Positions 1 through 64,000 of a stretch of 64,000 nucleotides of DNA are shown piece after piece. The DNA lies in assembly GCA_025594325.1 (NCBI GenBank), contig JANHCV010000001.1, positions 3,968,001 through 4,032,000 on the forward strand, given 5' to 3'. Under the pieces are notes generated by a model that was not told the DNA's origin, searched no databases, and saw only the letters and a program-made list of their open reading frames with translations. How positions within the stretch are numbered: position 1 is the stretch's first letter; each line of letters starts with the position of its first letter. This stretch comes from Blastocladiella emersonii ATCC 22665 (Eukaryota > Fungi > Blastocladiomycota). The position numbers and the translations under genes were made by a program.

Positions 1-138
1 CGGTGGCGCCAGCGTGCCGATCCGACAGGATCCACCGCACCTCACCGCAGTACTGCCCGTCCGGCCACCGCACTGACCGCAGGGACGATTTTCCAGTGAT
101 GTCCGAGATCGAACCTGCTCTCTCCACAACAAACTGCT

Positions 139-492
139 ATGGAATCACAACCAAACTCGGCCATCAACGGCCCTGGCCCCGCGACCGTCGACCCAGCGGC
201 CGCCCTCGGCGCCGTGCTCGCGGGTCCTGCCGATGCCATCGCGGCTTTGGCACGCGGCTACGTCGTCGATCGCTTCATCCGCACGCACCCACGCTTCGAC
301 CCGGCGGCCTCGCCGCTACCGTCGGCCTGGTATCGGGCCATCGAGCATAGCTTGACTTACGCTGACATTCCGTTCGCCGAGCGCGTCGAGTGCATCCTTG
401 GCCTCATCGACGCGCCCGAATTCGTCATGTACGTCAAGAGCGAGCTTCTCCAGCTTGAGGACTCGTCAAGCACGTCAATGTACGAACGGTAA
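139..492 (+). pseudogene. Truncated Gag-capsid-like family member (copy A, N-terminal part only)
   Basis: GYVVDRFIRTHPRFDP..SAWYRAIE..RVECILGLIDAPEF matches the N-termini of the copies at 699 and 43.4-51.2 kb (closest to copy G). It stops after 117 aa. Confidence 0.75.
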
Positions 493-698
493 TTCCATTT
501 GTTTTCTTTGATACATACATTTGTTGCATGACTAGTTCTTCGCGTTAATGAGCGACGCATCTCCGACGGGTCGTGAGACAAGTTGCGATATTTGACGCGG
601 GCCGCATGTGACCGATTTTCGACTCGAATCCATGAGTGCTTCCGCGGCCGACTCTGACTCTTGCTCCGCGCCGATGAAGCATAGAACGTCCACTCGCC

Positions 699-2207
699 AT
701 GAAAATATCTGCAACTAGAGGCAACGACGCCCTTGACCCGGCCTCGGTGCTCGGCGCGGCCTCCGCCGACCCGGCCGCGATCGCAATCCTCGCCCGCGGC
801 TATGCCGTCGACCGTTTCGTTCGCGATAACCCCCGTTTCGACCCGTCGACGTCGAACTCGCCGATCGGATGGCTCGAGCGTGTCGAGGCGAGTCTCGATC
901 TCGCCGCCGTCCCCACGTCGTACCGCGTCGAGTGCCTGCTCGGTTTGATTGACAGCCCCGACTTCCTCGCGATCGCCAAGGACGAGCTACTCCAGCTCGA
1001 CGACCGCTCCGACTCGATGATGTTCGAGCGTCTTCGCGAGTTCTTTATCGCGACCTTCGCGCCGTACGAGCGCCATCTGGCCGATGTCGCAACTCGCCAC
1101 CTGCGCTCGCTGTGCCCCGACGGCCGATCGGACGCCGAGTTCTACCTCGCTTTCCGCGCTGCTCTTCTCGATATCCCGCTCGGCTTCCGCATGCCCGAGG
1201 CCGAAGCGACGAGCCTCTTCATCGACGCGGTCGGCCGTGACCGCTTCCCCGCCGACTTTGACGCCGATGGCTGGACGCTACCCCAGACGTACGCCGAGCT
1301 CTGCCGCACGACATACCTGGCCGAGAACCCGCAGGCGGCCGAGGAGTCAAAGGAGGAGCCCAAAATTGCCACCAATGAACCCGTCGCCGACGCGCAGGCC
1401 AAGCCCGAGATCGCTGGCGATGCCGCCCCGGTCCCGTCCACATCGGAGGCGGATCTCGCCGAGTCGGCTTCGTCCACCAACAAGGCGGCCGAGGAGATCG
1501 AGGACACGGCCGACGTTGCCGAGTCATCCAAGGATGCGGCCCCCGCTGCTGCCGTCGAGCCGATTGCCGAGCAGGCCAAACCGATCCAGCCTTCGCCGAG
1601 CCCCGCGCGGTCCAAGAAGGCGCGCAAGAAGAAGCCGGCGGCGGGCCCGCCGCCCAAGTCGGCTTCTCCGCCCGCTGTTGCTGCTCAACGGCAGGTCACG
1701 GCGCTGGTCTCGAGCCCTTCCCCCGCCGCCGCTGCCAAGGGCGTGCCCCCGATCGCCATGCCGACGTACAAGTCGCCCGGCCCGATCGAGTGGCACGTCC
1801 CGGCCGCGGGCGACGCGCCGTTCGTCGTCGGCACCATCAACAACGTGCTCGTCGCCGCGCGCCTGCTTCCGTCCACGCAAGAGAGTTTCATCTCGTCCCG
1901 CATCGTGGATCGTGCGGGGCTCAAGATCGACCCGTCCGAGACGGTGGTGCTCGCCGCTCCCGACGGCCCGCCGACCGCGTCGCTGGGTGTCGTCCACGTG
2001 CACTTGGTCGTCGGTCGAGACAAGATTCCGCTCCGGCTTCATGTCGTCAAGGACATGTTCTGGGATATCACGTACTGCCGCGACGGGATCGCGTCGCTCA
2101 CCGTGGTCAACGGCGAGTGCAAGCTGGCCGTCCGCGGCGAGCACGGGCCCGTCCCCGTCATGGTCTTCAAGCGGACCGAGATCCCGCCCTACATGTTCGA
2201 CCGCTGA
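699..2207 (+). CDS. Retrotransposon-derived Gag-capsid + acidic linker + basic patch + aspartic pseudoprotease (copy B, intact)
   Basis: Intronless 502 aa ORF. Gag-like motifs: RFDP..SPIGWLERVE, FERLREFFIATF, LRSLCPDGRSDAEFYLAF, SLFIDAVG. The C-terminus FVVGTINNVLVAARLLPSTQESFIS...WDITYCRDG fits a retropepsin fold with the catalytic D-T/S-G replaced by L-P-S. Confidence 0.8.
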   Translation: MKISATRGNDALDPASVLGAASADPAAIAILARGYAVDRFVRDNPRFDPSTSNSPIGWLERVEASLDLAAVPTSYRVECLLGLIDSPDFLAIAKDELLQLDDRSDSMMFERLREFFIATFAPYERHLADVATRHLRSLCPDGRSDAEFYLAFRAALLDIPLGFRMPEAEATSLFIDAVGRDRFPADFDADGWTLPQTYAELCRTTYLAENPQAAEESKEEPKIATNEPVADAQAKPEIAGDAAPVPSTSEADLAESASSTNKAAEEIEDTADVAESSKDAAPAAAVEPIAEQAKPIQPSPSPARSKKARKKKPAAGPPPKSASPPAVAAQRQVTALVSSPSPAAAAKGVPPIAMPTYKSPGPIEWHVPAAGDAPFVVGTINNVLVAARLLPSTQESFISSRIVDRAGLKIDPSETVVLAAPDGPPTASLGVVHVHLVVGRDKIPLRLHVVKDMFWDITYCRDGIASLTVVNGECKLAVRGEHGPVPVMVFKRTEIPPYMFDR

Positions 2208-3022
2208 TTTCGGACGAGATGGAGATGAATGTGGACGCTATAAATGCCGATTTGCGGTATCACCCGCTTTTGAATCCGCATCCTTCTTCTTGAGCAGCAT
2301 GGTCGTGGTTTAAGCAGCGGTCGCGCCGCATTCTGCTCAACGTGCGAGTCAAGAACAGTTTGGTCGAACTCGGGCTTGTCGAGCACGTCGAGGCCGCGAG
2401 CCGAGCGGGAAGTTGCCGCCGAAGTGACGCGGTCGGTGATCGCGGTCGCGACCATGGCCACGGCCACGGTGACCAACGACCCGGCCTCGCCTCGCTCAGG
2501 ATCACGATCAAGTCCAGGGATTGAAAGTGAAACCGTGACAATAATTAAAAAATGGACAAAGAAAACGCACAAAAGGAGAGCGAGGGGGAGGAGATATGGA
2601 GTGGGAGAGCGGGATGAGCGAGGATGACATTGGCGAGAGGGGAGGAGAGCTTGGCCAAAATGAAGGCGAGAGAAAGGAATCGCGCAAGTTCAGCGAGGAT
2701 GACGAATCTCGCGAAGCTCGACCGCGGGCAAGAGGGGAGAGGAAGAGAGGTGGAGACGGGTGGGTATCGCGGGCAGGCGGCAGGCGGCGGGGCATCAGAC
2801 CTCCACAACTCGTTCGGCACCACCACCACCACCACCTCGTGGAATACGCAATGGGTGCGAGTACATCGGGCAAGGGGAGTGAAGGAGGGAGTGAGGAAAA
2901 AAGTGGCGGCAACGAGGTGCAAAACCGGTCTTGAGGTGGTGAGTGAGTGGGGCGAAGGAAGTGTGGAGGGACGCGCGTGCGCGGGGTAGGCCGCTGCGGG
3001 AGCGTGTGTCAAACGACCCACC

Positions 3023-6000
3023 CTAGTGGTGGTTGACGCTGCGCGACACGCTCTTGAACAGGCGCTCGATATCGGGCGCGCACCGCGTGAACCCGTACTC
3101 CCAGAACGTGTACTGCGGGCCCTTGATCAGCTCGATGAACGTGACGAGGAGGCCCCACGGGTGCGGGCGGTTGGCGATGAGCCGCTCGAGGAGCACACGC
3201 GTGATCTGCTCCTGCAGCGCGTCCTCGGCGCCGCCGCCGGCCGCGAGCGCCGACGACGCGGGCTCGGGTTTGCCGTCGGCCCCGACGGGCGCGGGCAGGT
3301 CCTTCTGCGCGAACAAGAACAGCAGCAGGCCGCTGAAGTAGCGCGTGTGCGCGTTCGGGTACCGCAGATGATTGGCGATGGCCGACAGCACGAGGTACCG
3401 GCCCTCCGAGTCGAGGCGTGCGAGCAGGTCGCGGAAGAAGGCAAACTTGGCCTGGCCGGCGCCGCTGGCGGCCGCGGCGGACTCGTTGCCCGACTCGGCG
3501 GCGGCCTTGGCGGCGGCGGCGGCGCCCTCCTCGACGTCCTCGTTACCGGCGAGCAGAACGAGCGCGCTGATGAGCGCCACATTGTACGTCGAGCCGGTGA
3601 TCTCGTCAGTCGCGCCGTCGGCGAGGCGGAGCTTGGCGACGGCGGCCTCGGCGTCCCACGCGCGGTCGCTGAGCCCGGCGTCGAGCACGGTGCGGCTGAG
3701 CGCGTCGAGCGGGATGACGGGGATGGTGCTCGTGTCGGGGAGCATGTCCATGCGCAGGTTGAACGTGAAGGGGTCGGGGAGGCGCATGGTGCGCGGGAAC
3801 GCCGACAGGATCAGGTTGCGCAGCTGGAGGCACCCGGACGGGATCACAGCGCACAGCGCGTAGTAGTACTCGCACAGGAACTCGGGGAAATCGTGCAGCA
3901 GGACCAGGAGCACGCGCAGCGTGCCGCGGTACAGGTGCAGCGTCGGCTCGCGCAGCCAGCCCTCGCGCAGGAACGGGACCAGGAACCGGAACAGCGCGAG
4001 GAGGAGCCGCGAGAACATGGGCCACCCGCGCCGCTCCTCCTGGAGCAGCAGCTTGGGCATGAGCTGCCGGTGCGCGACGAGCGTGAGCCACGAGAAGGCG
4101 AACCCGGGGAGGAACATGGGTTGGAGCGTGTGGATCGTCTCGGCCATGGACTGCAGCATGTAGAAGTACACGGGCTGGAACCCGGCCTCCTGCGCGTTGA
4201 GCTCGTACAGCAGCGACGACAGCAGGCGGAAGTACGGCCGCTGGTTGAAGGCGCGCTGCTGGGTCTCGTGCGCGGCGACGAGCACGAGCACGATGATCGA
4301 CACGATCTTGTTGAAGAAGGCGAGGCGCGACTGCTGGTGCGGGAGCGGCGCGGTGCCGTTGGCCTCGGCGCCGTCCTTGGCCGCGCTGCTGCTGCCGTTG
4401 GTCTCACCGCCGGCGGCGGGCGCGACGTGGGACTCGTCGTGGTACTTGGTCAGCAGGATGACGAGCTTGGCGAAGGCGTCAATGGCCTGGCACGCCATGG
4501 CGGGGCCGGCTGACACCTTGTACGCCTTGAGCCACGCGTCGATGCTGAGCTCGGTGCACACGCGGAAGAAGAGGCAGAACGTGTCGTCGTTCGAGTAGAT
4601 GACGGACCGCTGCATCTCGCCAATGAACACGCGGAACATGGCCTCGTTGGCGTTCGGGTGCTGCAGGAGCCGCAACCACTCGGCGAACGTGTACGTGAGC
4701 TGCTCGCGGAGCTGGAGCGCCTCGGCGGTCAGCGCCGTGGCCGAGGCCTCGTCGGCCGCCGCCGCCGCGTTCTGCGCAACGCGCTGGCGCAGCGCGACAA
4801 TGAACGCCTTGACGCTCTCGGGCGCCTTGCCCGCCATGACGAGGCGGTGCAGCACGTCGACCGTGTTGAACCAGTCGTTGGGCGTGGCGATCCCGGCGAT
4901 CGCGGGGTTGGTCACGGCAGCGCCGGCCGCCGCGCCCGTCGCGTCCGAGGCGGGGAGCGCGGTGCCCGTGGTCTGCGCGACGAGCTCGATGGCGTACTCG
5001 ATGAGGTTCTTGCCGGCCTCGATGAGGCGGGCCAGCTGCGCGTCGACGTCGGCGACGAGGAGGAGCTGCGCCTTGATGAGCGCGGCCGTGGCCGCGACGT
5101 TGTACTTGCGCTCGTCCTCGGCGTACAGGAGCCACTGGACGACCTCGCGGCCGGCGCGGATCGAGGCGCTGCACAGGTCGCGGAGCACGACCGCGTACAC
5201 CTCGCGGGCGAGGTCCGACGTGGCCGAGTACAGGGGCTGGATCACCTTGGTGCAGAACATGAGCGCGAGGTCGTCGCGCGACGCGTTGGTCGCCGACGGC
5301 AGGAGCTGCGGGACCTGGCGCATCACGACGCGCATCTCGTGCGTGGCGGGGACCTCGGGGAGCGTCGCGTACATGGACGGGGTCGACGTGACCGAGGCGA
5401 GGTGCGACTCGAGGTCGGCCATGGCCTTGGTGAACCGGTCAATCGACTGCTGCAGCGTGACCTCCTCGGACCCGTCCTCGCCGCCGGCGCCCGCACCGAG
5501 CCCGCTCATGCCAGAGTGGATGCTGCCGCGGGAGAACCCACCCATGCCGGCGAGCCCGCCGTGGCCGCCGCCGTACGGCATGCGCGAGTACTCCTCGTAC
5601 ACGGAGAACTGCTGCGGCGTGAGCCCGCCGACCTTGAGGCGGAGCACGTCGGGGAGCCCGGCGAGGCGGGTCCGGTACTCGGCCGCGGTGCCGGGCGGGA
5701 GCTCGTAGAAGGTCTTGCCGACGTCGCGCACCTGCTTGCGCTTCATGAGCGCGGGCGCGAGCTGCTCGTCGAGCTCGGGGATCACCTTCTCCATGGCGGC
5801 GCGCTCAATCAGGCGGCACCCGATCTCGAGGTTGTCGGCAACCGTGACGTGGATGTGCTGCTCCGTGACCTGCTGCTCGGTGACGCCGTTCTGCATCAGC
5901 ATCGAGCGGAGGTACGCGCCCATGTTGAGGCGCAGCGGGTCCTTGCACGTCACGAGCGCGAGGGACCCGGCGAGCTGCTGGCCCATGAGATGCGCGGCCG

Positions 6001-9000
6001 TGCGCACGCGCACCTCGTCGCCCTCGGTGGCAAAGTCCTTGAGCACGAGCTCGCGCGTCGAGATGGCCGCGATCGTGACGGACCGCTCGACGACGGGGCC
6101 GAGCGTCTCGCGGATCGCGCGGTCGAAGGCGACGTGCACGAGCCGCTTGGCGTGGATCGGGAACGTCGGGATGAACACGATGAACGAAGCGAGGTTCTGC
6201 AGCGTGATGTGCGCGTACGCCGCGGCGCCCGCGTTGACGGGCTGCGCAATGCCGCCGGCGACACCGCCAGCAGCAGCGAGGAGCGCGTTGGGCGCGTGCG
6301 CCATGGCGTGCGGGTCGCCGCCGAAACCGGCGGGCGGGTGGCCCATGCCGCCGGGTACGAGGGCGCCACCGGCCGCACCGGCGGGGCCGGCGATCCCGGG
6401 CGGAACGACGACGCCAGCGAGGTCCGCGGCGCCGGGGAGGCCGAGCGGCGCGGCGATGCCGAGGCGGCGGGCGCGCAGGAGCTCGGTGGGCTTGACCTCG
6501 GACAGCTCGATGGCGATGCTCTTGCACAGCACCTCGATCTCGAACTTGAGGTTGAGCTTGATGTCGGCAAAGTGGTACAGCTCGACGAGCAGGCCGAGGA
6601 TGGCCATGAGCCACGGGTTGGGCGGGACGAAGACCGACGAGTGCTTGGCCTGCTGGAGCACCTGGCACACGAATGGCACCACGACCATGAGCCGCTGGTG
6701 GTCGTAGCCCTCGAGGAGGAGCTCCTTGATGGCGAGGTGCTTGTGCTTGATGGGCCGGTCCTGGCCGAGCGTGAGGGCGCCGAGCCACGCGCCAATGTTC
6801 TTGAGCTTGGCGCGCTCGGGCGCCGCCTCGGCCGTGCGGTCCGAGTTGAGCACCGCCTCGGTCAGCACGTACGTGTCGTAGAGGATGCACTTGTCGAGCG
6901 TGCGCGACGCGAACGCGCGGAGGAACGACACGTAGAGCGGCTGGAAGTTGGGCTCGACGGCGGCGCGCACGCGCACGAGGTACTCGGAGAACCACCGGTA
7001 GTAAGCCTCGGTGAGCAGGGCGCGCGCGTCGGCGACCTTGGCCTCGAGGTTGGTCTGCGACAGATTGTTGATGAGGAACAGGATGCGGTCCTTGGCCTGG
7101 TCCGACGGCGGCATGTGCTCGAGCCCGCCCGTGAGCGTCGGGTCGACGACGAGCGCCTTGAACGGCTTGCTCGGCAGCTTCTCCTGCACGAGCTGGATGA
7201 TCTCGGGCGCCGTCTGCACGAGCCCGGGCAGCGTCACGAGCTGCTTGGCAAACGACTGGAACTCGGACACGCGCGGCAGGAACTGGCCGAGCGCGCGCAG
7301 CCCAAAGTGGAACATCTTGGTCGTCTCGGGCTGCGACAGCGACTCGAGGATGAACTTGAGCGCCTCCTCCTGGAGGTTCGGCCCGCCGGCCGCGGCCGCG
7401 CCGTTGGCGCCGCCGCCCTGCGCGGGACCGCCCGTGGGCAGCAGACCGTGTGCGATGAGCTGGCCGAGGAAGTCGGCCGAGAGGGTGAGGTTGCGGTCCG
7501 GGTACGTGTGGAAGAACTTGGCCTCCTCCATGAACGTGGTGACGGTGCAGGCAAAGACGCCCTGCGACGCCTTGTCCTGGGTGTTGCGCAGCGTGACGAG
7601 GTGGTTGATGAAGTCGAGCAGCAGCATCTCCTCCTTGTAGAACATGTCGAACAGGCGCATCGACTGCTCCTCAAAGTCGCGGTGGAACCCGGACTCGCCC
7701 TTGTCGCTGGCGAGCGAGAGCGACGCGAGCGCGGCCGCAAGGTCGGGCGAGAACCCGGACCCGTGGCTGCTGAGCACCGCGACAAAGTGCGCCGCCGTGT
7801 CGTTGGTGAGCGGCGAGTTGGGCGCGTTGAGCTTGACCTTGACGTACTCGACGCACGCGCGGGCAAACGCCTCGCCGTGCTCGTGGATCATCTCGGGCAC
7901 CCACAGCTCGAGGTTGAGGTAGCTGCGGTGCGACGCGAGCGCCGCGAGGTCGAGCGCGAACGTGAGCGGCGTGCGCTTGAGCACGTCGCCCAGCACCTTG
8001 AGGTCCTGGCACACGTCGAGCAGGCGCCGCAGCCGGGAGCTGTCCTCGCGGTGCAGCTCGACCATGCACGCGACCATGGTCGCGGGCGCGTGCGTCCACA
8101 GCCGCGGGAGGACGAAGGCGGAGGTGGGCTTGCCGAGGAGGAACTCCTTGGTGAGCGAGATGACGCGCTCGCCGTGGATACCCGCATCGGGCGACGCGGG
8201 CGCGCCGGCGGGCAGGAGCTGCGCGAGGCCGAGGAGCAGGAGCTCGGGCGCCTGGGCCGAGGCGTTGTGGATGAACTCCTTGACGGCGGCGGTGCACTCG
8301 GGGTGGTCCAGCAGCGCGAGCATGGTGTCGAGCACGTCGAGCGAGTTGAGCGCCTGGTTGGGCAGCGCCGTGATGGGGACGCTGCGGCCGGACCCGGACG
8401 TGGCCATGACGAGCTCCTCCTGCGTCACCACCTTGCGCGTCTCGTTGGCCGGGTAGTCGGCAAAGTTGAACTTATCGGGTGGCGCCTGGATGCTGTGCGC
8501 GACTATGGTGAACTGCGCGTACGCGTTGTGCCACCGGTCGAAGAGCACGTGGATCGGGAACTTGGACTTGGTTGCGCGGCGGTACACGTCGACGATGAGC
8601 TCGAAGCCGCGCAGGTCGCGCACCTGGAACCCGTCGACGTCGAGGCACTTGACGGCCTGCGCCCAGTCGGGGCGGTGCCCGTATTGGTTGACGACCGTGA
8701 CGAACACCTCGAGGTCCCACGTGGAGCGCGGGCTCTTGGTCGCGTTGATGATGGGGGTCCATGGTCCGGGGACGGGGTCCTCGAGGTCCGAGTGCGTCAT
8801 GGCCATGGTGGCGAGCGCGCGGCCGAGCTGCACGGGGTCGCTCAGCGCGCCCGAGACGGCGCGGGCGTTGCCCATGTGCGCGACGAGGCAGCCGTGGAAG
8901 ACATCGGGCGTGTACAGCACGAGGTACCCGGCCTTTCGCAGGAGGGCCGCAATGGACCGGCTACCCAATGAAAGTGTGTGAGTGTCTCGATCGCGTGAAG

Positions 9001-10260
9001 CAGCGAGCCACGGATAATTGAGCGTACTCGTCAGACTGCGACATGGTAGGGGATGCGGCGTCGAGGTCGTTGTCGGCGGGCGAGGCCGAGAGGAGGCGAC
9101 GCGCGATCAGCGGGAGTGCGGCCGTCGAGTACTTGTGGATGTACTCGTCGAGGGCGGGAGCGGGCGGCGAGGTCTCGCAGACCTGGCGGAACACCGAGGA
9201 GCCGCGCGAGATGAGCTTGAGGACTGGTGGCGGGAATCGAGTCGATTCGAGGTTCGTCAGCGTGACGTTCAGCGTCAGTCCCCCACAATCGAGAGAATCA
9301 CGTACCGAGATCAACGGCCGGATCGTCGCTGGCGAGCGCAGCGAAGATGGCGAGGGCGGCGACAAACTGCTCGTGGACGGCGATCCCGCACGAGGCGACG
9401 AGGCGGGTGAGGGCCTGGACGTCGTCCGAGGTCGGGGCGACGCGCGGGAGGACCTCGGCGAGGCTCGTGTACCAGACGGGGGTCGGGCAGGTGAGGGCGC
9501 GCTGGAGGCACGCGGCGATCAGCGGCAGGAGGCCAGCGTGCTGGCGGTTGGCCTGGGCGAGCGCGGCGGCCTGCTGCTGCTGTTGCTGTTGCTGCTGCTG
9601 CTGGCGCTGGGAGCCGGAGCGGTGCGATCCGCGCGAGGACGAGCCCGAGCCGGTCGAGGCAGCGGCGGCGGGGGCGGAAGAGTTTGCGCCACCGGGCGAC
9701 GGCGAGGCAGTTGGGGAAGACGCGTCGGCTGAGCCGGTCCGCTGGGCGGCGTTGGCGGCGGACTGGACGACGGCGAGCGAGAGGAGCTCGGTGAGGAAGA
9801 CGGCGTGGGTGCCGGTGCGGTCGATGCTCTCGAGCAGCGCGATGCGGTGGGCGTGGGCGGTGGCAGCCGCGTCCTCGGCCGCGTCGGAAGAGGAGGTCGG
9901 GGTGGCGGGGCTGGCGAGCGAGGCGGCGGCGCCGAGGAGCGACGACGAGGCGGACGCGGAGACGGCGGGGAGCGAGGCCGAGGGCGTCGACGGCGGGGTC
10001 GAGGTCGCAGAGGGGCCGGTTGGGGCAGTCGCGTCGTCGGCGAGGGTCAGGGGCAGCAGACGCGCGAGGTGGACCAGCGGCACGGAGGTGGTGGCCAGAC
10101 GCGCCGCGTTGGCGGTCGGGAAGGCCGACGAGGCGGTCGAGCGGGCGGGTCTGCTGGAGGCGGCGAGGGCGGCGGCGTGGGCGGCGGCGGGCGAGGCGGA
10201 GCGCGACGGCACGGCGGCGGCGGAAGACGAAGCGAGGCCCGGGCCGGTTGTAGACGACAT
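3023..10260 (-). CDS. NOT1: CCR4-NOT scaffold subunit Not1 (3 exons)
   Basis: C-terminal Not1 motifs (LIANRPHPWGLLVTFIELIK, FTRCAPDIERLF) and IFLINNLSQTNL, YDTYVL...LKNIGAWLG. Introns 9224-9305 (GTACGT..CAG) and 8961-9027 (GTACGC..TAG) join three ORFs in frame. Confidence 0.95.
9571..9603 (-). repeat. CAG/CAA polyglutamine tract (11 Q) in NOT1 exon 1
   Basis: Directly visible ctg/ttg triplet run on the + strand. Confidence 0.9.
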
Positions 10261-11354
10261 TCACGCTCGCGCTCCGTGCGCGCGCGGGACGGGAGGGCGG
10301 GGCAGCAGCCGGTCGAGAGGGGGGTGGGCGGGGTCGCGCAGTCGCCGGTCGAGAGCGAGAGTGGATCAACCGAGTGGAGCGGGTCGGGGCGGGAGGGCGT
10401 CGCGCCGAGTCAAACGCGTCGCCAAAGGGCGGGAAGACGGCGAGTCGTGCTCCTGCTGCTACTGCGGATGACTAGATGTGTTCGTGCACGCTCTGAGATC
10501 AGGACTGGTTGCGGAGGCGGAGCGGAGCGGACACGGTCGGTCGGCGCGAGGCAGAGCGAGACCCGGGTCTCACCGCCGTCTCGTCCGAGACTGACGACAT
10601 CCACTCACAGCTCGCGAAGCAAGAATGAATGAAATCCGTACGCGTCGATGGGCGGTGCCAGCAGCAAGCCGCAGTCGCAGATGCGGTCGCGGGCGTCCAG
10701 GGATCGGTTGCCCGTTCAGCGGTCGAGGGGTTGCACCAGAGACCGAGTCGCAGCACCAGACGGCGCAGAGCACGCGTGTACGCGGACGGGCAAGCTGGCG
10801 AGGACGAGAATGCGCGCGGACGAGTCGGCGATGGGCGCGATGGGGGTCGCCTGCGCAGCACGGGGCGGGACGCTTGCTTGCGGACGTGAATGCACCCCGA
10901 GTCACGCGTGCGCTGGACGAGGCGGCAGGAGGGATGCGCGCGCGGGCGGGACACGGATGCAGCGGGGGCAAGAGGCGATGCGATGCACACAAAACTTCGC
11001 GTCGCTTCACGAGAGCGCGGCGGGGCGGGGCGGTCGCGGGCGGGGGGCTGCAGCGCTGCGTGGGCGCGGATGCGGGGAGTGCGTGGGCGCGAGCTGGGCC
11101 GGGTGCAGCGAGACGGGGGCGGCGGCGGGGGTCGGCGGCGACGGTGGGGACGGCGACCTGACTCGCGCGAAAAAAAGTGCACGCCTCGAAGCGAAGCGGG
11201 CGCGCGTTTCCCGCTCGGCTGACGGCGGGTGGATACCACGTGGCGCGCGGGCGCAATACCATTTTGAGGACTCCGTTCGCGATTTATATTACCGTTGGTA
11301 GTGATTGGGAGGAAATGCCGCCACCACAGGGCGTGTGATGGGGACGAGACCGAT

Positions 11355-12719
11355 CTACAGCGTCGCGTTGGCGAGCGCGCGCTGGACCGTGGCCACGGCG
11401 GCGAGCGCGTCCTTGGCCGACGCGAACCCGGGCGCCTGCACCGCGCGCACGCGGAGCACGTAGTGGAACCGTGGGTCGTCCTGCGTCGGCACCTGCCCGA
11501 GGAACTCGAACAGGTCCTGCTTCCGCGCCGCCTGCTGCACGGGCGCCGCCACCGCCGGGGCCGCCGATGGCCGCGGGGACGCGGCAGGCTTGGTCTTGCC
11601 GCCGAGGTAGTCGTAAAAGTCGAGCTCCTGCGCGAGACTCTTGAGGGCGAACTTGGGCTCGGGCTTGCGCACGCGGTGCGTGCCCTCGAGCTGAACGTGG
11701 AGCATGGGCGCGTCCTTGGCCGCCGCCGCAGCACCAGCGCCGCGCGCGCCGAGCAGCGGCTTGCCGTCGACGACGAGCGCGAGCCCGCGGACCGACGCCA
11801 GTGCCTCGAGGACCTGCCGCGTGCCGACCTTGGTCGACGATACGGGCACCTCGACCGTGGTCGGGGTGAACAGCGGCGCGACCGGCTTCGGCTCCGGGTG
11901 CACCACCTCGCGCGGCTGCAGCTTGCGCTGCGCCACGTACGAGAGCACGTCGCCCTTGAGCAGGCGGCCCTGCGGGCCCGTCGCCGCCACCTTACCGAGG
12001 TCCGCCTCCGTCAGCGCGTACAGGTGCATCAGGTGCGACACGGCCGGGCCAATGTGCGCGTGGCGCCGACCGGCAGCGGCGGCCGGCGCCGGCGATGGCT
12101 TCGCGGCAGCGGGTGCGGGAGCAGGGGCAGCAGCAGGGGCGGGAGTAGGGGCCGGCGCGGCGGCGACTGGTTTGGGGGCAGGCGGCGCCGGGGCGGCGGC
12201 GGGCGCAGCGGGAGCGACTAGACATGCACATCGCGTCAGCAACTCATGCTCATCGATCTCGTTTGATGAGATACGCACGCTTGGCAAAGTCAATGGACGC
12301 GACATCCTCGCCCTCCTCGGCGACGACGGCGATGACCGAGTTGACCTTGACGGCCTTGGTGCCGGGCGCGACCATGATCTTGGCCAGCGTGCCGTCGTCC
12401 TGTGCGTCCACCTCGAGCTGCGCCTTGTCCGTCTCGACCTCGAACAGGATGTCGCCGGCCGAGAAGGTCTGGCCCTCCTGGACGTGCCACTTGACGAGCG
12501 TGCCCTCGGTCATGGTGGGCGACAGCGCGGGCTAAACGCACGCAGCAGATCATGTTGAGCGCCTCGAAACCCCCTCATCGAACAAGCGGGAGGCGAAGAA
12601 CCGACCATCATGAGGTTCTGCGCCGCGTGGGCCGCGCTGGCGTGGAACAGGCGCGCGCGCGCGCCCGCAGCAACGGTGCGGGTCGCGGACGCGAGCATCG
12701 ACATGGAGGCAGTGTTCAT
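11355..12719 (-). CDS. PDX1: Pyruvate dehydrogenase complex protein X / E3-binding-like (mitochondrial)
   Basis: Presequence-like exon 1, a lipoyl domain (PALSPTMTEG...EVETDKA), and an E3-binding motif (GPAVSHL...ATGPQGRLLKGDVL). No full acetyltransferase domain. Two introns restore the frame. Confidence 0.8.
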
Positions 12720-13083
12720 AGTTTGGTTGTACGGCGATCGCCCGTCGAGGAGAGAGAGGGGAGGAGGAGAGGCGTGGAGCTTGCGCTTGGGGACGGCTCT
12801 ATCGCGCGGCCCCAGAAACGCGATGATATCGACCACGTGAGCCGAAAATCTTCATCGCTATGCATGCCCTGCGCGCCATGCCGTTCTCTCCTCTCTCGCG
12901 CGCTCTGCGCGACATGAAGACTTTGATGATCAACCAAGCGACTTCATTTGAACGACAGAGAATGGACAACACGGCGCGAGCTGTACAGATCCCGCCCGTG
13001 GTGGTGGGTGGGAGCGCGATGCGTCCAGCGCAAAGACGTCTTTGGAGGGGGAGAATGTACACGGAGGAGAGCTGCTGCAGGCC

Positions 13084-13977
13084 TTAGTTGCGGTTGGCGC
13101 GCGCCTGGCGGTTGTTGTTCTGCGCGTTGCCGGTGTTGGCCGCGGCGCGCTGCTGGGCGCCACGGTTGTTGTTGTTGGCGGCACCGCGCTGCTGCTGCTG
13201 CGCACCGCGGGCCGCGCCGTTACCGTTACCGTTGTTGGCACGGCGAGCACCGGCGTTACCGTTCGCCGCACCCGCACCAGCGCCCGTGTTGAGGTTGTTG
13301 CCGCGCGCCGCGTTGTTACCGTTACCGCCGGCCCCGGCGCCCGCGCCCGCACCCGCACCGTCGTTGGCCGAGGCCATCATGACGGGGATGCACCCGCCGA
13401 ACGGGCCCGCGTTGGCGGGGTTGCGGCACCGGACGATGCACGCGTTGCCGTCGGCGCCGCCCGTGCACTGCGCGTTCTGCGGGATCATGACCATGAGGGG
13501 CTGCGGGGTCGTGTTGGTAGCACGGTTACGGCCGCGCTGCCCGGGCAGGTTCTGCATGACCTGGAGGGGCTGGAAGTCGGTACCCGACGCCGTGGTCGAG
13601 ATGTCGCACGTGTAGGGCCCGGCGCCGTCGGCGTTGATCTGGTGCACCGTGAGCGTGAGGGGCTGGCCGGGCGCGACCATGGGGAGCCCGCCGAGCTCGG
13701 CCTTCATGGCCGACATGCCCGAGGCGATGTCGTTGTTGCCGCCGCCGAGCGTGCGGCCGCAGGGGGACCCGCCGTCGGCGATCTCGCCGTCGCGGATGAT
13801 GGACGCGTCCTGCTGGAACGGGTTGCGGCCGGTGCCGTCGCGCGGCGTGGTCATCTTGACGCCGAGCGCGCGGCCCTCGACGTTGTTGATGCCCTTGGCG
13901 CCGATGATGGCGCCGTGCGAGTGCACGCTCGCGACCAGCGCGGCGAGGAGGGCAAGGGTGGCGACCGAGAACTGCAT
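13084..13977 (-). CDS. Secreted Egh16/GAS1/MAS-like (DUF3129) protein with an Asn/Gly/Ala-rich tail
   Basis: Signal peptide followed by HGAI..TPRDG..PFQQDASII..CGRT..HQINADGAGPYTC..CTGG..CIVRCRNPANAGPFGGC, the pattern I recall for this family. Confidence 0.8.
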   Translation of the reverse strand: MQFSVATLALLAALVASVHSHGAIIGAKGINNVEGRALGVKMTTPRDGTGRNPFQQDASIIRDGEIADGGSPCGRTLGGGNNDIASGMSAMKAELGGLPMVAPGQPLTLTVHQINADGAGPYTCDISTTASGTDFQPLQVMQNLPGQRGRNRATNTTPQPLMVMIPQNAQCTGGADGNACIVRCRNPANAGPFGGCIPVMMASANDGAGAGAGAGAGGNGNNAARGNNLNTGAGAGAANGNAGARRANNGNGNGAARGAQQQQRGAANNNNRGAQQRAAANTGNAQNNNRQARANRN

Positions 13978-14455
13978 GGTGATGGTTGGGTGATGGGGGT
14001 TACGACCAGCGTAAGAAGGCGAAGCGACCAGCGCGAATGTGTGAGGGAGTTGTTGGTTGTTGGTTGTGAGACCTGCTGAAGAGCCAACTCAAGGGCAGGG
14101 ACACGCAGGGATCTTATACCCGCGGCCCCGGGTCCCTGCGGCCCGCAGCAGGGCAACTGGGCCGCAGCGACCTTCCAGGCGCTCTTTCGTCGAACCGGTG
14201 CGACCATGAAACGGAGCCACGCAACTCAGTCGATTGCTTGTATTTCGCAAATTCCGGGGCGTGGCGTGGACGCGGCGCGTGGAGCGACCGCGCGTGCTGC
14301 GCCACCCGCCCTTGTGGTGGCGCGGGTGCGGCGCCCAGATTGCCCTCGAGGCGCGCCCCCTCGTAAGAAAATAACGCATACTGATCCATTCGACAAGGGT
14401 CGGCATCAACAAACGTCACATGAACCTCACGCCGACATGGACGACGCGCGCGGCG

Positions 14456-14959
14456 TCAGTGCTGCGCCTTGGCCTCGTCGATCTTGTTCTTCCACTCGGC
14501 CGCCGTCGAGCCTACACACAGGTGCCGCGGGTCAGCCGTGTTACGCACAAGTCGCGGATCCGACATACCCTCGGGAACTTCGAGCACGAGGCGAATGAAC
14601 GGCACCTCGACGCCCGCGGGTGCCGCAGCCGGATCGAGCGTGATGCCCAGCACGCGCGACGCGACCGTCGCGTCGGCCTCGGCCGCGGTCGCGGGCACCT
14701 TGTGGAAGAAGTAGAACATCTTGCCGTGCGTGCCCCACCATGTTCCCTTGGAGACGACGCCCGGGAGGTGGGTGCCGACGCGCAGGCCCGAGTGGAACCA
14801 CTCGGCCGCCTCGGGCGGCGAGCACTGCAGCTGCGTCACGGCAGCGAGCGGGACGGCGATCTCGCGCTTCAGGGCGAGCACCGTGTCGAGGCCCGACAGG
14901 GCGATCTTGAGGGTGGCCGTCGGCGTGTTTGGGTTGGTGAGGTCGAAGGCGATGGTCAT
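14456..14959 (-). CDS. Small uncharacterised protein resembling bacterial hypothetical (PH-like) proteins
   Basis: ORF from ATG 14959 with LALKREIAVPL..LRVGTHLPG..GTWW..GKMF. Probable in-frame 57-nt intron at 14512-14568 (GTATGT..GCTGAC..TAG). Confidence 0.6.
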   Translation of the reverse strand: MTIAFDLTNPNTPTATLKIALSGLDTVLALKREIAVPLAAVTQLQCSPPEAAEWFHSGLRVGTHLPGVVSKGTWWGTHGKMFYFFHKVPATAAEADATVASRVLGITLDPAAAPAGVEVPFIRLVLEVPEGMSDPRLVRNTADPRHLCVGSTAAEWKNKIDEAKAQH

Positions 14960-15276
14960 GGTTTCGTTTCGTTGGCTCGTGAGCGAGAAGGAAGCGCGGG
15001 GGAGCGTGGATGAGCCGCGAGGTCGCGCCCGAACCTTGTGCTGCTCGTTGTTGACGGCGCGAGTCAACTGGGGGGCTTCGCCGTTTCCGCCGACTTCTTC
15101 CGGTGCACCGGAGGAACGCGTGCGAGTGGTCCGCCACGCGTCGGTCATGTCCGGTGGCCGCGAAGGTCCCCTCTCGCTCACCCGGCGCAAGCACCGTCCT
15201 CTCGAGCTGCACAAATAACGCATGAATAGAGCAATGAAGCAAACCTGTATTCAAAACTGCCGAGCACTGATTACAT

Positions 15277-17595
15277 CTAGAACGACGGGAACATGCACCC
15301 GTAGGGGTCCGAGAGGTCCGGGTTGGCCTCGGGCTCGGGCTCGGGGTACTTTTCAAAGTTGGTGGTATCGCCGGGCCCGCTCATGCGCGGGACGATGGGT
15401 GCGGCGATGCGCTTGCTCAAGATCGCGTTCCAGTCGACGCCCTTGAACCACGGGTGGTGCTTGACGTCGTCGGCGCCGTTGCGCAGGTTGCCGATGCGGC
15501 GCGTCGTGTCGGCCGTGAGCAGCCGCTTGATCAGGTCCTTGGCGGCGGGGTCGACGAAGCTCGGGAAGTGGATGCGGCCGAGCAAAATCTTCTCGTAGAT
15601 GCCGTACGGCGAGTCGTCGAAGAAGGGCGGGTACCCGCACAGCATCTCGAAGATGAGGATCCCGAGCGCCCACCAGTCGACGGCGCGCCCGTGGCCGCGG
15701 CCCTGGATGATCTCGGGCGCGAGGTACTCGGGGGTCCCGCACAGCGTCCAGGTGCGGTCCTCGACGATCTTGGCGAACCCGAAGTCGGCGATCTTGATGT
15801 GCCCGCGCGCGTCGAGCAGGAGGTTCTCGGGCTTGAGGTCGCGGTAGATGATGTCGCGCTTGTGCAGGTAGTCGATGGCGCTGACAATCTCGGCGGCGTA
15901 GAACCGCGCCACGTCGTTGGCGAACTTGCCGGCGCGGCGGAGGTGCGAGAAGAGCTCGCCGCCGCACACGTACTCGAGCAGCATGTACAGGTTGGTCGGG
16001 TCCTGGAACGTGCAGAACAGGTTGACGATGAACGGGTGGTAGATGCGCGACAGGATCGCCTTCTCGGCGTTGATGTGCTCGACCTGCTTGAGCCGCACCA
16101 CCTCGGTCTTCTTGAGCACCTTCATCGCAAAGAACTGGTTGCTCCCGTGCAGTCGCGCCAGGTGCACGCGACCGAACGTGCCCGTGCCCAGCGTCTCGAG
16201 CAGGTCGAAATGCTCGAGCCGGTACCGCCGCCCGTCCTTGGCCAGCGCGTCGTCGACAATGTGCGGCGCGACCGAGCTGAGCGTCGTGCGCTGCTGCTGC
16301 TGCTGCTGCTGCTGGTGCAGGGTCGCGGGCGGCGGGGGCGGTGGACTGAACATGCCGTTGTTCTTGGCGCCACCAGCGCTCGTCGCCGCGGGCGCGGGCG
16401 CGGATGGTGGCGCCGCGAGGGGCGACGTCTGGCGCGACTGCGGCTCGTGCGGCGAGGCGACGCCGCCGCCAGCGAGGTTGCGCGAGGCGAGCTCGGGCGA
16501 CGCGGCGACGCCGCCGCCAGCGAGGTTGCGCGAGGCGAGCTCGGGCGACGCGGCGGCCGACTGGGCCTGCATGACGGCGAGTTGCTGGTCGCGGACCGAC
16601 ATGAGGGCGGCGGCCGCGGCGTGCGGGCTGACGACCCCCGACGCGCCGGGGCTGGTCTGGACGGGCATGGGCTGCGGCGAGGGCGCGCTCGAGTGCAGCA
16701 TGCTCGGGGGCGGGTGCATGGGCGAGGGCGGGACCGACGAGTTGTAGCTGCTCAGGTCGTCGAGCGAGGAGCCAGGCGTGGCGCCGACCATGCCGCCGAC
16801 GGCGGTGCTCGAGCCGTACGCGCCGCCGTACGAGTAGAGCGACGAGGTGGGCGCCGACTGCAGCGCGCGCGGCGACGAGCCCGTGTGCGGCGAGTAGACC
16901 TGGTGGTGCTGCAGCAGCGGCGTGCCGGGCGCGGTGCCCGACCCGTTGGCCGAGGGATGCTGCCGCTGCTGCTGGCCGTTGCCGTTGGGCGCGAGACCGC
17001 GCGGGAACGAGCCGGCGTGCGGCGAGTACGGGTACGGGCTCGACGCCACGGCATCGGCCGAGGGCGCGTCAAAGTAGCCGGCGTAGCCGCCACCGCCACC
17101 GCCGCCGCCGTAGTACTCGGAGGGCGGCGGGTAGCTCGGGTGCGGCGTGTAGGGCGCGGTGCTCGAGCTATGCAGCGAGAGTGAGGAGAGACTCGGCGAG
17201 GGCGAGGCGTTGGTGGGCGTCGGGCCGAGGTTGTGGGCGGCGGCCGACTGGGCGTACCCGCTCCCGCCGCCGTGCTGCAGGTGGCCGTAGCCCGAGGCGA
17301 TGACGGGCGAGCCGGGGACCGACAGCGACCCGAGCTGCGAGCCGTGCATGCTGAGGGCCGGGCTGTGCAGCGGCGGCGGCACGTACTGGTGCTGGTGCTG
17401 GTGGTAGTGGTGGCCGCCCTGCTGCTGCGGCTGCAGCTTGAGCGGCTGCAGGGACTGCGGGTGGCGCGACTGCTGCTGTTGCTGATGTTGCTGCTGCTGC
17501 TGCTGATGGTGGTGCTGTTGCTGCTGGTGGTCCATGTAGGCGCGGGCGTCGCCCTGGGCCGAGGCCAGGTTGAGCGGTGGCGGTGCGTGCGACAT
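15277..17595 (-). CDS. cAMP-dependent protein kinase catalytic subunit-like (PKA/PRKX type) with a long Q/S/P-rich N-terminus
   Basis: GTGTFGRV, FAMK, RDLKPEN, DFGFAK, TWTLCGTPEYLAPE, AVDWW, and a C-terminal FPSF (FxxF) motif. Start codon inferred. Confidence 0.92.
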   Translation of the reverse strand: MSHAPPPLNLASAQGDARAYMDHQQQQHHHQQQQQQHQQQQQSRHPQSLQPLKLQPQQQGGHHYHQHQHQYVPPPLHSPALSMHGSQLGSLSVPGSPVIASGYGHLQHGGGSGYAQSAAAHNLGPTPTNASPSPSLSSLSLHSSSTAPYTPHPSYPPPSEYYGGGGGGGGYAGYFDAPSADAVASSPYPYSPHAGSFPRGLAPNGNGQQQRQHPSANGSGTAPGTPLLQHHQVYSPHTGSSPRALQSAPTSSLYSYGGAYGSSTAVGGMVGATPGSSLDDLSSYNSSVPPSPMHPPPSMLHSSAPSPQPMPVQTSPGASGVVSPHAAAAALMSVRDQQLAVMQAQSAAASPELASRNLAGGGVAASPELASRNLAGGGVASPHEPQSRQTSPLAAPPSAPAPAATSAGGAKNNGMFSPPPPPPATLHQQQQQQQQRTTLSSVAPHIVDDALAKDGRRYRLEHFDLLETLGTGTFGRVHLARLHGSNQFFAMKVLKKTEVVRLKQVEHINAEKAILSRIYHPFIVNLFCTFQDPTNLYMLLEYVCGGELFSHLRRAGKFANDVARFYAAEIVSAIDYLHKRDIIYRDLKPENLLLDARGHIKIADFGFAKIVEDRTWTLCGTPEYLAPEIIQGRGHGRAVDWWALGILIFEMLCGYPPFFDDSPYGIYEKILLGRIHFPSFVDPAAKDLIKRLLTADTTRRIGNLRNGADDVKHHPWFKGVDWNAILSKRIAAPIVPRMSGPGDTTNFEKYPEPEPEANPDLSDPYGCMFPSF
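16456..16553 (-). repeat. Perfect 48-nt in-frame tandem duplication (AASPELASRNLAGGGV x2)
   Basis: Identical sequence at 16456 and 16504. Confidence 0.9.
17461..17528 (-). repeat. PolyQ/His tract in the kinase N-terminus
   Basis: Encodes HQQQQHHHQQQQQQHQQQQQ. Confidence 0.85.
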
Positions 17596-18327
17596 GGTCG
17601 CGTCGTCGATGGCGCTCGGGGAGGCGGTTTGCAAAAGGTACGGCGTGATGGAACCGCCGCCGTGAGCGAGTACGACGCAGGGACCAGTTGAGGAGACTTG
17701 GGGCGTCGGAGAGAGCGAGGTGGCGACGCGAATTCGCGAGTCGGGCGCAACGGCGGAGGTCGCGGTCGCCGCAGCAGGCGAGCGGAGTGATGCACACACA
17801 AGCAAAGGGCGAGGGCGAGGGCGCGGGGCCTATAACGCGTGGCGTGTGCGGGCGTGTCGGCGTTCAGGGACGAACAAACGGGAGAAGGAGAGGCGAAGGG
17901 GGGAGGCTTTGACGACGGTGGCGAGGCGGAGGGTGGCGTGGCGCCGCGCCTCGCCGATCCATCCACGTGCGTCCATCCGAATACAGCCCGTGTGCTCAAG
18001 GATTACCTGGATAATGTTCGTTTATGCAGGGAATGTATTCTTGTGCCTGCCGTAACTGACCTCTACCCTCTGCACAATATTACGACTTGCCAGGTCGCGT
18101 GGCGAGTGACTCGGAGCGGCGCGGCACGCCGATCCGGCCTGACCCGATCAGCCAGCGGCTCGGCCACAGCAGCGTGTCTCGCGTCTCTAGCGACCGACGG
18201 ACCCTCGCTCTCCTCCACGCTTCCCTCACTCACAGGCAATGTAAGCTATGAACATGACGAATACATCCGCGAGAGCGCAGGAGACTGACCCTGCGAGCCC
18301 TTAACTAGACACGCACGCACGAGAGCC

Positions 18328-18990
18328 ATGACCACCACGACCACGACCTCGCCCCTCCGCATCGGCGTGCTGGCGCTGCAGGGCGCCTTCATCGAGCACA
18401 TCCACATGCTCGAGCGCGTGGGCCGCGACGCCGGGCTGGCGCTCGAGGTGTTCCCGGTCAAGACGACGGCGCAGCTCGAGGACCCGACGCTGCACGGGCT
18501 CGTCATGCCCGGCGGCGAGTCGACGGCAATTGCCCTGGTCGCCGAGCGGTCCGGGTGCCTCGATGCCCTGCGCAACTATGTCCAGACGCGCCCGACGTGG
18601 GGCACCTGCGCGGGGATGATCCTGCTCAGCAAGACGGCGTCCGCGACCAAGCAGGGCGGCCAGACGCTGCTCGGCGCCCTCGACATCACCGTCGAGCGCA
18701 ACGCTTTCGGGAAGCAGGCCGACTCGTTCGTGGGCCCGCTCGAGATCGAGGGCATCGCCGACGGCGCGGCGCCCTTCTCGGGCGTCTTCATCCGCGCGCC
18801 CGTCGTGTCGCACGTCGGCGAGTCGGTGGCCGTGATTGGCCGCGTCAAGGGCCCCGACGGCGCCGACCGCGTTGTCGCCGTGCACCAGGGCCACCTCCTC
18901 GGCACCTCGTTCCACCCGGAGCTCACCCCCGACACCCGCGTCCACAAGTACTTTGTCGACCTGGTCCGCGAGTTCCACGCCCGCGCATAA
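18328..18990 (+). CDS. SNO1: Pyridoxal 5'-phosphate synthase glutaminase subunit (Sno1/Pdx2)
   Basis: IGVLALQGAFIEH, PGGEST, GTCAGMILL, RNAFGKQ, FIRAP, SFHPEL. Confidence 0.96.
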   Translation: MTTTTTTSPLRIGVLALQGAFIEHIHMLERVGRDAGLALEVFPVKTTAQLEDPTLHGLVMPGGESTAIALVAERSGCLDALRNYVQTRPTWGTCAGMILLSKTASATKQGGQTLLGALDITVERNAFGKQADSFVGPLEIEGIADGAAPFSGVFIRAPVVSHVGESVAVIGRVKGPDGADRVVAVHQGHLLGTSFHPELTPDTRVHKYFVDLVREFHARA

Positions 18991-19284
18991 CCCGTCGTTT
19001 GCTTTGATTGGACTTGCTTCGCACATCGATACACTACCTGATATGACACGTCGTGCCTGACCATCAGGGTTACCATCACAGGGACGAGTGGTCCATCGTG
19101 GGGCCAGGCCGATGGTCGGCGCGTTCGGAACGTAAGCGTCCCTAGGCGGCCGAGCGCGCCGCCACGGAAGGCGGCTCTCGGCAGGGACCCCTCCCGCGTC
19201 GCGTCCTCTCTCCCTCATAAGCTTATCAACGCAAACTGCACTGTATCAACCTAGCGAACCTTCCACTCGACGCAACGCATCGCC

Positions 19285-20795
19285 ATGGCCAAATCGTCCA
19301 AATCCAAGTCCAAGGCGTCGCTCGCGCTCGGGTCGGCGCCGGACCTGGCGCCCGCGGTGCCGCCGACGCTGCACCACGCCGCGTCCGAGAGCGCGCTGCA
19401 CGGGCGCATCGGCCGCCAGCACGAGCTGACGTCGTCCATGGAGGCGCTCGACATCGAGGACGACGAGGGCGGTGCCGGATCCAAGCACGCGGTCGCGCTG
19501 CGCGAGTCGCCCGCCGACGCGGACGCGGGGCTCATCGAGTCGGGCAACAAGGACTCGTTCTTCTCGTTCCTCAAGAGCATCCTCGGCAAGGACATTGACT
19601 CGGTCCGCATCAACGTGCCGCTGTTCCTGCTCGAGCCCTACTCAAACCTCGAGTTCATGGGCATGCTCGAGGACCTCGAGTTCTTCGTGCAGGCGCCGAC
19701 GCAGCCGACGCCGCTCGAGCGCATGGTGTCGGTCGTCACGGTGCTCATCACGTCGCTCAAGAAGGCCATGGCCAAGGCCAAGAAGCCCATCAACCCGGTC
19801 CTCGGCGAGGTCTTCTACGCGCACTTTGACGCGCCCGAGGGCACCCAGGCCGCGACCATTGGCGGTGCCAAGGGACCGCTCCCGACCACGCACCTTGTCG
19901 CCGAGCAGATCTCGCACCACCCGCCAATCTGTACGCGCGCGAACACCGTCCTGACTTGAGTTCTGCGCGTGGAGAAGGCACTGACGTGGCATCTGTCCTC
20001 GCGCGCGCGCGTGTAGCGGCGTTCCACCTCGAGTGCCCCGCGACGCAGGTCGGCGTGACGCTGATCCACGACATCAAGGCCAAGTACAACGGACTCAGCT
20101 TCGCGCTGCAGAACTCGTCGTACGCGACGCTCAACATGCCGGCGCACGGCGAGGAGTACCACATCACGTACCCGGACGCGAACCTGATCGGCGTGCTGAC
20201 GCTCAGCTTCCGGCTGCTGTGGACCGGGTCGTGCACCGTGACGTGCGCCAAGTCGAACCTGCAGACCACCATCACGTTCAAGGAGAAGCGGTGGTTCGGC
20301 CGCGAGACGCACGAGCTCGCGGGCACCATCACGCCCATCGACAACCCGAAGAAGGTGCTGGCCACGATCGGCGGCGAGTGGACCGGGCTCACCACCGTCA
20401 CCTACGCCGGCGACAAGGAACCCACGCCGCTGTTCGACGCCAGCAACAGCGCGTCGCCGTACACGGGCACCGTGGTCCCCGACGCCATCGCCCCCGACAA
20501 CACGTCGCACGCCGTGTGGGGCGACGTGATGGCCGCGATGCGCGCTGGCGACAGCGGCAAGGCACACAAGCTCAAGACTGATATCGAGAACAAGCAGCGC
20601 AAGATCGCCAAGGACCGCGAGGACGGCAAGGTCCCGCCGTACGTGCCGGTCTTCTTCGCGCCCGACGACCAGGGACGTGTCCGGTATGTCGGGCCCAAGA
20701 TCCCGCCCGCCAACGCCGACTACAAGGCCTTCACGGCCGCCGCGGCGGCTGCCACGGCGGCTGCCACGGCGTCGGGCCCAAGGCGGGCGGCGTAG
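19285..20795 (+). CDS. Oxysterol-binding protein (OSH/ORP, ORD-only)
   Basis: KPINPVLGEVF and EQISHHPPI motifs. Intron 19931-20016 (GTACGC..TAG) joins the two ORFs. Confidence 0.92.
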
Positions 20796-21038
20796 CGGAG
20801 TTGTCGATTGATCCCGAATGCATGGAGATGTTGCACACACGCGCCCGTCGAGTTGACCGGCTAAAAACTGCCCTGCTGAGCGTATTCTTGCGAGGAGGAT
20901 TGCAACGGCAGGCAAGGAGCGAGGAGCAGCGTGGCGAAGGGAGGCGCGTCTGGCCGCCGGCCGACCTTCACGATTCTCTCCCTCTCTTCGAACTCTATCA
21001 CCACCTCCACCGCCTGCAACGCAACGAATCAAACGAAC

Positions 21039-23380
21039 ATGGATGAATCAGAGAGGCGCAACGCCCTGACGGCGTGGGTGCGTGTCATGCCCGCGCACCC
21101 GACACGCCACCGTCGTCGTCGTCGCGTCCGAGCGCGCCGACCGACCGGCTGTCCCTGCCGATCCTGGGCTGACCCTGCAGTTACACGTCGCGTCGTCGTT
21201 GTCGCCCTGGCATCGTCACCCTGCGTAGGTGGCCACGTTCGGGTCCCTGAGCCGCCCGTGCGAAAAGTTCACGGACCTCGCCGACGGCGTGTTGCTCTTC
21301 GAGGCTGCCGCCGAGATGTACGGCGCCACCCTACTCCATCACACTCGCGCGTGCGTGCTGACGCCGACGATACGTCTCTTTCCGCGCGTGTAGCGACCGG
21401 GAATGGTTCCGCCTGATCGGCACCGTCGACCCGTCGACCAACACCTGGGTGCCGCGGTACAACAACCTCAAGAAGCTGCACAAGCTCATCACGGGCTACC
21501 TCGCCGACGTGCTCAACATGGACCTCAGCAACGACGTGTACCGGCGCATCCAGCTCGAGCGCATCGCCCGGTACACGGACGAGGACGAGCTCGAGAAGCT
21601 CACCACGCTGCTCCTGCTGCTCGCCGTCCACTCGAGCGCCACCGCTACCCTCATCTCGCGCATCCAGGCCATGGACACGCGCGTCCAGGCCACCCTCATG
21701 CAGATCATTGAGGCCCACCTCGCCCTCATCACCCCGATTGTCCCGCACGACGACCACGACGAGCTCCACGGTCGCGACGCCGCGTCGTCGTACGCCGGCG
21801 GCAGCAGTGATGTGTGGGGTGGCCGCACGGGCGACCGGTCCGACCCGCTCTCGGGCCTCGTCGAGGACGAGGACGGCGGCAGCTCGTCGGGCTACCGCTC
21901 GCGCACCCGCAGCCACTCGCCGGGCCTCTCGCTTGCGACCGGCGCCATGTCCCTCGCCTCCAACTCTGGGTCCTCCCCACCCGGCGCCTCCCCGTCGAGC
22001 TCCGCGCCCGGCCCGACCGCCGCGCAGATCTCGCAGCTCCTCCTCGAGAAGCGGCAGGCCGAGGCGCGCCACCGCCAGGTCGTCAACGACTACGACACGC
22101 TGCTGGCCGAGTTCCACGCCGTGTCGGGCGAGCGCAACACGCTGCGCGACCAGCTGTCGGTCGCCGAGTCGACCGCGTCCACGACGCCCGCCGCCGACGC
22201 CGCGCTGCTCCGCGCCGAGGTCCACCGCCTGCGCGCCGCGCTGCAGGTCTCCGAGGAGCAGCGCGAGGAGCTCGAGACAGTCGTCGGCGACCAGGGCCGC
22301 ATGCTCGCCGACCAGGGCCGCCGGATCGCTGATCTCGCGCACGCCGCCGACGAGGCCGCGCACCTGCGCGACGAGGTCGACGAGCTGCGCGACTCGGCCG
22401 AGAAGCTGCGCCGCGCCGAGGCCGCCCTCGACAAGTTCCGCGCCAAGATGGCCGAGGCCGCCGACGCCAAGCGGTCCGCCAAGGTGTACGAGGACCAGGT
22501 CGCCGCCCTCAAGGCGCAGGTCCAGCGCCTCGAGACCGAGCTCGTCCACCGCGCCGCTGCCGAGCCGCGCCAGGCCGAGGTCGTCGCCTCCGCGCACGCC
22601 GTCGAGGCGCAGTACTTTGCGCTCCAGGAAACCCACACCCGTACGCTCGACGACCTGCACGCCGCGCACGCGCGCGTCCAGGCCCTCGAGACTGACCTCG
22701 CCAAGGAGCAGGAGCGCGTGGCCGAGCTCGCCGAGCAGGTCCGCGAGCTCGAGCTCGCCTCGTCGTCGGTCGGGAACGGTTTCGGGGCCGCCGACTTTGC
22801 CGCCGCTGGCCACCGCGACATGCTGCCCGACCCCGTGTCGGACGAGGACCGCCGCGAGCTCGACGCGCTGCGCGCCGAGCGCGCCGCGATGCAGGCGCAG
22901 TTCGAGTCGCACAAGCAGCTGCTGAGCAAGGCGCGCGCCATCATCGTGCAGGGCAACGCCGACCGCAAGGCGCTCGTCGAGAAGCACCAGCTTGAAATCG
23001 CCGAGGTCCGCGTCCAGGCCCAGCAGGCCGCGGCCGCGGCAGCTGCCGCCGCCGAGCACCAGTCGGCATACCCCGAGGCCATCACGTCGATGCAGCACCA
23101 GATTCAGCAGTACCAGGCCGAGGTCACGGCGCTGTGGGCCGAGAACGCGGCGATCCGCGAACAGTGGCGCCGCGAGCAGGTCCTCATGGCCAGCGCGTGG
23201 CACAACTTGCCGACGACGCGCGCTATCGGGGCTGGCGCGGTTGGCGGCGGTAGCGGGTCGGGCACGCCGGGCCGGTACGGCGGTGGCAGCGCGGGCGCTG
23301 GCGGCGGTGACTTTGCTGGGAATACCTGGCTCGCGCAGCAGCGCAGGCTGCTGTCCGAGCACATCCAACGCCAGTTCTAG
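21039..23380 (+). CDS. HOOK-family microtubule/dynein adaptor
   Basis: Spliced N-terminus LTAW/..FTDLADGVLLFE/..WF..W..RYNNLKKL..I..Y (HOOK domain), a long coiled coil, and C-terminal REQVLMASAWHNL. Confidence 0.88.
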
Positions 23381-23435
23381 ACTACTCTCGGTTTCGTGTG
23401 TACCTGCGTGCGTGATTAAACATGTCCTTTTAAGA

Positions 23436-26400
23436 TTACAAAACCGACTCGGTCGTCGAGTGTGCCCGCTGCCGATGATTCTTCTCTCCCTCGGACGCGC
23501 GCAGGGCGAAATACCTCCTACTTGCCGACTCGTAGAAGATGCACAGGACGGCCGAGATGACGATCGCGCCCTCGTAGGGCCCAACGAGGTGCCACCGGTC
23601 GATCGCGCCGCCGCCGCTGCGCGCGGCCATGGTCGCGGTCATGGCCACGGCCGTCAGCGCGAGAAGCCACAGGTGGACCTGCGGGCGCAGCCGCAGCGTC
23701 GTGACGGTGAGCACCGTCGATGTGATGCGCAGCGTGCTGGTCTGCGTCGTCGTCACGCAGTCCGTGACGAGGCGGATGATGGCGTCGAGCAAAATCTGGA
23801 CCAGCACCGTCAGGCCCGCGTACACGAGCGCGAAGGTTTCGGTGTGCCGCAACACCGCGTCCCAGTGGTGCGTGAGCAGGTTCGCGATCACGTCGAGCGA
23901 CGCACGGATCAGGTACGGGAACCACCAGGACACCACGACGGCACCGATCGGGCCGAGCACCGGGTCCGCGGCCGCCGACGGCAGGAGCAGTTCCGTGACG
24001 GTCGGGCTCGGCTGCGAGAGGTTCATGATGAGGTTGACGGTCACGCTGAACATGTACGTCAGCAGCGACAGCTGGAAAGTCGCGCGCAGCCGAAACAAGA
24101 GCTTGGCGGAATAGAACTCGAGGTAGAGCGCCTCGGCCGGTGGCGCTGGGAACCGGTAGAAAATTTCCTGCATGTAGTGCTCGGACCGTCGCCGTACGCC
24201 CGACCGCCGCCACGCTCGCCGAAACCGTCGCCGCCACGAAGACGACGAGGTGCGGTTGCGAGCGAAACTGTACTGTGGGAAGAAGAGCGGCGTGGGCGAT
24301 GGCGCCGAGGGCGAAGGCGGGGCTGCTATGGTATGGTCGGTGGCCGACGTGGTGGGCGAGTCGGCAGCCTGCAGCGCGTGCTGCGAGGCCGAGAGTCCCG
24401 TAAATGTTGCGATCTCGAGGTGCTTGAGGCCAGACTCGTCGAGGACCAGCATCGACTGGTCGAGCCCGCTGCCCTCGGACCCAATGACGAGTCCGTTCTC
24501 GAGACTGCCGCGCTCGGGGACCGCGAGCTCGTTCATGGACCCGCCCGGGCCGCCGGCCGTCGGGATCGCGAGCAGGAGCCCCGGGTTGTTCGCACCGCCA
24601 TCCGCGCTCGCGCGGCGCGACGACGCGGCGCCCGTCGAGAGCCCGCTCGCGTGGCTGCTGCGCAGGACGAGCGTGCTGTCGACCTCGACGAGCGGCGGCA
24701 TGGACTCCTGGAGCTGGAACACGGGGAGCCCGCCCGCGCTGCCTGGTTCGTCGATGGTCACGGTGAACATGGCCACGGCCGGGGGCGGCATGACCACGGG
24801 CACACTTCCGCGGGAGGACGTCGTGTCGGCCTCGGACGACGTCTTGCGCGGGAGCGTCGACAGCTGCTGCACGTCAATGTTCATGAACTGGTAGCTGCCC
24901 GAGATGCTCTGCGCCGAGCCCCGCACCGAACGCTGCGACTGCTGCGACGCACGGCGGCCCCCGGGGAACGGCAGCGGGCCCGACGACATCTTGCCGGCGC
25001 CGCCGGCGCGCGGCGCGCCAAAGTTGCGCAGCGTGCCGCGCAGGTCGTTGTTGGGCAGGCTGATGCGACGCAGCTGTGTGGGCGGGGTCGCGTTGATGGC
25101 CGGGGCAGCAGAGTCGGCGAGGGCCGCCGAGGGGGTCGGCCGTTGACCGAGCGACTCGGCGCGCGGTCGAATCTACTCATACTTGACGTGTCAGTGACGG
25201 GAATACGTCTCTCGGGAGCGTCACATACCGATGGCGGACCTTGAATGACGGAGATTCGTTTCGACGGCGAGCCGATGGCCGACTGCTGGTGCTGCAGAGA
25301 AGACGAGTTGTGCTGGAGCGACGAGTTATGCTGGAGCGTCGAGCGGCCTACCGTTGGGCTGGATGGCGGCAGGTCGCGCGTGGCGAGGAACTGCGAGCCC
25401 TGGCGGATGTTGTTGCGCTTCGGGTCGCGGCGGGCCTTGTGGACGTTGAGGAAAAACGATAACCGGGCGAGCACCTCGCGCTGGCGGCCAGCGAGAAAGC
25501 TCCGCGCCAGCGTCTCTATGAGGTGAAAAACGAGAACCAGGAGCATGGGCGAGGAGGGCATGCTGATGCCGGCGCCCACGGCTGTCGTGATGACGAAGGC
25601 GAAGAGCCCCGCTGCCGCCGCGACCGTGATGGAGAGCGACGTGGCGGCGACGAGTAGGTAGATGGAGACACCGAGACTCGCGGCCCAGTGGTCGAAATAC
25701 GAGTCGAGCCAGCCGGCAGCGTGTAGCGCCTCGCGGCCAGCGCGTTCGGCGCGGCACACGTCCATGACGCTTGACAGGGTCGCGGCAAACGGCCCGCCGC
25801 TCACGCGTCGGCACTGCAGCGAGGCGAGGAAACCGAGCGCGTTGGAGAGGACGAGCGAGCAGAATGCGACGAGAGACATGCGCCATGCCGTCTGTTGCGA
25901 GATCCACAAACGCGTCACCTTCGGGAGCAGCAGCGCACCGAGCATGAGGAGCGCCGTGAGGACCGTGGCGGCGAGGACGACGTACTGCACGGCGGTGCAC
26001 GAGGATGAGTGCGAGGAGCACTGCCCGCGGAGCTGCTCGTAGTAGCCGGCGAACCGCGCGCAGTGGATGATGGTGAGAAAGACAGGGATCGACATGCCCC
26101 ACTACGTCGGTCAAAGGTGAGTCGGACTCCCCATGATCGTGTACAACGGGCCGACACGTACGGCCAGCATGTCGAGCGGTACGCGGGCGAGGCGCAGCGA
26201 GTGCTCGGCAAACTTGGCCTCTAGGATCAGCCGCGTGAACCGCAGGGTCCAGGAGTCAAGGTACGGCTCCTGCGTTCGCTCGCTCACGGCCAGGTTCCAC
26301 GCGCTCGTCTGCGCCGCCGGGTTGAAGAGGTCGAAGATGCCGCAAACGTGCCGCTTCAGAGCAGCATACCAGAGCGCGAGCCGTGAAACGCGATCTGGTG

Positions 26401-27230
26401 GTGGTGCCGCCGGGGACAGCGGAAGCGCGGTAGGAGCGTCGCGGCGGAGAGTTGTTGCAGCTGGTGGGCGAGAACCCGGCGATGAAGAAGAGGACGAGGA
26501 GGACGCCGAACCTCGCAGCATCGGTGTTGGCTGCCGAGGAATCGAGCCGAGCTGGATCGAGTGAACCGAGCGCGGTATAGATCGAGTCGCACGTCCAGAC
26601 TGGCTTCGGTTCCGTCCCATGGTTGGACGAGGCGACTCGGACGAGGCCGTCGAACGCGAGGCGTTCTCGGTCCTCCTCAGGGACGACTGCGTCATCGAGT
26701 GCGCCATGGGCCGCGACAGCGATCCGGGTGATGCGCCAGAGCTGCTCGCGGCAGGCGACCGACCCAGCGTACCGAGCTCCGGATGCGAGCCTAGCCGGTG
26801 GGACGGTTAGTCCCGGACGGCCATCAATTGGTCGTGCGGCGTACCCGAGGAGCCGCGCTTCATAACGAGGTTCTTCTCGAGGCTCCAGTCGCTCAGCGGC
26901 GTTGATTCGTCGGGGCAGTCGTCACTGGCGGTGCCCAACTTTTCATCATCGTGGCTCTCCTCGACCAGCTCCGTCAGCCCTGGTCCAGAGCAGGCGGCGC
27001 TGCTGCGAGGACTGCCCGAGCCGGACCCTGAAGTGGAGCGGGCGGGGAGGACCTGTTCCCGCGGTCCGGGAACAGCCGGTAGCCCAGGGAAGCTCCTTGG
27101 CTGCGCCCCGTACGAGCTCGATCGGCGCCGCGGCCGCGGCTGGATCTGGACCTGGTCATGGCACGAGGTCGCGGAGGGTATCGACGATGCTCCATGTAGC
27201 TCGTTGCTACCAGAAATGGTTGATGCATAG
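23436..27230 (-). CDS. Multi-exon membrane protein with two ~6-TM blocks resembling adenylyl cyclase anchors and no catalytic domain (5' end uncertain)
   Basis: Two hydrophobic clusters, each preceded by F-x4/5-E-x2-[FY] (WTLRFTRLILEAKF; YRFPAPPAEALY) and followed by E-x3-R-x2-F (REVLARLSFF; YESASRRYF). GTACGT/GTACGC introns link the ORFs at 26111-26707, 24881-26095 and 23436-24989 plus upstream coding sequence. Confidence 0.6.
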
Positions 27231-27417
27231 AGTGGGTTTGCGCTAAAAGCGATCCCTCAACCCGTTTGCTCGTCATCGTGGGCCTTGCCGCGGACGGGGA
27301 CTGCGAGAGACTCTGCGTACGTCTCCCAATCACGGACGCCACTTTTCTGATCTTGTAGCACCTCAAAGTGAGTTTTTTCGGCCGTGTCTCTAAGCAGACG
27401 GTCGACACGGCCGGTCG

Positions 27418-27490
27418 ACGCGTCGACGCGCAGGGCGCGAGACATCACGTGAGGGTGAGAGACATCACGTGCTCCGACGCGTTTACGCGT
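27418..27490. promoter_or_regulatory. Cluster of three ACGCGT (MCB-like) and two CACGTG (E-box) motifs in a divergent intergenic region
   Basis: ACGCGT at 27418, 27477 and 27485. A 13-nt direct repeat GAGACATCACGTG at 27439 and 27459. Function is inferred. Confidence 0.4.
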
Positions 27491-27650
27491 TTTTCAAGGG
27501 TTTGACATGTCTCCCTCCCGGATTGATCGATCATGACTCAAAATGACGCTCATGGCACTTCTCCGCGGGACCACCTCGAGTGCACCCTCCCCGTTGTTTA
27601 AGATTAGCGCTCCATTCCTAATCATATGCATAGTAAACACTCCCCTTGCA

Positions 27651-28595
27651 ATGTCAACCTCTGATTGGGCCGATGCACTTCATGGCCTCGCCCACGCGGA
27701 CGCGGAGCTCTCTTGCACGACATCCCGCTTCAATCGGCAAGCGGTTCGCCAGGTCGTAATTGCCGCAGAGCTCAAGCAGCGTCTCGATGAATCCCTGCCG
27801 AGTGGTCCGGCCCGCAGTTCTCTCTCGCCCGCCGTGCAGGCGAATCGCTGCGTCGCCGCAATGCGCATCTTCGAGTCGACCATGGCCGTGGCCGTTGACG
27901 GCGGCCGCCGCGTCGAGTTTCTCGACCTTCGCGTGCACTCTGTCGCCATCCCCGCCGGCCTGACCAAGAGCAGTCTCGTCGACCTCTTCGAAACCCTCTC
28001 GCTCAACCGCCTCGCAAAGGCACTTACCGTCAGCCTTCCATGGCCATGGTCCGCTGATCGCACCGATCAAACCAACACGTTTCCGCCTGGAATGCGCGCG
28101 ATATGGCTTGCTTTCGTCTCCATGATCCGACACAACCGCTCGCTCACCACGGTGGAGCTGACCGTCACGGGCCCCGCAATCGAGCCCACGGCCACCATCG
28201 CCTCACTCGAGGCCCGCTGGCGCGAGCTCGACTCTTACCTTGGCCTCGTCAAGTGGGCGACGGAGCAGCCGCGCAAACCGAACCTCGGTGCCCCATCTTC
28301 CGCTCGCTGCGACGTCCTCATCACCCTGCCGGAGCGCCCCCAGTTTCTCTCGATCCCGGAGCTCGTTTACACGATTGATAGCGTTGACTGCTCTTTGCCG
28401 GGCTCGCGCGACCAGCTCGCATCGACTCAGCTCGCCCCTCACGGGAAGTACTCGCTCATCTTCACCAGCTCGTCCGTGCTCGACCTCTCGGGAGCGCCGA
28501 GCAGCGCGCGCTCGCACGGCTGTCTACGGGTCGCCGAGGCCGCGTGCGGTGCTCCGACGGCCACTGTTGCGGCCTGCGAAACTGCGATGGAGTGA
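27651..28595 (+). CDS. Hypothetical protein, no recognised domain
   Basis: Long intronless ORF (about 314 aa from ATG 27651) with protein-like composition. Confidence 0.5.
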   Translation: MSTSDWADALHGLAHADAELSCTTSRFNRQAVRQVVIAAELKQRLDESLPSGPARSSLSPAVQANRCVAAMRIFESTMAVAVDGGRRVEFLDLRVHSVAIPAGLTKSSLVDLFETLSLNRLAKALTVSLPWPWSADRTDQTNTFPPGMRAIWLAFVSMIRHNRSLTTVELTVTGPAIEPTATIASLEARWRELDSYLGLVKWATEQPRKPNLGAPSSARCDVLITLPERPQFLSIPELVYTIDSVDCSLPGSRDQLASTQLAPHGKYSLIFTSSSVLDLSGAPSSARSHGCLRVAEAACGAPTATVAACETAME

Positions 28596-28633
28596 GATGG
28601 GAGTGTGAAAGGCGAAAGTAATATATGTTTAGC

Positions 28634-30952
28634 TTAGACTTTCTCAATGACGACCGAGAACGTCTCGGGCGCCTGCTCGAGGACCCGTACAGTTCGACCG
28701 AGGCCAGGATACAGCTCATCGAGCTGCGTGATTCGGTCGTTGCCCTCGATAGATTCGGTCGATGTCGACCTGGACAGCGAAAGCTTGCTCAAGAAGTTGG
28801 AAAGCTGGGCAGGAACATCGGTTGAGCGCGAGTATTTCTTCCCGGCCGCCTTCAACGCGTCGGAAAAGTCGTCGGTGCTCGTGTAAGGCTCGAGTCCGTT
28901 GTGGCCAATCTCGAAAACGACGGTCGTTGGCTTCCGTCGTGGGAGAATCGGACGCCATCGGCCCGTCGCTGGCTCCTTGATCTCAACGAGCGCACGCAGA
29001 ACGGCGGAGACTGCCTCGGGGCAAAGTGGATTGGTAGTGATCTGGTTACCAAGCCGAATGACGAGGATGGTAGGGCCGCGAGTGCCTTGCACCGCCACGT
29101 ACGACGCGAGCCTGCGCCAGAGTACAGGCTTCGACGTTGCGTGCCAGTCGAGGATCAGACCCGCCCGGCCGATACCGCCCCAAATCAAGTTAATTTGCTC
29201 GTACCTGAGCGTGAGACGAGCAAGCGAAGGGTGTGCCAGCAACTGATAAATCCCGTACGCGTGCTTGCTCATTGTCAGGCGTGCTGATGTTGGCGTAGTT
29301 GTATCGGCGTCTGAAACTAGGCAAAAAGTCAAGTCTTGAACGTGTGGGAGCTGGTGACACAGATTGAAGACAATCGGGCCCTGGTCAAAGTGATGGACAC
29401 GGAGAACCGTTGCGGGAATCGTCCAGGACTGAGCGCGGCCGCTCAAATTCAGGTACTCGAGCTGAACAGCAGTCAAAGCAAGGAACCGCAAGTGATTGAA
29501 CGCCGAGCTCTCGTGGATGGTACCCATGCAGTTGCTGATATCGAGATGCAAAATCCGCTGAAGCGATGTGCTTGTTGCGAGTGGTTTGAGCGAGTCCCAT
29601 GGCGTGCTTCGTGAGAGAATGACGACGCGAAGATTGGGGGCCTGTATGCCTTCGAGCAGGCCCTCGCACCGCCGATTGTGGACTTGGAGCTCGCGCAGTG
29701 CCGGAAATACAAGACCGGAGAAGACCGATACCGGGGTAGGAGTTCGCACCGAGCAGGTCGGGTGGATCGTGAGAAATTGGAGGCGTGGGAGCGAGGCGAT
29801 GGCGCGGTAAACGCGGGGGTCGAGGCGGCAGCGCGCCAGTGTGAGCGAGGAGAGCATGGGAAGCTTGTCGGCGTGGAGAATAGCGGTCATGGAGGCGACC
29901 ACTGACTCTTCGTCGTCAGTTCCATCGATGCCCTCGCCAACAAGGAGAAGCGAGCGGAGCAATGAAAGCGAGGGTATGTCCATGGTCGGAGATTTGGTAA
30001 AGATTTGAAGCTGAAGAGTGGTGAGAACCGGGTGTGGATGCCGCAAGACAAGCGCGTCCATCATCCACGAGTACGTCTTGAGGGCCTTGACGCCGATGTG
30101 GACCTCGGAAAGGCTCGGGCCGAGCGCCGCGAGATGAGGTTCGAGCCGGCTCCGGACGCGACTGGCAAAGATAGTCAAGGACGAAAGCAGCGGTGTAGTT
30201 GGGAGGCCGGCGACCGTCACGCTGAGGGCGTGGCGGTCGGCGTCCAGGTACAGGGTGCGTAACCTAGGCAAAGTCAGGGATGCGAGGTCGAGCGTGAAGG
30301 AGGTGCCGGAGTCTTGGCGAGTGATGGAGAGCGAGCCGAGAGTCGGACGAGCCGGTGCGAATTCGAGCGCCGTGACGAGGTCTTCGCAGAAGTAAAAGTC
30401 GCCGTTGAGCTTCAGCGAGACGAGCGACTCGCATCGGGCAAGCAGCCCACGAAAGAAGGATCCGGCATCCTCCTTATCTGCGACCGTCCATCGTTTTCTC
30501 GTGTCGCTGAAGCTAAGAGTCAAGTCGCGCACCCACGACAAGTTCAAAGAAGCGGGTGGAGTCGGTAGGGCGTGGCCATCAGCAGCAGGCTTGGACACGA
30601 TGAACGCCGAGCCGTCAGGGCCGAAACGCAGCCGCTCCGCTGCAGCAAACCACTCTGAGCCAGTGTCATTGTCTGGACCGAGTCGAGACCGGAGCAGGTT
30701 CAGCTCGATGTCTTCCCATGCGAGGGGAAGTAAGATGAATGCGAGCCGGCGGTTGACAAGTGCGAGCTGAACGAGCCCGGTGTGGCGGGCAGCCCCCGAG
30801 TGCTCGCGGCGGACGAGCGACTCAGCGACAAGGACGACAATATCGGTCGGGACGGTAGCTAAGCCCGTTGCATGAGGTTGCATGTTCTCATTGTGCTCCA
30901 TGGTAGTGATTTGGGGAGGACGGATGGGTCGGTGGGACGTGGCGCTCATCAA
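28634..30952 (-). CDS. F-box-like / leucine-rich-repeat-like protein
   Basis: 772 aa intronless ORF. The N-terminal LATVPTDIVVLVAESL is F-box-like and is followed by many LxxLxL repeats (LVSLKL, LGSLSI, LRTLYL, LSSLTL, LQFLTI, LRELQV, LEYLNL). Confidence 0.65.
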   Translation of the reverse strand: MMSATSHRPIRPPQITTMEHNENMQPHATGLATVPTDIVVLVAESLVRREHSGAARHTGLVQLALVNRRLAFILLPLAWEDIELNLLRSRLGPDNDTGSEWFAAAERLRFGPDGSAFIVSKPAADGHALPTPPASLNLSWVRDLTLSFSDTRKRWTVADKEDAGSFFRGLLARCESLVSLKLNGDFYFCEDLVTALEFAPARPTLGSLSITRQDSGTSFTLDLASLTLPRLRTLYLDADRHALSVTVAGLPTTPLLSSLTIFASRVRSRLEPHLAALGPSLSEVHIGVKALKTYSWMMDALVLRHPHPVLTTLQLQIFTKSPTMDIPSLSLLRSLLLVGEGIDGTDDEESVVASMTAILHADKLPMLSSLTLARCRLDPRVYRAIASLPRLQFLTIHPTCSVRTPTPVSVFSGLVFPALRELQVHNRRCEGLLEGIQAPNLRVVILSRSTPWDSLKPLATSTSLQRILHLDISNCMGTIHESSAFNHLRFLALTAVQLEYLNLSGRAQSWTIPATVLRVHHFDQGPIVFNLCHQLPHVQDLTFCLVSDADTTTPTSARLTMSKHAYGIYQLLAHPSLARLTLRYEQINLIWGGIGRAGLILDWHATSKPVLWRRLASYVAVQGTRGPTILVIRLGNQITTNPLCPEAVSAVLRALVEIKEPATGRWRPILPRRKPTTVVFEIGHNGLEPYTSTDDFSDALKAAGKKYSRSTDVPAQLSNFLSKLSLSRSTSTESIEGNDRITQLDELYPGLGRTVRVLEQAPETFSVVIEKV

Positions 30953-31140
30953 AGCGTGATCCGCCCGAGCCGTGGGAGTTGGTTGCCGTTGCCGCGTCGT
31001 CGCGTCCGAGTCTGCACGTTGCCGTTCCCATGGCCGTCGCCGGCGGGCCGCCGACCCTCAAAACCCGCGGCCGCCCTCGCCCCTGACCCGCTCTCCCCCG
31101 ACGACGATCGACTGACCGCCCGTTGCCCTCCACATTCGCC

Positions 31141-32269
31141 ATGTTCACCGCCGCCCGCCTGACTGCCCGCCGCTCGCAGACCGGTCAGTGCGATGCCTTG
31201 TGCGGACTCGATGAAGCTCGTACTGACGATCGCCGGCAATGTAGCGCTCCGCAACGCGTGGAAGGCGTCGTCGCGCTCGATCGTGACCGAGTCGCCCGCT
31301 GCGGCCGCCGGCTTCACGGCCCGCCGCGCCTTTGCCACGGGCGCCCTCGCCGTCGCCGGCCTTGCCCTCGGCGCCGTCTACAACTCGACCTGTACGCGTT
31401 TTGCTGCTACTGAACCGCCTGCCTGTGTGATGCTGACGACCAACCAACTCGCTGTGTAGCGCCCGTCGAGGCCGCGGCCGCCAAGGCCCCCATCGCCGGC
31501 GTCAAGGGCACGCCGTCGGAGCGCACCTTCATTGCCGTCAAGCCCGACGGCGTTCAGCGCGGCCTGGTCGGCGAGATCATCAAGCGCTTCGAGGCCCGCG
31601 GCTACAAGCTCGTCGGCCTCAAGCTGCTCGTCCCCTCGCGCGCCCGCACGCTTCCTCCTCTGACCTTTTGCACCTCGAGCGACACGCTCACCTGTTCCTC
31701 CCCCTCTAGTCGCCGAGGAGCACTACGCCGACCTCAAGACGCGCCCCTTCTTCAACGGCCTCGTCTCGTACATGACTGGCGGCCAGGCCCCCGTCGTCGC
31801 CATGGTCTGGCAGGGCACCGACGTGGTCCGCCAGGGCCGCCGCCTGATCGGCGCGACCAACCCGCTCGACGCTGAGCCTGGGTACGCCTACTCGCTAGTG
31901 TACCCGCGGATTCGTGAGCTAACACCTTGCCCCTCGAATCCTCGCACCTTGCGCTCCTTCACCGTCTGCAGCAGTGCGTTTTCTATCCTCGCGTCGCGCC
32001 CTCTCGGCTGGACGAAGCTCACATCGCTCCAACTACTGCGTGTAGCTATCCGCGCCGACTACTGCATCTCGATTGGCCGCAACATCATCCACGGCTCCGA
32101 CTCGGCCGAGTCCGCCGAGAAGGAGATCTCGCTGTGGTTCGGCGAGGCCGGCCTCTTCCACTGGTGCGCTCGCTTCTCAACATTCCGCAATGACATCTTC
32201 CACTAACTCTCCTTTACTCGCAACGGTAGGAAGCAGGCCAACGAGGAGTGGATCGTCTCGGCCAACTAG
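31141..32269 (+). CDS. NDK1: Nucleoside diphosphate kinase with a mitochondrial-type N-terminal extension (7 exons)
   Basis: [35 protein letters not shown]. Introns at 31184-31244, 31392-31459, 31646-31709, 31882-31971, 31974-32045 and 32164-32229 give a continuous frame. Confidence 0.95.
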
Positions 32270-32469
32270 GTTATTATTCTCGCATGTGTGCGAGCAGTTG
32301 TCTCTGAGTTCCTTCTTCCCGATTCCCGAATACACCTTCGATGTGGCGCAACGCGACTTGTTTCAGGTGAGCTGCCGCCCTTCTCTCTCGACCGCCGTGT
32401 TGCAATGTCAAATCATGCAACATGTTGTTGTACAGTATGAACACACACGCGGGCCACCGCACACTTAGA

Positions 32470-35400
32470 CTACACGGGCAGCGGCAGATTGTTGATGTGC
32501 GCGAGTGTCGTGACGCCCGCGGCGGCCGCGTCGCGGAACCACCGCTGCGCCGCCTCGCCGTCACGCTCGGCACCGACGCCGTCGCGCAGGCACATGGCGG
32601 CCTTGAACATGGCGGGCGGGTACCCGAGCTCGGCCGCGTCGAGGAAGAACTGGTACGCCGACTCGCGCTCCGCGGCCGACGCAGACCGCTCGTAGTGGTT
32701 GCCGAGCAGGAAGCACGCGTGCAGGGCGTACACGTTGCGCGACGCGAGCGCCACCAGGTCCTGCGTCTCCTTGGACTCGTCATTCCCGCCACCGCCCGCG
32801 ACGACCATCTGGACGGCCGTCGCGACGTCGGCCGCGGCGCGCTTGAGCCACAGCAGCGACGACGCCTCGTTGGGTTTCTGCCGGAGGAGCCCGCGCGAGT
32901 AGACGAACCCGAGCTTGAGGGCCGCCGCCGTGACGCCCGCGGCGGCCGCGGTGCGGTACAGCGTGAGCGCCTTGGCCTCGTTGACGCGGGTGCCGTGGCC
33001 GAGCTCGAACATGAGCCCGCGGTAGTACGTCGACGGCGCGTGCCCGGCCTTGCTGGCCTTGGTGTAGTACGCGAACGCCTTGTCGAGGTTGCGCTGCGAC
33101 CCGAACGCGCCCTTGCGGAACAGCTCGGCGAGGAAGAACTGCGCCTCCGGGTACCCGTGCCGGTACGCGCCGGGCGTGCCGCTGTCGGCCATCTTCTTGA
33201 GGATCGCCAGCGCCTCGTCGTACATGCGGTGCTTCTGGTCGGCCGACCGATCGGGCAGCCGCGCCGCCTCGCGCAGGAGCCACTTGGCAAACTCGGTCTG
33301 CGCCTGCGCATCGTTCTTCTTGACCGCGTCGCGCCGCTGGTCTACCTCGATCAGCGTCACCAGCGGCTCCGACGGCGGCGTCTTGGGCCGCGATGGAGGC
33401 GCGGTCGAGGGCGCGGACGCGGGGGCCGACGGCGTGCTGAGCCCGCCAACGAGCGACGACGTGGCGGAGCTACCCGGCTGCTGCTGCGGCTGCATACCGG
33501 GGCCGAGGGCGGGCGAGATCGAGTTCACGGACGGCGCCTGCTGCATCATCATCTGCTGCTGCGGGTGCTGGTGGTGCTGAGGCTGAGGAGGCACCGCCGG
33601 GCTCGCCACGGGCGTGCCCTGCATCGGGGGCTGCGAGTAGACAGCGTGCGCCTGCTGGTGCTGCTGCAGCTGCTGCATCACGGGCACGTACTGCGGGCGC
33701 GGCGCAAACTGCTGCTGCTGCTGGGCGAACTGCTGCTGCTGCGGGTACACGGGCTGCATGCCGTGGTGGACCTGCATCGGCATGGGCTGCTGCGGCTGGA
33801 CGAGCATGATCTGGCCCGTCTGCGGGTTGTACACGGACATGGGCCGCTGCGGCTGCATCATGCCCTGGCGCTGCTGCTGCTCGGCGAGCCGCTGGCGTTC
33901 CTCGGCCTCGCGAGCCTCGGCCTCGCGCTCCTCGCGCGACTTGGCGAACTTGATCAGCACGGGCCCGTCCTCCTCCTCGGCAGCGGGCGTCGGCGGCGCG
34001 GGAGCCGGCGCGGGCCGCGGCGCCATCCCGTAAAAAGCCTGCGGCGCGGGCTGCGGGCGCACAAACACCTGCTGCCCGTTGACCATCATGATCTGGCCCT
34101 GCGGCTGCGGCGCGCCGGGTGGCGCACCGCCGACGAACACGGGCCGGATGAGCACTGGCTGGCCGTTCTGGTACACGACCTGCGGTTGCGGGTGCTGGCC
34201 GGGGAACACGGTGCCGGGAGCGACGGGGACCGGCGGCTGGCCGGGCCGCACCATCATGACCTGCGGCTGCGGCTGCGCGGCGCCGGGCACCATGGCGACG
34301 GGGACCGGCGGGCCGCCGCCGGCGGGGCGGATCATCATGATCGGTCGCGGCTGCCCCGGCTGCTGCTGGATCGGGACGGGCACGCCGTTCGGGCCCATGA
34401 CAAACTGCGGCTGCTGCGGCTGCTGCTGCGGGAACGCGAGCGGGACGCCGCCGGGCCCGACGACAACGGGGCGGACCATGATCGGCGCGCCAGTGCCACC
34501 GGCGCCGACGGGCGAGCCCGTGTTCGGAACGTACATGGACTGCACGCGCGGGCCGACGGCGATCGGCGACGGCGGCGCACTCCCGCCGGGACCCATCATC
34601 ATGGACATGCGCGCCGACGACGAGCGCGGCGGGTGGCGCGCCATGCCGACAACGGGCGAGTCGGGGACCGCGGGCGACACGCTCGCGGTGCGCGGCGGAC
34701 CCGTGACGGTCGGCGACGGCGTCAGGTTCGCGGGCGAGGTGACGGTCGGCATGGCGAGCGCGGGGGCGCCGGGTTGCGGGGCCGTCTGGATGGGCGGAGG
34801 GACGTGGATTTGTGGCACGCCGGGAGCGGGAGGCTAGAGGTGGAAGTGCGGTGGTGAGCGGTGGTGGGCGGTGCTCCGATCGAAGGGCCAGTAGAGAGCG
34901 CGAGCGTACCATGGAACCCTGCGACTGGGCGCGGGACATGGACATGCCGATCGGCGCATTCGACAGGTGGGCGGGGCGGAAAGCCCGGATCTGCGGCGCG
35001 TGCTGCGCGACCGCGGCGGCCGCCTCGGGCGCCGCCGGGGGCAGCGGGCTCGGGAGCGGCGACGTCGGGCTGATGGGCGACGCGGCGTTCGTGTGGGCGG
35101 GCTCGGGCGACGCGAACAGGGCGGCGTGGCCGGGCACCGGCGACAGCATCGGTGGGGTCGCGGACACGCCCGGCGGCATACCGACCGACGACGGCAGGAT
35201 CAGGTCGTCGTCCTCGGCGTTGCCCGGGGTCCCGACGTGCACGACGGGCCCGTGGATCAGGTCGTTGAACTCGACCGACTGCGGGCCGAGCGTCGCCATG
35301 CCCTGGACGACGGGCGCGTCGTGGTGCTCGACCGGCGCGTCGGGGGCGGGCTCGGCCTGCAAGGGCGGCGCGGGCTCCGTCTCCTCGGCATCGTCCTCGT

Positions 35401-37426
35401 TGGGCGGGGCCTCGGGGAGGACGGGGAACTGCGACAACCGCTTGGCGCGGTCGGCGGGCGGCGCGAGCGCGTCGGCCGAGTCGTCGGTGGTGGTTGGGAC
35501 CGGCGGCAGTGGGAGCTCGCGATCCGTCGACGGCAGCGGCGGGAGGCCGCGTTCCACTGGCTGTACCTCGTGCGACTCCTCGGGAGCCGCCTCCGCCGGC
35601 TCCTCGGGTGCGGCAGCGGGAGCGAGCTCTTCGGTGGCGGCGACGGCCGTGGACGAGCTGGTGAGGATGCGCAGCATGTCGACGGCCTGCTGGAACACGG
35701 CGACCTGGCTGTCGTTGAGGCCCGACTTGTGCGGGATGACGGCAGCGGCGGCGGGTGCAGCGGGTTCAGGAACCGACTCGGCATCGTTTCCGTCGACGGC
35801 AGCAGCGACAGTATCGGGGGCATCTGCAGCGGCCGGCTCAAAGTCAACGTCCTCATCGGCCGAAGCGAGAGCAGGTTCCGCAGCGGCGACGTCGACAGGC
35901 TCGTCACCGGGCGCGTCCTCGACGGGAGCAGGAACAACAGCAGCGGCAGCGCTCGTCGGTGCCGAGACGAAGGGCGGCGACCCGAGGACCGACTCCTGGC
36001 GCTGCTCGAGGATATCGAGTGCGCGTCGGAACAGGGCCGACTCGTCGGACGAGGGGACGACGGCGACGGCGGGCGGCGACATGGGGTCGAACGCGAACGC
36101 AGCGGCGGCCGCGTCGTGCTCGGCCATGAGGGCGGCCTCAACGGGACCCGGCGCCGGCGCAGCGGAAGCACCATCAGCCTCGGGCTCATCGTCCATGTTC
36201 ATGGGCGCAGCGCGGACGAGCGGCGACTCGGGGTGGAAGATGGCGTGGTAGTCGGTGAGGACGCGGGACCGTGAGCGGTCGTGGATGCGCTCGAGCGTCG
36301 AGACGGCGGCGGGGCCGAGCGACGACAGCGAGTACTCGGACTCGGCGACGCTGACGCGGCGGTCGTAGCCCGCGCCGGTGTCGGCGGCGTCGCCGTGGAT
36401 CAGCGCGTGGACGGCCGGATTGGTCGCCGAGTCGGTGACGGGGACCGTGGTCGACGGTGAGAACGGGCCGGTCGACGCGATGGGCGTCACGGTCGCGGTT
36501 GCGTCCTCGGGCGCCGACAGCAGCGGGGTCTCGGCGGGCAGCGACAGCGCTGGCTCGGGCTCGGTCTCGTCGGCGATGGCGCCGACCGAGGAGACTTCCT
36601 CGGCGATGGATTCGACATCGTGGTGGGCCGCGTCCTCGAGGGTGGCGGCAGCGGCAGCCGGCCGGGTCGGCGAGCTGCTACGGCGGACGCTGTGCATGCG
36701 GCGCAGCGTATGGCGGCGCGCGAGGGCCTGGTCGAGGAGCGCGGTCGCGACGGCGACCGTCTCGGGGTCCTCGACGACCTGGTGGGCGTCCTCGTCGTCG
36801 TCGGCTTCGGTGGCGGTTGCCGCAGTGGTCGCCGCCGCGTCCGCCGCGTCCGTAGCAGCATCCGCAGCCTCGACGACGGCCTCGTCGATACCCGAAGGGG
36901 CAGGCGGATCGGCCGCTGCCACCGCAGCAGCTGCGTCGCCGTCATCGTCAGCCGGCCGCGCAACGGGCGCCGGGTTGGCCTCGGCGGCAGCATCGGTCGG
37001 GACGACGAGCGCGGCTGTCGACGAGGACGTGGACAGCGCGGGCGCGAGCGAGTGCGACGACTCGGACCCGGGCAGCGGCGGCAGGGCGCGGGTCAGGAGG
37101 GCGTCGACGATGGGGAGGTGCAGGACCCGCTCGACGGTCGGCACCGTGCCGGGCGTGGCGGGGTCGGTGGCGCCGGCGGCCATGAGGATCGTGGACGGCG
37201 TGACGGGGGCCCCAGCGGCAGCGTGCTGTTGTGGATGTTGCTGGTACATGGACAGGGTGGCGGCGCGCTGCGGGTACGGCAGCGTCGCGAAGTTGGTGGT
37301 GGTCGCGGTCGGCGAGGAGAGCGGGACGCCGGCCGTGTTGGAACGCCGTGGAGGGAGCGGCGGCGGCGGCGGGCGGGGGGCCGTGGCCGGCAGTGGCGGG
37401 AGCCCTTTCCCGGTGGCGTTCTCCAT
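32470..37426 (-). CDS. Large SEL1-repeat protein (Chs4/Skt5 chitin-synthase-activator-like) with a long disordered N-terminus
   Basis: C-terminal SEL1 repeats (YPEAQFFLAELF, AFAYYTKASKAGH, GYPPAMFKAAMCLRDGVG). Intron 34834-34909 joins two ORFs into about 1,600 aa. Confidence 0.8.
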
Positions 37427-37942
37427 GGCAGAGGGCGGTCGGGTGGTCGGTGGCGTTGATCGAGTCGGAAGTCGCAGCTACAGGCTGCAGGACGATCGGA
37501 TGCGCGAGCCGCTGCGGTGCGTCGAGGTGCGTCGGGCTGCGTTGCTTCCTGCAGGGGCTGCGTCTCCGCCGTGACCGTGAAAGTATTTCGTTGCTGGGGA
37601 GAGGAGGGAGGGAGGGTGAGGTCGGCACGAAGTCGGTGGGCCGTGTTCGCGCGCCACTAAATCGGGGCGTTGCGCCACCGCGTGTGCCAAGACCGCGCCC
37701 GCGAGGTTTCGAACCCCGAGCCTCCGGACCGGCCTTGCGCCACAGGCCAGAGCGTCACGTGAGCGACACGCTCCGGCGAACACGCGTGGCAACCGGCCGA
37801 GCTGGCGCAACGTCACCTCCCCGCTCTGAGCAACGCGTCGGTGCCGACCTTGTCGCAGTCGTCCCCGCCCTCGCCGACCCGACTCGATCGCGTCCTGAAA
37901 CCGCGCACCCCCTGCAACGCATCAACCACCCACGAAGCCGCC

Positions 37943-38891
37943 ATGTCCACACAGGCCGACGAGCGCCGCGTCAAGGCCCTCAACGACTACCGCAAGCGGC
38001 TGCTCGACCACCGCGCCGTCGAGGCCAAGCTCAAGGAGCTGCGCCTCGGCCTGCGCAACCTCGAGCGCGACTTCAACAAGACCGAGGACGACATCAAGGC
38101 CCTGCAGACCGTCGGCCAGATCATCGGCGAGGTGCTCAAGCAGCTCGACGAGGACAAGTTCATTGTCAAGGCCTCGTCGGGCCCGCGCTACGTCGTCGGC
38201 TGCCGCAACAAGGTCGACAAGGCCAAGCTCAAGCAGGGCGCCCGCGTCGCCCTCGACATGACCACCCTGACCATCATGCGCATCCTGCCGCGCGAGGTCG
38301 ACCCGCTCGTCTACAACATGTCGACCGAGGACCCCGGAGACGTGTCGTTTGCGGGTATCGGCGGCCTGTCCGACCAGATCCGCGAGCTGCGCGAGGTCAT
38401 CGAGCTGCCGCTCGTCAACCCCGAGCTGTTCCTGCGCGTCGGCATCAAGCCGCCCAAGGGCGTGCTGCTCTACGGGCCCCCGGGCACCGGAAAGACACTG
38501 GTGCGTTTTCTTTTCTACCGGCGTGTCCGCCAAGAGCGGGCGATCCCGGTGCAGTAACGCTGACAATTGTCTGATTTTGCGTTTAGCTGGCCCGCGCCGT
38601 GGCGTCGACGCTCGAGACGTCGTTCCTCAAGGTGGTGTCGTCGGCCATCGTCGACAAGTACATTGGCGAGTCGGCGCGCGTCATCCGCGAAATGTTCGGG
38701 TACGCCAAGGAGCACGAGCCGTGCATCATCTTCATGGACGAGATCGACGCCATCGGCGGCCGCCGCTTCTCCGAGGGCACGTCGGCCGACCGCGAGATCC
38801 AGCGCACGCTCATGGAGCTGCTCAACCAAATGGACGGCTTCGACTACCTCGGCAAGACCAAGATCATCATGGCCACCAACCGCCCCGACAC

Positions 38892-38922
<31 letters not shown>

Positions 38923-39210
38923 CTCGACCGCAAGATCGAGATCCCGCTGCCCAACGAGATTGGCCGCCTCGAGATCCTCAAGATCCACGCCGCCAAGATC
39001 AACAAGCACTCGGAGATCGACTACGAGGCCGTCGTCAAGCTCTCGGACGGATTCAACGGCGCCGACCTGCGCAACGTGTGCACCGAGGCCGGCATGTTCG
39101 CCATCCGCGACGAGCGCGACTACGTGGTCCAGGAGGACTTTATGAAGGCCGTGCGCAAGGTCTCGGACGCAAAGAAGCTCGAGACCAAGCTCGACTACGA
39201 CAAGGTCTAG
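37943..39210 (+). CDS. RPT4: 26S proteasome AAA-ATPase subunit Rpt4
   Basis: [20 protein letters not shown](L/LAR), [25 protein letters not shown]. Intron 38501-38586. Confidence 0.97.
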
Positions 39211-39281
39211 GGGTCTCGTTGTTGGTCGGATCTGTTCATGTCAACCGAAAATGCAGTGTGCAGCGGATATCTACTCCTCTT

Positions 39282-40223
39282 CTATTTGGTCTTGCTCCCG
39301 CGGGTGCTCTGCTGCCCCTGCGTGTGCAACCACTCGCGGATCCCCGTCGAGCTCAGCTTCTTGCCCATGTCGGCCTCCTCGGCGTTCGCGCTCGAGATGA
39401 CGGGGATCAGGTCGATGGCGATCGCCCCGAGCCCACGCTTCGCGCGTTCCTCGTTGACTACTCGCTCGGCAACGCGTCAGTCTCGGTTCTCGCCCCGAGT
39501 CCACGAAAACGTACTCTTGTGGCTGTTCGCCGCCGTCTCGACCGTCGCGACCAGCACCTCGAGCTCAGACATCGTCGCGGCGGGCCCAAACGCGTCCATG
39601 AGCGGGACGACCTCGACCACCACACCCGGCGCGAACCGCGCCACGAACCCTTGCACCGCGGCCTCGCGCGCCGCGTACGCCTGCATCTCGCTCGCGTACG
39701 CCTTCTTCGCCAGCAGCGCGTCCGCGACCAGCCCGCACACGAGCCGGCCGTTGGGCGCGACGCACAGCGCCGTCCGCGACAGGAGCTGCCGGTGGCCCGC
39801 GTGCAGGTGGTCAAAGGTCCCGCCGACGGCCGCGACAGCGTAGTGGTGCACGGGCAGGGCGAGAGGAGGGACGCGGTGCGCCGTCCACGGTTTCGCGCGC
39901 GGGACACCGCCGCCCTCACCGTCGAGCTGCCACACGAGCGACCACACGGCGGGCGGCGCGCTGAGGCCCAGCAGGTACACGTTGAGCGGGAGGTCCGGGC
40001 GGTCGGCGGTCGCAGCGGACAGGTGCACGTATGCGCGGCCGAGGTGTTGCGAGATGGCATCGAGCGACGCAGTTGCGGTCGCGGCGGCGGGTAGGGACAG
40101 GTACACGTTGATGGCGGACGGGAACCCGGTGTTCGCGGCGAGCGCGGCGCTCAGCAGGCGCGGCAGCACGGCGACGTCGGTTGCATGGAGTTGGAGCGGT
40201 CTCGGGGTGCCCTGCAGCTTCAT
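39282..40223 (-). CDS. CAB4: Phosphopantetheine adenylyltransferase-like (Cab4)
   Basis: GGTFDHLHAGH (HxGH), DAFGP, VETA, and after one intron NEERAKRGL and KLSSTGIR. Confidence 0.85.
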
Positions 40224-40368
40224 GGCGGGTCGCGGTCGAGAGTGAGGCGCAACGCGATGTTGGGCGGCATGGATACGGGCGAGCGAGCAACTAACGGTCC
40301 TATTACAACATACAGCCCCGGCTAACGCCGTCCAACCGGTGGACGCACGCACGGGACGGTGGCAGTGC

Positions 40369-41096
40369 TCAGAAGCCGACGGGATTCCGCAGTCCTGGCA
40401 GCTCGTCGCCCTCGCGGTCCTGCAGCTGGTCCTGCTGGGCCGCGACCCGCAACACGGACTTCTTGGACGACTCCTGCAGCTCGCCGACCATGAGCACCTC
40501 GTCGAGAATGTAGTACGCCTTGTGGAAGTTGAAGATGAGGTCGAGCTCGCACACCTACGCGATCAAGGGGGCTGGCGTGAGTGGACCGTTGGCGATGCGT
40601 CCCTCCTCATCCAAGAGACACACGTACGTTGCCAAAGTAGCGGTCGAGCACCTCGACGTAGCGGTGGATGACCTCGAGCGTCAGCAGCTCGTTCTCGGCC
40701 GCGTCGATGCCCGCCACGAAGAAGAGCGACGCGTAGCGCCGGTAGACGACCCGCGTGTCTGCACGGACGCAGGGATACGGGTGAGCTGACCGGAAACACT
40801 GCAGCAGACACGAGCAACGCACCCTTGTACTCGACCACGTTGCACATGCGCGACCGGCGCGACAGCACCAGCGACGTCACGTCCTTGATGATTTTCTGCT
40901 TCTCCTTGTTGCCCAGCGTCACGTACCACTTGCTCAGCCGGACCTTGCCCTGCCGCGAGACGAGGAACATGTATTCGAACTAGAACGACGGGCACGGGTG
41001 CGGTGCGCGCATTCCCCGGACGGGAGACGACGGCGCAGGGCGTCAGCGACCGCCGTGATGTAGCAAGACGTATGGTCATGGAGCACACACCGTCAT
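40369..41096 (-). CDS. APS1: AP-1 adaptor complex sigma subunit
   Basis: [54 protein letters not shown]. Multi-exon, with a probable 6-nt first coding exon (ATGACG, 41096-41091). Confidence 0.92.
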
Positions 41097-41472
41097 GGTG
41101 ATGGTAGCAGGTTGTCTGTCGCTGAAGAGTGTCGCGTTGGCAGTGGTGGCGGTCGCTCGCAGTCGGTTGGGCGGCGCGCGGGCAGCGACAGCAGCGTGTG
41201 GGCAAGCAAGAACTGTGGACTCGGACGACGGTTCAGCGCGCGTCTCCGATGGCGTCGATACGTTGCGAGAAGCCAGTTAAGTTGAAGGGGGCGGAGAGGG
41301 AGAGCGGGCGAGCGAGGAGAGTCGAGCGCCACGGCGCGGCAGGCGACCCGCGCTGGCCGGTCGTCGTCGCGAGCGACCACGAGTCGAGCCGCTCCTTCCC
41401 TCCCGCTGCCCCGACCGCAATCCCCACTTCCATGCATCTCACCAACGCGTAACTTGTCGCAAATCCGTCACC

Positions 41473-43376
41473 ATGGGCAAGTGGACCGACAAGCTGTACA
41501 TCACGCACTCGGAGTGGAGCAACAAGCACTCCGAGGGCGGCCTGTCGTTCGGCGGCGCGAGCGGCAGCAAGCCAAAGTCGCAGTTCCGCCGCCTGCCCTT
41601 CTTCAACTGCGCCCTGTCGCTGCAGCCGTTCGACGACCCCGTCGCAACGCGCGAGGGCCACGTCTTCGACCGCGCCAACATCCTGCAGTGGATCAAGGAG
41701 AATGCGAGCATCAACCCGGCCACGGGCAAGCCGCTCGCCGAGGCCGACCTTGTCCCGCTCAAGTTCCACAAGAACGCCGACGGCGCCTTCCACTGCCCCG
41801 TCACCTGCAAGGTCTTCACCGACTCGACCCACATCGTCGCCGTCGCCACCTCGGGCAACGTGTACGCGCACGAGGCCGTCCAGGAACTCAACGTCGCCCC
41901 CGGCAACTGGCGCGACCTCATCGACGACACCCCCTTCACGCGCCGCGACATCATCCACATCCAGGACCCGACCAACGTCGACCGCCAGAACCTCGACGCT
42001 TTCTGGTACCGCACCCACGACAAGGCGTTCGAGCGCCGCGGCGCCCCCGCCGAGTCCATCAACGCCACGGGGCTGGTCCAGCGCGTCCTCGACGAGGTCG
42101 CCACCACCACCTTTTCGAAAATCGACCCGACGGCGCCAGAACCCGCTTCATCCTCCTCGTCATCGTCGGCTGCTCCCGCCGTCAACGCCAAGTACCAGAG
42201 CGCGACGAAAAAGTCGACGGGCCGCACCGCCGCCTCCTTCACCTCCACCTCCATGGACGTGCGCACCGCCGCCGAGGCCGTGCTCGTCGACGACAACGAC
42301 TTCATGTACGACGAGTTCTGCACCGAGATCATCGACGCCCGCAAGGCCGCCGCCCAGCTCAAGAGCAAGGCCGCCAAGGCCAAGGTCGATCAGGGGCTCG
42401 GCTACGTCAAGCTCAAGACCAGTTTCGGCGACCTCAACATTGAGCTGTTCTGCGTCCTGGTACGGCTTTGCTTCTCGCTCGGCGCCTGTGTTGGATCGAG
42501 ACTGACAAGCGAGTGTAGGCGCCGCGGACGTGCCACAACTTTTTGCTCCTCGCCGCCAAGGGCTACTACAAGAACGTGCCGTTCCATCGGCTGATCCCGA
42601 AGTTCATGGTGCGATTTGCTCGTGACTGCCGCGTCCCAGTCGCGCCGTTGCTCACCCTTCCGCTTACGCAACGTTTAGATCCAGGGCGGCGACCCAACGG
42701 GCACGGGCCGCGGCGGCGAGTCGGCGTGGGGCGGCAACTTCAAGGACGAGATCCGCCCGAGCATGAAGCACAACGCGCGTGGCCTGCTCTCCATGGCCAA
42801 CCGCGGCAAGGATACCAACTCGTCGCAGTTGTACGTGTATCTCGCTCGTCATCGCGTCCGATCCGACTGCTCACTCCTTTTCACTGTTCGTTTAGCTTCA
42901 TCACCTTCGCTCCGACACCCCACCTCGACGGCAAGCACACCATCTTCGGCCGCGTCGTCGGCGGCCTCGACGTTCTTGACAAAATGGAGTCGGTCGCGAC
43001 CACCGCCCAGGACAAGCCCGTCGCGCCCATCACGATCCTGGACGCGCAGGTGTTCGTCGACCCGTTCGAGAAGTGGGCCGAGACCTACGCCAAGCGCCAG
43101 GCCGACGCCGCCGAGCAGAAGCTGTCGCGCGAGCAGCGCATTGCCAAGGAGGGGACGTGGCTCGGCGCGCCCGCTGCTGCGCCAACGAGCGCCGACGGAG
43201 CGAAACCCGTCATCGGCAAGTATATCAAGCAGAACGCGGCGGGCACGGCGGCAGGCAGTGGGTCCATGTTTGGCCCAACCAAGCGGACAGCGAGCGCCGC
43301 CGCGCTGCCGCCAGTTTCGGCCAGCAAGAAGGCCAAGACGCCGAGCGGGAGCGCCGGCGGGTTCGACAACTGGTAG
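41473..43376 (+). CDS. PPIL2: U-box/RING cyclophilin PPIL2 (Cyp60-like)
   Basis: [38 protein letters not shown], then a cyclophilin domain across introns ([38 protein letters not shown]). Confidence 0.9.
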
Positions 43377-43420
43377 GAATCGCGTAACCTGTAAATCATT
43401 ATATATATCATGTCTCAGCT

Positions 43421-44594
43421 CTAGCGATCGAACATGTGCGGCGGGATCTCGGTCCGCTTGAAGACCGGGACCGACACGGGCCCAGTCTCGCCGCGCGCGG
43501 AAAATTTCCACTCGCGCTTGACCATGGTGAGCGACGCGATCCCATTGCAGCCATACATGATGTCCCAGAACGAGATGTCGACGACGTACAGCTTGAGCGG
43601 GCCGCCTGCTTGGGCGTCGGACCAGCCGGCTTCTTCTTCTTGCGCGCCGCCTTCTTTGCGGCCGCAGATTTCGAGGGCTGGGTTGGCTGAGGCGTCACCT
43701 TGGCCTCGGGCACCTCCACGGCCGGTTCAGCCGTTACGTCGGCGTCGAGCGAAGTGGTCTCCTCCGTCGGCGGATCGGCAGCCAGCGGGGTGGTCGCCTG
43801 GGAGGCCGACTCGACGAGCTCCACTTGCGCATCATCATCAACCAAAGCCGGTGCCGACTCGACAGTGTCGACAATCTCGGATTCCGCCTCGGCCTGGACA
43901 GCCGCGTCAGCGGGAGCAACGGCATCGGCCTCGAGCTCGGCCGTTGCCTCGACCGTTTGCGGGTTCTCGGCAAGATAAGTAAGGCGGCAAAGCTCGGCGT
44001 ACGTCTCAGCGAGAGTCCAGCCGTCAGCGTCAAAGTCGGCGGGGAAGCGGTCGCGACCAACGGTATCAATAAAGAGGTTCGTCGCTTCGGCCTCGGGCAT
44101 GCGGAAAGCAGTCGGGATACTGAGGAGAGCTGCGCGGAAAGCAAGGTAAAACTCGGCGTCCGAGCGGCCGTCGGGGCAGAGCGAGAGCACAGGCGGAGAG
44201 TCGCAGCGTCGGCGGCGTGGCGCTCGTGCGGCGCGAAGGTTGCGACGAACAGCTCGCGGAGGTGTCCGTACTGCGCCGAACCAGCATCTTTGTCCAGACT
44301 GCGGAGCTCGTGCTTGACAACTGTGTCAAAGTCAGAGCTGTCGATCAGGCCGAGGATGCACTCGACGCGGTACGAGACGGGGATGCTGGCGAGCTCGAAA
44401 CTCGTCTCGACACGCTCAAGTCAACCGATGGGCGAGTGCGAAGTCGACGGATCGAAGCGAGGATTGTCACGGACAAAGCGCTCGACGGCATAGCCGTGGG
44501 CGAGGGCCGCAATCGCGGTCGAGTCCGCGCAGGCCGCGGCGAGCGCAATAGCCGGATCAGGGGCACCGTTGCCGGTAGTTACATGTATTTTCAT
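43421..44594 (-). pseudogene. Gag-pseudoprotease family copy C (disrupted)
   Basis: TGA at the conserved Trp (44421-44423), a frameshift near 44190, and a deletion near 43600 removing the first half of the protease region. Still ends [13 protein letters not shown]. Confidence 0.85.
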
Positions 44595-44807
44595 GGCGAG
44601 TGAGGGGTTTGAAAGCTTTATGGACGCAGGGATCAGCAACTGCTGCACGCGGCGAGCGGAAAGGCGCTCTCCGCCCTTGAGCGTCACGTTTGCGGCACGT
44701 CACGACTCGCAAACTGCCTCGCACATTTTCGGTACGCGTCGCTCACCCCACACGCGCAATATTAGTAAGTTCAACATGGAGACATGTAATCAAGAGGGTT
44801 GCAACTA

Positions 44808-46430
44808 TTAGCGATCGAACATAGACTGCGGGATCTCCTTGCGGCGGAGGACCACCACGTCCGCGTCGCCCGACTCGGCCAGCGCGCGGAACTTGAACTG
44901 GCCGTTGACGATGCGGAACGACGCGATGCCGTCGCGCCCGTACATGATGTCCCAGAACATGCCCTTGACGACGTGCAGCATGAGCGGGATCCGGTGACGG
45001 CCGACCTCAAAGTACACGTAGACGACGCCCAGGGTCAGCGCACCAGGCGAGTCGGCGGTCTGAACCGACACCTTTCTCGAGGGGTCGATGGTGAGGCCTG
45101 CGAGCTCGACGACGCGGGACGAGATGAAGCTCTCGCCGCACAGCGGGACCAGGCGCGCGGCGACGGACGTGCCGTTGATGGTGCCGACCACGAACGGCGT
45201 ATCGGCGCCGCCGGGCGTGTACGACTCGATGATCCCGAACGAGTCGGAGATCGCGGGCCGCCAGCCGGGCGGCTTGATGGGAAGACGAGTGGTGCTCGAT
45301 GTAGGTGCGGCGGCGGGTTGAGGAGTAGCCGCCGGACTCGGCGACGGCACGCGGGCCTCCTGCAGCGGGCGCGGCGGCGGACCAGTCGGCTTCTTCTTGT
45401 TGCGACTCTTCTTCGAGCGCACGGGCTTGGCCAAAGGCCGAGTCGACTTGAGCTCCTGGGTCGCCTCCGGCATGGGCTCGGTCGTCGTCTCGGCATCCAG
45501 CGAAGCGGCTGGCGCCGAAGTTGGCTCGATGGCCGGCGGCGCGGTCACCTCGGTGGTATTCTCATCGAGCTCCTCCTGCTCCTCGGAATCGACTGGCTTG
45601 ACAGCGCCAGCGGCCTCGGATTCGACCGTCGTCTCGGCGACCGTGCTGTCCGGTGCCGCAGCATCAAGCTTGGGCTCCTCGTTGGAGGTTTCGGTTTCGG
45701 CCGCCTTCGAGTTCTCGGACTCAGCCTCTGCCGAAGTGACCGCGGAGGCCGGTGCGACATCGGGCTCGGGCTCCGCGTCCGACTCGTCCGTCGCCGGCGG
45801 GTGCGCGAGCACGCATTTATGGCGACAGAGCTCCGCGTAAGTCTCGGTCAGCGTCCAGCCCTCGGGGTCAAAGCCGGCCGGGAAGCGGTCGCGGCCGACC
45901 GCCTTGACAAAGAAACCGGCGGCATCGGCATCGGTCATGCGGTAGGGCGCCGGGGTATCGAGGATGGCAGCGCTGAATGCAAGGTAGAACTCGGCATCGG
46001 AGCGGCCGGCGGGAGAGAGCGAGAAGAAGCGCTGGATCGCATCGATGGCGACTTGACGCTCGTACGGCACAAAGGTCGCGACGAAAAACTCGCGGAGCCG
46101 CTCGTAGACCTTGCCCTCCGAGCGGTCGTCGAGCTCGAGAAGCTTGCGCTTGGCGACGGTGACAAAATCGGGGCTGTCGATCAGGCCAAAGAGGCAATCG
46201 ACGCGGTGCGACATGGGCATATCAGCAAGTTCAAAGCTCGCTTCCACGCACTCGAGCCAACCGGTCGGAGAGGTTGAGGTCAAGGGATCAAAGCGAGGAT
46301 TGTCGCGGACGAAGCGGTCCACGACGTAGCCGCGGGCGAGGGCAGCGACGGCAGCCGGGTCGACAGAGGCCGCGCTAAGCGCTTGAGCTGGGTCAAGGGC
46401 GCCGTTGCCGGTAGTTACATGTGTTTTCAT
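44808..46430 (-). CDS. Gag-pseudoprotease family copy D (intact, 540 aa)
   Basis: Same architecture as copy B. Protease-like segment FVVGTINGTSVAARLVPLCGESFIS...FWDIMYGRDGI; ends EIPQSMFDR*. Confidence 0.8.
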   Translation of the reverse strand: MKTHVTTGNGALDPAQALSAASVDPAAVAALARGYVVDRFVRDNPRFDPLTSTSPTGWLECVEASFELADMPMSHRVDCLFGLIDSPDFVTVAKRKLLELDDRSEGKVYERLREFFVATFVPYERQVAIDAIQRFFSLSPAGRSDAEFYLAFSAAILDTPAPYRMTDADAAGFFVKAVGRDRFPAGFDPEGWTLTETYAELCRHKCVLAHPPATDESDAEPEPDVAPASAVTSAEAESENSKAAETETSNEEPKLDAAAPDSTVAETTVESEAAGAVKPVDSEEQEELDENTTEVTAPPAIEPTSAPAASLDAETTTEPMPEATQELKSTRPLAKPVRSKKSRNKKKPTGPPPRPLQEARVPSPSPAATPQPAAAPTSSTTRLPIKPPGWRPAISDSFGIIESYTPGGADTPFVVGTINGTSVAARLVPLCGESFISSRVVELAGLTIDPSRKVSVQTADSPGALTLGVVYVYFEVGRHRIPLMLHVVKGMFWDIMYGRDGIASFRIVNGQFKFRALAESGDADVVVLRRKEIPQSMFDR

Positions 46431-46666
46431 GGTGATTGCGGGGTCTAAAGCTTCATGGGATGGTCATGGGAGGGGAGGGTTGCACAAGGCACTGACCGCT
46501 GTGTTGATGATGGCGTTGCATCAGGTCACGCCCGTTTCCTGTCAAGTCTCGCGAGTTGTCTCGCGCTCGACCTCGTGCGCTCTCCCGGTGCTGGGAATCG
46601 CACGCCAGTTCCGCACACGCTTGGCCGTGAGACAGTGAAGCAAAAACAACAATACAATTCATTCAA

Positions 46667-48302
46667 TCAGCGGTCAAACATGGCCTTGGGGATCTCCTTG
46701 CGGCGGTGGACGACGACGTTCGAGTCGCCATGCATCGTCACGACGCGGAGCTTGAACTGGCCGTTGATGATCTGGAAAGCCGCGATGCCGTCGCGGCCGT
46801 AGAGCAGGTCCCAGAACATGCTGTCGACGACGTGCATCTTGAGCGGGATCCGATGGCGGCCGACGTCAAAGAACACGTAGACGACGCCCAGAGTCCGAGC
46901 GTGCGGGATATCGGCCGATTGGAATGGCATGGTGACCGACGTGTCGATGGTGAGGCCTGCGCGCTCAACCACACGGGCCGAGATTAGGCTTTCGGCGCAC
47001 AGTGGCATCAGGCGCGCGGCGACGGGCGTGCCGTTGATGGCGCCAACTGTGGCGTGCCACGAAGGGCGTGTCGTCCTCGATCGGAACTTTGATTTCGATG
47101 AGGCCGGACGTGGTACGAATCGCAGGCCGCCAGCCGGGCGGCTTGATAGGAAGACGAGTAGTGCTCGATGCGGGCGCCGCGGCGGGTTGAGAAGCGGGCG
47201 CCGGATTCGAGGGCAGCGCGCGAGTCTCATGCGGTAAGCGCGGCGGCGGGCCAGTCGGCTTCTTCTTGCTGCGGCCCTTTTTCGGGCGCACGGGCCTGGC
47301 CGAGGACCGCGTCGGCTTGGCCTGGTCGGCCTCGATCTCGGCCGCACCCGCCGTCCACAACTCGGTGGCAGGCTCAGCGTCAAGGTCAGCGGCAGGTTCG
47401 GCGGCCGGCTCGCCTTTGGCCGTGACGACGTTCGACTGCTCGACGACCTCCGCCATGGTCCCGTCGACTGCGTCTGCTTCGCCGGTCGGCGAAATGGACT
47501 CGGTGACGATCTCCGTGTCCGTATCCTGCGTGGAAGAAGCACTCGCGGCCATGTTGGCGACCTCGGGCTCGACCTCGGGCTCAACCTGCGCGCCGACAGC
47601 TGCCTTGGCAGGTTCATCAACAGTAACCTTGGGCGTCTCCTTAGGATTGTCGGCCACTTGTGGGTTCTCGGCCAAGTACGTGACGCGGCAGAGTTCGGCG
47701 TACGCCTCGTCGAGCGTCCAGCCCGCGGCGTCAAAGTCGGCGGAGAAGCGGTCGCGGCCAACGGCGTCGACGAAGAGATTGACTTGATCGGCCTCGGACA
47801 TCCGGTGCTTGGGAGGAATATCGAGAAGCGCAGCAGAGAACTCGAGGTAAAATGCGGCGTCCGACTGGCCGCCAGGGCGCAGCGAGCGCAGGCGCTGGAT
47901 CGCGGTGTCCGCGGCGGATCGCTCGTGCGGCACAAAAATGGCAAGAAATAGCTGGCAAAGATGCTCGTAGCGTGCCGAGTCGGAGCAATTTTCAAGTTGC
48001 AGAAGCTTTTGCTTGACGACGGCGACAAAGTCGAGGCTGTCGATCAGGCTGAGAATGCACTCGGTGCGGTCCAAAGTCGAGACGTTGGCAAGCTCGAGGC
48101 TCGTCTTTACACGCTCGAGCCAGCCGAACGGTGAGCGAGAGATTGATGGGTCGAAGCGCGGGTTGTCGCGGACGAAACGATCGACGGCGTAGCCGCGGGC
48201 GAGGGTCGCGATCGCAGTCGGGTCGGCGCGCGTCGCGCCAAGCGCAAGGGCAGGATCAAGGACCGGCGCGGTGCCTTTGCTGGAAGTATTGGATGTTTTC
48301 AT
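46667..48302 (-). pseudogene. Gag-pseudoprotease family copy E (single frameshift)
   Basis: Full-length homology from ATG 48302. A 10-nt insertion at 47048-47057 shifts the protease domain into the frame of ORF 46667..48028. Ends EIPKAMFDR*. Confidence 0.8.
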
Positions 48303-48476
48303 GGAGAGTGCAGAGTTCAACGCTTCATGGATCCCGAGGTCGAGGGAGCGGCGACTGACGCGAACGCGGCGCGCGTCAAACTGGCCGGCTCGTCGCGTCG
48401 CTCGCCTCCCGCCAGATCGCTTCGCTGAAGGAAACGCTTGTAATTCAATCATGAAGAGAGATTCGCGATAAAAATA

Positions 48477-49437
48477 TCAGCGATCGAACATGTAGGGCGG
48501 AATCTCGGTCCGCTTGAAGACCACGACGGGGACCGGGTCTGTCTCGCCAAGCACGGCCAGGTTGCACTCGCCGTTGACCACGTACAGCGACGCGATCCTG
48601 TCGCGCCCGTACATGACGCCTCAAAACATCCCGTCAACGACGTGCATCATCAGCGGGATCTGGTCGCGCCCGACCGCCATGTACGCGTAGACGACGCCCA
48701 GCCACATCGTTGGCGGCCCGTCAGGGAAGGTCAGGCGGACCTTGACCGTCTCGTCGATCGTGAGGCCTGCGCGCTTGACGATGCGCAGCGAGATGGCGCT
48801 CACTTCGGCCGACGGCACCAGGCACGCGGCGACGAGCACGTCGTTGATGGTGCCGACGACGAATGGCGCGTCGCCGCCGCCGGGGACGTTGAGCTCGATC
48901 TTGCCGCCTGATCCGCTGGTCGTTACGGTGGCGGGGCGCGGGCTGTTGACTGCGGCGGGTGCAAGCGGGACGTTGGACAAGGGCGCCGCGGCAGGCGCGG
49001 AAACAGGCTGCTGCTGGGGCGACGACACAGCGGTAGCCTGCGTCAGTTGCGTCGGTCGCGTCGGCGGGGCAGCTGCAGCCTGCTTCTGGCCCTTCTTGGT
49101 CCGAACCCGCTTGGCCGAAGGTCGCGCCGTCTTGGACTGCTGGGGCGTGGCCATGACCTCGGCGGCGGCAAGAGCGGCTGGCTCATCCGTAGCCGTCCTC
49201 GACCTCCTCGTCGGCTCTTTGGGCGGGAGGCTCCGGTTCAGCGGGCCCGGCGAGCTTGGACCCGACTTCGGCAGCAGCGGCCAGGTCAGGGGCATTGAGA
49301 ACCAGCTCGGCCGGTTTGCTGACGGCAAGCTTGGGTTCCTCCTCGTTTGGCTGATCGGCCAGTTCCGGTTTGTCGGCCAGGTACGTCGTGCGGCATAGCT
49401 CGGCGTACGGCTCGGCCAGCGTCCAGCCGTCGGCGTG
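48477..49437 (-). pseudogene. Gag-pseudoprotease family copy F (5'-truncated)
   Basis: Homology begins at DGWTLAEPYAELCRTTYLA. It has a frameshift and a TGA at the conserved FW (48621), and resumes to [13 protein letters not shown]. Confidence 0.8.
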
Positions 49438-49608
49438 TTTCATGATCGCGTGATATGTCCTACGCGTCGCGTTTGAGCTCGCGCAACGCCACTGCGGGTC
49501 AAACTGAGCTTTCGTTTGCTCCATAATCGGTGGAATTCAAATCAAAAAACAACAAGGATAGAAAAAAAAAACGGTGGCGGCGTGCGCAGCACCTGGCGCA
49601 GCGCGCCG

Positions 49609-51244
49609 TTAGCGGGCCGGGAGGTCGCGACGCTTCGTCACTGGCACGCTAACCATGCGCTTGCTGATGTCAAGCGCCTTGAGGTCGAACTGCCCGTCGA
49701 TGTTCGAGAACGACTGGACGGCGTCTTTCGCAAAGACCGCGTCCCACGCAATATCGTCCCACACGTACGCGCGCAGCGGGATCTCGTTGCCCTGCACCTT
49801 GAAGATGAGGTTGACGAATCCAGGCGACTCTTCCGTGCCGGCGAGGGACGCGATACGTTTCGGGTCCGTGCGGTCAATGGTCAATCCGGCTTGCTCAACA
49901 ATTTCCGGTGAAACCAAGCACGACTGGGTCTCCGTGTCAAGCAGCGCCAGCGCGGACACCCCGTTCACGGTTCCACACACAAACGGCGTGTCGTCGCCCG
50001 CGGGGCCGTCGATTTCGCCGGCAAAGACCGCAAGCGTATTTTCGTCGACTTCGCCCAGCAAAGGGTTCGTGCTGTCGAGCATCTCGATATTGGGAAGCGC
50101 GCTACGAAGGGCACGGGCCCTGCTGCCATGGCTGCTGCTACTCACGGATCCGAACGTCGCGGGGAAGAGCGGTGCGGCCTGCTGCTGGGCCAAGGCGGAA
50201 GCAAGGTTGCGCGCGCGGTCGGGGTGTGCGTTGCGGACGAGGCGACGCGATACGTCGCGGCTCTTGGCGCGACACTCGGTCACCGCGTGGCCACGACGGC
50301 CGCAGTACTGGCAGTAGCCCTCGGGAACGGCATTATCGACGGACACTGGCTGCTCCTCAGCGGCTGCGGCTGGCTTTGCTTGCCGCTTCGGCTTTGGCTT
50401 GTGGCTTCGGTTTGACCGGCGCGGGCAGTTTTGACGGAATTGAAGCCGAAGGAGTCGCCGGAGCAGCAGCAACTGCGGGGCTGGGCGTGTGAACTTACTG
50501 CACAAAATCGGACTGCGAGTCGACGGAGGGCGACACCGGCGAGGAAATCGTCAGCTCCCTAGGCGCGGGACACAGTTCGGGCTCGGTCTCGGGCTCGACA
50601 TCGCGAAGCCCAGGAGGAGCTCGAAGCACGCGGTACACTTGGTGAAGCGAGTGCTTAGTCGGGTTTAAGCCAGACGGGAAGCGATCGGGACCGACGGCGT
50701 TGTAGTAAATCTGGGCAGCGACAGACTCCGAAGGCCGGGTGTCGGACGAGAAGCTGGCAAGGCATGTGCGGAACTCAAGATGAAAGTCGAGGTCCGAGCG
50801 CCCCGCAGAGCTGAGCGCTGAGAGGCGATCGAGTGCAACCTGGGCCGGGGACTTCGAGGACTCGTCAGGCGCGGGATGCACGAAGGTGCCGGAGAAAAGG
50901 TCGTCGAGGCGAGAGGCTCGCTGCTCGTCGGTGAGATCGGCAAGCGTGGCAAGCTCGTCGTTCGCGTAAACGATAAAGTTCGGTGCGTCGATTAGACCAA
51001 GTACGCGGTTGACCCAGAGCGCGGCGGGGAGGCCCGCGACAGCGAAGCTGTTCTCGATCTGTCGATACCAGGTAGACGGGAAGACCGACGATGCCGGGTC
51101 GAACCGCGGGTTGGTGCGGATGAAGCTTTCGATAACCTGGCTGCGCACAAAGGCCGTGACCGCGACCGCGACCCCACCGGAAGGGCTGGCGAGCAGCGTT
51201 GCGAGGTCGGGCGGGCTGTTGCTGGAAGTTGCATAAGATTTCAT
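49609..51244 (-). CDS. Divergent family copy G: Gag capsid + CCHC zinc knuckle + protease domain retaining the Asp, split over two frames
   Basis: ORF from ATG 51244 (FIRTNPRFDP..STWYRQIE) stops at 50495. The overlapping +1 ORF has CQYCGRRGHAVTEC and FVCGTVNGVSALALLDTETQSCLVS...WDAVFAKD. Could be spliced or a pseudogene. Confidence 0.65.
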
Positions 51245-51593
51245 GGCAGATTTGTGCATCACGAAGTGATATTTCGCAGCGAGGAACGCGTTTACGACGG
51301 CACGACGCGTCGCGCTGCGCGAAGCACATCCGGATGGGCGATCACGCTGCGTCAGCTGATGTCCCGCAGCGCGTCTCCCGTTTCGCGTCGCGCGTCGGTG
51401 GACGCGTCGTTCGGGTGCGATGCTGACCGGGGCCGGAGCCAGGGCCGCCTTGCACCCCTTCCAGGAGATCCCTGCAACGCGTCCGCCAACGCCGCCGACC
51501 CCGCGCCCCTCGCGACATTGCGGAGACCTTTGCAAAGAGCGAGATGGAACAGTCGTCGATGCTTGGCCACCCGAAACCGTTCCCGCGCGCGCC

Positions 51594-52828
51594 ATGATCT
51601 CGTCCTACGCACCGTCCCGCCAGCCCGTCTCCACGGCGGCAGCAGGCTACTCCCGCGGCAGCACCATGAACGCCATTCAAAATGTACTACAACCGCCGCA
51701 ACAAGTGAACCCGCTGCTCGCGGAGCTCAGCGAGCGGCGCGAGGAGGCGCTGTACCGAAACCGCCGCCCGCTCGGTATGCCGGCGATCGCTGGTCCCGCG
51801 CATGGACTGCACTGACGCTCAGCGGCTTATCCTAGGCCGGATGGGCCAGCGCGCGACGGAGTTGATGAGCAACATCCCCGATCCCGATGCTCGCTTCGGC
51901 CGCCCGACTCCAAAGCGTCCGTATATCATCCGATCGGACTCAGGGAAGCGCAAGGTACTTATGATCTTCGTTCGCGCTAGCCGAGTCGCAGATCACGGAG
52001 CTGCTGCACCCATCGGTCGAAGGCGCGGACCCGCAGCCTCTGCAGCGGCGCGCTGGAAGCAGCGGAGTACACGCCGGCGCAGGTACGCTGTTCGGCGAGA
52101 TCGCTCAGACGACACGGTTGACTTGATCGTCTCATCGATCGTTTAGGTCAGCAGCTCTCGCGCCGGTACGAGGGGTTCGACAAGGAGGCCGCGTACGGCG
52201 TCCCGGTCGCCGACGTCGACTGGTCGGGGTCCAAGACGAAGCACTCGCTTGCTTGGTTTGTCTTCTCTCGCTCCGTTCTGCATACCAAACCGCTGATCGC
52301 AACCGTACATGTAGGGCCGAGCCCGACCGGCACATGGAAACCACGTCGCAGGCCCTCGGCAAGGCCGTGCTGCGCGGCCACACTGCGCTAGGCTCGAGCG
52401 ACGGCGCTCGCCACCACAACTCAGCCGCGGCCGCCCGCGCAAGCTGCCGCCAGAACGCCGACCGTGACCACCGCGACATCCTAACGTGGTCGGGCACGAG
52501 CAACGGTACCACCGATGCCCGCAAGCCCGACCAGTCGCGCACATGGGCGAGCTCGCGGAACCACGAGCTCCCGCCGGCCGGCTCCCGGCCGCGCGGCGAC
52601 ATCGTGCCGCCGCCGCTCGAAGCCACGACGCTCACCAACGCCGATATCAACGCCCTCGTCTCGTCCAACGTGTGGGCGGCCGCGGCCAAGGGCCGGACGT
52701 TGTGGCCATCGACGGGAAGCGTCAGCGCCATGGGCCACTCGGGCGCGGCCACGCACGGCGGCTCGGTACGGCCGCAGAACCAGGGTCGGCCGCCAGCGCG
52801 TGTGCGCCGCGATGGCCTCGACCACTGA
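51594..52828 (+). CDS. EFHB/CFAP21-like flagellar microtubule inner protein (multi-exon, tentative)
   Basis: Spliced segments ERREEALYRNRRPLG..FGRPTPK and GQQLSRRY..AYGVPV..SGSKTKHSLAW resemble EFHB N-terminal motifs as I recall them. No EF-hand seen. Confidence 0.5.
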
Positions 52829-52958
52829 GAGATCCCCCTCATCTGACATTCCTCGTGTACATTTGCCGTTATTCCAGATGCATTTGATATTTATTCCAGC
52901 CTCGAGGAGAGAAAAAAGTCATGTATCACATACGAGCAACAATCAACATCCATCCCAG

Positions 52959-55900
52959 CTAGCTCGAAGTCCCAGTCGACGTGGTCGCCGCGCTGATCGT
53001 CTCGCCGGCGCCAAAGTCGGTCGAGTCTTCTTCCTCGTCGACCTTGGCCTGGACCGGGACACGCGCAGTGGCGGCGGCAGCGGGTGTTGCCGTCGCGGCC
53101 GGAAGCCCAGGAGGTGCGGCACCAGCAGCCACGGCGGCCTTCTTCATGTACTCGGCGAGCGCGGGGTTGGCCGCCGTGATGGCCTTGACCTGCTCCTCCT
53201 GCTTGCGCGCCTCGGCGGCCTTCTTGTCCTCGGCAGTTGGAACGGGTTCGGGAACAGCGGCAGCCGCGGGCTTGGGCGACTTGTCGCGCGCGGGGGGCTG
53301 CGCGAGACCAGGCGGCGACGACGACCGGCTGCCGAGCCCGGTTGCCGGAGCCGGAGTAGCCGATCCAGTGACAGCCGCGGCAGCGGCGACCGCGAGCTTG
53401 GTCTTCTCGGTCTCGTCGAACGACACGAGACGCGGGCGCGCGGCGTCGAGGTCCTCGGCGTCGTCGTTGGTCTCGACAATGTGCTGCTCGCGGGCGCCGA
53501 ACGCGACGCGCTTGCACGCCTCCTCAGTGTTGACCTCGTGCTCCTCGTCCGTGGTGGTGAAGGCGACGTGGCGGCCGACCGACGCGAGCGACTCGCGGGA
53601 CCCGGCCTCGGTGTCGCGCGACAGGATCACCACCTTGCGCTCCTCGCGGTGCACGCACGACCCGGTCACGGACCCGTGGTGCGACGCCGACTCGAGCCGC
53701 TCGAACAGCTGCCGCGTACCGGACCCGAGCAGGTCCTCCATGGACGACCGCGTGCTGTGGCCCGCCGAGTGGCTGCCCTTGACCAGCAGCTTCTTCTCGA
53801 ACGTCGAGAGGTCCGAGATGAGGCTCTCGCGGCTCATGTGCACGCGCCGCGGCTGCGCGTCGATGTCGGCGAGCGGGTTGGTCCCCGCGGCGGCGCCGGC
53901 GGGGCCGACCTGGTCCGCGAGCAGGCGCAGCTCGGCCACCGACATGTCCGAGATCAAGCTGTCGCCGCTCTCGGCGCGGCTGATTCGGGCCGCGGGCATC
54001 TCGTGCTGCACGGGCACCGGAGCCGGCGTCGCCGCGTGGTCGACGGTCGGCGAGTGGGCAAAGTCGCGCGAGCTGCGCTTGGAGAGGATCTTGAGCTCGG
54101 ACGACGACAGGTCCGAGGGCACGCTGCCCGTCGCGTCGGCGGCGGCGAGCGGGACCGTGGAGACGGGCGGCGGGCTCGACGTGCCGTTGGCGCGCACCTC
54201 GCCGACGGACCCGGCGGTCATGCCGAGCCCGTAGTTGAGGCCCGAGGTGATGATGGGGTCGCTGACCGCGGCGCCGAAGCTGATCTCGCGCGACCCGCGC
54301 TTGGTGAGGATGCGCTTCTCCTGGCCCGACAGGTCGTGCGGAACGCCGCTGTCCTCGGACCCCGAGTCGTTGAGGTCGCGCGAGTTGCGCTTGACGAACC
54401 CGACGCGGCCCGACGACCCGAGCTCGTTGTTGTTGTCGATCATGACCGTGCTACCGATTGAGATGGACCGGCGCTTGGTTCCCATGAGCGCTGCGTTGGC
54501 CGACGACCCGCCGCCCATCTCGTTGTAGGAGAGCACCTCGCGCGACCCGCGGCGGCTGCTCCGCGAGTACCCGCCGGGGAGGACGGCCGTGTCCGAGCCG
54601 TAGCCGCGCGTCGGCGACGACGGGGACGACTCGCCGGCCTTGCCGCGGAGAATGCGCAGCTCGACGGCCGAGATGTCGCTGATGAGCGACTCGCGGCTCA
54701 TGTGGCCCTGCATATCCGTGTCCTCGTCGTTGGTCAGGCTGTCGGCGGACGAGTCGCGGTCGCGGTCGCGCTCCCGCCCGCGGGTCTCGCGCAGGCCGCG
54801 CTTCGCGGTACGGCGGCCCTTGGACGGCGACGCGTTGATGGCCGAGAGAGGGTCGGGAAGGATCGGGCGCGGCGACTACAATTGCACTGCGCGGTTAGTG
54901 ATGCCCGCTATCGAGCGCGTCAATGAAGGTCGTACCTCGGTTTCCACGATGTGTCCGACCGGGTTGACCCTACAATCGCTTGAGTCAGTTCAGGCCCATC
55001 AATGGTGTCGCGCGAAGTTGTGGATAGCGCACCGTCCTGCGGGAATGGACACTAGATGAGCAGGAGAAGTGTTAGCATCGTGCGATTGACCGCGGCAGAG
55101 CCGGCAGGGAAGCGTACTCTGGTGAAGCAAGACACGCAGCTGGGTCACCTCGAGCTTGAGCTCGTGCTTGGCCGTGCGGGTCGCGTCGAGCTGACGCTCC
55201 AGCTCCTCGTTGCGGCGGTACTACAGACAGCAGTCAACACCTTAGTGACCGCGTAGCCTCGGCTGTCGTGCAGCGCCATACCTCGCGGTCGAGCCGCTGG
55301 ATGAGGCCCTGGCACTCGGTCTGCCACTTTTGCTCCGACTGCTTGAGCGCCGTGACGTTTTCCATGGGCGAGCTCTTCTGGAGCTGGCTGATGGCGTGCT
55401 CGAGGCTGCGGCGGACGTCGGCCAGCTCGCGCTGCAGCTGCGCGGTCTCGCCCGAGCTCATGCGGTCCGACTACGCACGGACACGAGCGCGTCAGTCGCT
55501 ACTTCGGCAGCGGAGCAAGGAAGGTTGCGTACCTCAGTGGACCGCGGGCGATCGCTACGAGCGTGCTGGAGCTCCTCCTGCAGGGCGGCGATCTGCTTCT
55601 GGTACTGGGTGACGATCTGGCGCGTGGCGAGGAGCTCGGACTTGACGCTCTCCTCCTCGCGCATGAACCGCTCCATCTGTCGCTTACGCTCGTCGAGCAG
55701 CTGCTGGTCGGCTACACTCGTGCAGGCGCGTCAGTCACGCTCGGTTGAACGTCAGCTGCCAGCGTCGTACAGCTCAGCTTGGACTCTTGCAGGCGCAGCT
55801 TGCTCATGTACTCGGCCTGCTCGCGAGCGCAGCTCGCACGAGCCCTATTCGTGCGCGAGCGGTTAATCGAGCACGCTGGCGGCATGAGGAAAGGGAAACG

Positions 55901-57403
55901 TACGACTCGAGCTCGCGGGTCATCTGGTTGGCCACGTCTTCCTTCTCGGCGAGGACGGCCTCGATGCGGCGCTTGAGCTCCTCGACCTGACGGGTGAGGA
56001 GGCTCTCGTCGAGGGCCTTGGTCTGCTGCAGGGCCTGGTACTGGTTGCGCAGCGACTCCTCGCGGACGCGGAGGCTGTCGATTTCGCGGCTGAGCTTCTG
56101 GTGGCGCTCGGTGTACTGAGCCTCGAGTTCCTACGCGCGGTCGGACGAGGGAGAGGGTGAGATTATGGTCGCGGGGAGAGAGTCAAGCGAAGAAAACGTA
56201 CGGCCTCGCGGGCGCGCAGCTTGGACTTGATCTCGTCGACCTCGAGGCGGAGCTTGGACGAGTGGGCCTCGTACTTTTGCTCGGCCGACTCGCGGACCTG
56301 CTCGTACTTGGAAATGATGGTCTCGCGGGCCTCGAGCTGGATCCGCTTGGCCTCGGTCTCGCGGAACGCCTCCATCTACCGTCAAGCGGGTGGTGAGCGA
56401 TGGCGGTCCGCAGGAACAGTAGAGCGAGGGGTACGTACGCGGCGCTCGAGTTCTTCGTGCAGGCGCGCGTCGAACTCGGCCTCGTGCTTGCGGGCGAGGT
56501 TGGTCAGGGCCTTGCGGGCGGCCTCGCGCTCCTGCTCGACCTTACCGGTCTGCTCGCGCACTTAGGAGAGATCAAGTTAGTTTCGTGAGCTCAACCACAG
56601 TCGAGTGCGATGGCTGCGTACCGAGGTCGGTCGGGTCGGCGGTCTCGGTCTGGATCTGCTGCGAGGCGCTCCGAACGGCGAGCCGGCGAACCGAGAGGAT
56701 GAGACGTTCGATGAGGGCTACACGGCTGTGCAGTGAGTGATCGTGACGCGGACGTGGCTGCAGAATCACGTACAGTGGTCGCTGCCGTGCTCGGAGCTCA
56801 GCTCGTTGAGCTACATTGCACGCACGGAGGGTGAGTGATCGACCCGACCGAACTGCCAGCCGAGAAAACCGCACCATGGTGAGCAGAGGCCCGCGCTTGG
56901 CGGTCGGATCCGAGAGGCGAAGCAGCTCGAGCATCTCGTCAACGTCCATGGCGGGCGGCTACGGCGAATCGTGTCAGCCGAAGATCCGCGTCGCGAGGAC
57001 CATGGGCGAGGTGGCGCACCGTCGCCTGCGACGTCTCGGGCAGGTAGACGGAGAGCGAGTACTGGAGGCCGTGGTTGGCGAGAAAGTCGACGACGAGGGC
57101 GTTGGCGAGCGAGTGGACGAGGTTGCGGCCCTCGCCGCCGTGCTTGAGCTCGCCGCCGTTGGCGGGCGCGGCGAGGAGCGGGCAGCGGGCAGCGGACTGG
57201 GCCGTCATGGCGGTGAGCGAGGGCGCCGAGAGGTGGTCGATGATGCGGGCGCGCAGCTGGGCCTTGAGCTCGTCAGCGACGCCGGCCTGGCGCAGCTGCT
57301 TCTGGATGGCGGAACGGAACTCGTCCTCGCCGATGCCAGCGGCAGTCAAGGATGCGGTGGGGGCGGCGGCAGCGGGTGCGCTCGCGGCGCCGGGGGCCGA
57401 CAT
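52959..57403 (-). CDS. OFD1-like LisH + coiled-coil centriole/basal-body protein (multi-exon)
   Basis: N-terminal FRSAIQKQLRQAGVADELKAQLRARII and LANALVVDFLANHGLQYSLSVYLPE (FOP/OFD1-type LisH), then several coiled-coil exons. Linking to the 52959-54713 ORF is inferred from a CTAAC..CAG acceptor near 54880. Confidence 0.65.
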
Positions 57404-57809
57404 GGGTCCGCGCAGGGCGAGTCGAGGCGAGGTGTGATGGGCGGGCGGTGGGCCACGGTGGGGCAGCCGCTCAGCACGTTTTGGGGCCGCGCGAGTGAAT
57501 TGCGCCGAGTGTGCGGGCGTCTGGGGTCGACAGAGCGGGAGCGCGGATGGCGCGGCCAACGAAAGAACGGCACGCAGGCCGCGCTGCGACGCGTGGTGCT
57601 GCAGGGGCGCGTGTCCTCACGTGTGGCGCTCCGACGCGTCGATCGGCGCGTTTTTGCGGTTTCAGCTCCATTTCCGGTCGGCCGCTCTAGCTCCACGTTT
57701 CTCCTCACCCTTTGGCGCTTCTCTCCGCAATGACGTCTGTCAGATGAATCACACCACGCAACAGCGAGGACGCTACGCTTCGGATCCGCGATTCGCTGCT
57801 CACGTCCCC

Positions 57810-58398
57810 ATGGATCCCGTCGCGCGAGGCCGGGGTACCCCTCAGCACGGCCCTTGGTCACACTCCAGTCTCGCCGTGCTCACATCGTCACCGAGTCTAG
57901 TCGCGCTCGACGAGTGGCTCGAGGCGTACCGCGGCCACGAGGAGCAGGCGTTCCAGGACCTGCACCGGCTCGCCATCTCGGGCGCCGAGGAGGCCGCCGG
58001 CGGCATGGCGCGCGAGCTGCACGCGACGCTCGAGCAGTACCGCGACGAGTGCGCGCGCCTCGACGCCGAGCGCAACAAGGTCATCCAGCGCTTCGCCGAC
58101 GAGTGGACCACGTACCAGGCCTCGCTCAAGCGCATCGCGGACGAGCTCGACGCCTGCGCCAACGAGATTGCCGCAGTCCGGGCCGCTGACGCTGCCGCAG
58201 GTCCCGAGAAGGGTACGGGTGTGCCGCGTGCGTGTCCTCGCAGCGCACGCTAACCGGATGCATCGCGTCGTCGTAGATCCCGAAGAGGTGCTGCAGGACT
58301 GGGAGCGCAGCGTCGTTGCGCAGATCAAGTCGTTCACCGACGCTGGGTCGGCCAGCCGCGGCGGCAAACAGGCGGCCCGCGGGCGCAAGAAGTCGTAA
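57810..58398 (+). CDS. Small coiled-coil protein, unknown function (3 exons)
   Basis: Strong codon bias at 57900-58210, plausible introns on either side, and a basic C-terminus. Divergent from the OFD1-like gene. Confidence 0.55.
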
Positions 58399-58757
58399 TC
58401 GATGCCCGATGTCTCCCGAACTCGTCCCCCTGAATACATCTATCGATGGGTGGACACAATCGAGTCCCTGCCGCGGAGGCGAGATGAAGAGAAAAATGTC
58501 TCCCACCTTGCCTGCGGTCCCTGGCCCGCGTGTGAGACACGCGCACGTGTTGCCGCGACGCGTCTCGACTTGACCGCGCCTCCGTTCGCACGCGCCCACG
58601 ATGCGATGAAGGTCGGTCTGGAAGGTTTTCAGCGCGTGCAATTTCATCGGCGAGGCGAAGCGCACCCAAAGCCGTTCATCGCACGCAGTCAGTCCACAAG
58701 TCTTCGCAACGGATTCCATTTGCTGCCGCTGCCCGCAAGTGATCCGCATCCACCACC

Positions 58758-61700
58758 ATGGCGGCGCCCATCGCAACGGGGTCCTGGGCTTGGGTCGCCG
58801 GTGACGGCGGCGCCCTCATCGGCGCCCACGTCTCGGCCATTGACGGCGGCAACGCGACCCTTGTCGCCACGAACAGTAAGGTAAGCCTCTGTCGGATCGC
58901 CTGCTCACCGCCCGCGTCACTCACGACGAGGTTCGATCGTGTAGCAATTCTCGGTCCCCGTAGCCAACGTTCGGCCCATGAGCCAGGAATGCATGTGCGG
59001 CGTGCCCGATCTCCGCCGCCTGCCCGAGCCCGAACAGTCGCCGTTCGGATGGGCGCACAACCTGTGGGTCCAGCACTCGCGAGGCGAGTCTGACGTACCT
59101 TCCTCTCGTTCCCGTCTTCGCCATGGATCCTCGCTGACCACAACTCCCTCGCTGCTAGGTTACCCTTTCCGACAAGGCCTCGCTCGCGGTGGGCCCTTCA
59201 GCCATCGACGCGGCCGAGAACCCCAAGCCGCTGGCCGACGCGAGCCCGCTCCGCGCTCTCGCTACGGGCGGTGCCACGAGCTCGATCGTCTTCTGCGGGC
59301 CAGGAGCCGTCGCCTCGTTCAACCAGACCCTGCACGCCCTCGAGCACGCGGGCAAGCTCACGCCAACGGCCGTGGCCAAGGCCAAGTCGGCGATTGCCAT
59401 CCTCCACGTCGTCGCTGGTGTCGGCGACTCGCTCAGCGTACGTTCCCCTCGAGCGCCATTACCCACGCATCGCTAACCGGTCATTCTCGTGTAGGCAATG
59501 AGCATGAACATCCTCGACGCCGACCACTTCTCCGTGACGTGCAGCCCCGAGATCCGCACCGTGCTCGACGACAAGTCGACGCCCAACTTCAACGTCTTCT
59601 ACGACGTGCCCGCGCTGGTCTCGCCCGCCGAGCTGCAGCAGCTCGACATCGGCAACATGGCCTCTTTTCCGGCCATGAAGGGCCGCAAGGTGCAGGGCAC
59701 CTCGGACCCGGCGCGCGTCGCGCGGTTCACCAAGGCCATGGCCGACCTCGGGCTCGCCGGCCTCACCCCGCAGCTGTCGCGCATGGTCGCAGCGCTGCTC
59801 CACTTCTCGAAGCTGCTGTTCAACACGCACTCGGAGACGGGCATGGTCGAGCGCGTGCGAGACTCGGCGGGGCTCGCCTTCACGTCCAAGCTGCTGTCGC
59901 TCACGGTCGGGATTGAGGACGCCATGTTTTCGCCGATGATCGAGGCCGGGTTCGTGACGCTCGAGTCGGCGACCGAGCACCGCGAGGAGGCGTGCCAGCA
60001 CCTGTACCGGTGCATCATCAACTGGATCGTCGCGTACATCAACCAGATGTGCGCTGTGGGCGAGGACGGCGCCGTGGTCGCGCCGGCGAGCGGCACCCCG
60101 CTCCAGCTCAGCCTCGTCCAGCGCCCGCACGAGCAGGACCTCGTGCTCGACTTGTACCACGACCGCGCCAAGGTGATCGACGGCACCATCAACACCACGT
60201 TCCTGAGCAAGCTCAAGCCCGCCGACCCGCACATGGGCGCCGCGCTCCGCCCGCCGGCCCAGGGCGTCGTGCTGTCGGCCCCGCTCCACTTCGTGTTTGC
60301 CCTCGCGCTCCCGCCCGCCGGCCCGCTCGACGTGCTCCAGCTGTACCCGAACCTGCGCGCCATCCACTCACCCGACGTGCGGCTCGACATCGACTCGATG
60401 CTCGCCGATGCGACCCAGCGCATGAGTCTCCGGCTCTCGGGCGCCGTCGCGACGCACCGGCCGGCCGTGTCCGCAACCGCCAGTCTGCCCCTGCCGTCGC
60501 TGAGTGCGGCTTCGGCACCCGCTACGCCGTCCGCAGCCGACACTGCGGCTGCCGCGGCGGCGCAGCAGGCCAAGGCCGACGAGGAGGAGGCGAGCGCGCA
60601 CGCCGCGCGCCACGGGTCGTCGCACCACCTACCCGGCGAGATCACGTCGTCGGGCGTCGCGTCGCAGGCCATGCAGGGTCTGTCGACGTCGAACCCGAAC
60701 CTGTTGGGCCAGCAAAGGTACATGCCCGGCGAGGTCGGCGGGCTGGGCGCGAGCGCGAGCGTGGACACCAAGGAGGACGACCACTCGACGTACGAGGACG
60801 CCGAGGATGCCGAGGACGCCGAGGAGCGCGAGCGGCAGGCCAAGCTGGTCGAGTACCTCGAGCGGTCCGAGCAGCAGCGGCTCCAGTCGGTGGCGCAGCG
60901 GCTGACGCAGCAGATCAACAAGAACGAGCAGATCCTGAGCCGCATCCAGGTGTTCCCGAACGACCTGCAGCAGCTGCTCGCCGTGTCGCCGCACTACATC
61001 CACCAGCTCGTGTGTGACGCGTCGCCCGTGTTCCTGCCCTCGGGCATCGTGCGGCCCTCGCCGCCGCCCGCGCCGCCGGCCGTGAGTCTCCCGCAGATGC
61101 CGCCGAACCAGGTCATCCGCACCGCGCTGTCGCAGCAGCTCACCATCACGGAGCGCCACGTCATCATCAACTACGTGCTGCGCAACCAGCTGCGCGACCC
61201 GCAGTCGATTGACCAGGGGTACGTGACGTGCTGCCAGCTCAGCGGCATGTTCCCCGACGCATGGAAGTGGATGGCCGCGCTGTCGTGCGCCGTCACCCCG
61301 ACGCCCAACGTCCAGATGGCCGTGGTCGCGCACTGGATGAACGTCGGCGGCCCGCGCAACCACCTCGAGTCGGTCCTCGCCAACTGGCAGCTGCGCACGA
61401 GCCCGCGCCGGTTCGGACTCGCGTTTGTCGAGGTCAGCTCAATCTGGGTACGCTCTTACTGCTCGCCGATGCGACGCGACGCGACGCGACCGACACTGAC
61501 CCGCGCCACCACCGATAGTCTGAGACCCCGCTGCGCCTCATCTTCCACTGGGCCGACAACGTGACCATCTCGGTCGAGTGCCACCCGTCGCAGCAGGTGT
61601 CGTCGCTGGTCCAGACGCTGCTGGCATGGCGGCAGGTACCGGCGCCGACGACCGAGTACACGGTGGCATTCAAGGGCCTCGGGATCGACGTGCGCACGTC

Positions 61701-64000
61701 GCCGCACGACCTGTTCTTCGACCTGCTGTGCCTGTACCAGCAGCTGTACGAGACGGGCACGGTGGCGATCCACGTCGAGCGGCTGTTCGTGAACCCGGCC
61801 GCGCCGTCGCTGCAGGCCGACCGCGCGCTGTGCCACCTGCAGCTCGCGGGCAAGTTCCCGGACCTGACCAACCCGGACGACGCGATCCAGCGCGCCCAGG
61901 AGACGGGCGCCTGGGCCATGCGGTTCCCCGCGGTCCTCCCCGAGGCGACGCCGCGCGAGACCACGAGCCCGCCCGTCGCGCACTGGCTCGTCCTGACGCG
62001 CACGGCGCTCATCATCGAGCGCGTCCACCGGTTCGGCTCCGAGTGCGCGCACTCGTGCCGGTGGGACGACTGCGTCGTGTTCAACGTGACGCCGACGTCG
62101 GCTGTGCTGCTGATCGACGACAAGCGGATCCCCGTCGAGTGCCCCGGCCAGGCCTTCGCCGACTTCCTCAACGGCTGGCTCGCGGCGGTCCGCAGCCCGC
62201 TCGGCGTGATGCTGCAGGACTTTGCGTCGCGCGAGGGCACGCGCGTCGGCAAGGGATCGCTGGTGCAGGTCCAGGAGGAGCGCGCGCCCTGGGTCCTCGT
62301 CACGGCGCGTACCGGCCCGTTCGCCAACGTGCCCGTGTGGATCCCGCGCACACACGTCGAGTATCTCGTCGAGGGGACCCGCGCCCCGGGTATCGCCGAG
62401 AACAAGCTCCCGCTGCGCATCCTCGTCGCGATGCGCCAGCTCGAGATGCCCGGCGTCGAGCTCGGCGCCGTGCTCGCCGATATGCTCAACAAGGGTAGCG
62501 GCGTGCCCATCGCCGCGCCCGGCGGGACGTGGGGCCCGACGTTTGCGTTCCAGACGATCCAGCGCGGCGGCAACGGGTCGCCGCAGACCCAGTCCCCGCA
62601 GACGGCCTCGCCCGTCCCGGGCGGCACCATGGCCACGCCGCCACGCCAGCTCCAGGGCACAATCTCCGGCGGCCAGTTCAGCGGCGCGCCGGGTGGGACC
62701 GTCAAGCGCAAGGCGCCCGGCCCGCCGCCGGGCTCGTACGGCACCGTCAGCGGCGGGCACCCGGGCTACACGGCCGGCGGCGGTGGGACCGTCAGCGGGA
62801 TGCCGCCGTCGCAGTACGGCACCGTGTCGGGCGGGGCCCCCGCGTACCCGACGGCGTCGGTGCAGCAGGGCTCGCCCGGCGCGTCGTACTCGACCAGCAC
62901 GGTCATGTCGGTCGTCGGCGACCTGCGGCCGTACGGCAACAACAGCAACGACCCGTTCGCAAAGCCGGGCGGCGGCGATGGTAGTGGCGAGAAGGGCAAG
63001 CAGCAGCAGCCGGCGGCGCGGCTGGTCCCGACGATTGAGGTGCCGCCGCTCAACTCAGTGCACGTCGGCGACAACTCGATCGAGCAGTACGCGAGCCAGT
63101 ACTACGAGACCAAGTCGGGTAGTATATTTGGCAAGAAGAAGGGCGCGTTCGACCAGAAGATGCTCACCTACTCGGATGTACGTCGCGTCGGCGCGGTCAT
63201 GAAACGTGACTCTGACTGACTCCGCAAAACCATTCTAGACCCCGCTCAAGAAGCCGCTGACGCGTTCGGCGTACGCCGAGGTCCGCGACACCAAGACGGC
63301 GCTCGAGACGTCGACGTGGATCATGACGTACATGGGCGACTTCAAGGCCAAGGGCACGACGCAGCTCGAGGCGGCCAAGTTTGTCATCGAGAACGCGCTC
63401 TCGAGCTCGGCGCTCGTCGACGAGACGTACTGCCAGATCGTCAAGCAGATTACGCAGCACCCGCGGCCTGAGGGGTACGCTGCCATGGCCATTGCCGTCT
63501 CCCGCACACGAATGCTGACCATATCCCCTAAAACCGTGTAGCGCGCTGCTCGGCTTCCGGCTGATGAGCATGTGCGCGGCGTTCCTGGCACCGAGCGACG
63601 ACCTATTCTCGTCCATGTGCCGGTTCATGCAGCAGCAGCTGCGCGGGACGACGGACCCGGCGCTGGTCGCGCTCGTCAACTTCGTGTACTCGAACATGTA
63701 CAAGACGATCAAGGTCGGGTGCCGCAATCTCGGGCCGAGCCGCGAGGAGCTCGAGGCGCTGCACGCCAACGCCCTCATCAAGTTCCGCGTCGAGCTGCCC
63801 GACCGCACCGCGCGCACCTACCTCATCGACTCGTTCACGGTCGGGTCCGACATCCTCAACAAGCTCGAGGAGCGGTACCAGGTCGGCGATTTCGCGCACG
63901 ACTTCGGGCTCGTCATCGACGGCGGACCGCGGACCGGCAGCGGCGTGCTCCCGCTCGTCCCCGTCCTCGAGACGGACCGCCTCGCCGACATTCTGTCGCT
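58758..64000 (+). CDS. MyTH4-FERM myosin-like protein with a degenerate motor (continues beyond the window)
   Basis: Myosin N-terminal SH3-like exon and motor remnants (NFNVFY, AALLHFSKLLF, LYRCIINWIVAYINQ). The tail has MyTH4-like, FERM-like and SH3-like (WIPRTHVEYL) segments, a second MyTH4 (LVDETYCQIVKQIT) and the start of a FERM. Confidence 0.75.

Follow-up and report, generated by a model that had tools for sequence, protein, structure and literature searches.

A gene family of Blastocladiella emersonii encodes proteins with the architecture of a retroelement Gag-Pro, in which a capsid-like domain is followed by a retropepsin-fold domain. In four of the copies the catalytic aspartate of the latter domain is lost, yet after this loss the dead protease-like domain was as constrained as the capsid-like domain. 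Two of these copies, B and D, retain intact open reading frames. On balance, and at slightly better than an even chance, we regard B and D as Gag-Pro-derived host genes in which the dead retropepsin-fold domain is kept as a non-catalytic structural module. We found no publication that describes this Gag-dead-protease family of B. emersonii.

Seven gene copies in one 51-kb region

The window, that is, the whole stretch of 64,000 nucleotides that was analysed, corresponds to G000:C1:3968001-4032000 of a genome of 32.65 Mb in 21 contigs. The assembly of B. emersonii ATCC 22665 is based on PacBio HiFi reads and was polished using Pilon with Illumina reads (PMC9730499), hence both the intact and the broken frames described below are probably real. 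By tblastn, a whole-genome search and six-frame reading, seven gene copies (A to G) were identified, all within the window; the family as a whole occupies a single 51-kb region and is limited to this one genome. Whole-genome searches in which the protein, G, and the domain profile served as queries revealed no copy beyond the window. Intact ORFs were found in two of the seven copies, B and D; the other five are broken or shortened. The copies and their features are listed below by window position. The motif strings in the list are the five that a preliminary description, made from the sequence alone, had quoted, and all five were found letter-exact in the window.

139-489, plus strand: copy A, a capsid-like domain fragment of 117 aa; the match runs on through stops to ~594
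699-2207, plus strand: copy B, an intact ORF of 502 aa (from the ORF list) with capsid-like domain, linker and pseudo-retropepsin
699-1346, plus strand: capsid-like (Gag CA) domain of B, two helical lobes (model, structural matches, omega)
1608-1658, plus strand: basic patch in the linker of B, a Lys/Arg run and then P-x(1-2)-G-P-P-P
1818-2204, plus strand: retropepsin-like domain of B without catalytic residues (profile, model, omega)
1851-1895, plus strand: motif string of B
1866-1874, plus strand: L-P-S triplet of B, in the place of catalytic D-[TS]-G (HMM alignment, homologue alignment)
2061-2087, plus strand: W-D-x3-C-R-D-G of B, counterpart of the retropepsin h-h-G-[RK]-D motif
43421-44594, minus strand: copy C, a pseudogene with an in-frame TGA (44421-44423) and a frameshift near 44188
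44808-46430, minus strand: copy D, an intact ORF of 540 aa
44811-45260, minus strand: protease-like domain of D, with V-P-L at 45141-45149
45120-45164, minus strand: motif string of D
46667-48302, minus strand: copy E, complete save one 10-nt insertion (~47045-47054), with M-P-L at 47000-47008
46979-47023, minus strand: motif string of E
48477-49434, minus strand: copy F, 5' half (first ~190 codons) missing, frameshift near 49190, with V-P-S at 48810-48818
48789-48833, minus strand: motif string of F
49612-51244, minus strand: copy G, the most divergent, with an in-frame TAA (50496-50498), a frameshift near 50370, and D-T-E at 49930-49938
49909-49953, minus strand: motif string of G
50272-50313, minus strand: CCHC zinc knuckle of G, C-x2-C-x4-H-x4-C (weak Pfam zf-CCHC matches)

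The product of copy B is identical to protein P0001, and GC3 of its ORF is 0.84, compared with 0.59-0.64 in the flanks. Among the remaining copies, A is nearer to G than to the others in several motifs, and C has the first two thirds of its protease-like domain deleted. The 10-nt insertion in E shifts the frame just upstream of the protease-like domain, and F has an in-frame TGA (48621-48623) inside that domain. We considered spliceosomal introns as the cause of these frame breaks, and rejected them after reading the lesions in G, E, and A. At the TAA of G, a GTAAGT leaves 18-26 nt to the next AG, too short for an intron; in copy A, reading beyond the AT-rich stretch runs into stops at once. 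The NCBI models H9P43_001522, 001524, and 001525, whose introns bridge the lesions and one of which joins G to F, were not followed.

Over ~130-150 residues, the protease-like domains are 50-67% identical in amino acids between copies, with G at ~34%. Together with the profile matches to retropepsins described below, this identity shows that the copies do not align by chance. B and D are ~55% identical in this domain and ~64% identical in the capsid-like domain. At the DNA level, similarity between copies extends from ~25-30 nt 5' of the ATG to the stop codon, and alignment is lost in the linkers and in most spacers between copies. Around the copies there are no LTR-like or flanking direct repeats, the similarity being limited to the coding sequence. 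There is also no reverse transcriptase in the window, into which none of the 79 genomic RVT_1 matches falls. The family thus lacks both the LTRs and the pol of an autonomous LTR retrotransposon. A search of 1.84 billion representative proteins with the family profile yielded no full-length relative outside the B. emersonii genome, so there is no orthologue among them that would show long-term retention.

A capsid-like domain fused to a retropepsin fold without its catalytic motif

The preliminary description had called the protein Gag-fused, and the N-terminal capsid fold, language-model look-alikes, and the CCHC knuckle in G all bear this out. An AlphaFold model of the N-terminal 216 residues of B is all-helical (pLDDT 85.1). 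When this model was compared exhaustively with known structures by VIA-align, the top ten matches were all retroelement capsids. The best match was Copia CA (Z 10.3 over 159 residues); dArc1 (Z 8.4), PEG10 CA-CTD (Z 7.9, rmsd 2.7 A), Ty3 CA-NTD (Z 7.9, rmsd 2.3 A), PNMA2 (Z 7.6), Arc, and RSV CA were also retrieved. In Foldseek, capsids likewise headed the list, yet the E-values were not significant. Language-model look-alikes in the Atlas belonged to Retrotrans_gag and Ty3_capsid clusters (score 0.96). Neither Pfam (Retrotrans_gag, no match at E <= 10) nor the sequences in the PDB, when searched by means of the capsid-domain profile, gave a match. Between the two domains, a CCHC knuckle is present only in G, and a basic patch is aligned at the same site in B, D, E, and C; outside this patch the linker of B is acidic/Ala/Pro-rich and not alignable between copies. 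Collectively, the model of the N-terminal domain is that of a retroelement capsid with two lobes, and the architecture of the family is that of a retroelement Gag-Pro.

The C-terminal domain could be assigned to the retropepsins by both sequence profile and structure, in agreement with the preliminary description, which had held that the fold is kept. The region that it had placed at 1834-2207 falls within the C-terminal domain encoded by ORF B, although the domain proper begins slightly earlier, near 1818. The flanking motifs that it had reported (P-F-V-x-G-T-[IV]-N, A-G-L-x-I-D, W-D-x3-[G/C/A]-[R/K]-D, and the M-F-D-R end) are present. On single copies, Pfam gave no match for B and D, and for G it gave Asp_protease_2 at 22.6 bits (E 1.7e-4), below the cut-off of 24.3. 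A profile of five domains matched the RVP of Leishmania Ddi1 in the PDB (E 8.4e-6), with L-P-S opposite D-S-G. The family profile found 75 outside matches among the 1.84 billion proteins (a count that excludes the genome's own five gene models). These matches cover the protease part only (best E 3.5e-11), and the best ten of the 75 are Asp_protease_2 / gag-asp_proteas proteins. An AlphaFold model of the protease-like domain of B as a monomer (pLDDT 75.6, pTM 0.71) was again closest to Ddi1 RVP in Foldseek (TM 0.63-0.76, E 2e-6 to 1e-4), followed by Rickettsia APRc and retroviral proteases.

Retropepsins require a catalytic D-[TS]-G, the Thr of which forms the 'fireman's grip' hydrogen bonds. 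At the catalytic column, we found L-P-S in B, V-P-L in D, M-P-L in E, V-P-S in F, and D-T-E in G, so that none of the five copies carries the D-[TS]-G of an active retropepsin. When twelve of the outside matches were aligned, 11 had D-T-G or D-S-G at this column. G had been put forward as the Asp-bearing comparator; its Asp is there, but the triplet is not canonical and the gene is broken. By contrast, the second motif, h-h-G-[RK]-[DN], is retained (Y-G-R-D-G in D and E, Y-C-R-D-G in B, F-A-K-D-A in G) and aligns with the G-x-D of remote homologues. The Asp is absent, and with Pro in place of the Thr the fireman's grip is gone too; from established retropepsin chemistry we infer that the domain of B, D, E, and F is unable to cut as an aspartic protease.

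The preliminary description had spoken of an Asp lost in four copies. The loss in B, D, E, and F stands, but it does not represent four losses. These copies form one clade with G apart, and the Pro is common to all four, so that the loss is a single ancestral one inherited by duplication. Of the diverged copies said to keep the domain, B and D are intact, and E and F are broken genes. We noted that the residues of the ex-catalytic loop differ among copies (L/V/M, S/L, T/C/A), whereas the strands that flank the loop and the C-terminal tail are conserved. Such a pattern of substitutions is easier to reconcile with a role as scaffold or interface than with a conserved ligand pocket, and argues against a pocket of this kind at the former catalytic site.

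Selection on the protease-like domain and competing explanations

That the domain evolves non-neutrally, as had been suggested, was upheld when dN/dS was computed for each domain. Across all five copies, omega of the protease-like domain was 0.11 (GY+F3X4) or 0.24 (MGK+F3X4), compared with 1.1-2.7 in the shifted-frame control. In the Asp-less clade (B, D, E, and F), omega was 0.11 (GY+F3X4) or 0.23 (MGK+F3X4), and omega = 1 was rejected (2dlnL 133 and 75, respectively, p <= 5e-18). The capsid-like domain gave 0.15-0.17 (GY+F3X4) or 0.21-0.24 (MGK+F3X4) (p <= 1e-32), and its shifted-frame control 1.8-2.5. The dead protease-like domain was therefore as constrained as the capsid-like domain after the catalytic loss, with the qualification that each omega is an average over the history of the family and not a proof of present function. 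GC3 of the protease-like domain is 0.91-0.93 (0.91 in B), versus 0.59-0.64 in the flanks. Pairwise dN/dS by NG86 was higher (0.44-0.88), and the low omega depends on codon-frequency-aware models; we judged the NG86 values to be biased because GC3 is ~0.9.

A domain that is unable to cut and yet is constrained suggests that the selected role is structural, most simply self-association or peptide binding, and the retained domain probably has a non-enzymatic role. In the scenario that we favour, the protein of B and D would derive from the Gag-Pro of an LTR retroelement. Its capsid domain, with two lobes, is joined to the retropepsin-fold domain by a disordered acidic linker in which a basic patch is conserved. 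The D-T-G changed to hydrophobic-Pro-Ser/Leu in the ancestor that B, D, E, and F share, and thereafter, as the codon models show, purifying selection on the protease-like domain was about equal to that on the capsid domain. The dead domain may then work with the capsid-like domain as a self-associating or peptide-binding module, in the setting of a birth-and-death gene cluster, without LTRs and without pol, that the host would keep. In a stronger version, which strikes us as rather unlikely, B and D would serve this early-diverging fungus as functional host genes. Their capsid would be permanently fused to a pseudo-protease repurposed as an assembly or decoy module, possibly as a restriction factor against the resident LTR elements. 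If this were true, B and D would parallel, in a fungus, the Gag-derived genes of animals, and no other pseudoenzyme with a retropepsin fold would before have been shown to be maintained by selection beside a capsid.

The main rival explanation, which we consider doubtful but a real contender, is that the family is in decay: a Gag-Pro segment without pol was segmentally duplicated and is dying, B and D are the last copies not yet hit, and the low omega is historical. Stops, frameshifts, or deletions in five of the seven copies would be expected from such decay, as would the limitation of the family to 51 kb of one genome. Moreover, long open frames arise easily at 65-70% GC, and distance-based per-branch dN/dS is too noisy to rank B and D above their broken sisters. 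Yet B and D, for all their divergence (~55% and ~64% identity in the two domains), both hold frames of 500-540 codons, and the domains still align where linkers and spacers do not. Decay also sits poorly with a GC3 that is still at coding level, and with an omega far under 1 in the Asp-less clade when the out-of-frame controls exceed 1.

The preliminary description had also raised the option of a dominant-negative partner of active retroelement proteases. Such a partner would form heterodimers with an active element protease, or its capsid part would co-assemble with the Gag of such elements, and transposition would be restricted, much as by Gag-derived restriction factors. Targets do exist, since the genome has several retroelement proteases, among them those of at least 16 near-identical retroelement ORFs of 1286 aa with an L-D-T-G-A protease and a reverse transcriptase. 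A tandem birth-and-death cluster is what one typically sees for genes in conflict, and one of the structural matches to the capsid domain is an endogenised Ty1 Gag CA-CTD restriction factor (Z 6.6). However, the genomic proteases that were sampled scored below 8 bits with the domain profile (best BLASTP E 0.023 over 37 residues), and no genomic Gag matches the capsid-like domain. Loss of the fireman's-grip Thr should weaken a retropepsin-type dimer, and the overall omega is purifying, not diversifying. Given that no close protease was seen among those sampled in the genome, a dominant-negative role is disfavoured; the case for it is weak at present, and we hold it to be improbable. Least probable by far is that the domain is still a protease that uses other acids, for example, a conserved Glu that lies five positions C-terminal to the lost Asp. 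An E-S does follow soon after the motif in B, D, and E, but F has Val at that position, the aligned retropepsin relatives use D-[TS]-G, and the Pro at the Thr position abolishes the fireman's-grip hydrogen bonds. An alternative-acid mechanism is not known for the retropepsin fold.

Significance and comparison with known systems

Gag-derived host genes such as Arc, PEG10, and PNMA are best known from animals, and where a protease is retained it is thought to be active. A fungal capsid gene with a dead but constrained protease would show that the retropepsin fold can be retained for uses other than catalysis, and would offer a natural test case for what this fold can do beyond cutting: dimerisation, peptide binding, or assembly control. 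We also observed a second, unrelated Gag-Pro family on contig 15, in which the catalytic motifs are degenerate too. Together with the present array, it may be a sign of repeated conversion of Gag-Pro into gene families in B. emersonii.

Among known systems, PEG10, RTL3, and RTL1, which are mammalian Gag-protease genes domesticated from Metaviridae, resemble the B. emersonii family in having a capsid followed by a retropepsin domain, no LTRs, no working pol, and purifying selection. Their protease domain has been described as conserved, and that of PEG10 as functionally required (PMC11011659). The protease dN/dS reported for RTL3, 0.11 (PMC11011659), is in the same range as that of the B. emersonii domain. 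By contrast, every copy in B. emersonii is without the catalytic triad, and the mammalian genes are single-copy, deeply conserved orthologues, whereas ours form a species-restricted tandem cluster that is mostly broken. The B. emersonii family is fungal and, unlike the mammalian capsid-protease genes, has no programmed frameshift.

The RVP of Ddi1/Ddi2 is the best match to the B. emersonii domain both in sequence and in structure. However, Ddi1 has D-[ST]-G and UBL/UBA domains, and the B. emersonii family has neither of these but a capsid domain; Pfam detected no UBL/UBA in the family proteins. B. emersonii has its Ddi1 orthologue elsewhere (C1:2123486, F-V-D-S-G-A-Q). The family does not belong to Ddi1, and the match is probably a consequence of the limited set of solved retropepsin-like structures rather than of descent from Ddi1.

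With the Gag-Pro of LTR retrotransposons (Ty3/gypsy, Ty1/copia), the family shares the order of capsid, CCHC (in G), and protease, a capsid fold that matches Copia, Ty3, and dArc1, and the Pfam Asp_protease_2 / gag-asp_proteas assignments of G and the remote homologues. It differs from them in having no LTRs, reverse transcriptase, RNase H, or integrase and no copies elsewhere in the genome, and in that the B/D/E/C lineage has a basic patch instead of the knuckle and has lost the protease motif. Lastly, Arc, PNMA, and Drt2 (the endogenised Ty1 Gag CA-CTD, PDB 9rxy) have similar capsid lobes (Z 6.6-8.4) but no protease domain, whereas the B. emersonii family keeps a dead one under constraint.

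Growth of the array

The junction between copies C and D (43949-45215) is homologous to that between E and F (47650-48884), spacer included, with 68.7% identity over 1289 nt. In a tree of the N-terminal domain, C and E pair, and B falls within the same clade. The tree of the protease domain, however, groups the copies as (B,F),(D,E) and so conflicts with that of the N-terminal domain. Collectively, the array seems to have expanded via two-unit duplication followed by exchange between copies.

Fragment A (139-489) is nearer to G than to B in several motifs (W-Y-R-x-I-E and L-I-D-A-P), and hence an ancestral G-type lineage may formerly have lain at both ends of the region. Directly 5' of the ATG, a leader of ~30 nt is common to B, C, D and E, and is partly present in G and A:

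671-698, leader
44595-44623, leader
46431-46459, leader
48303-48330, leader

Upstream DNA of the copies did not align beyond this ~30-nt leader.

Deposited gene models and the neighbour of copy B

We noted that introns of the deposited models H9P43_001522, H9P43_001524 and H9P43_001525 span the stops and frameshifts in C, E, G and F, and that one of these models joins the protease domain of G to F. All three look like annotation artefacts laid over pseudogenes. Copy B adjoins an uninterrupted ORF that may be a large housekeeping gene of the CCR4-NOT Not1 type.

49612-51244 and 48624-49154, protein P0005
3023-8968, (-), ORF of 1981 aa, GC3 0.965

Retropepsin-like genes elsewhere in the genome

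A 1286-aa ORF that carries an L-D-T-G-A protease together with RVT_1 is present in at least 16 near-identical copies, dispersed across many contigs. These copies probably represent an LTR retroelement that was active not long ago. On contig 15 lies a tandem retropepsin-like family (L025 and L026), unrelated to the capsid/dead-protease family of the window. The canonical triad is absent from this pair, one copy reading V-D-L-G-A and the other V-N-Q-G-A. Gag-Pro-derived genes of B. emersonii may thus have lost their protease activity more than once.

G000:C6:837740-840889, one example of the 1286-aa retroelement ORF (L029-L036 and others)
G000:C15:227518-234175, L025 and L026, Asp_protease_2 matches of 46 and 40 bits
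G000:C1:2121986-2125279, L027/L037, 537-aa ORF with F-V-D-S-G-A-Q-S, gag-asp_proteas match of 61.6 bits

The last of these, L027/L037, is B. emersonii's own Ddi1-type gene, separate from the capsid/dead-protease family of the window.

Follow-up and report, generated by a model that had tools for sequence, protein, structure and literature searches.

A probable host-adopted capsid gene family combining a Gag-like domain with a retropepsin-fold pseudoprotease in Blastocladiella emersonii

The genome of the water mold-like fungus Blastocladiella emersonii ATCC 22665 (Blastocladiomycota) contains clustered Gag-pseudoprotease genes that are probably a new host-adopted capsid gene family. Within the 64,000-nucleotide stretch of DNA analyzed here (the window), seven paralogs were found, of which five form a minus-strand head-to-tail array (43421-51244) and the other two lie on the plus strand (139-2207). 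On balance, the favored reading is that of a lineage-specific host gene family that arose from the gag-pro part of an LTR-type retroelement, is maintained by the host, and undergoes birth-and-death turnover. The turnover is seen in the copies themselves, of which two are intact and five are decaying.

Organization of the gene copies

A tblastn search of the window with copy B (copies are lettered A to G by ascending coordinate, following the original prediction) matched seven related stretches with E-values from 1e-16 to 1e-142, far beyond chance, which bore out the predicted array coordinates, strands, and paralogy. Array members follow one another at start-to-start distances of 1.81-1.87 kb, with spacers of 213, 236, 174, and 174 bp, in line with the predicted spacing of ~170-240 bp (measured, 174-236 bp). 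In a full copy, the N-terminal domain (~215-230 aa) is conserved, and the remainder comprises an acidic linker rich in Ala and Pro, a patch of Lys/Arg residues, and a retropepsin-like domain of ~135 aa at the C terminus. This layout had been anticipated correctly, as had the EIP..MFDR-stop terminus of copies B, C, D, E, and F, which form a single clade in the tree of the copies (support 98); copy G ends in ..DLPAR-stop. The acidic linker of the full copies is disordered. The description of the array as five genes, however, did not hold, since D is its only intact member; of the other four, C and F are heavily degraded, E is frameshifted, and G has a stop codon and a frame change. Over the whole window, only B and D (two of seven copies) are intact, the remaining five being broken or truncated.

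Copy B (699..2207, plus strand) encodes 502 aa, with its capsid (CA) domain at ~699-1343, the acidic/Ala/Pro linker at ~1344-1799, the basic patch at 1608-1637, and the retropepsin-fold domain at 1800-2204. Directly upstream of its ATG lies a conserved 5′ leader (671..698, plus strand), and homologous leaders were located on the minus strand at 44595-44623, 46431-46459, and 48303-48330. Copy D (44808..46430, minus strand) encodes 540 aa, with the CA domain at ~45777-46430, the basic patch at 45387-45419, and the retropepsin-fold domain at 44811-45215. Copy E (46667..48302, minus strand; basic patch, 47256-47288) is full length; where its protease-fold domain begins, the frame changes once, between 47047 and 47058.

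The other copies are more extensively altered. Copy A (139..594, plus strand) is a fragment limited to the N-terminal ~140 aa of the capsid domain, as judged by alignment and by its tblastn match (175-594); its open reading frame (ORF) ends at a stop codon at 490-492, and in-frame similarity runs on to 594. Copy C (43421..44594, minus strand), delineated by tblastn, is a pseudogene with an in-frame stop at 44421-44423, a frameshift near 44184-44190, and a deletion of ~120 codons of the linker and protease domain associated with a second frame change; its last 60 codons are present. Copy F (48477..49434, minus strand) lacks most of the capsid domain and carries a frameshift as well as an in-frame stop (48621-48623) inside the protease-fold domain.

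Copy G (49609..51244, minus strand) is the basal and most retroelement-like copy. Its CA domain (50498-51244) is followed by a TAA codon (50495-50497), a frame change in or near a 19-bp tandem repeat (50372-50414), a CCHC zinc knuckle (50272-50313), and a retropepsin-fold domain (49612-50004). Rescue of the copy G frame by an intron was considered, but 46 GT..AG pairs reopen the frame, so this test is not diagnostic. One candidate intron (50498-50405) has a consensus GTAAGT donor that overlaps the TAA and a weak AAG acceptor.

Predicted capsid fold of the N-terminal domain

The N-terminal domain is predicted to adopt a two-lobed retroelement capsid fold, as the original prediction had proposed from its residue pattern. 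The AF2 model of this domain (pLDDT 85) has ten helices arranged as a CA-NTD plus a CA-CTD, and in a Foldseek search of PDB all nine best matches and most of the top 30 were retroelement capsids, with probabilities of up to 0.99-1.0, E-values of only 0.06-2, and global TM scores of 0.3-0.46. Capsids among the top matches included those of MLV, HTLV-1, dArc1/2, PNMA2, Arc, Copia, and Ty3, as well as the PEG10 CA-CTD, which aligned to the model with a TM score of 0.73 and an rmsd of 2.4. The top matches in BFVD were retroviral Gag, fungal metavirus ORF1, and caulimovirid coat proteins.

At the sequence level, the Pfam family Retrotrans_gag (PF03732) matched copy E alone (E-value of 0.008-0.025; 15.3 bits versus a gathering cutoff of 24.1); no copy reached the gathering score, the copies other than E gave no match, and searches of PDB sequences with a CA profile and with phmmer returned nothing relevant. 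The label "Ty3/gypsy-like" thus went too far, as its only basis is this subthreshold match and the fold matches also take in Copia, retroviruses, and caulimovirids. Assignment to Ty3/gypsy, Copia, or Bel-Pao was attempted and set aside because the fold matches span all groups.

Retropepsin-like C-terminal domain and loss of the catalytic aspartate

The C-terminal domain is predicted to have a retropepsin fold, which agrees with the original prediction of a retropepsin-like domain. Its model (pLDDT 84) gave 30 PDB matches at an E-value of ≤1e-3, all of them Ddi1-type or bacterial retropepsin-like proteases, with Ddi1 RVP domains matching at an E-value of 1.6e-6 and a TM score of ~0.7; proteases of EIAV, XMRV, HIV, SIV, FIV, and foamy virus followed just below (E-values of 0.002-0.012). 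A profile of the domain matched 5yq8 (E-value of 5e-6), the catalytic Asp of its DSGA motif being aligned with Pro.

The name "protease" is nevertheless misleading. The catalytic D-[TS]-G motif is absent from B, D, E, and F, in which Pro occupies the position of the catalytic Asp (motif stretch 1860-1886 in B and 45129-45155 in D); the region is deleted in C, and copy G alone keeps the Asp, as D-T-E (49921-49944). The G-R-D structural motif is kept as (G/C)-R-D-G. With Pro in place of the catalytic Asp, the proteins of B, D, E, and F are therefore unable to act as aspartic proteases and, since copies B to F form one clade, the Asp-to-Pro change is most simply placed before the divergence of B, D, E, and F. 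Copy G also yielded, besides its CCHC knuckle, weak Pfam matches to Asp_protease_2 and gag-asp_proteas. In B, D, E, and F, the knuckle is lost and the Lys/Arg patch is present where it was. Copy G is ancestral-like, and B, D, E, and F are those members of a later clade that keep the protease region; they have lost the knuckle and acquired the Pro.

That Ddi1 RVP domains are the best solved-structure matches of the C-terminal domain could point to a cellular Ddi1-type paralog with no retroelement ancestry. Such an origin is scarcely credible, given that the N-terminal domain has a predicted capsid fold in place of a ubiquitin-like domain plus a helical domain, that basal copy G carries a CCHC knuckle between the two domains, and that B, D, E, and F lack the catalytic Asp; moreover, the small number of LTR-retrotransposon proteases in PDB biases the top matches toward Ddi1.

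Genomic surroundings and mode of amplification

Both loci lie among ordinary housekeeping genes, with annotated neighbors such as CNOT1, a PPIL2-like gene, an AP sigma subunit, and a proteasome ATPase; downstream of each copy, another copy or a host gene begins within 174-236 bp. The predicted absence of pol and LTRs at both loci was upheld: no LTR-like direct repeat was detected in 42500-53000, the ORFs that separate the array from the neighboring gene (51254-52887) gave no Pfam match, and no Pfam pol domain occurs in the annotated genes up to ~10 kb away from B and from D in both directions. The search for inverted repeats, tRNAs, and Rfam families yielded nothing relevant, and neither a primer-binding-type tRNA match nor terminal repeats were found. 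An autonomous Ty3/gypsy (Metaviridae) element was accordingly rejected, as RT, RNase H, and integrase are missing downstream of gag-pro and the two loci have no long direct repeats.

Amplification occurred at the DNA level, as had been proposed, because the copies form a head-to-tail array and their DNA homology is limited to the coding region and a 5′ leader of about 28-35 nt, ending at the stop codon with no retroelement boundary. The separation of A-B from the array by inversion or by segmental duplication was also considered; the flanks are uninformative in this respect, as homology reaches only ~28 nt beyond the ATG on the 5′ side and does not extend past the stop codon.

The order gag-(NC)-pro is that of LTR elements and would also suit a nonautonomous mobile element, limited to gag-pro and dependent for its mobility on an autonomous LTR element acting in trans from another genomic site. 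This alternative is very improbable: LTRs, terminal repeats, and a primer-binding-type tRNA match are lacking, the copies stand head to tail with 174-236 bp spacers, their homology does not reach further than ~30 nt from the ATG or past the stop codon, the HMM search with the CA profile found this domain in no other annotated protein of this species or elsewhere, and the protease is dead.

Selection on the intact and decaying copies

Selection was estimated by NG86 with bootstrapping and by maximum likelihood under GY94+F3X4; YN00 gave saturation or numerical errors in most pairs. For the intact pair B/D, NG86 yielded an omega of 0.28 (bootstrap interval, 0.18-0.41) for CA and 0.54 (0.35-0.86) for the retropepsin-fold domain (PR); each pairwise value averages over all the time since duplication and would not reveal a function lost recently in B or D. 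Under GY94+F3X4, the three copies with a dead protease (B, D, and E) gave omega values of 0.16 (CA) and 0.08 (PR), with omega = 1 rejected for both domains (2dlnL of 137 and 100, respectively); adding copy G changed the estimates to 0.19 and 0.09. Neutrality, the original prediction's point for checking by dN/dS, was therefore rejected for both domains among the protease-dead copies, and the substitution patterns indicate that both were under purifying selection after the protease had died.

The individual copies differ in their changes. Past its frameshift, copy E carries 39 unique changes against 19 in intact D, roughly a twofold excess (p = 0.012), and B has fewer changes at codon positions 1 and 2 than either E or D, with similar third-position change. 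For broken copies C and F compared with B, no significant rate acceleration was found, the counts being small. When neutral substitution was simulated to 0.2-0.3 substitutions per site, no more than 1% of trials left an ORF of ~1.5 kb open.

Several observations count against a host-gene reading: five of seven copies are broken, so that loss is frequent; no ortholog appears in any other species among the databases searched; and the intact copies have a lower GC3 (0.81-0.84) than neighboring housekeeping genes (0.92-0.96). Together with the catalytically dead protease, these observations would favor gag-pro relics left by an extinct retroelement, multiplied by unequal crossing-over and now decaying without a present function, B and D having simply escaped damage so far. 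Such dead relics are an unlikely explanation, though one to be taken seriously, because the copies that already have the dead protease in common show omega values far below 1 for CA and PR alike, because two ORFs are open at a divergence at which neutral ORFs rarely stay so, and because B has accumulated fewer first- and second-position changes than E or D at a comparable level of third-position change. The preferred reading remains that B and D are likely to be working host genes.

Searches for relatives

When the CA profile was searched exhaustively as an HMM against 1.84 billion proteins, the only matches were four products of the window itself. Querying word indexes of proteins with copy B, or with the knuckle-plus-protease ORF of copy G, retrieved only the window's own gene models, none of 350 pattern matches to a three-copy CA alignment in JGI metagenome contigs was confirmed, and the exact B and D proteins occur only on the genome contig. 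The family thus appears to have no detectable relative in the databases searched and, as far as these searches show, to be confined to one Blastocladiomycota genome. The proposal of a domesticated family is upheld in part: intact ORFs B and D lie outside any element and are under purifying selection; for domestication in the usual sense, with expressed orthologs at a syntenic site across species, the searched databases offered no relative to compare. The family escapes sequence searches and is recognized by fold only; therefore, similar families may be missed elsewhere.

Proposed function

If B and D are working host genes, they would act through protein-protein contacts and not through catalysis, combining CA-CA assembly with a retropepsin fold that serves as a dimerization module; the basic patch may provide nucleic-acid binding or a nuclear-localization signal. 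Argued from architecture and analogy, the mechanism we tentatively regard as likeliest, at well under an even chance, is that of a dominant-negative or decoy Gag comparable to Fv1, Ty1 p22/p18, and yeast DRT2. Such a decoy could coassemble with an active retroelement or virus, or heterodimerize with its protease, and thereby block particle assembly or maturation. It is possible, more broadly, that the dead retropepsin fold under selection is a dimerizing or protease-poisoning module beside an assembling capsid domain, which would make the protein either a two-pronged decoy against retroelements and viruses or a new type of endogenous capsid.

The structural evidence for this reading is shared with an Arc- or PEG10-like endogenous capsid, and only the inferred role differs. 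In that alternative, B and D would build closed capsids in which RNA, packaged by way of the basic patch, is transferred or stored, and they would not act against retroelements. The resemblance of the two-lobed CA fold to the dArc, Arc, PEG10, and PNMA2 capsids, the basic patch at the former site of the zinc knuckle, and purifying selection on CA are all consistent with such a role. It is judged quite improbable, as the zinc knuckle was lost, and rapid gain and loss of copies in one lineage only fit a conflict-driven family better than a housekeeping one.

Should B and D be functional, they would represent an independent co-option in an early-diverging, flagellated fungus, and a protease fold that outlasted its catalytic residue would point to a noncatalytic role for retropepsin in a domesticated Gag. 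They would also belong to a natural series within 50 kb, from an ancestral-like copy with knuckle and Asp, through derived intact copies, to pseudogenes, from which the order of domestication events can therefore be read. If the pseudoprotease reading is true, it would mark both the first report of a domesticated Gag from Blastocladiomycota and the first case of a pseudoprotease under selection in such a protein.

Comparison with known systems

Co-option of Gag is well known in animals, and the documented fungal cases are a handful, namely, three single-copy Dikarya genes and yeast DRT2; the published fungal surveys consulted either do not mention Blastocladiomycota or state that their species tree lacks the phylum. 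Like the B. emersonii copies, gag-derived host genes have no LTRs or pol, lie among host genes, have the CA fold, and are under purifying selection, and tandem duplication is known among them (dArc1/2, the RTL8 triplet, and plant Crtg9). Known fungal gag-derived genes are single copy, belong to Dikarya, and are conserved across families, whereas the B. emersonii family is multicopy, mostly decaying, found in one genome, and has kept a retropepsin fold.

PEG10 and RTL1 of mammals are likewise host genes in which a capsid domain precedes a nucleic-acid-binding element and a retropepsin domain. PEG10 has an active DSG protease and a programmed frameshift; in contrast, B, D, E, and F have Pro for the catalytic Asp and a Lys/Arg patch in place of the zinc knuckle, and all domains of the B. 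emersonii protein are encoded in one ORF. Ddi1 differs in having an active D-[ST]-G-A site and UBL, HDD, and UBA domains, where the B. emersonii family has Pro (D-T-E in G) and a predicted capsid fold upstream.

Mouse Fv1, Ty1 p22/p18, and DRT2 are likewise capsid derived and detached from a replication-competent element, and they disturb the assembly of capsids; in yeast, DRT2 is an exapted relic that has been kept at a fixed locus (PMC13709905). These factors consist of CA or CA-CTD alone, without a protease fold, and their restriction has been demonstrated, whereas restriction by the B. emersonii family is a prediction. The confinement of this family to one lineage and its turnover fit genetic conflict.

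Results

The window, from Blastocladiella emersonii ATCC 22665 (assembly GCA_025594325.1), lies at about 3,968,001-4,032,000 of contig JANHCV010000001.1 (5.14 Mb), well away from the contig ends. A tblastn search of the window with the intact copy B (699-2207, +) recovered all seven of the paralogs originally predicted (E 1e-16 to 1e-142), namely, copy B itself, copy A (139-594, +), and the minus-strand copies C (43421-44594), D (44808-46430), E (46667-48302), F (48477-49434), and G (49609-51244). The five minus-strand copies are arranged head to tail with spacers of 213, 236, 174, and 174 bp and a start-to-start distance of 1.81-1.87 kb, in agreement with the compact array first described. 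The C-terminal end EIP..MFDR-stop, said to be common to copies B through F, was indeed seen in all five; G terminates differently. Within this tail, the final ~10 residues (R/K-x-E-I-P-x-x-M-F-D-R; 2175-2207 in B, 43421-43453 in C, 44808-44840 in D, 46667-46699 in E, and 48477-48509 in F) are conserved in 5/5 of these copies, including the pseudogenes, and are absent in G; they could represent a short linear motif or a piece of a dimer interface.

Because G+C content across the window is 63-74%, spurious long ORFs are frequent on every strand. Very long antisense ORFs lie opposite real genes (44799-46277, 3026-4513, and 4658-8971, all on the plus strand, among others). Examples are the one of 492 aa antisense to copy D and the one of 1437 aa antisense to CNOT1; such ORFs result from the 65-70% G+C content and are not genes.

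DNA homology between copies comprises the coding region and a leader of ~28-35 nt 5′ of the ATG, with nothing further, and no other sequence related to the copies was found elsewhere in the window. No LTR-type long direct repeat was found in 42500-53000, and no Pfam match was obtained for the ORFs separating G from its neighboring gene, so that the reported lack of LTRs and pol at these loci was upheld. The genes form a retroelement-type cassette of capsid (CA), in one copy zinc-knuckle (NC), and protease (PR) domains that lacks pol and LTRs and that was amplified at the DNA level. The window contains no tRNA genes or Rfam families, and its annotated neighbors are ordinary (CNOT1, an EMP24 protein, MBOAT, a PPIL2-like cyclophilin, a clathrin-adaptor sigma subunit, and a proteasome ATPase). 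An annotated 328-aa gene (51594-52828, +) lies between G and the next gene, divergent from G; neither this gene nor its ORF pieces have a Pfam match or any likeness to the Gag family. At the other end, the array stands tail to tail with a housekeeping gene with almost zero 3′ spacer: only 45 bp separate the stop codon of pseudogene C (-) from that of the PPIL2-like cyclophilin/U-box gene (+) (43376-43421).

In the protein databases and metagenome contigs searched, the family has no recognizable relative. A word-index protein search with B as the query returned five proteins, all on contig JANHCV010000001.1; the knuckle-protease ORF of G retrieved its own model alone; and when the CA profile was run as an exhaustive HMM search against 1.84 billion representatives, four proteins came back, all from this window. 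No relative of the Gag family was found in JGI metagenome contigs.

Two members are intact, with B and D each encoded by a single ORF (502 and 540 aa, respectively). Copy A retains just its initial ~140 codons and has a stop at 490-492; C is interrupted by an in-frame stop (44421-44423) and by a frameshift near 44184-44190 and has lost ~120 codons, with a second frame change; E is full length with a single frame change between 47047 and 47058; and F has lost the greater part of the capsid domain and carries a frameshift as well as an in-frame stop (48621-48623). In G, a TAA occurs at 50495-50497 and the zinc-knuckle and protease part lies in a different frame, the switch falling within or close to a 19-bp tandem repeat in the linker (50372-50414, 2.4 copies). 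An unannotated intron might span this break, and one candidate pair (50405-50498) has a consensus GTAAGT donor overlapping the TAA (CA/GTAAGT, 50495-50503); this test is not diagnostic, as 46 GT..AG pairs give an open frame. The lesions in the broken copies are probably real because the assembly was built from PacBio HiFi reads and polished with Illumina reads (PMC9730499). The NCBI models H9P43_001522, H9P43_001524, and H9P43_001525 (43408-51595) splice around the lesions, and H9P43_001525 combines the G PR part with the linker and PR part of F. These deposited models of broken copies are artifactual, avoiding stops and frameshifts by means of invented introns; the D model lacks 72 codons, as it begins at an internal Met.

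The N-terminal domain was assigned by structure prediction. Pfam gave a single sub-threshold Retrotrans_gag match (copy E, E 0.008-0.025), and the CA-domain profile had no match among PDB sequences. The AlphaFold2 model, built on a shallow, seven-row alignment, has a mean pLDDT of 85 and comprises ten helices in two lobes. Its best PDB matches by Foldseek are the CA proteins of MLV (probability 0.99), HTLV-1, and BLV, together with dArc1, dArc2, the PEG10 CA-CTD (TM 0.73 on target, rmsd 2.4 Å), PNMA2, Arc, Copia, Ty3, and HIV or SIV CA. These matches have weak E-values (0.06-2), and their global TM of just 0.3-0.46 is what would be expected for two lobes standing at different angles; the evidence for the modeled capsid assignment is the consistency of the list. 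In BFVD, the model matched retroviral Gag, Penicillium metavirus ORF1, and caulimovirid coat proteins. From these models, the N-terminal domain was concluded to have an Ortervirales capsid fold. The predicted retrotransposon Gag capsid was thereby supported, including a resemblance to the Arc, PEG10, and Ty3 capsids proposed for comparison, but its Ty3/gypsy-like affiliation was not, since the modeled fold does not appear to discriminate the LTR superfamily of origin.

Between CA and PR lies the expected acidic linker, rich in Ala/Pro/Ser/Thr, of variable length (150-190 aa), and with a Lys/Arg patch at its end. At the corresponding position, G has a canonical CX2CX4HX4C zinc knuckle (50272-50313), and its domain order is that of a retroelement, CA-NC-PR; in the other copies, the basic patch has taken the place of NC.

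The PR model (pLDDT 84) matched Ddi1 retroviral-protease-like domains (E 1.6e-6, TM ~0.7) as well as many retroviral proteases, and the five-copy PR profile matched the RVP domain of Leishmania Ddi1 (5yq8, E 5e-6), so that the fold is that of a retropepsin. In the 5yq8 alignment, however, Pro stands opposite the catalytic Asp of D-S-G-A in B, D, E, and F; the same site reads D-T-E in G, and C has lost this stretch. Further along, the structural motif G-R-D is retained. The protease is catalytically dead: with Pro in the catalytic position, B, D, E, and F, which are the members of their clade that keep the site, cannot act as aspartic proteases. Hence the retropepsin-like domain of the original prediction holds as a fold and fails as an active enzyme in these copies.

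In nucleotide trees, A and G are on long basal branches, and B, C, D, E, and F group together in a single clade (support 98), here termed the young clade. B belongs to it and shares its 5′ leader, although it is inverted relative to the array and separated from it by 41 kb. Inside the clade, branching order is unresolved and is not the same in CA as in PR. D and E are sisters in PR alone (support 99, 77% nucleotide identity, 44811-45215 versus 46670-47044); in CA they are 68% identical (45777-46430 versus 47643-48302) and do not pair. This difference suggests gene conversion or unequal exchange among array members. The Asp-to-Pro change and knuckle loss are found in every young-clade copy retaining the region; most simply, both would predate expansion of the clade, with selection going on afterwards.

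To estimate selection, omega (dN/dS-type ratio, with 1 meaning neutrality) was calculated among paralogs within the window. For the intact pair B-D, NG86 gave 0.28 in CA (bootstrap 95%, 0.18-0.41) and 0.54 in PR (0.35-0.86). Maximum likelihood (GY94+F3X4), based on three or four paralogs, gave 0.16 in CA (2dlnL 137 versus omega = 1) and 0.08 in PR (2dlnL 100) for B, D, and E, all protease-dead, and 0.19 and 0.09, respectively, with G added. The methods differ on the size of omega in PR because GC3 bias affects dS, but both reject neutrality. Purifying selection therefore persisted after protease death.

The main rival explanation is that the family no longer has a function and has simply not decayed all the way. 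Under simulated random substitution at 0.2-0.3 per site, the family's ORFs remained open in ≤1% of runs. Past its frameshift, E has twice the unique changes of D (39 versus 19, p = 0.012), and in CA, B has about half as many unique changes at codon positions 1+2 as E or D, with similar numbers at third positions. For the broken copies C and F, whose counts are small, no significant acceleration was seen. B and D have a GC3 of 0.81-0.84, compared with 0.74-0.78 for E and G, the broken copies tested, and 0.92-0.96 for neighboring host genes.

Discussion

We propose that B and D are host genes whose products would act via CA assembly, with the retropepsin fold serving as a dimerizing surface, while the basic patch may function in nucleic-acid binding or as a nuclear signal. 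Tandem duplication of co-opted gag is already known. To our knowledge, and in the literature searched, a selected pseudoprotease attached to Gag has no prior description. Wang & Han listed 14 deep gag co-options, three of them fungal, all single-copy and all from Dikarya, and did not mention Blastocladiomycota (PMC8321522); this phylum is also missing from the species tree of a kingdom-wide screen for TE co-option (PMC10799480). By analogy, the proteins might act on a retroelement or virus as decoys or in a dominant-negative manner, and this is the role that we favor; lineage restriction and rapid copy gain and loss fit genetic conflict. Such a role would be of the type of Fv1, p22, or yeast DRT2, the last being an exapted Gag-CTD restriction factor (PMC13709905).
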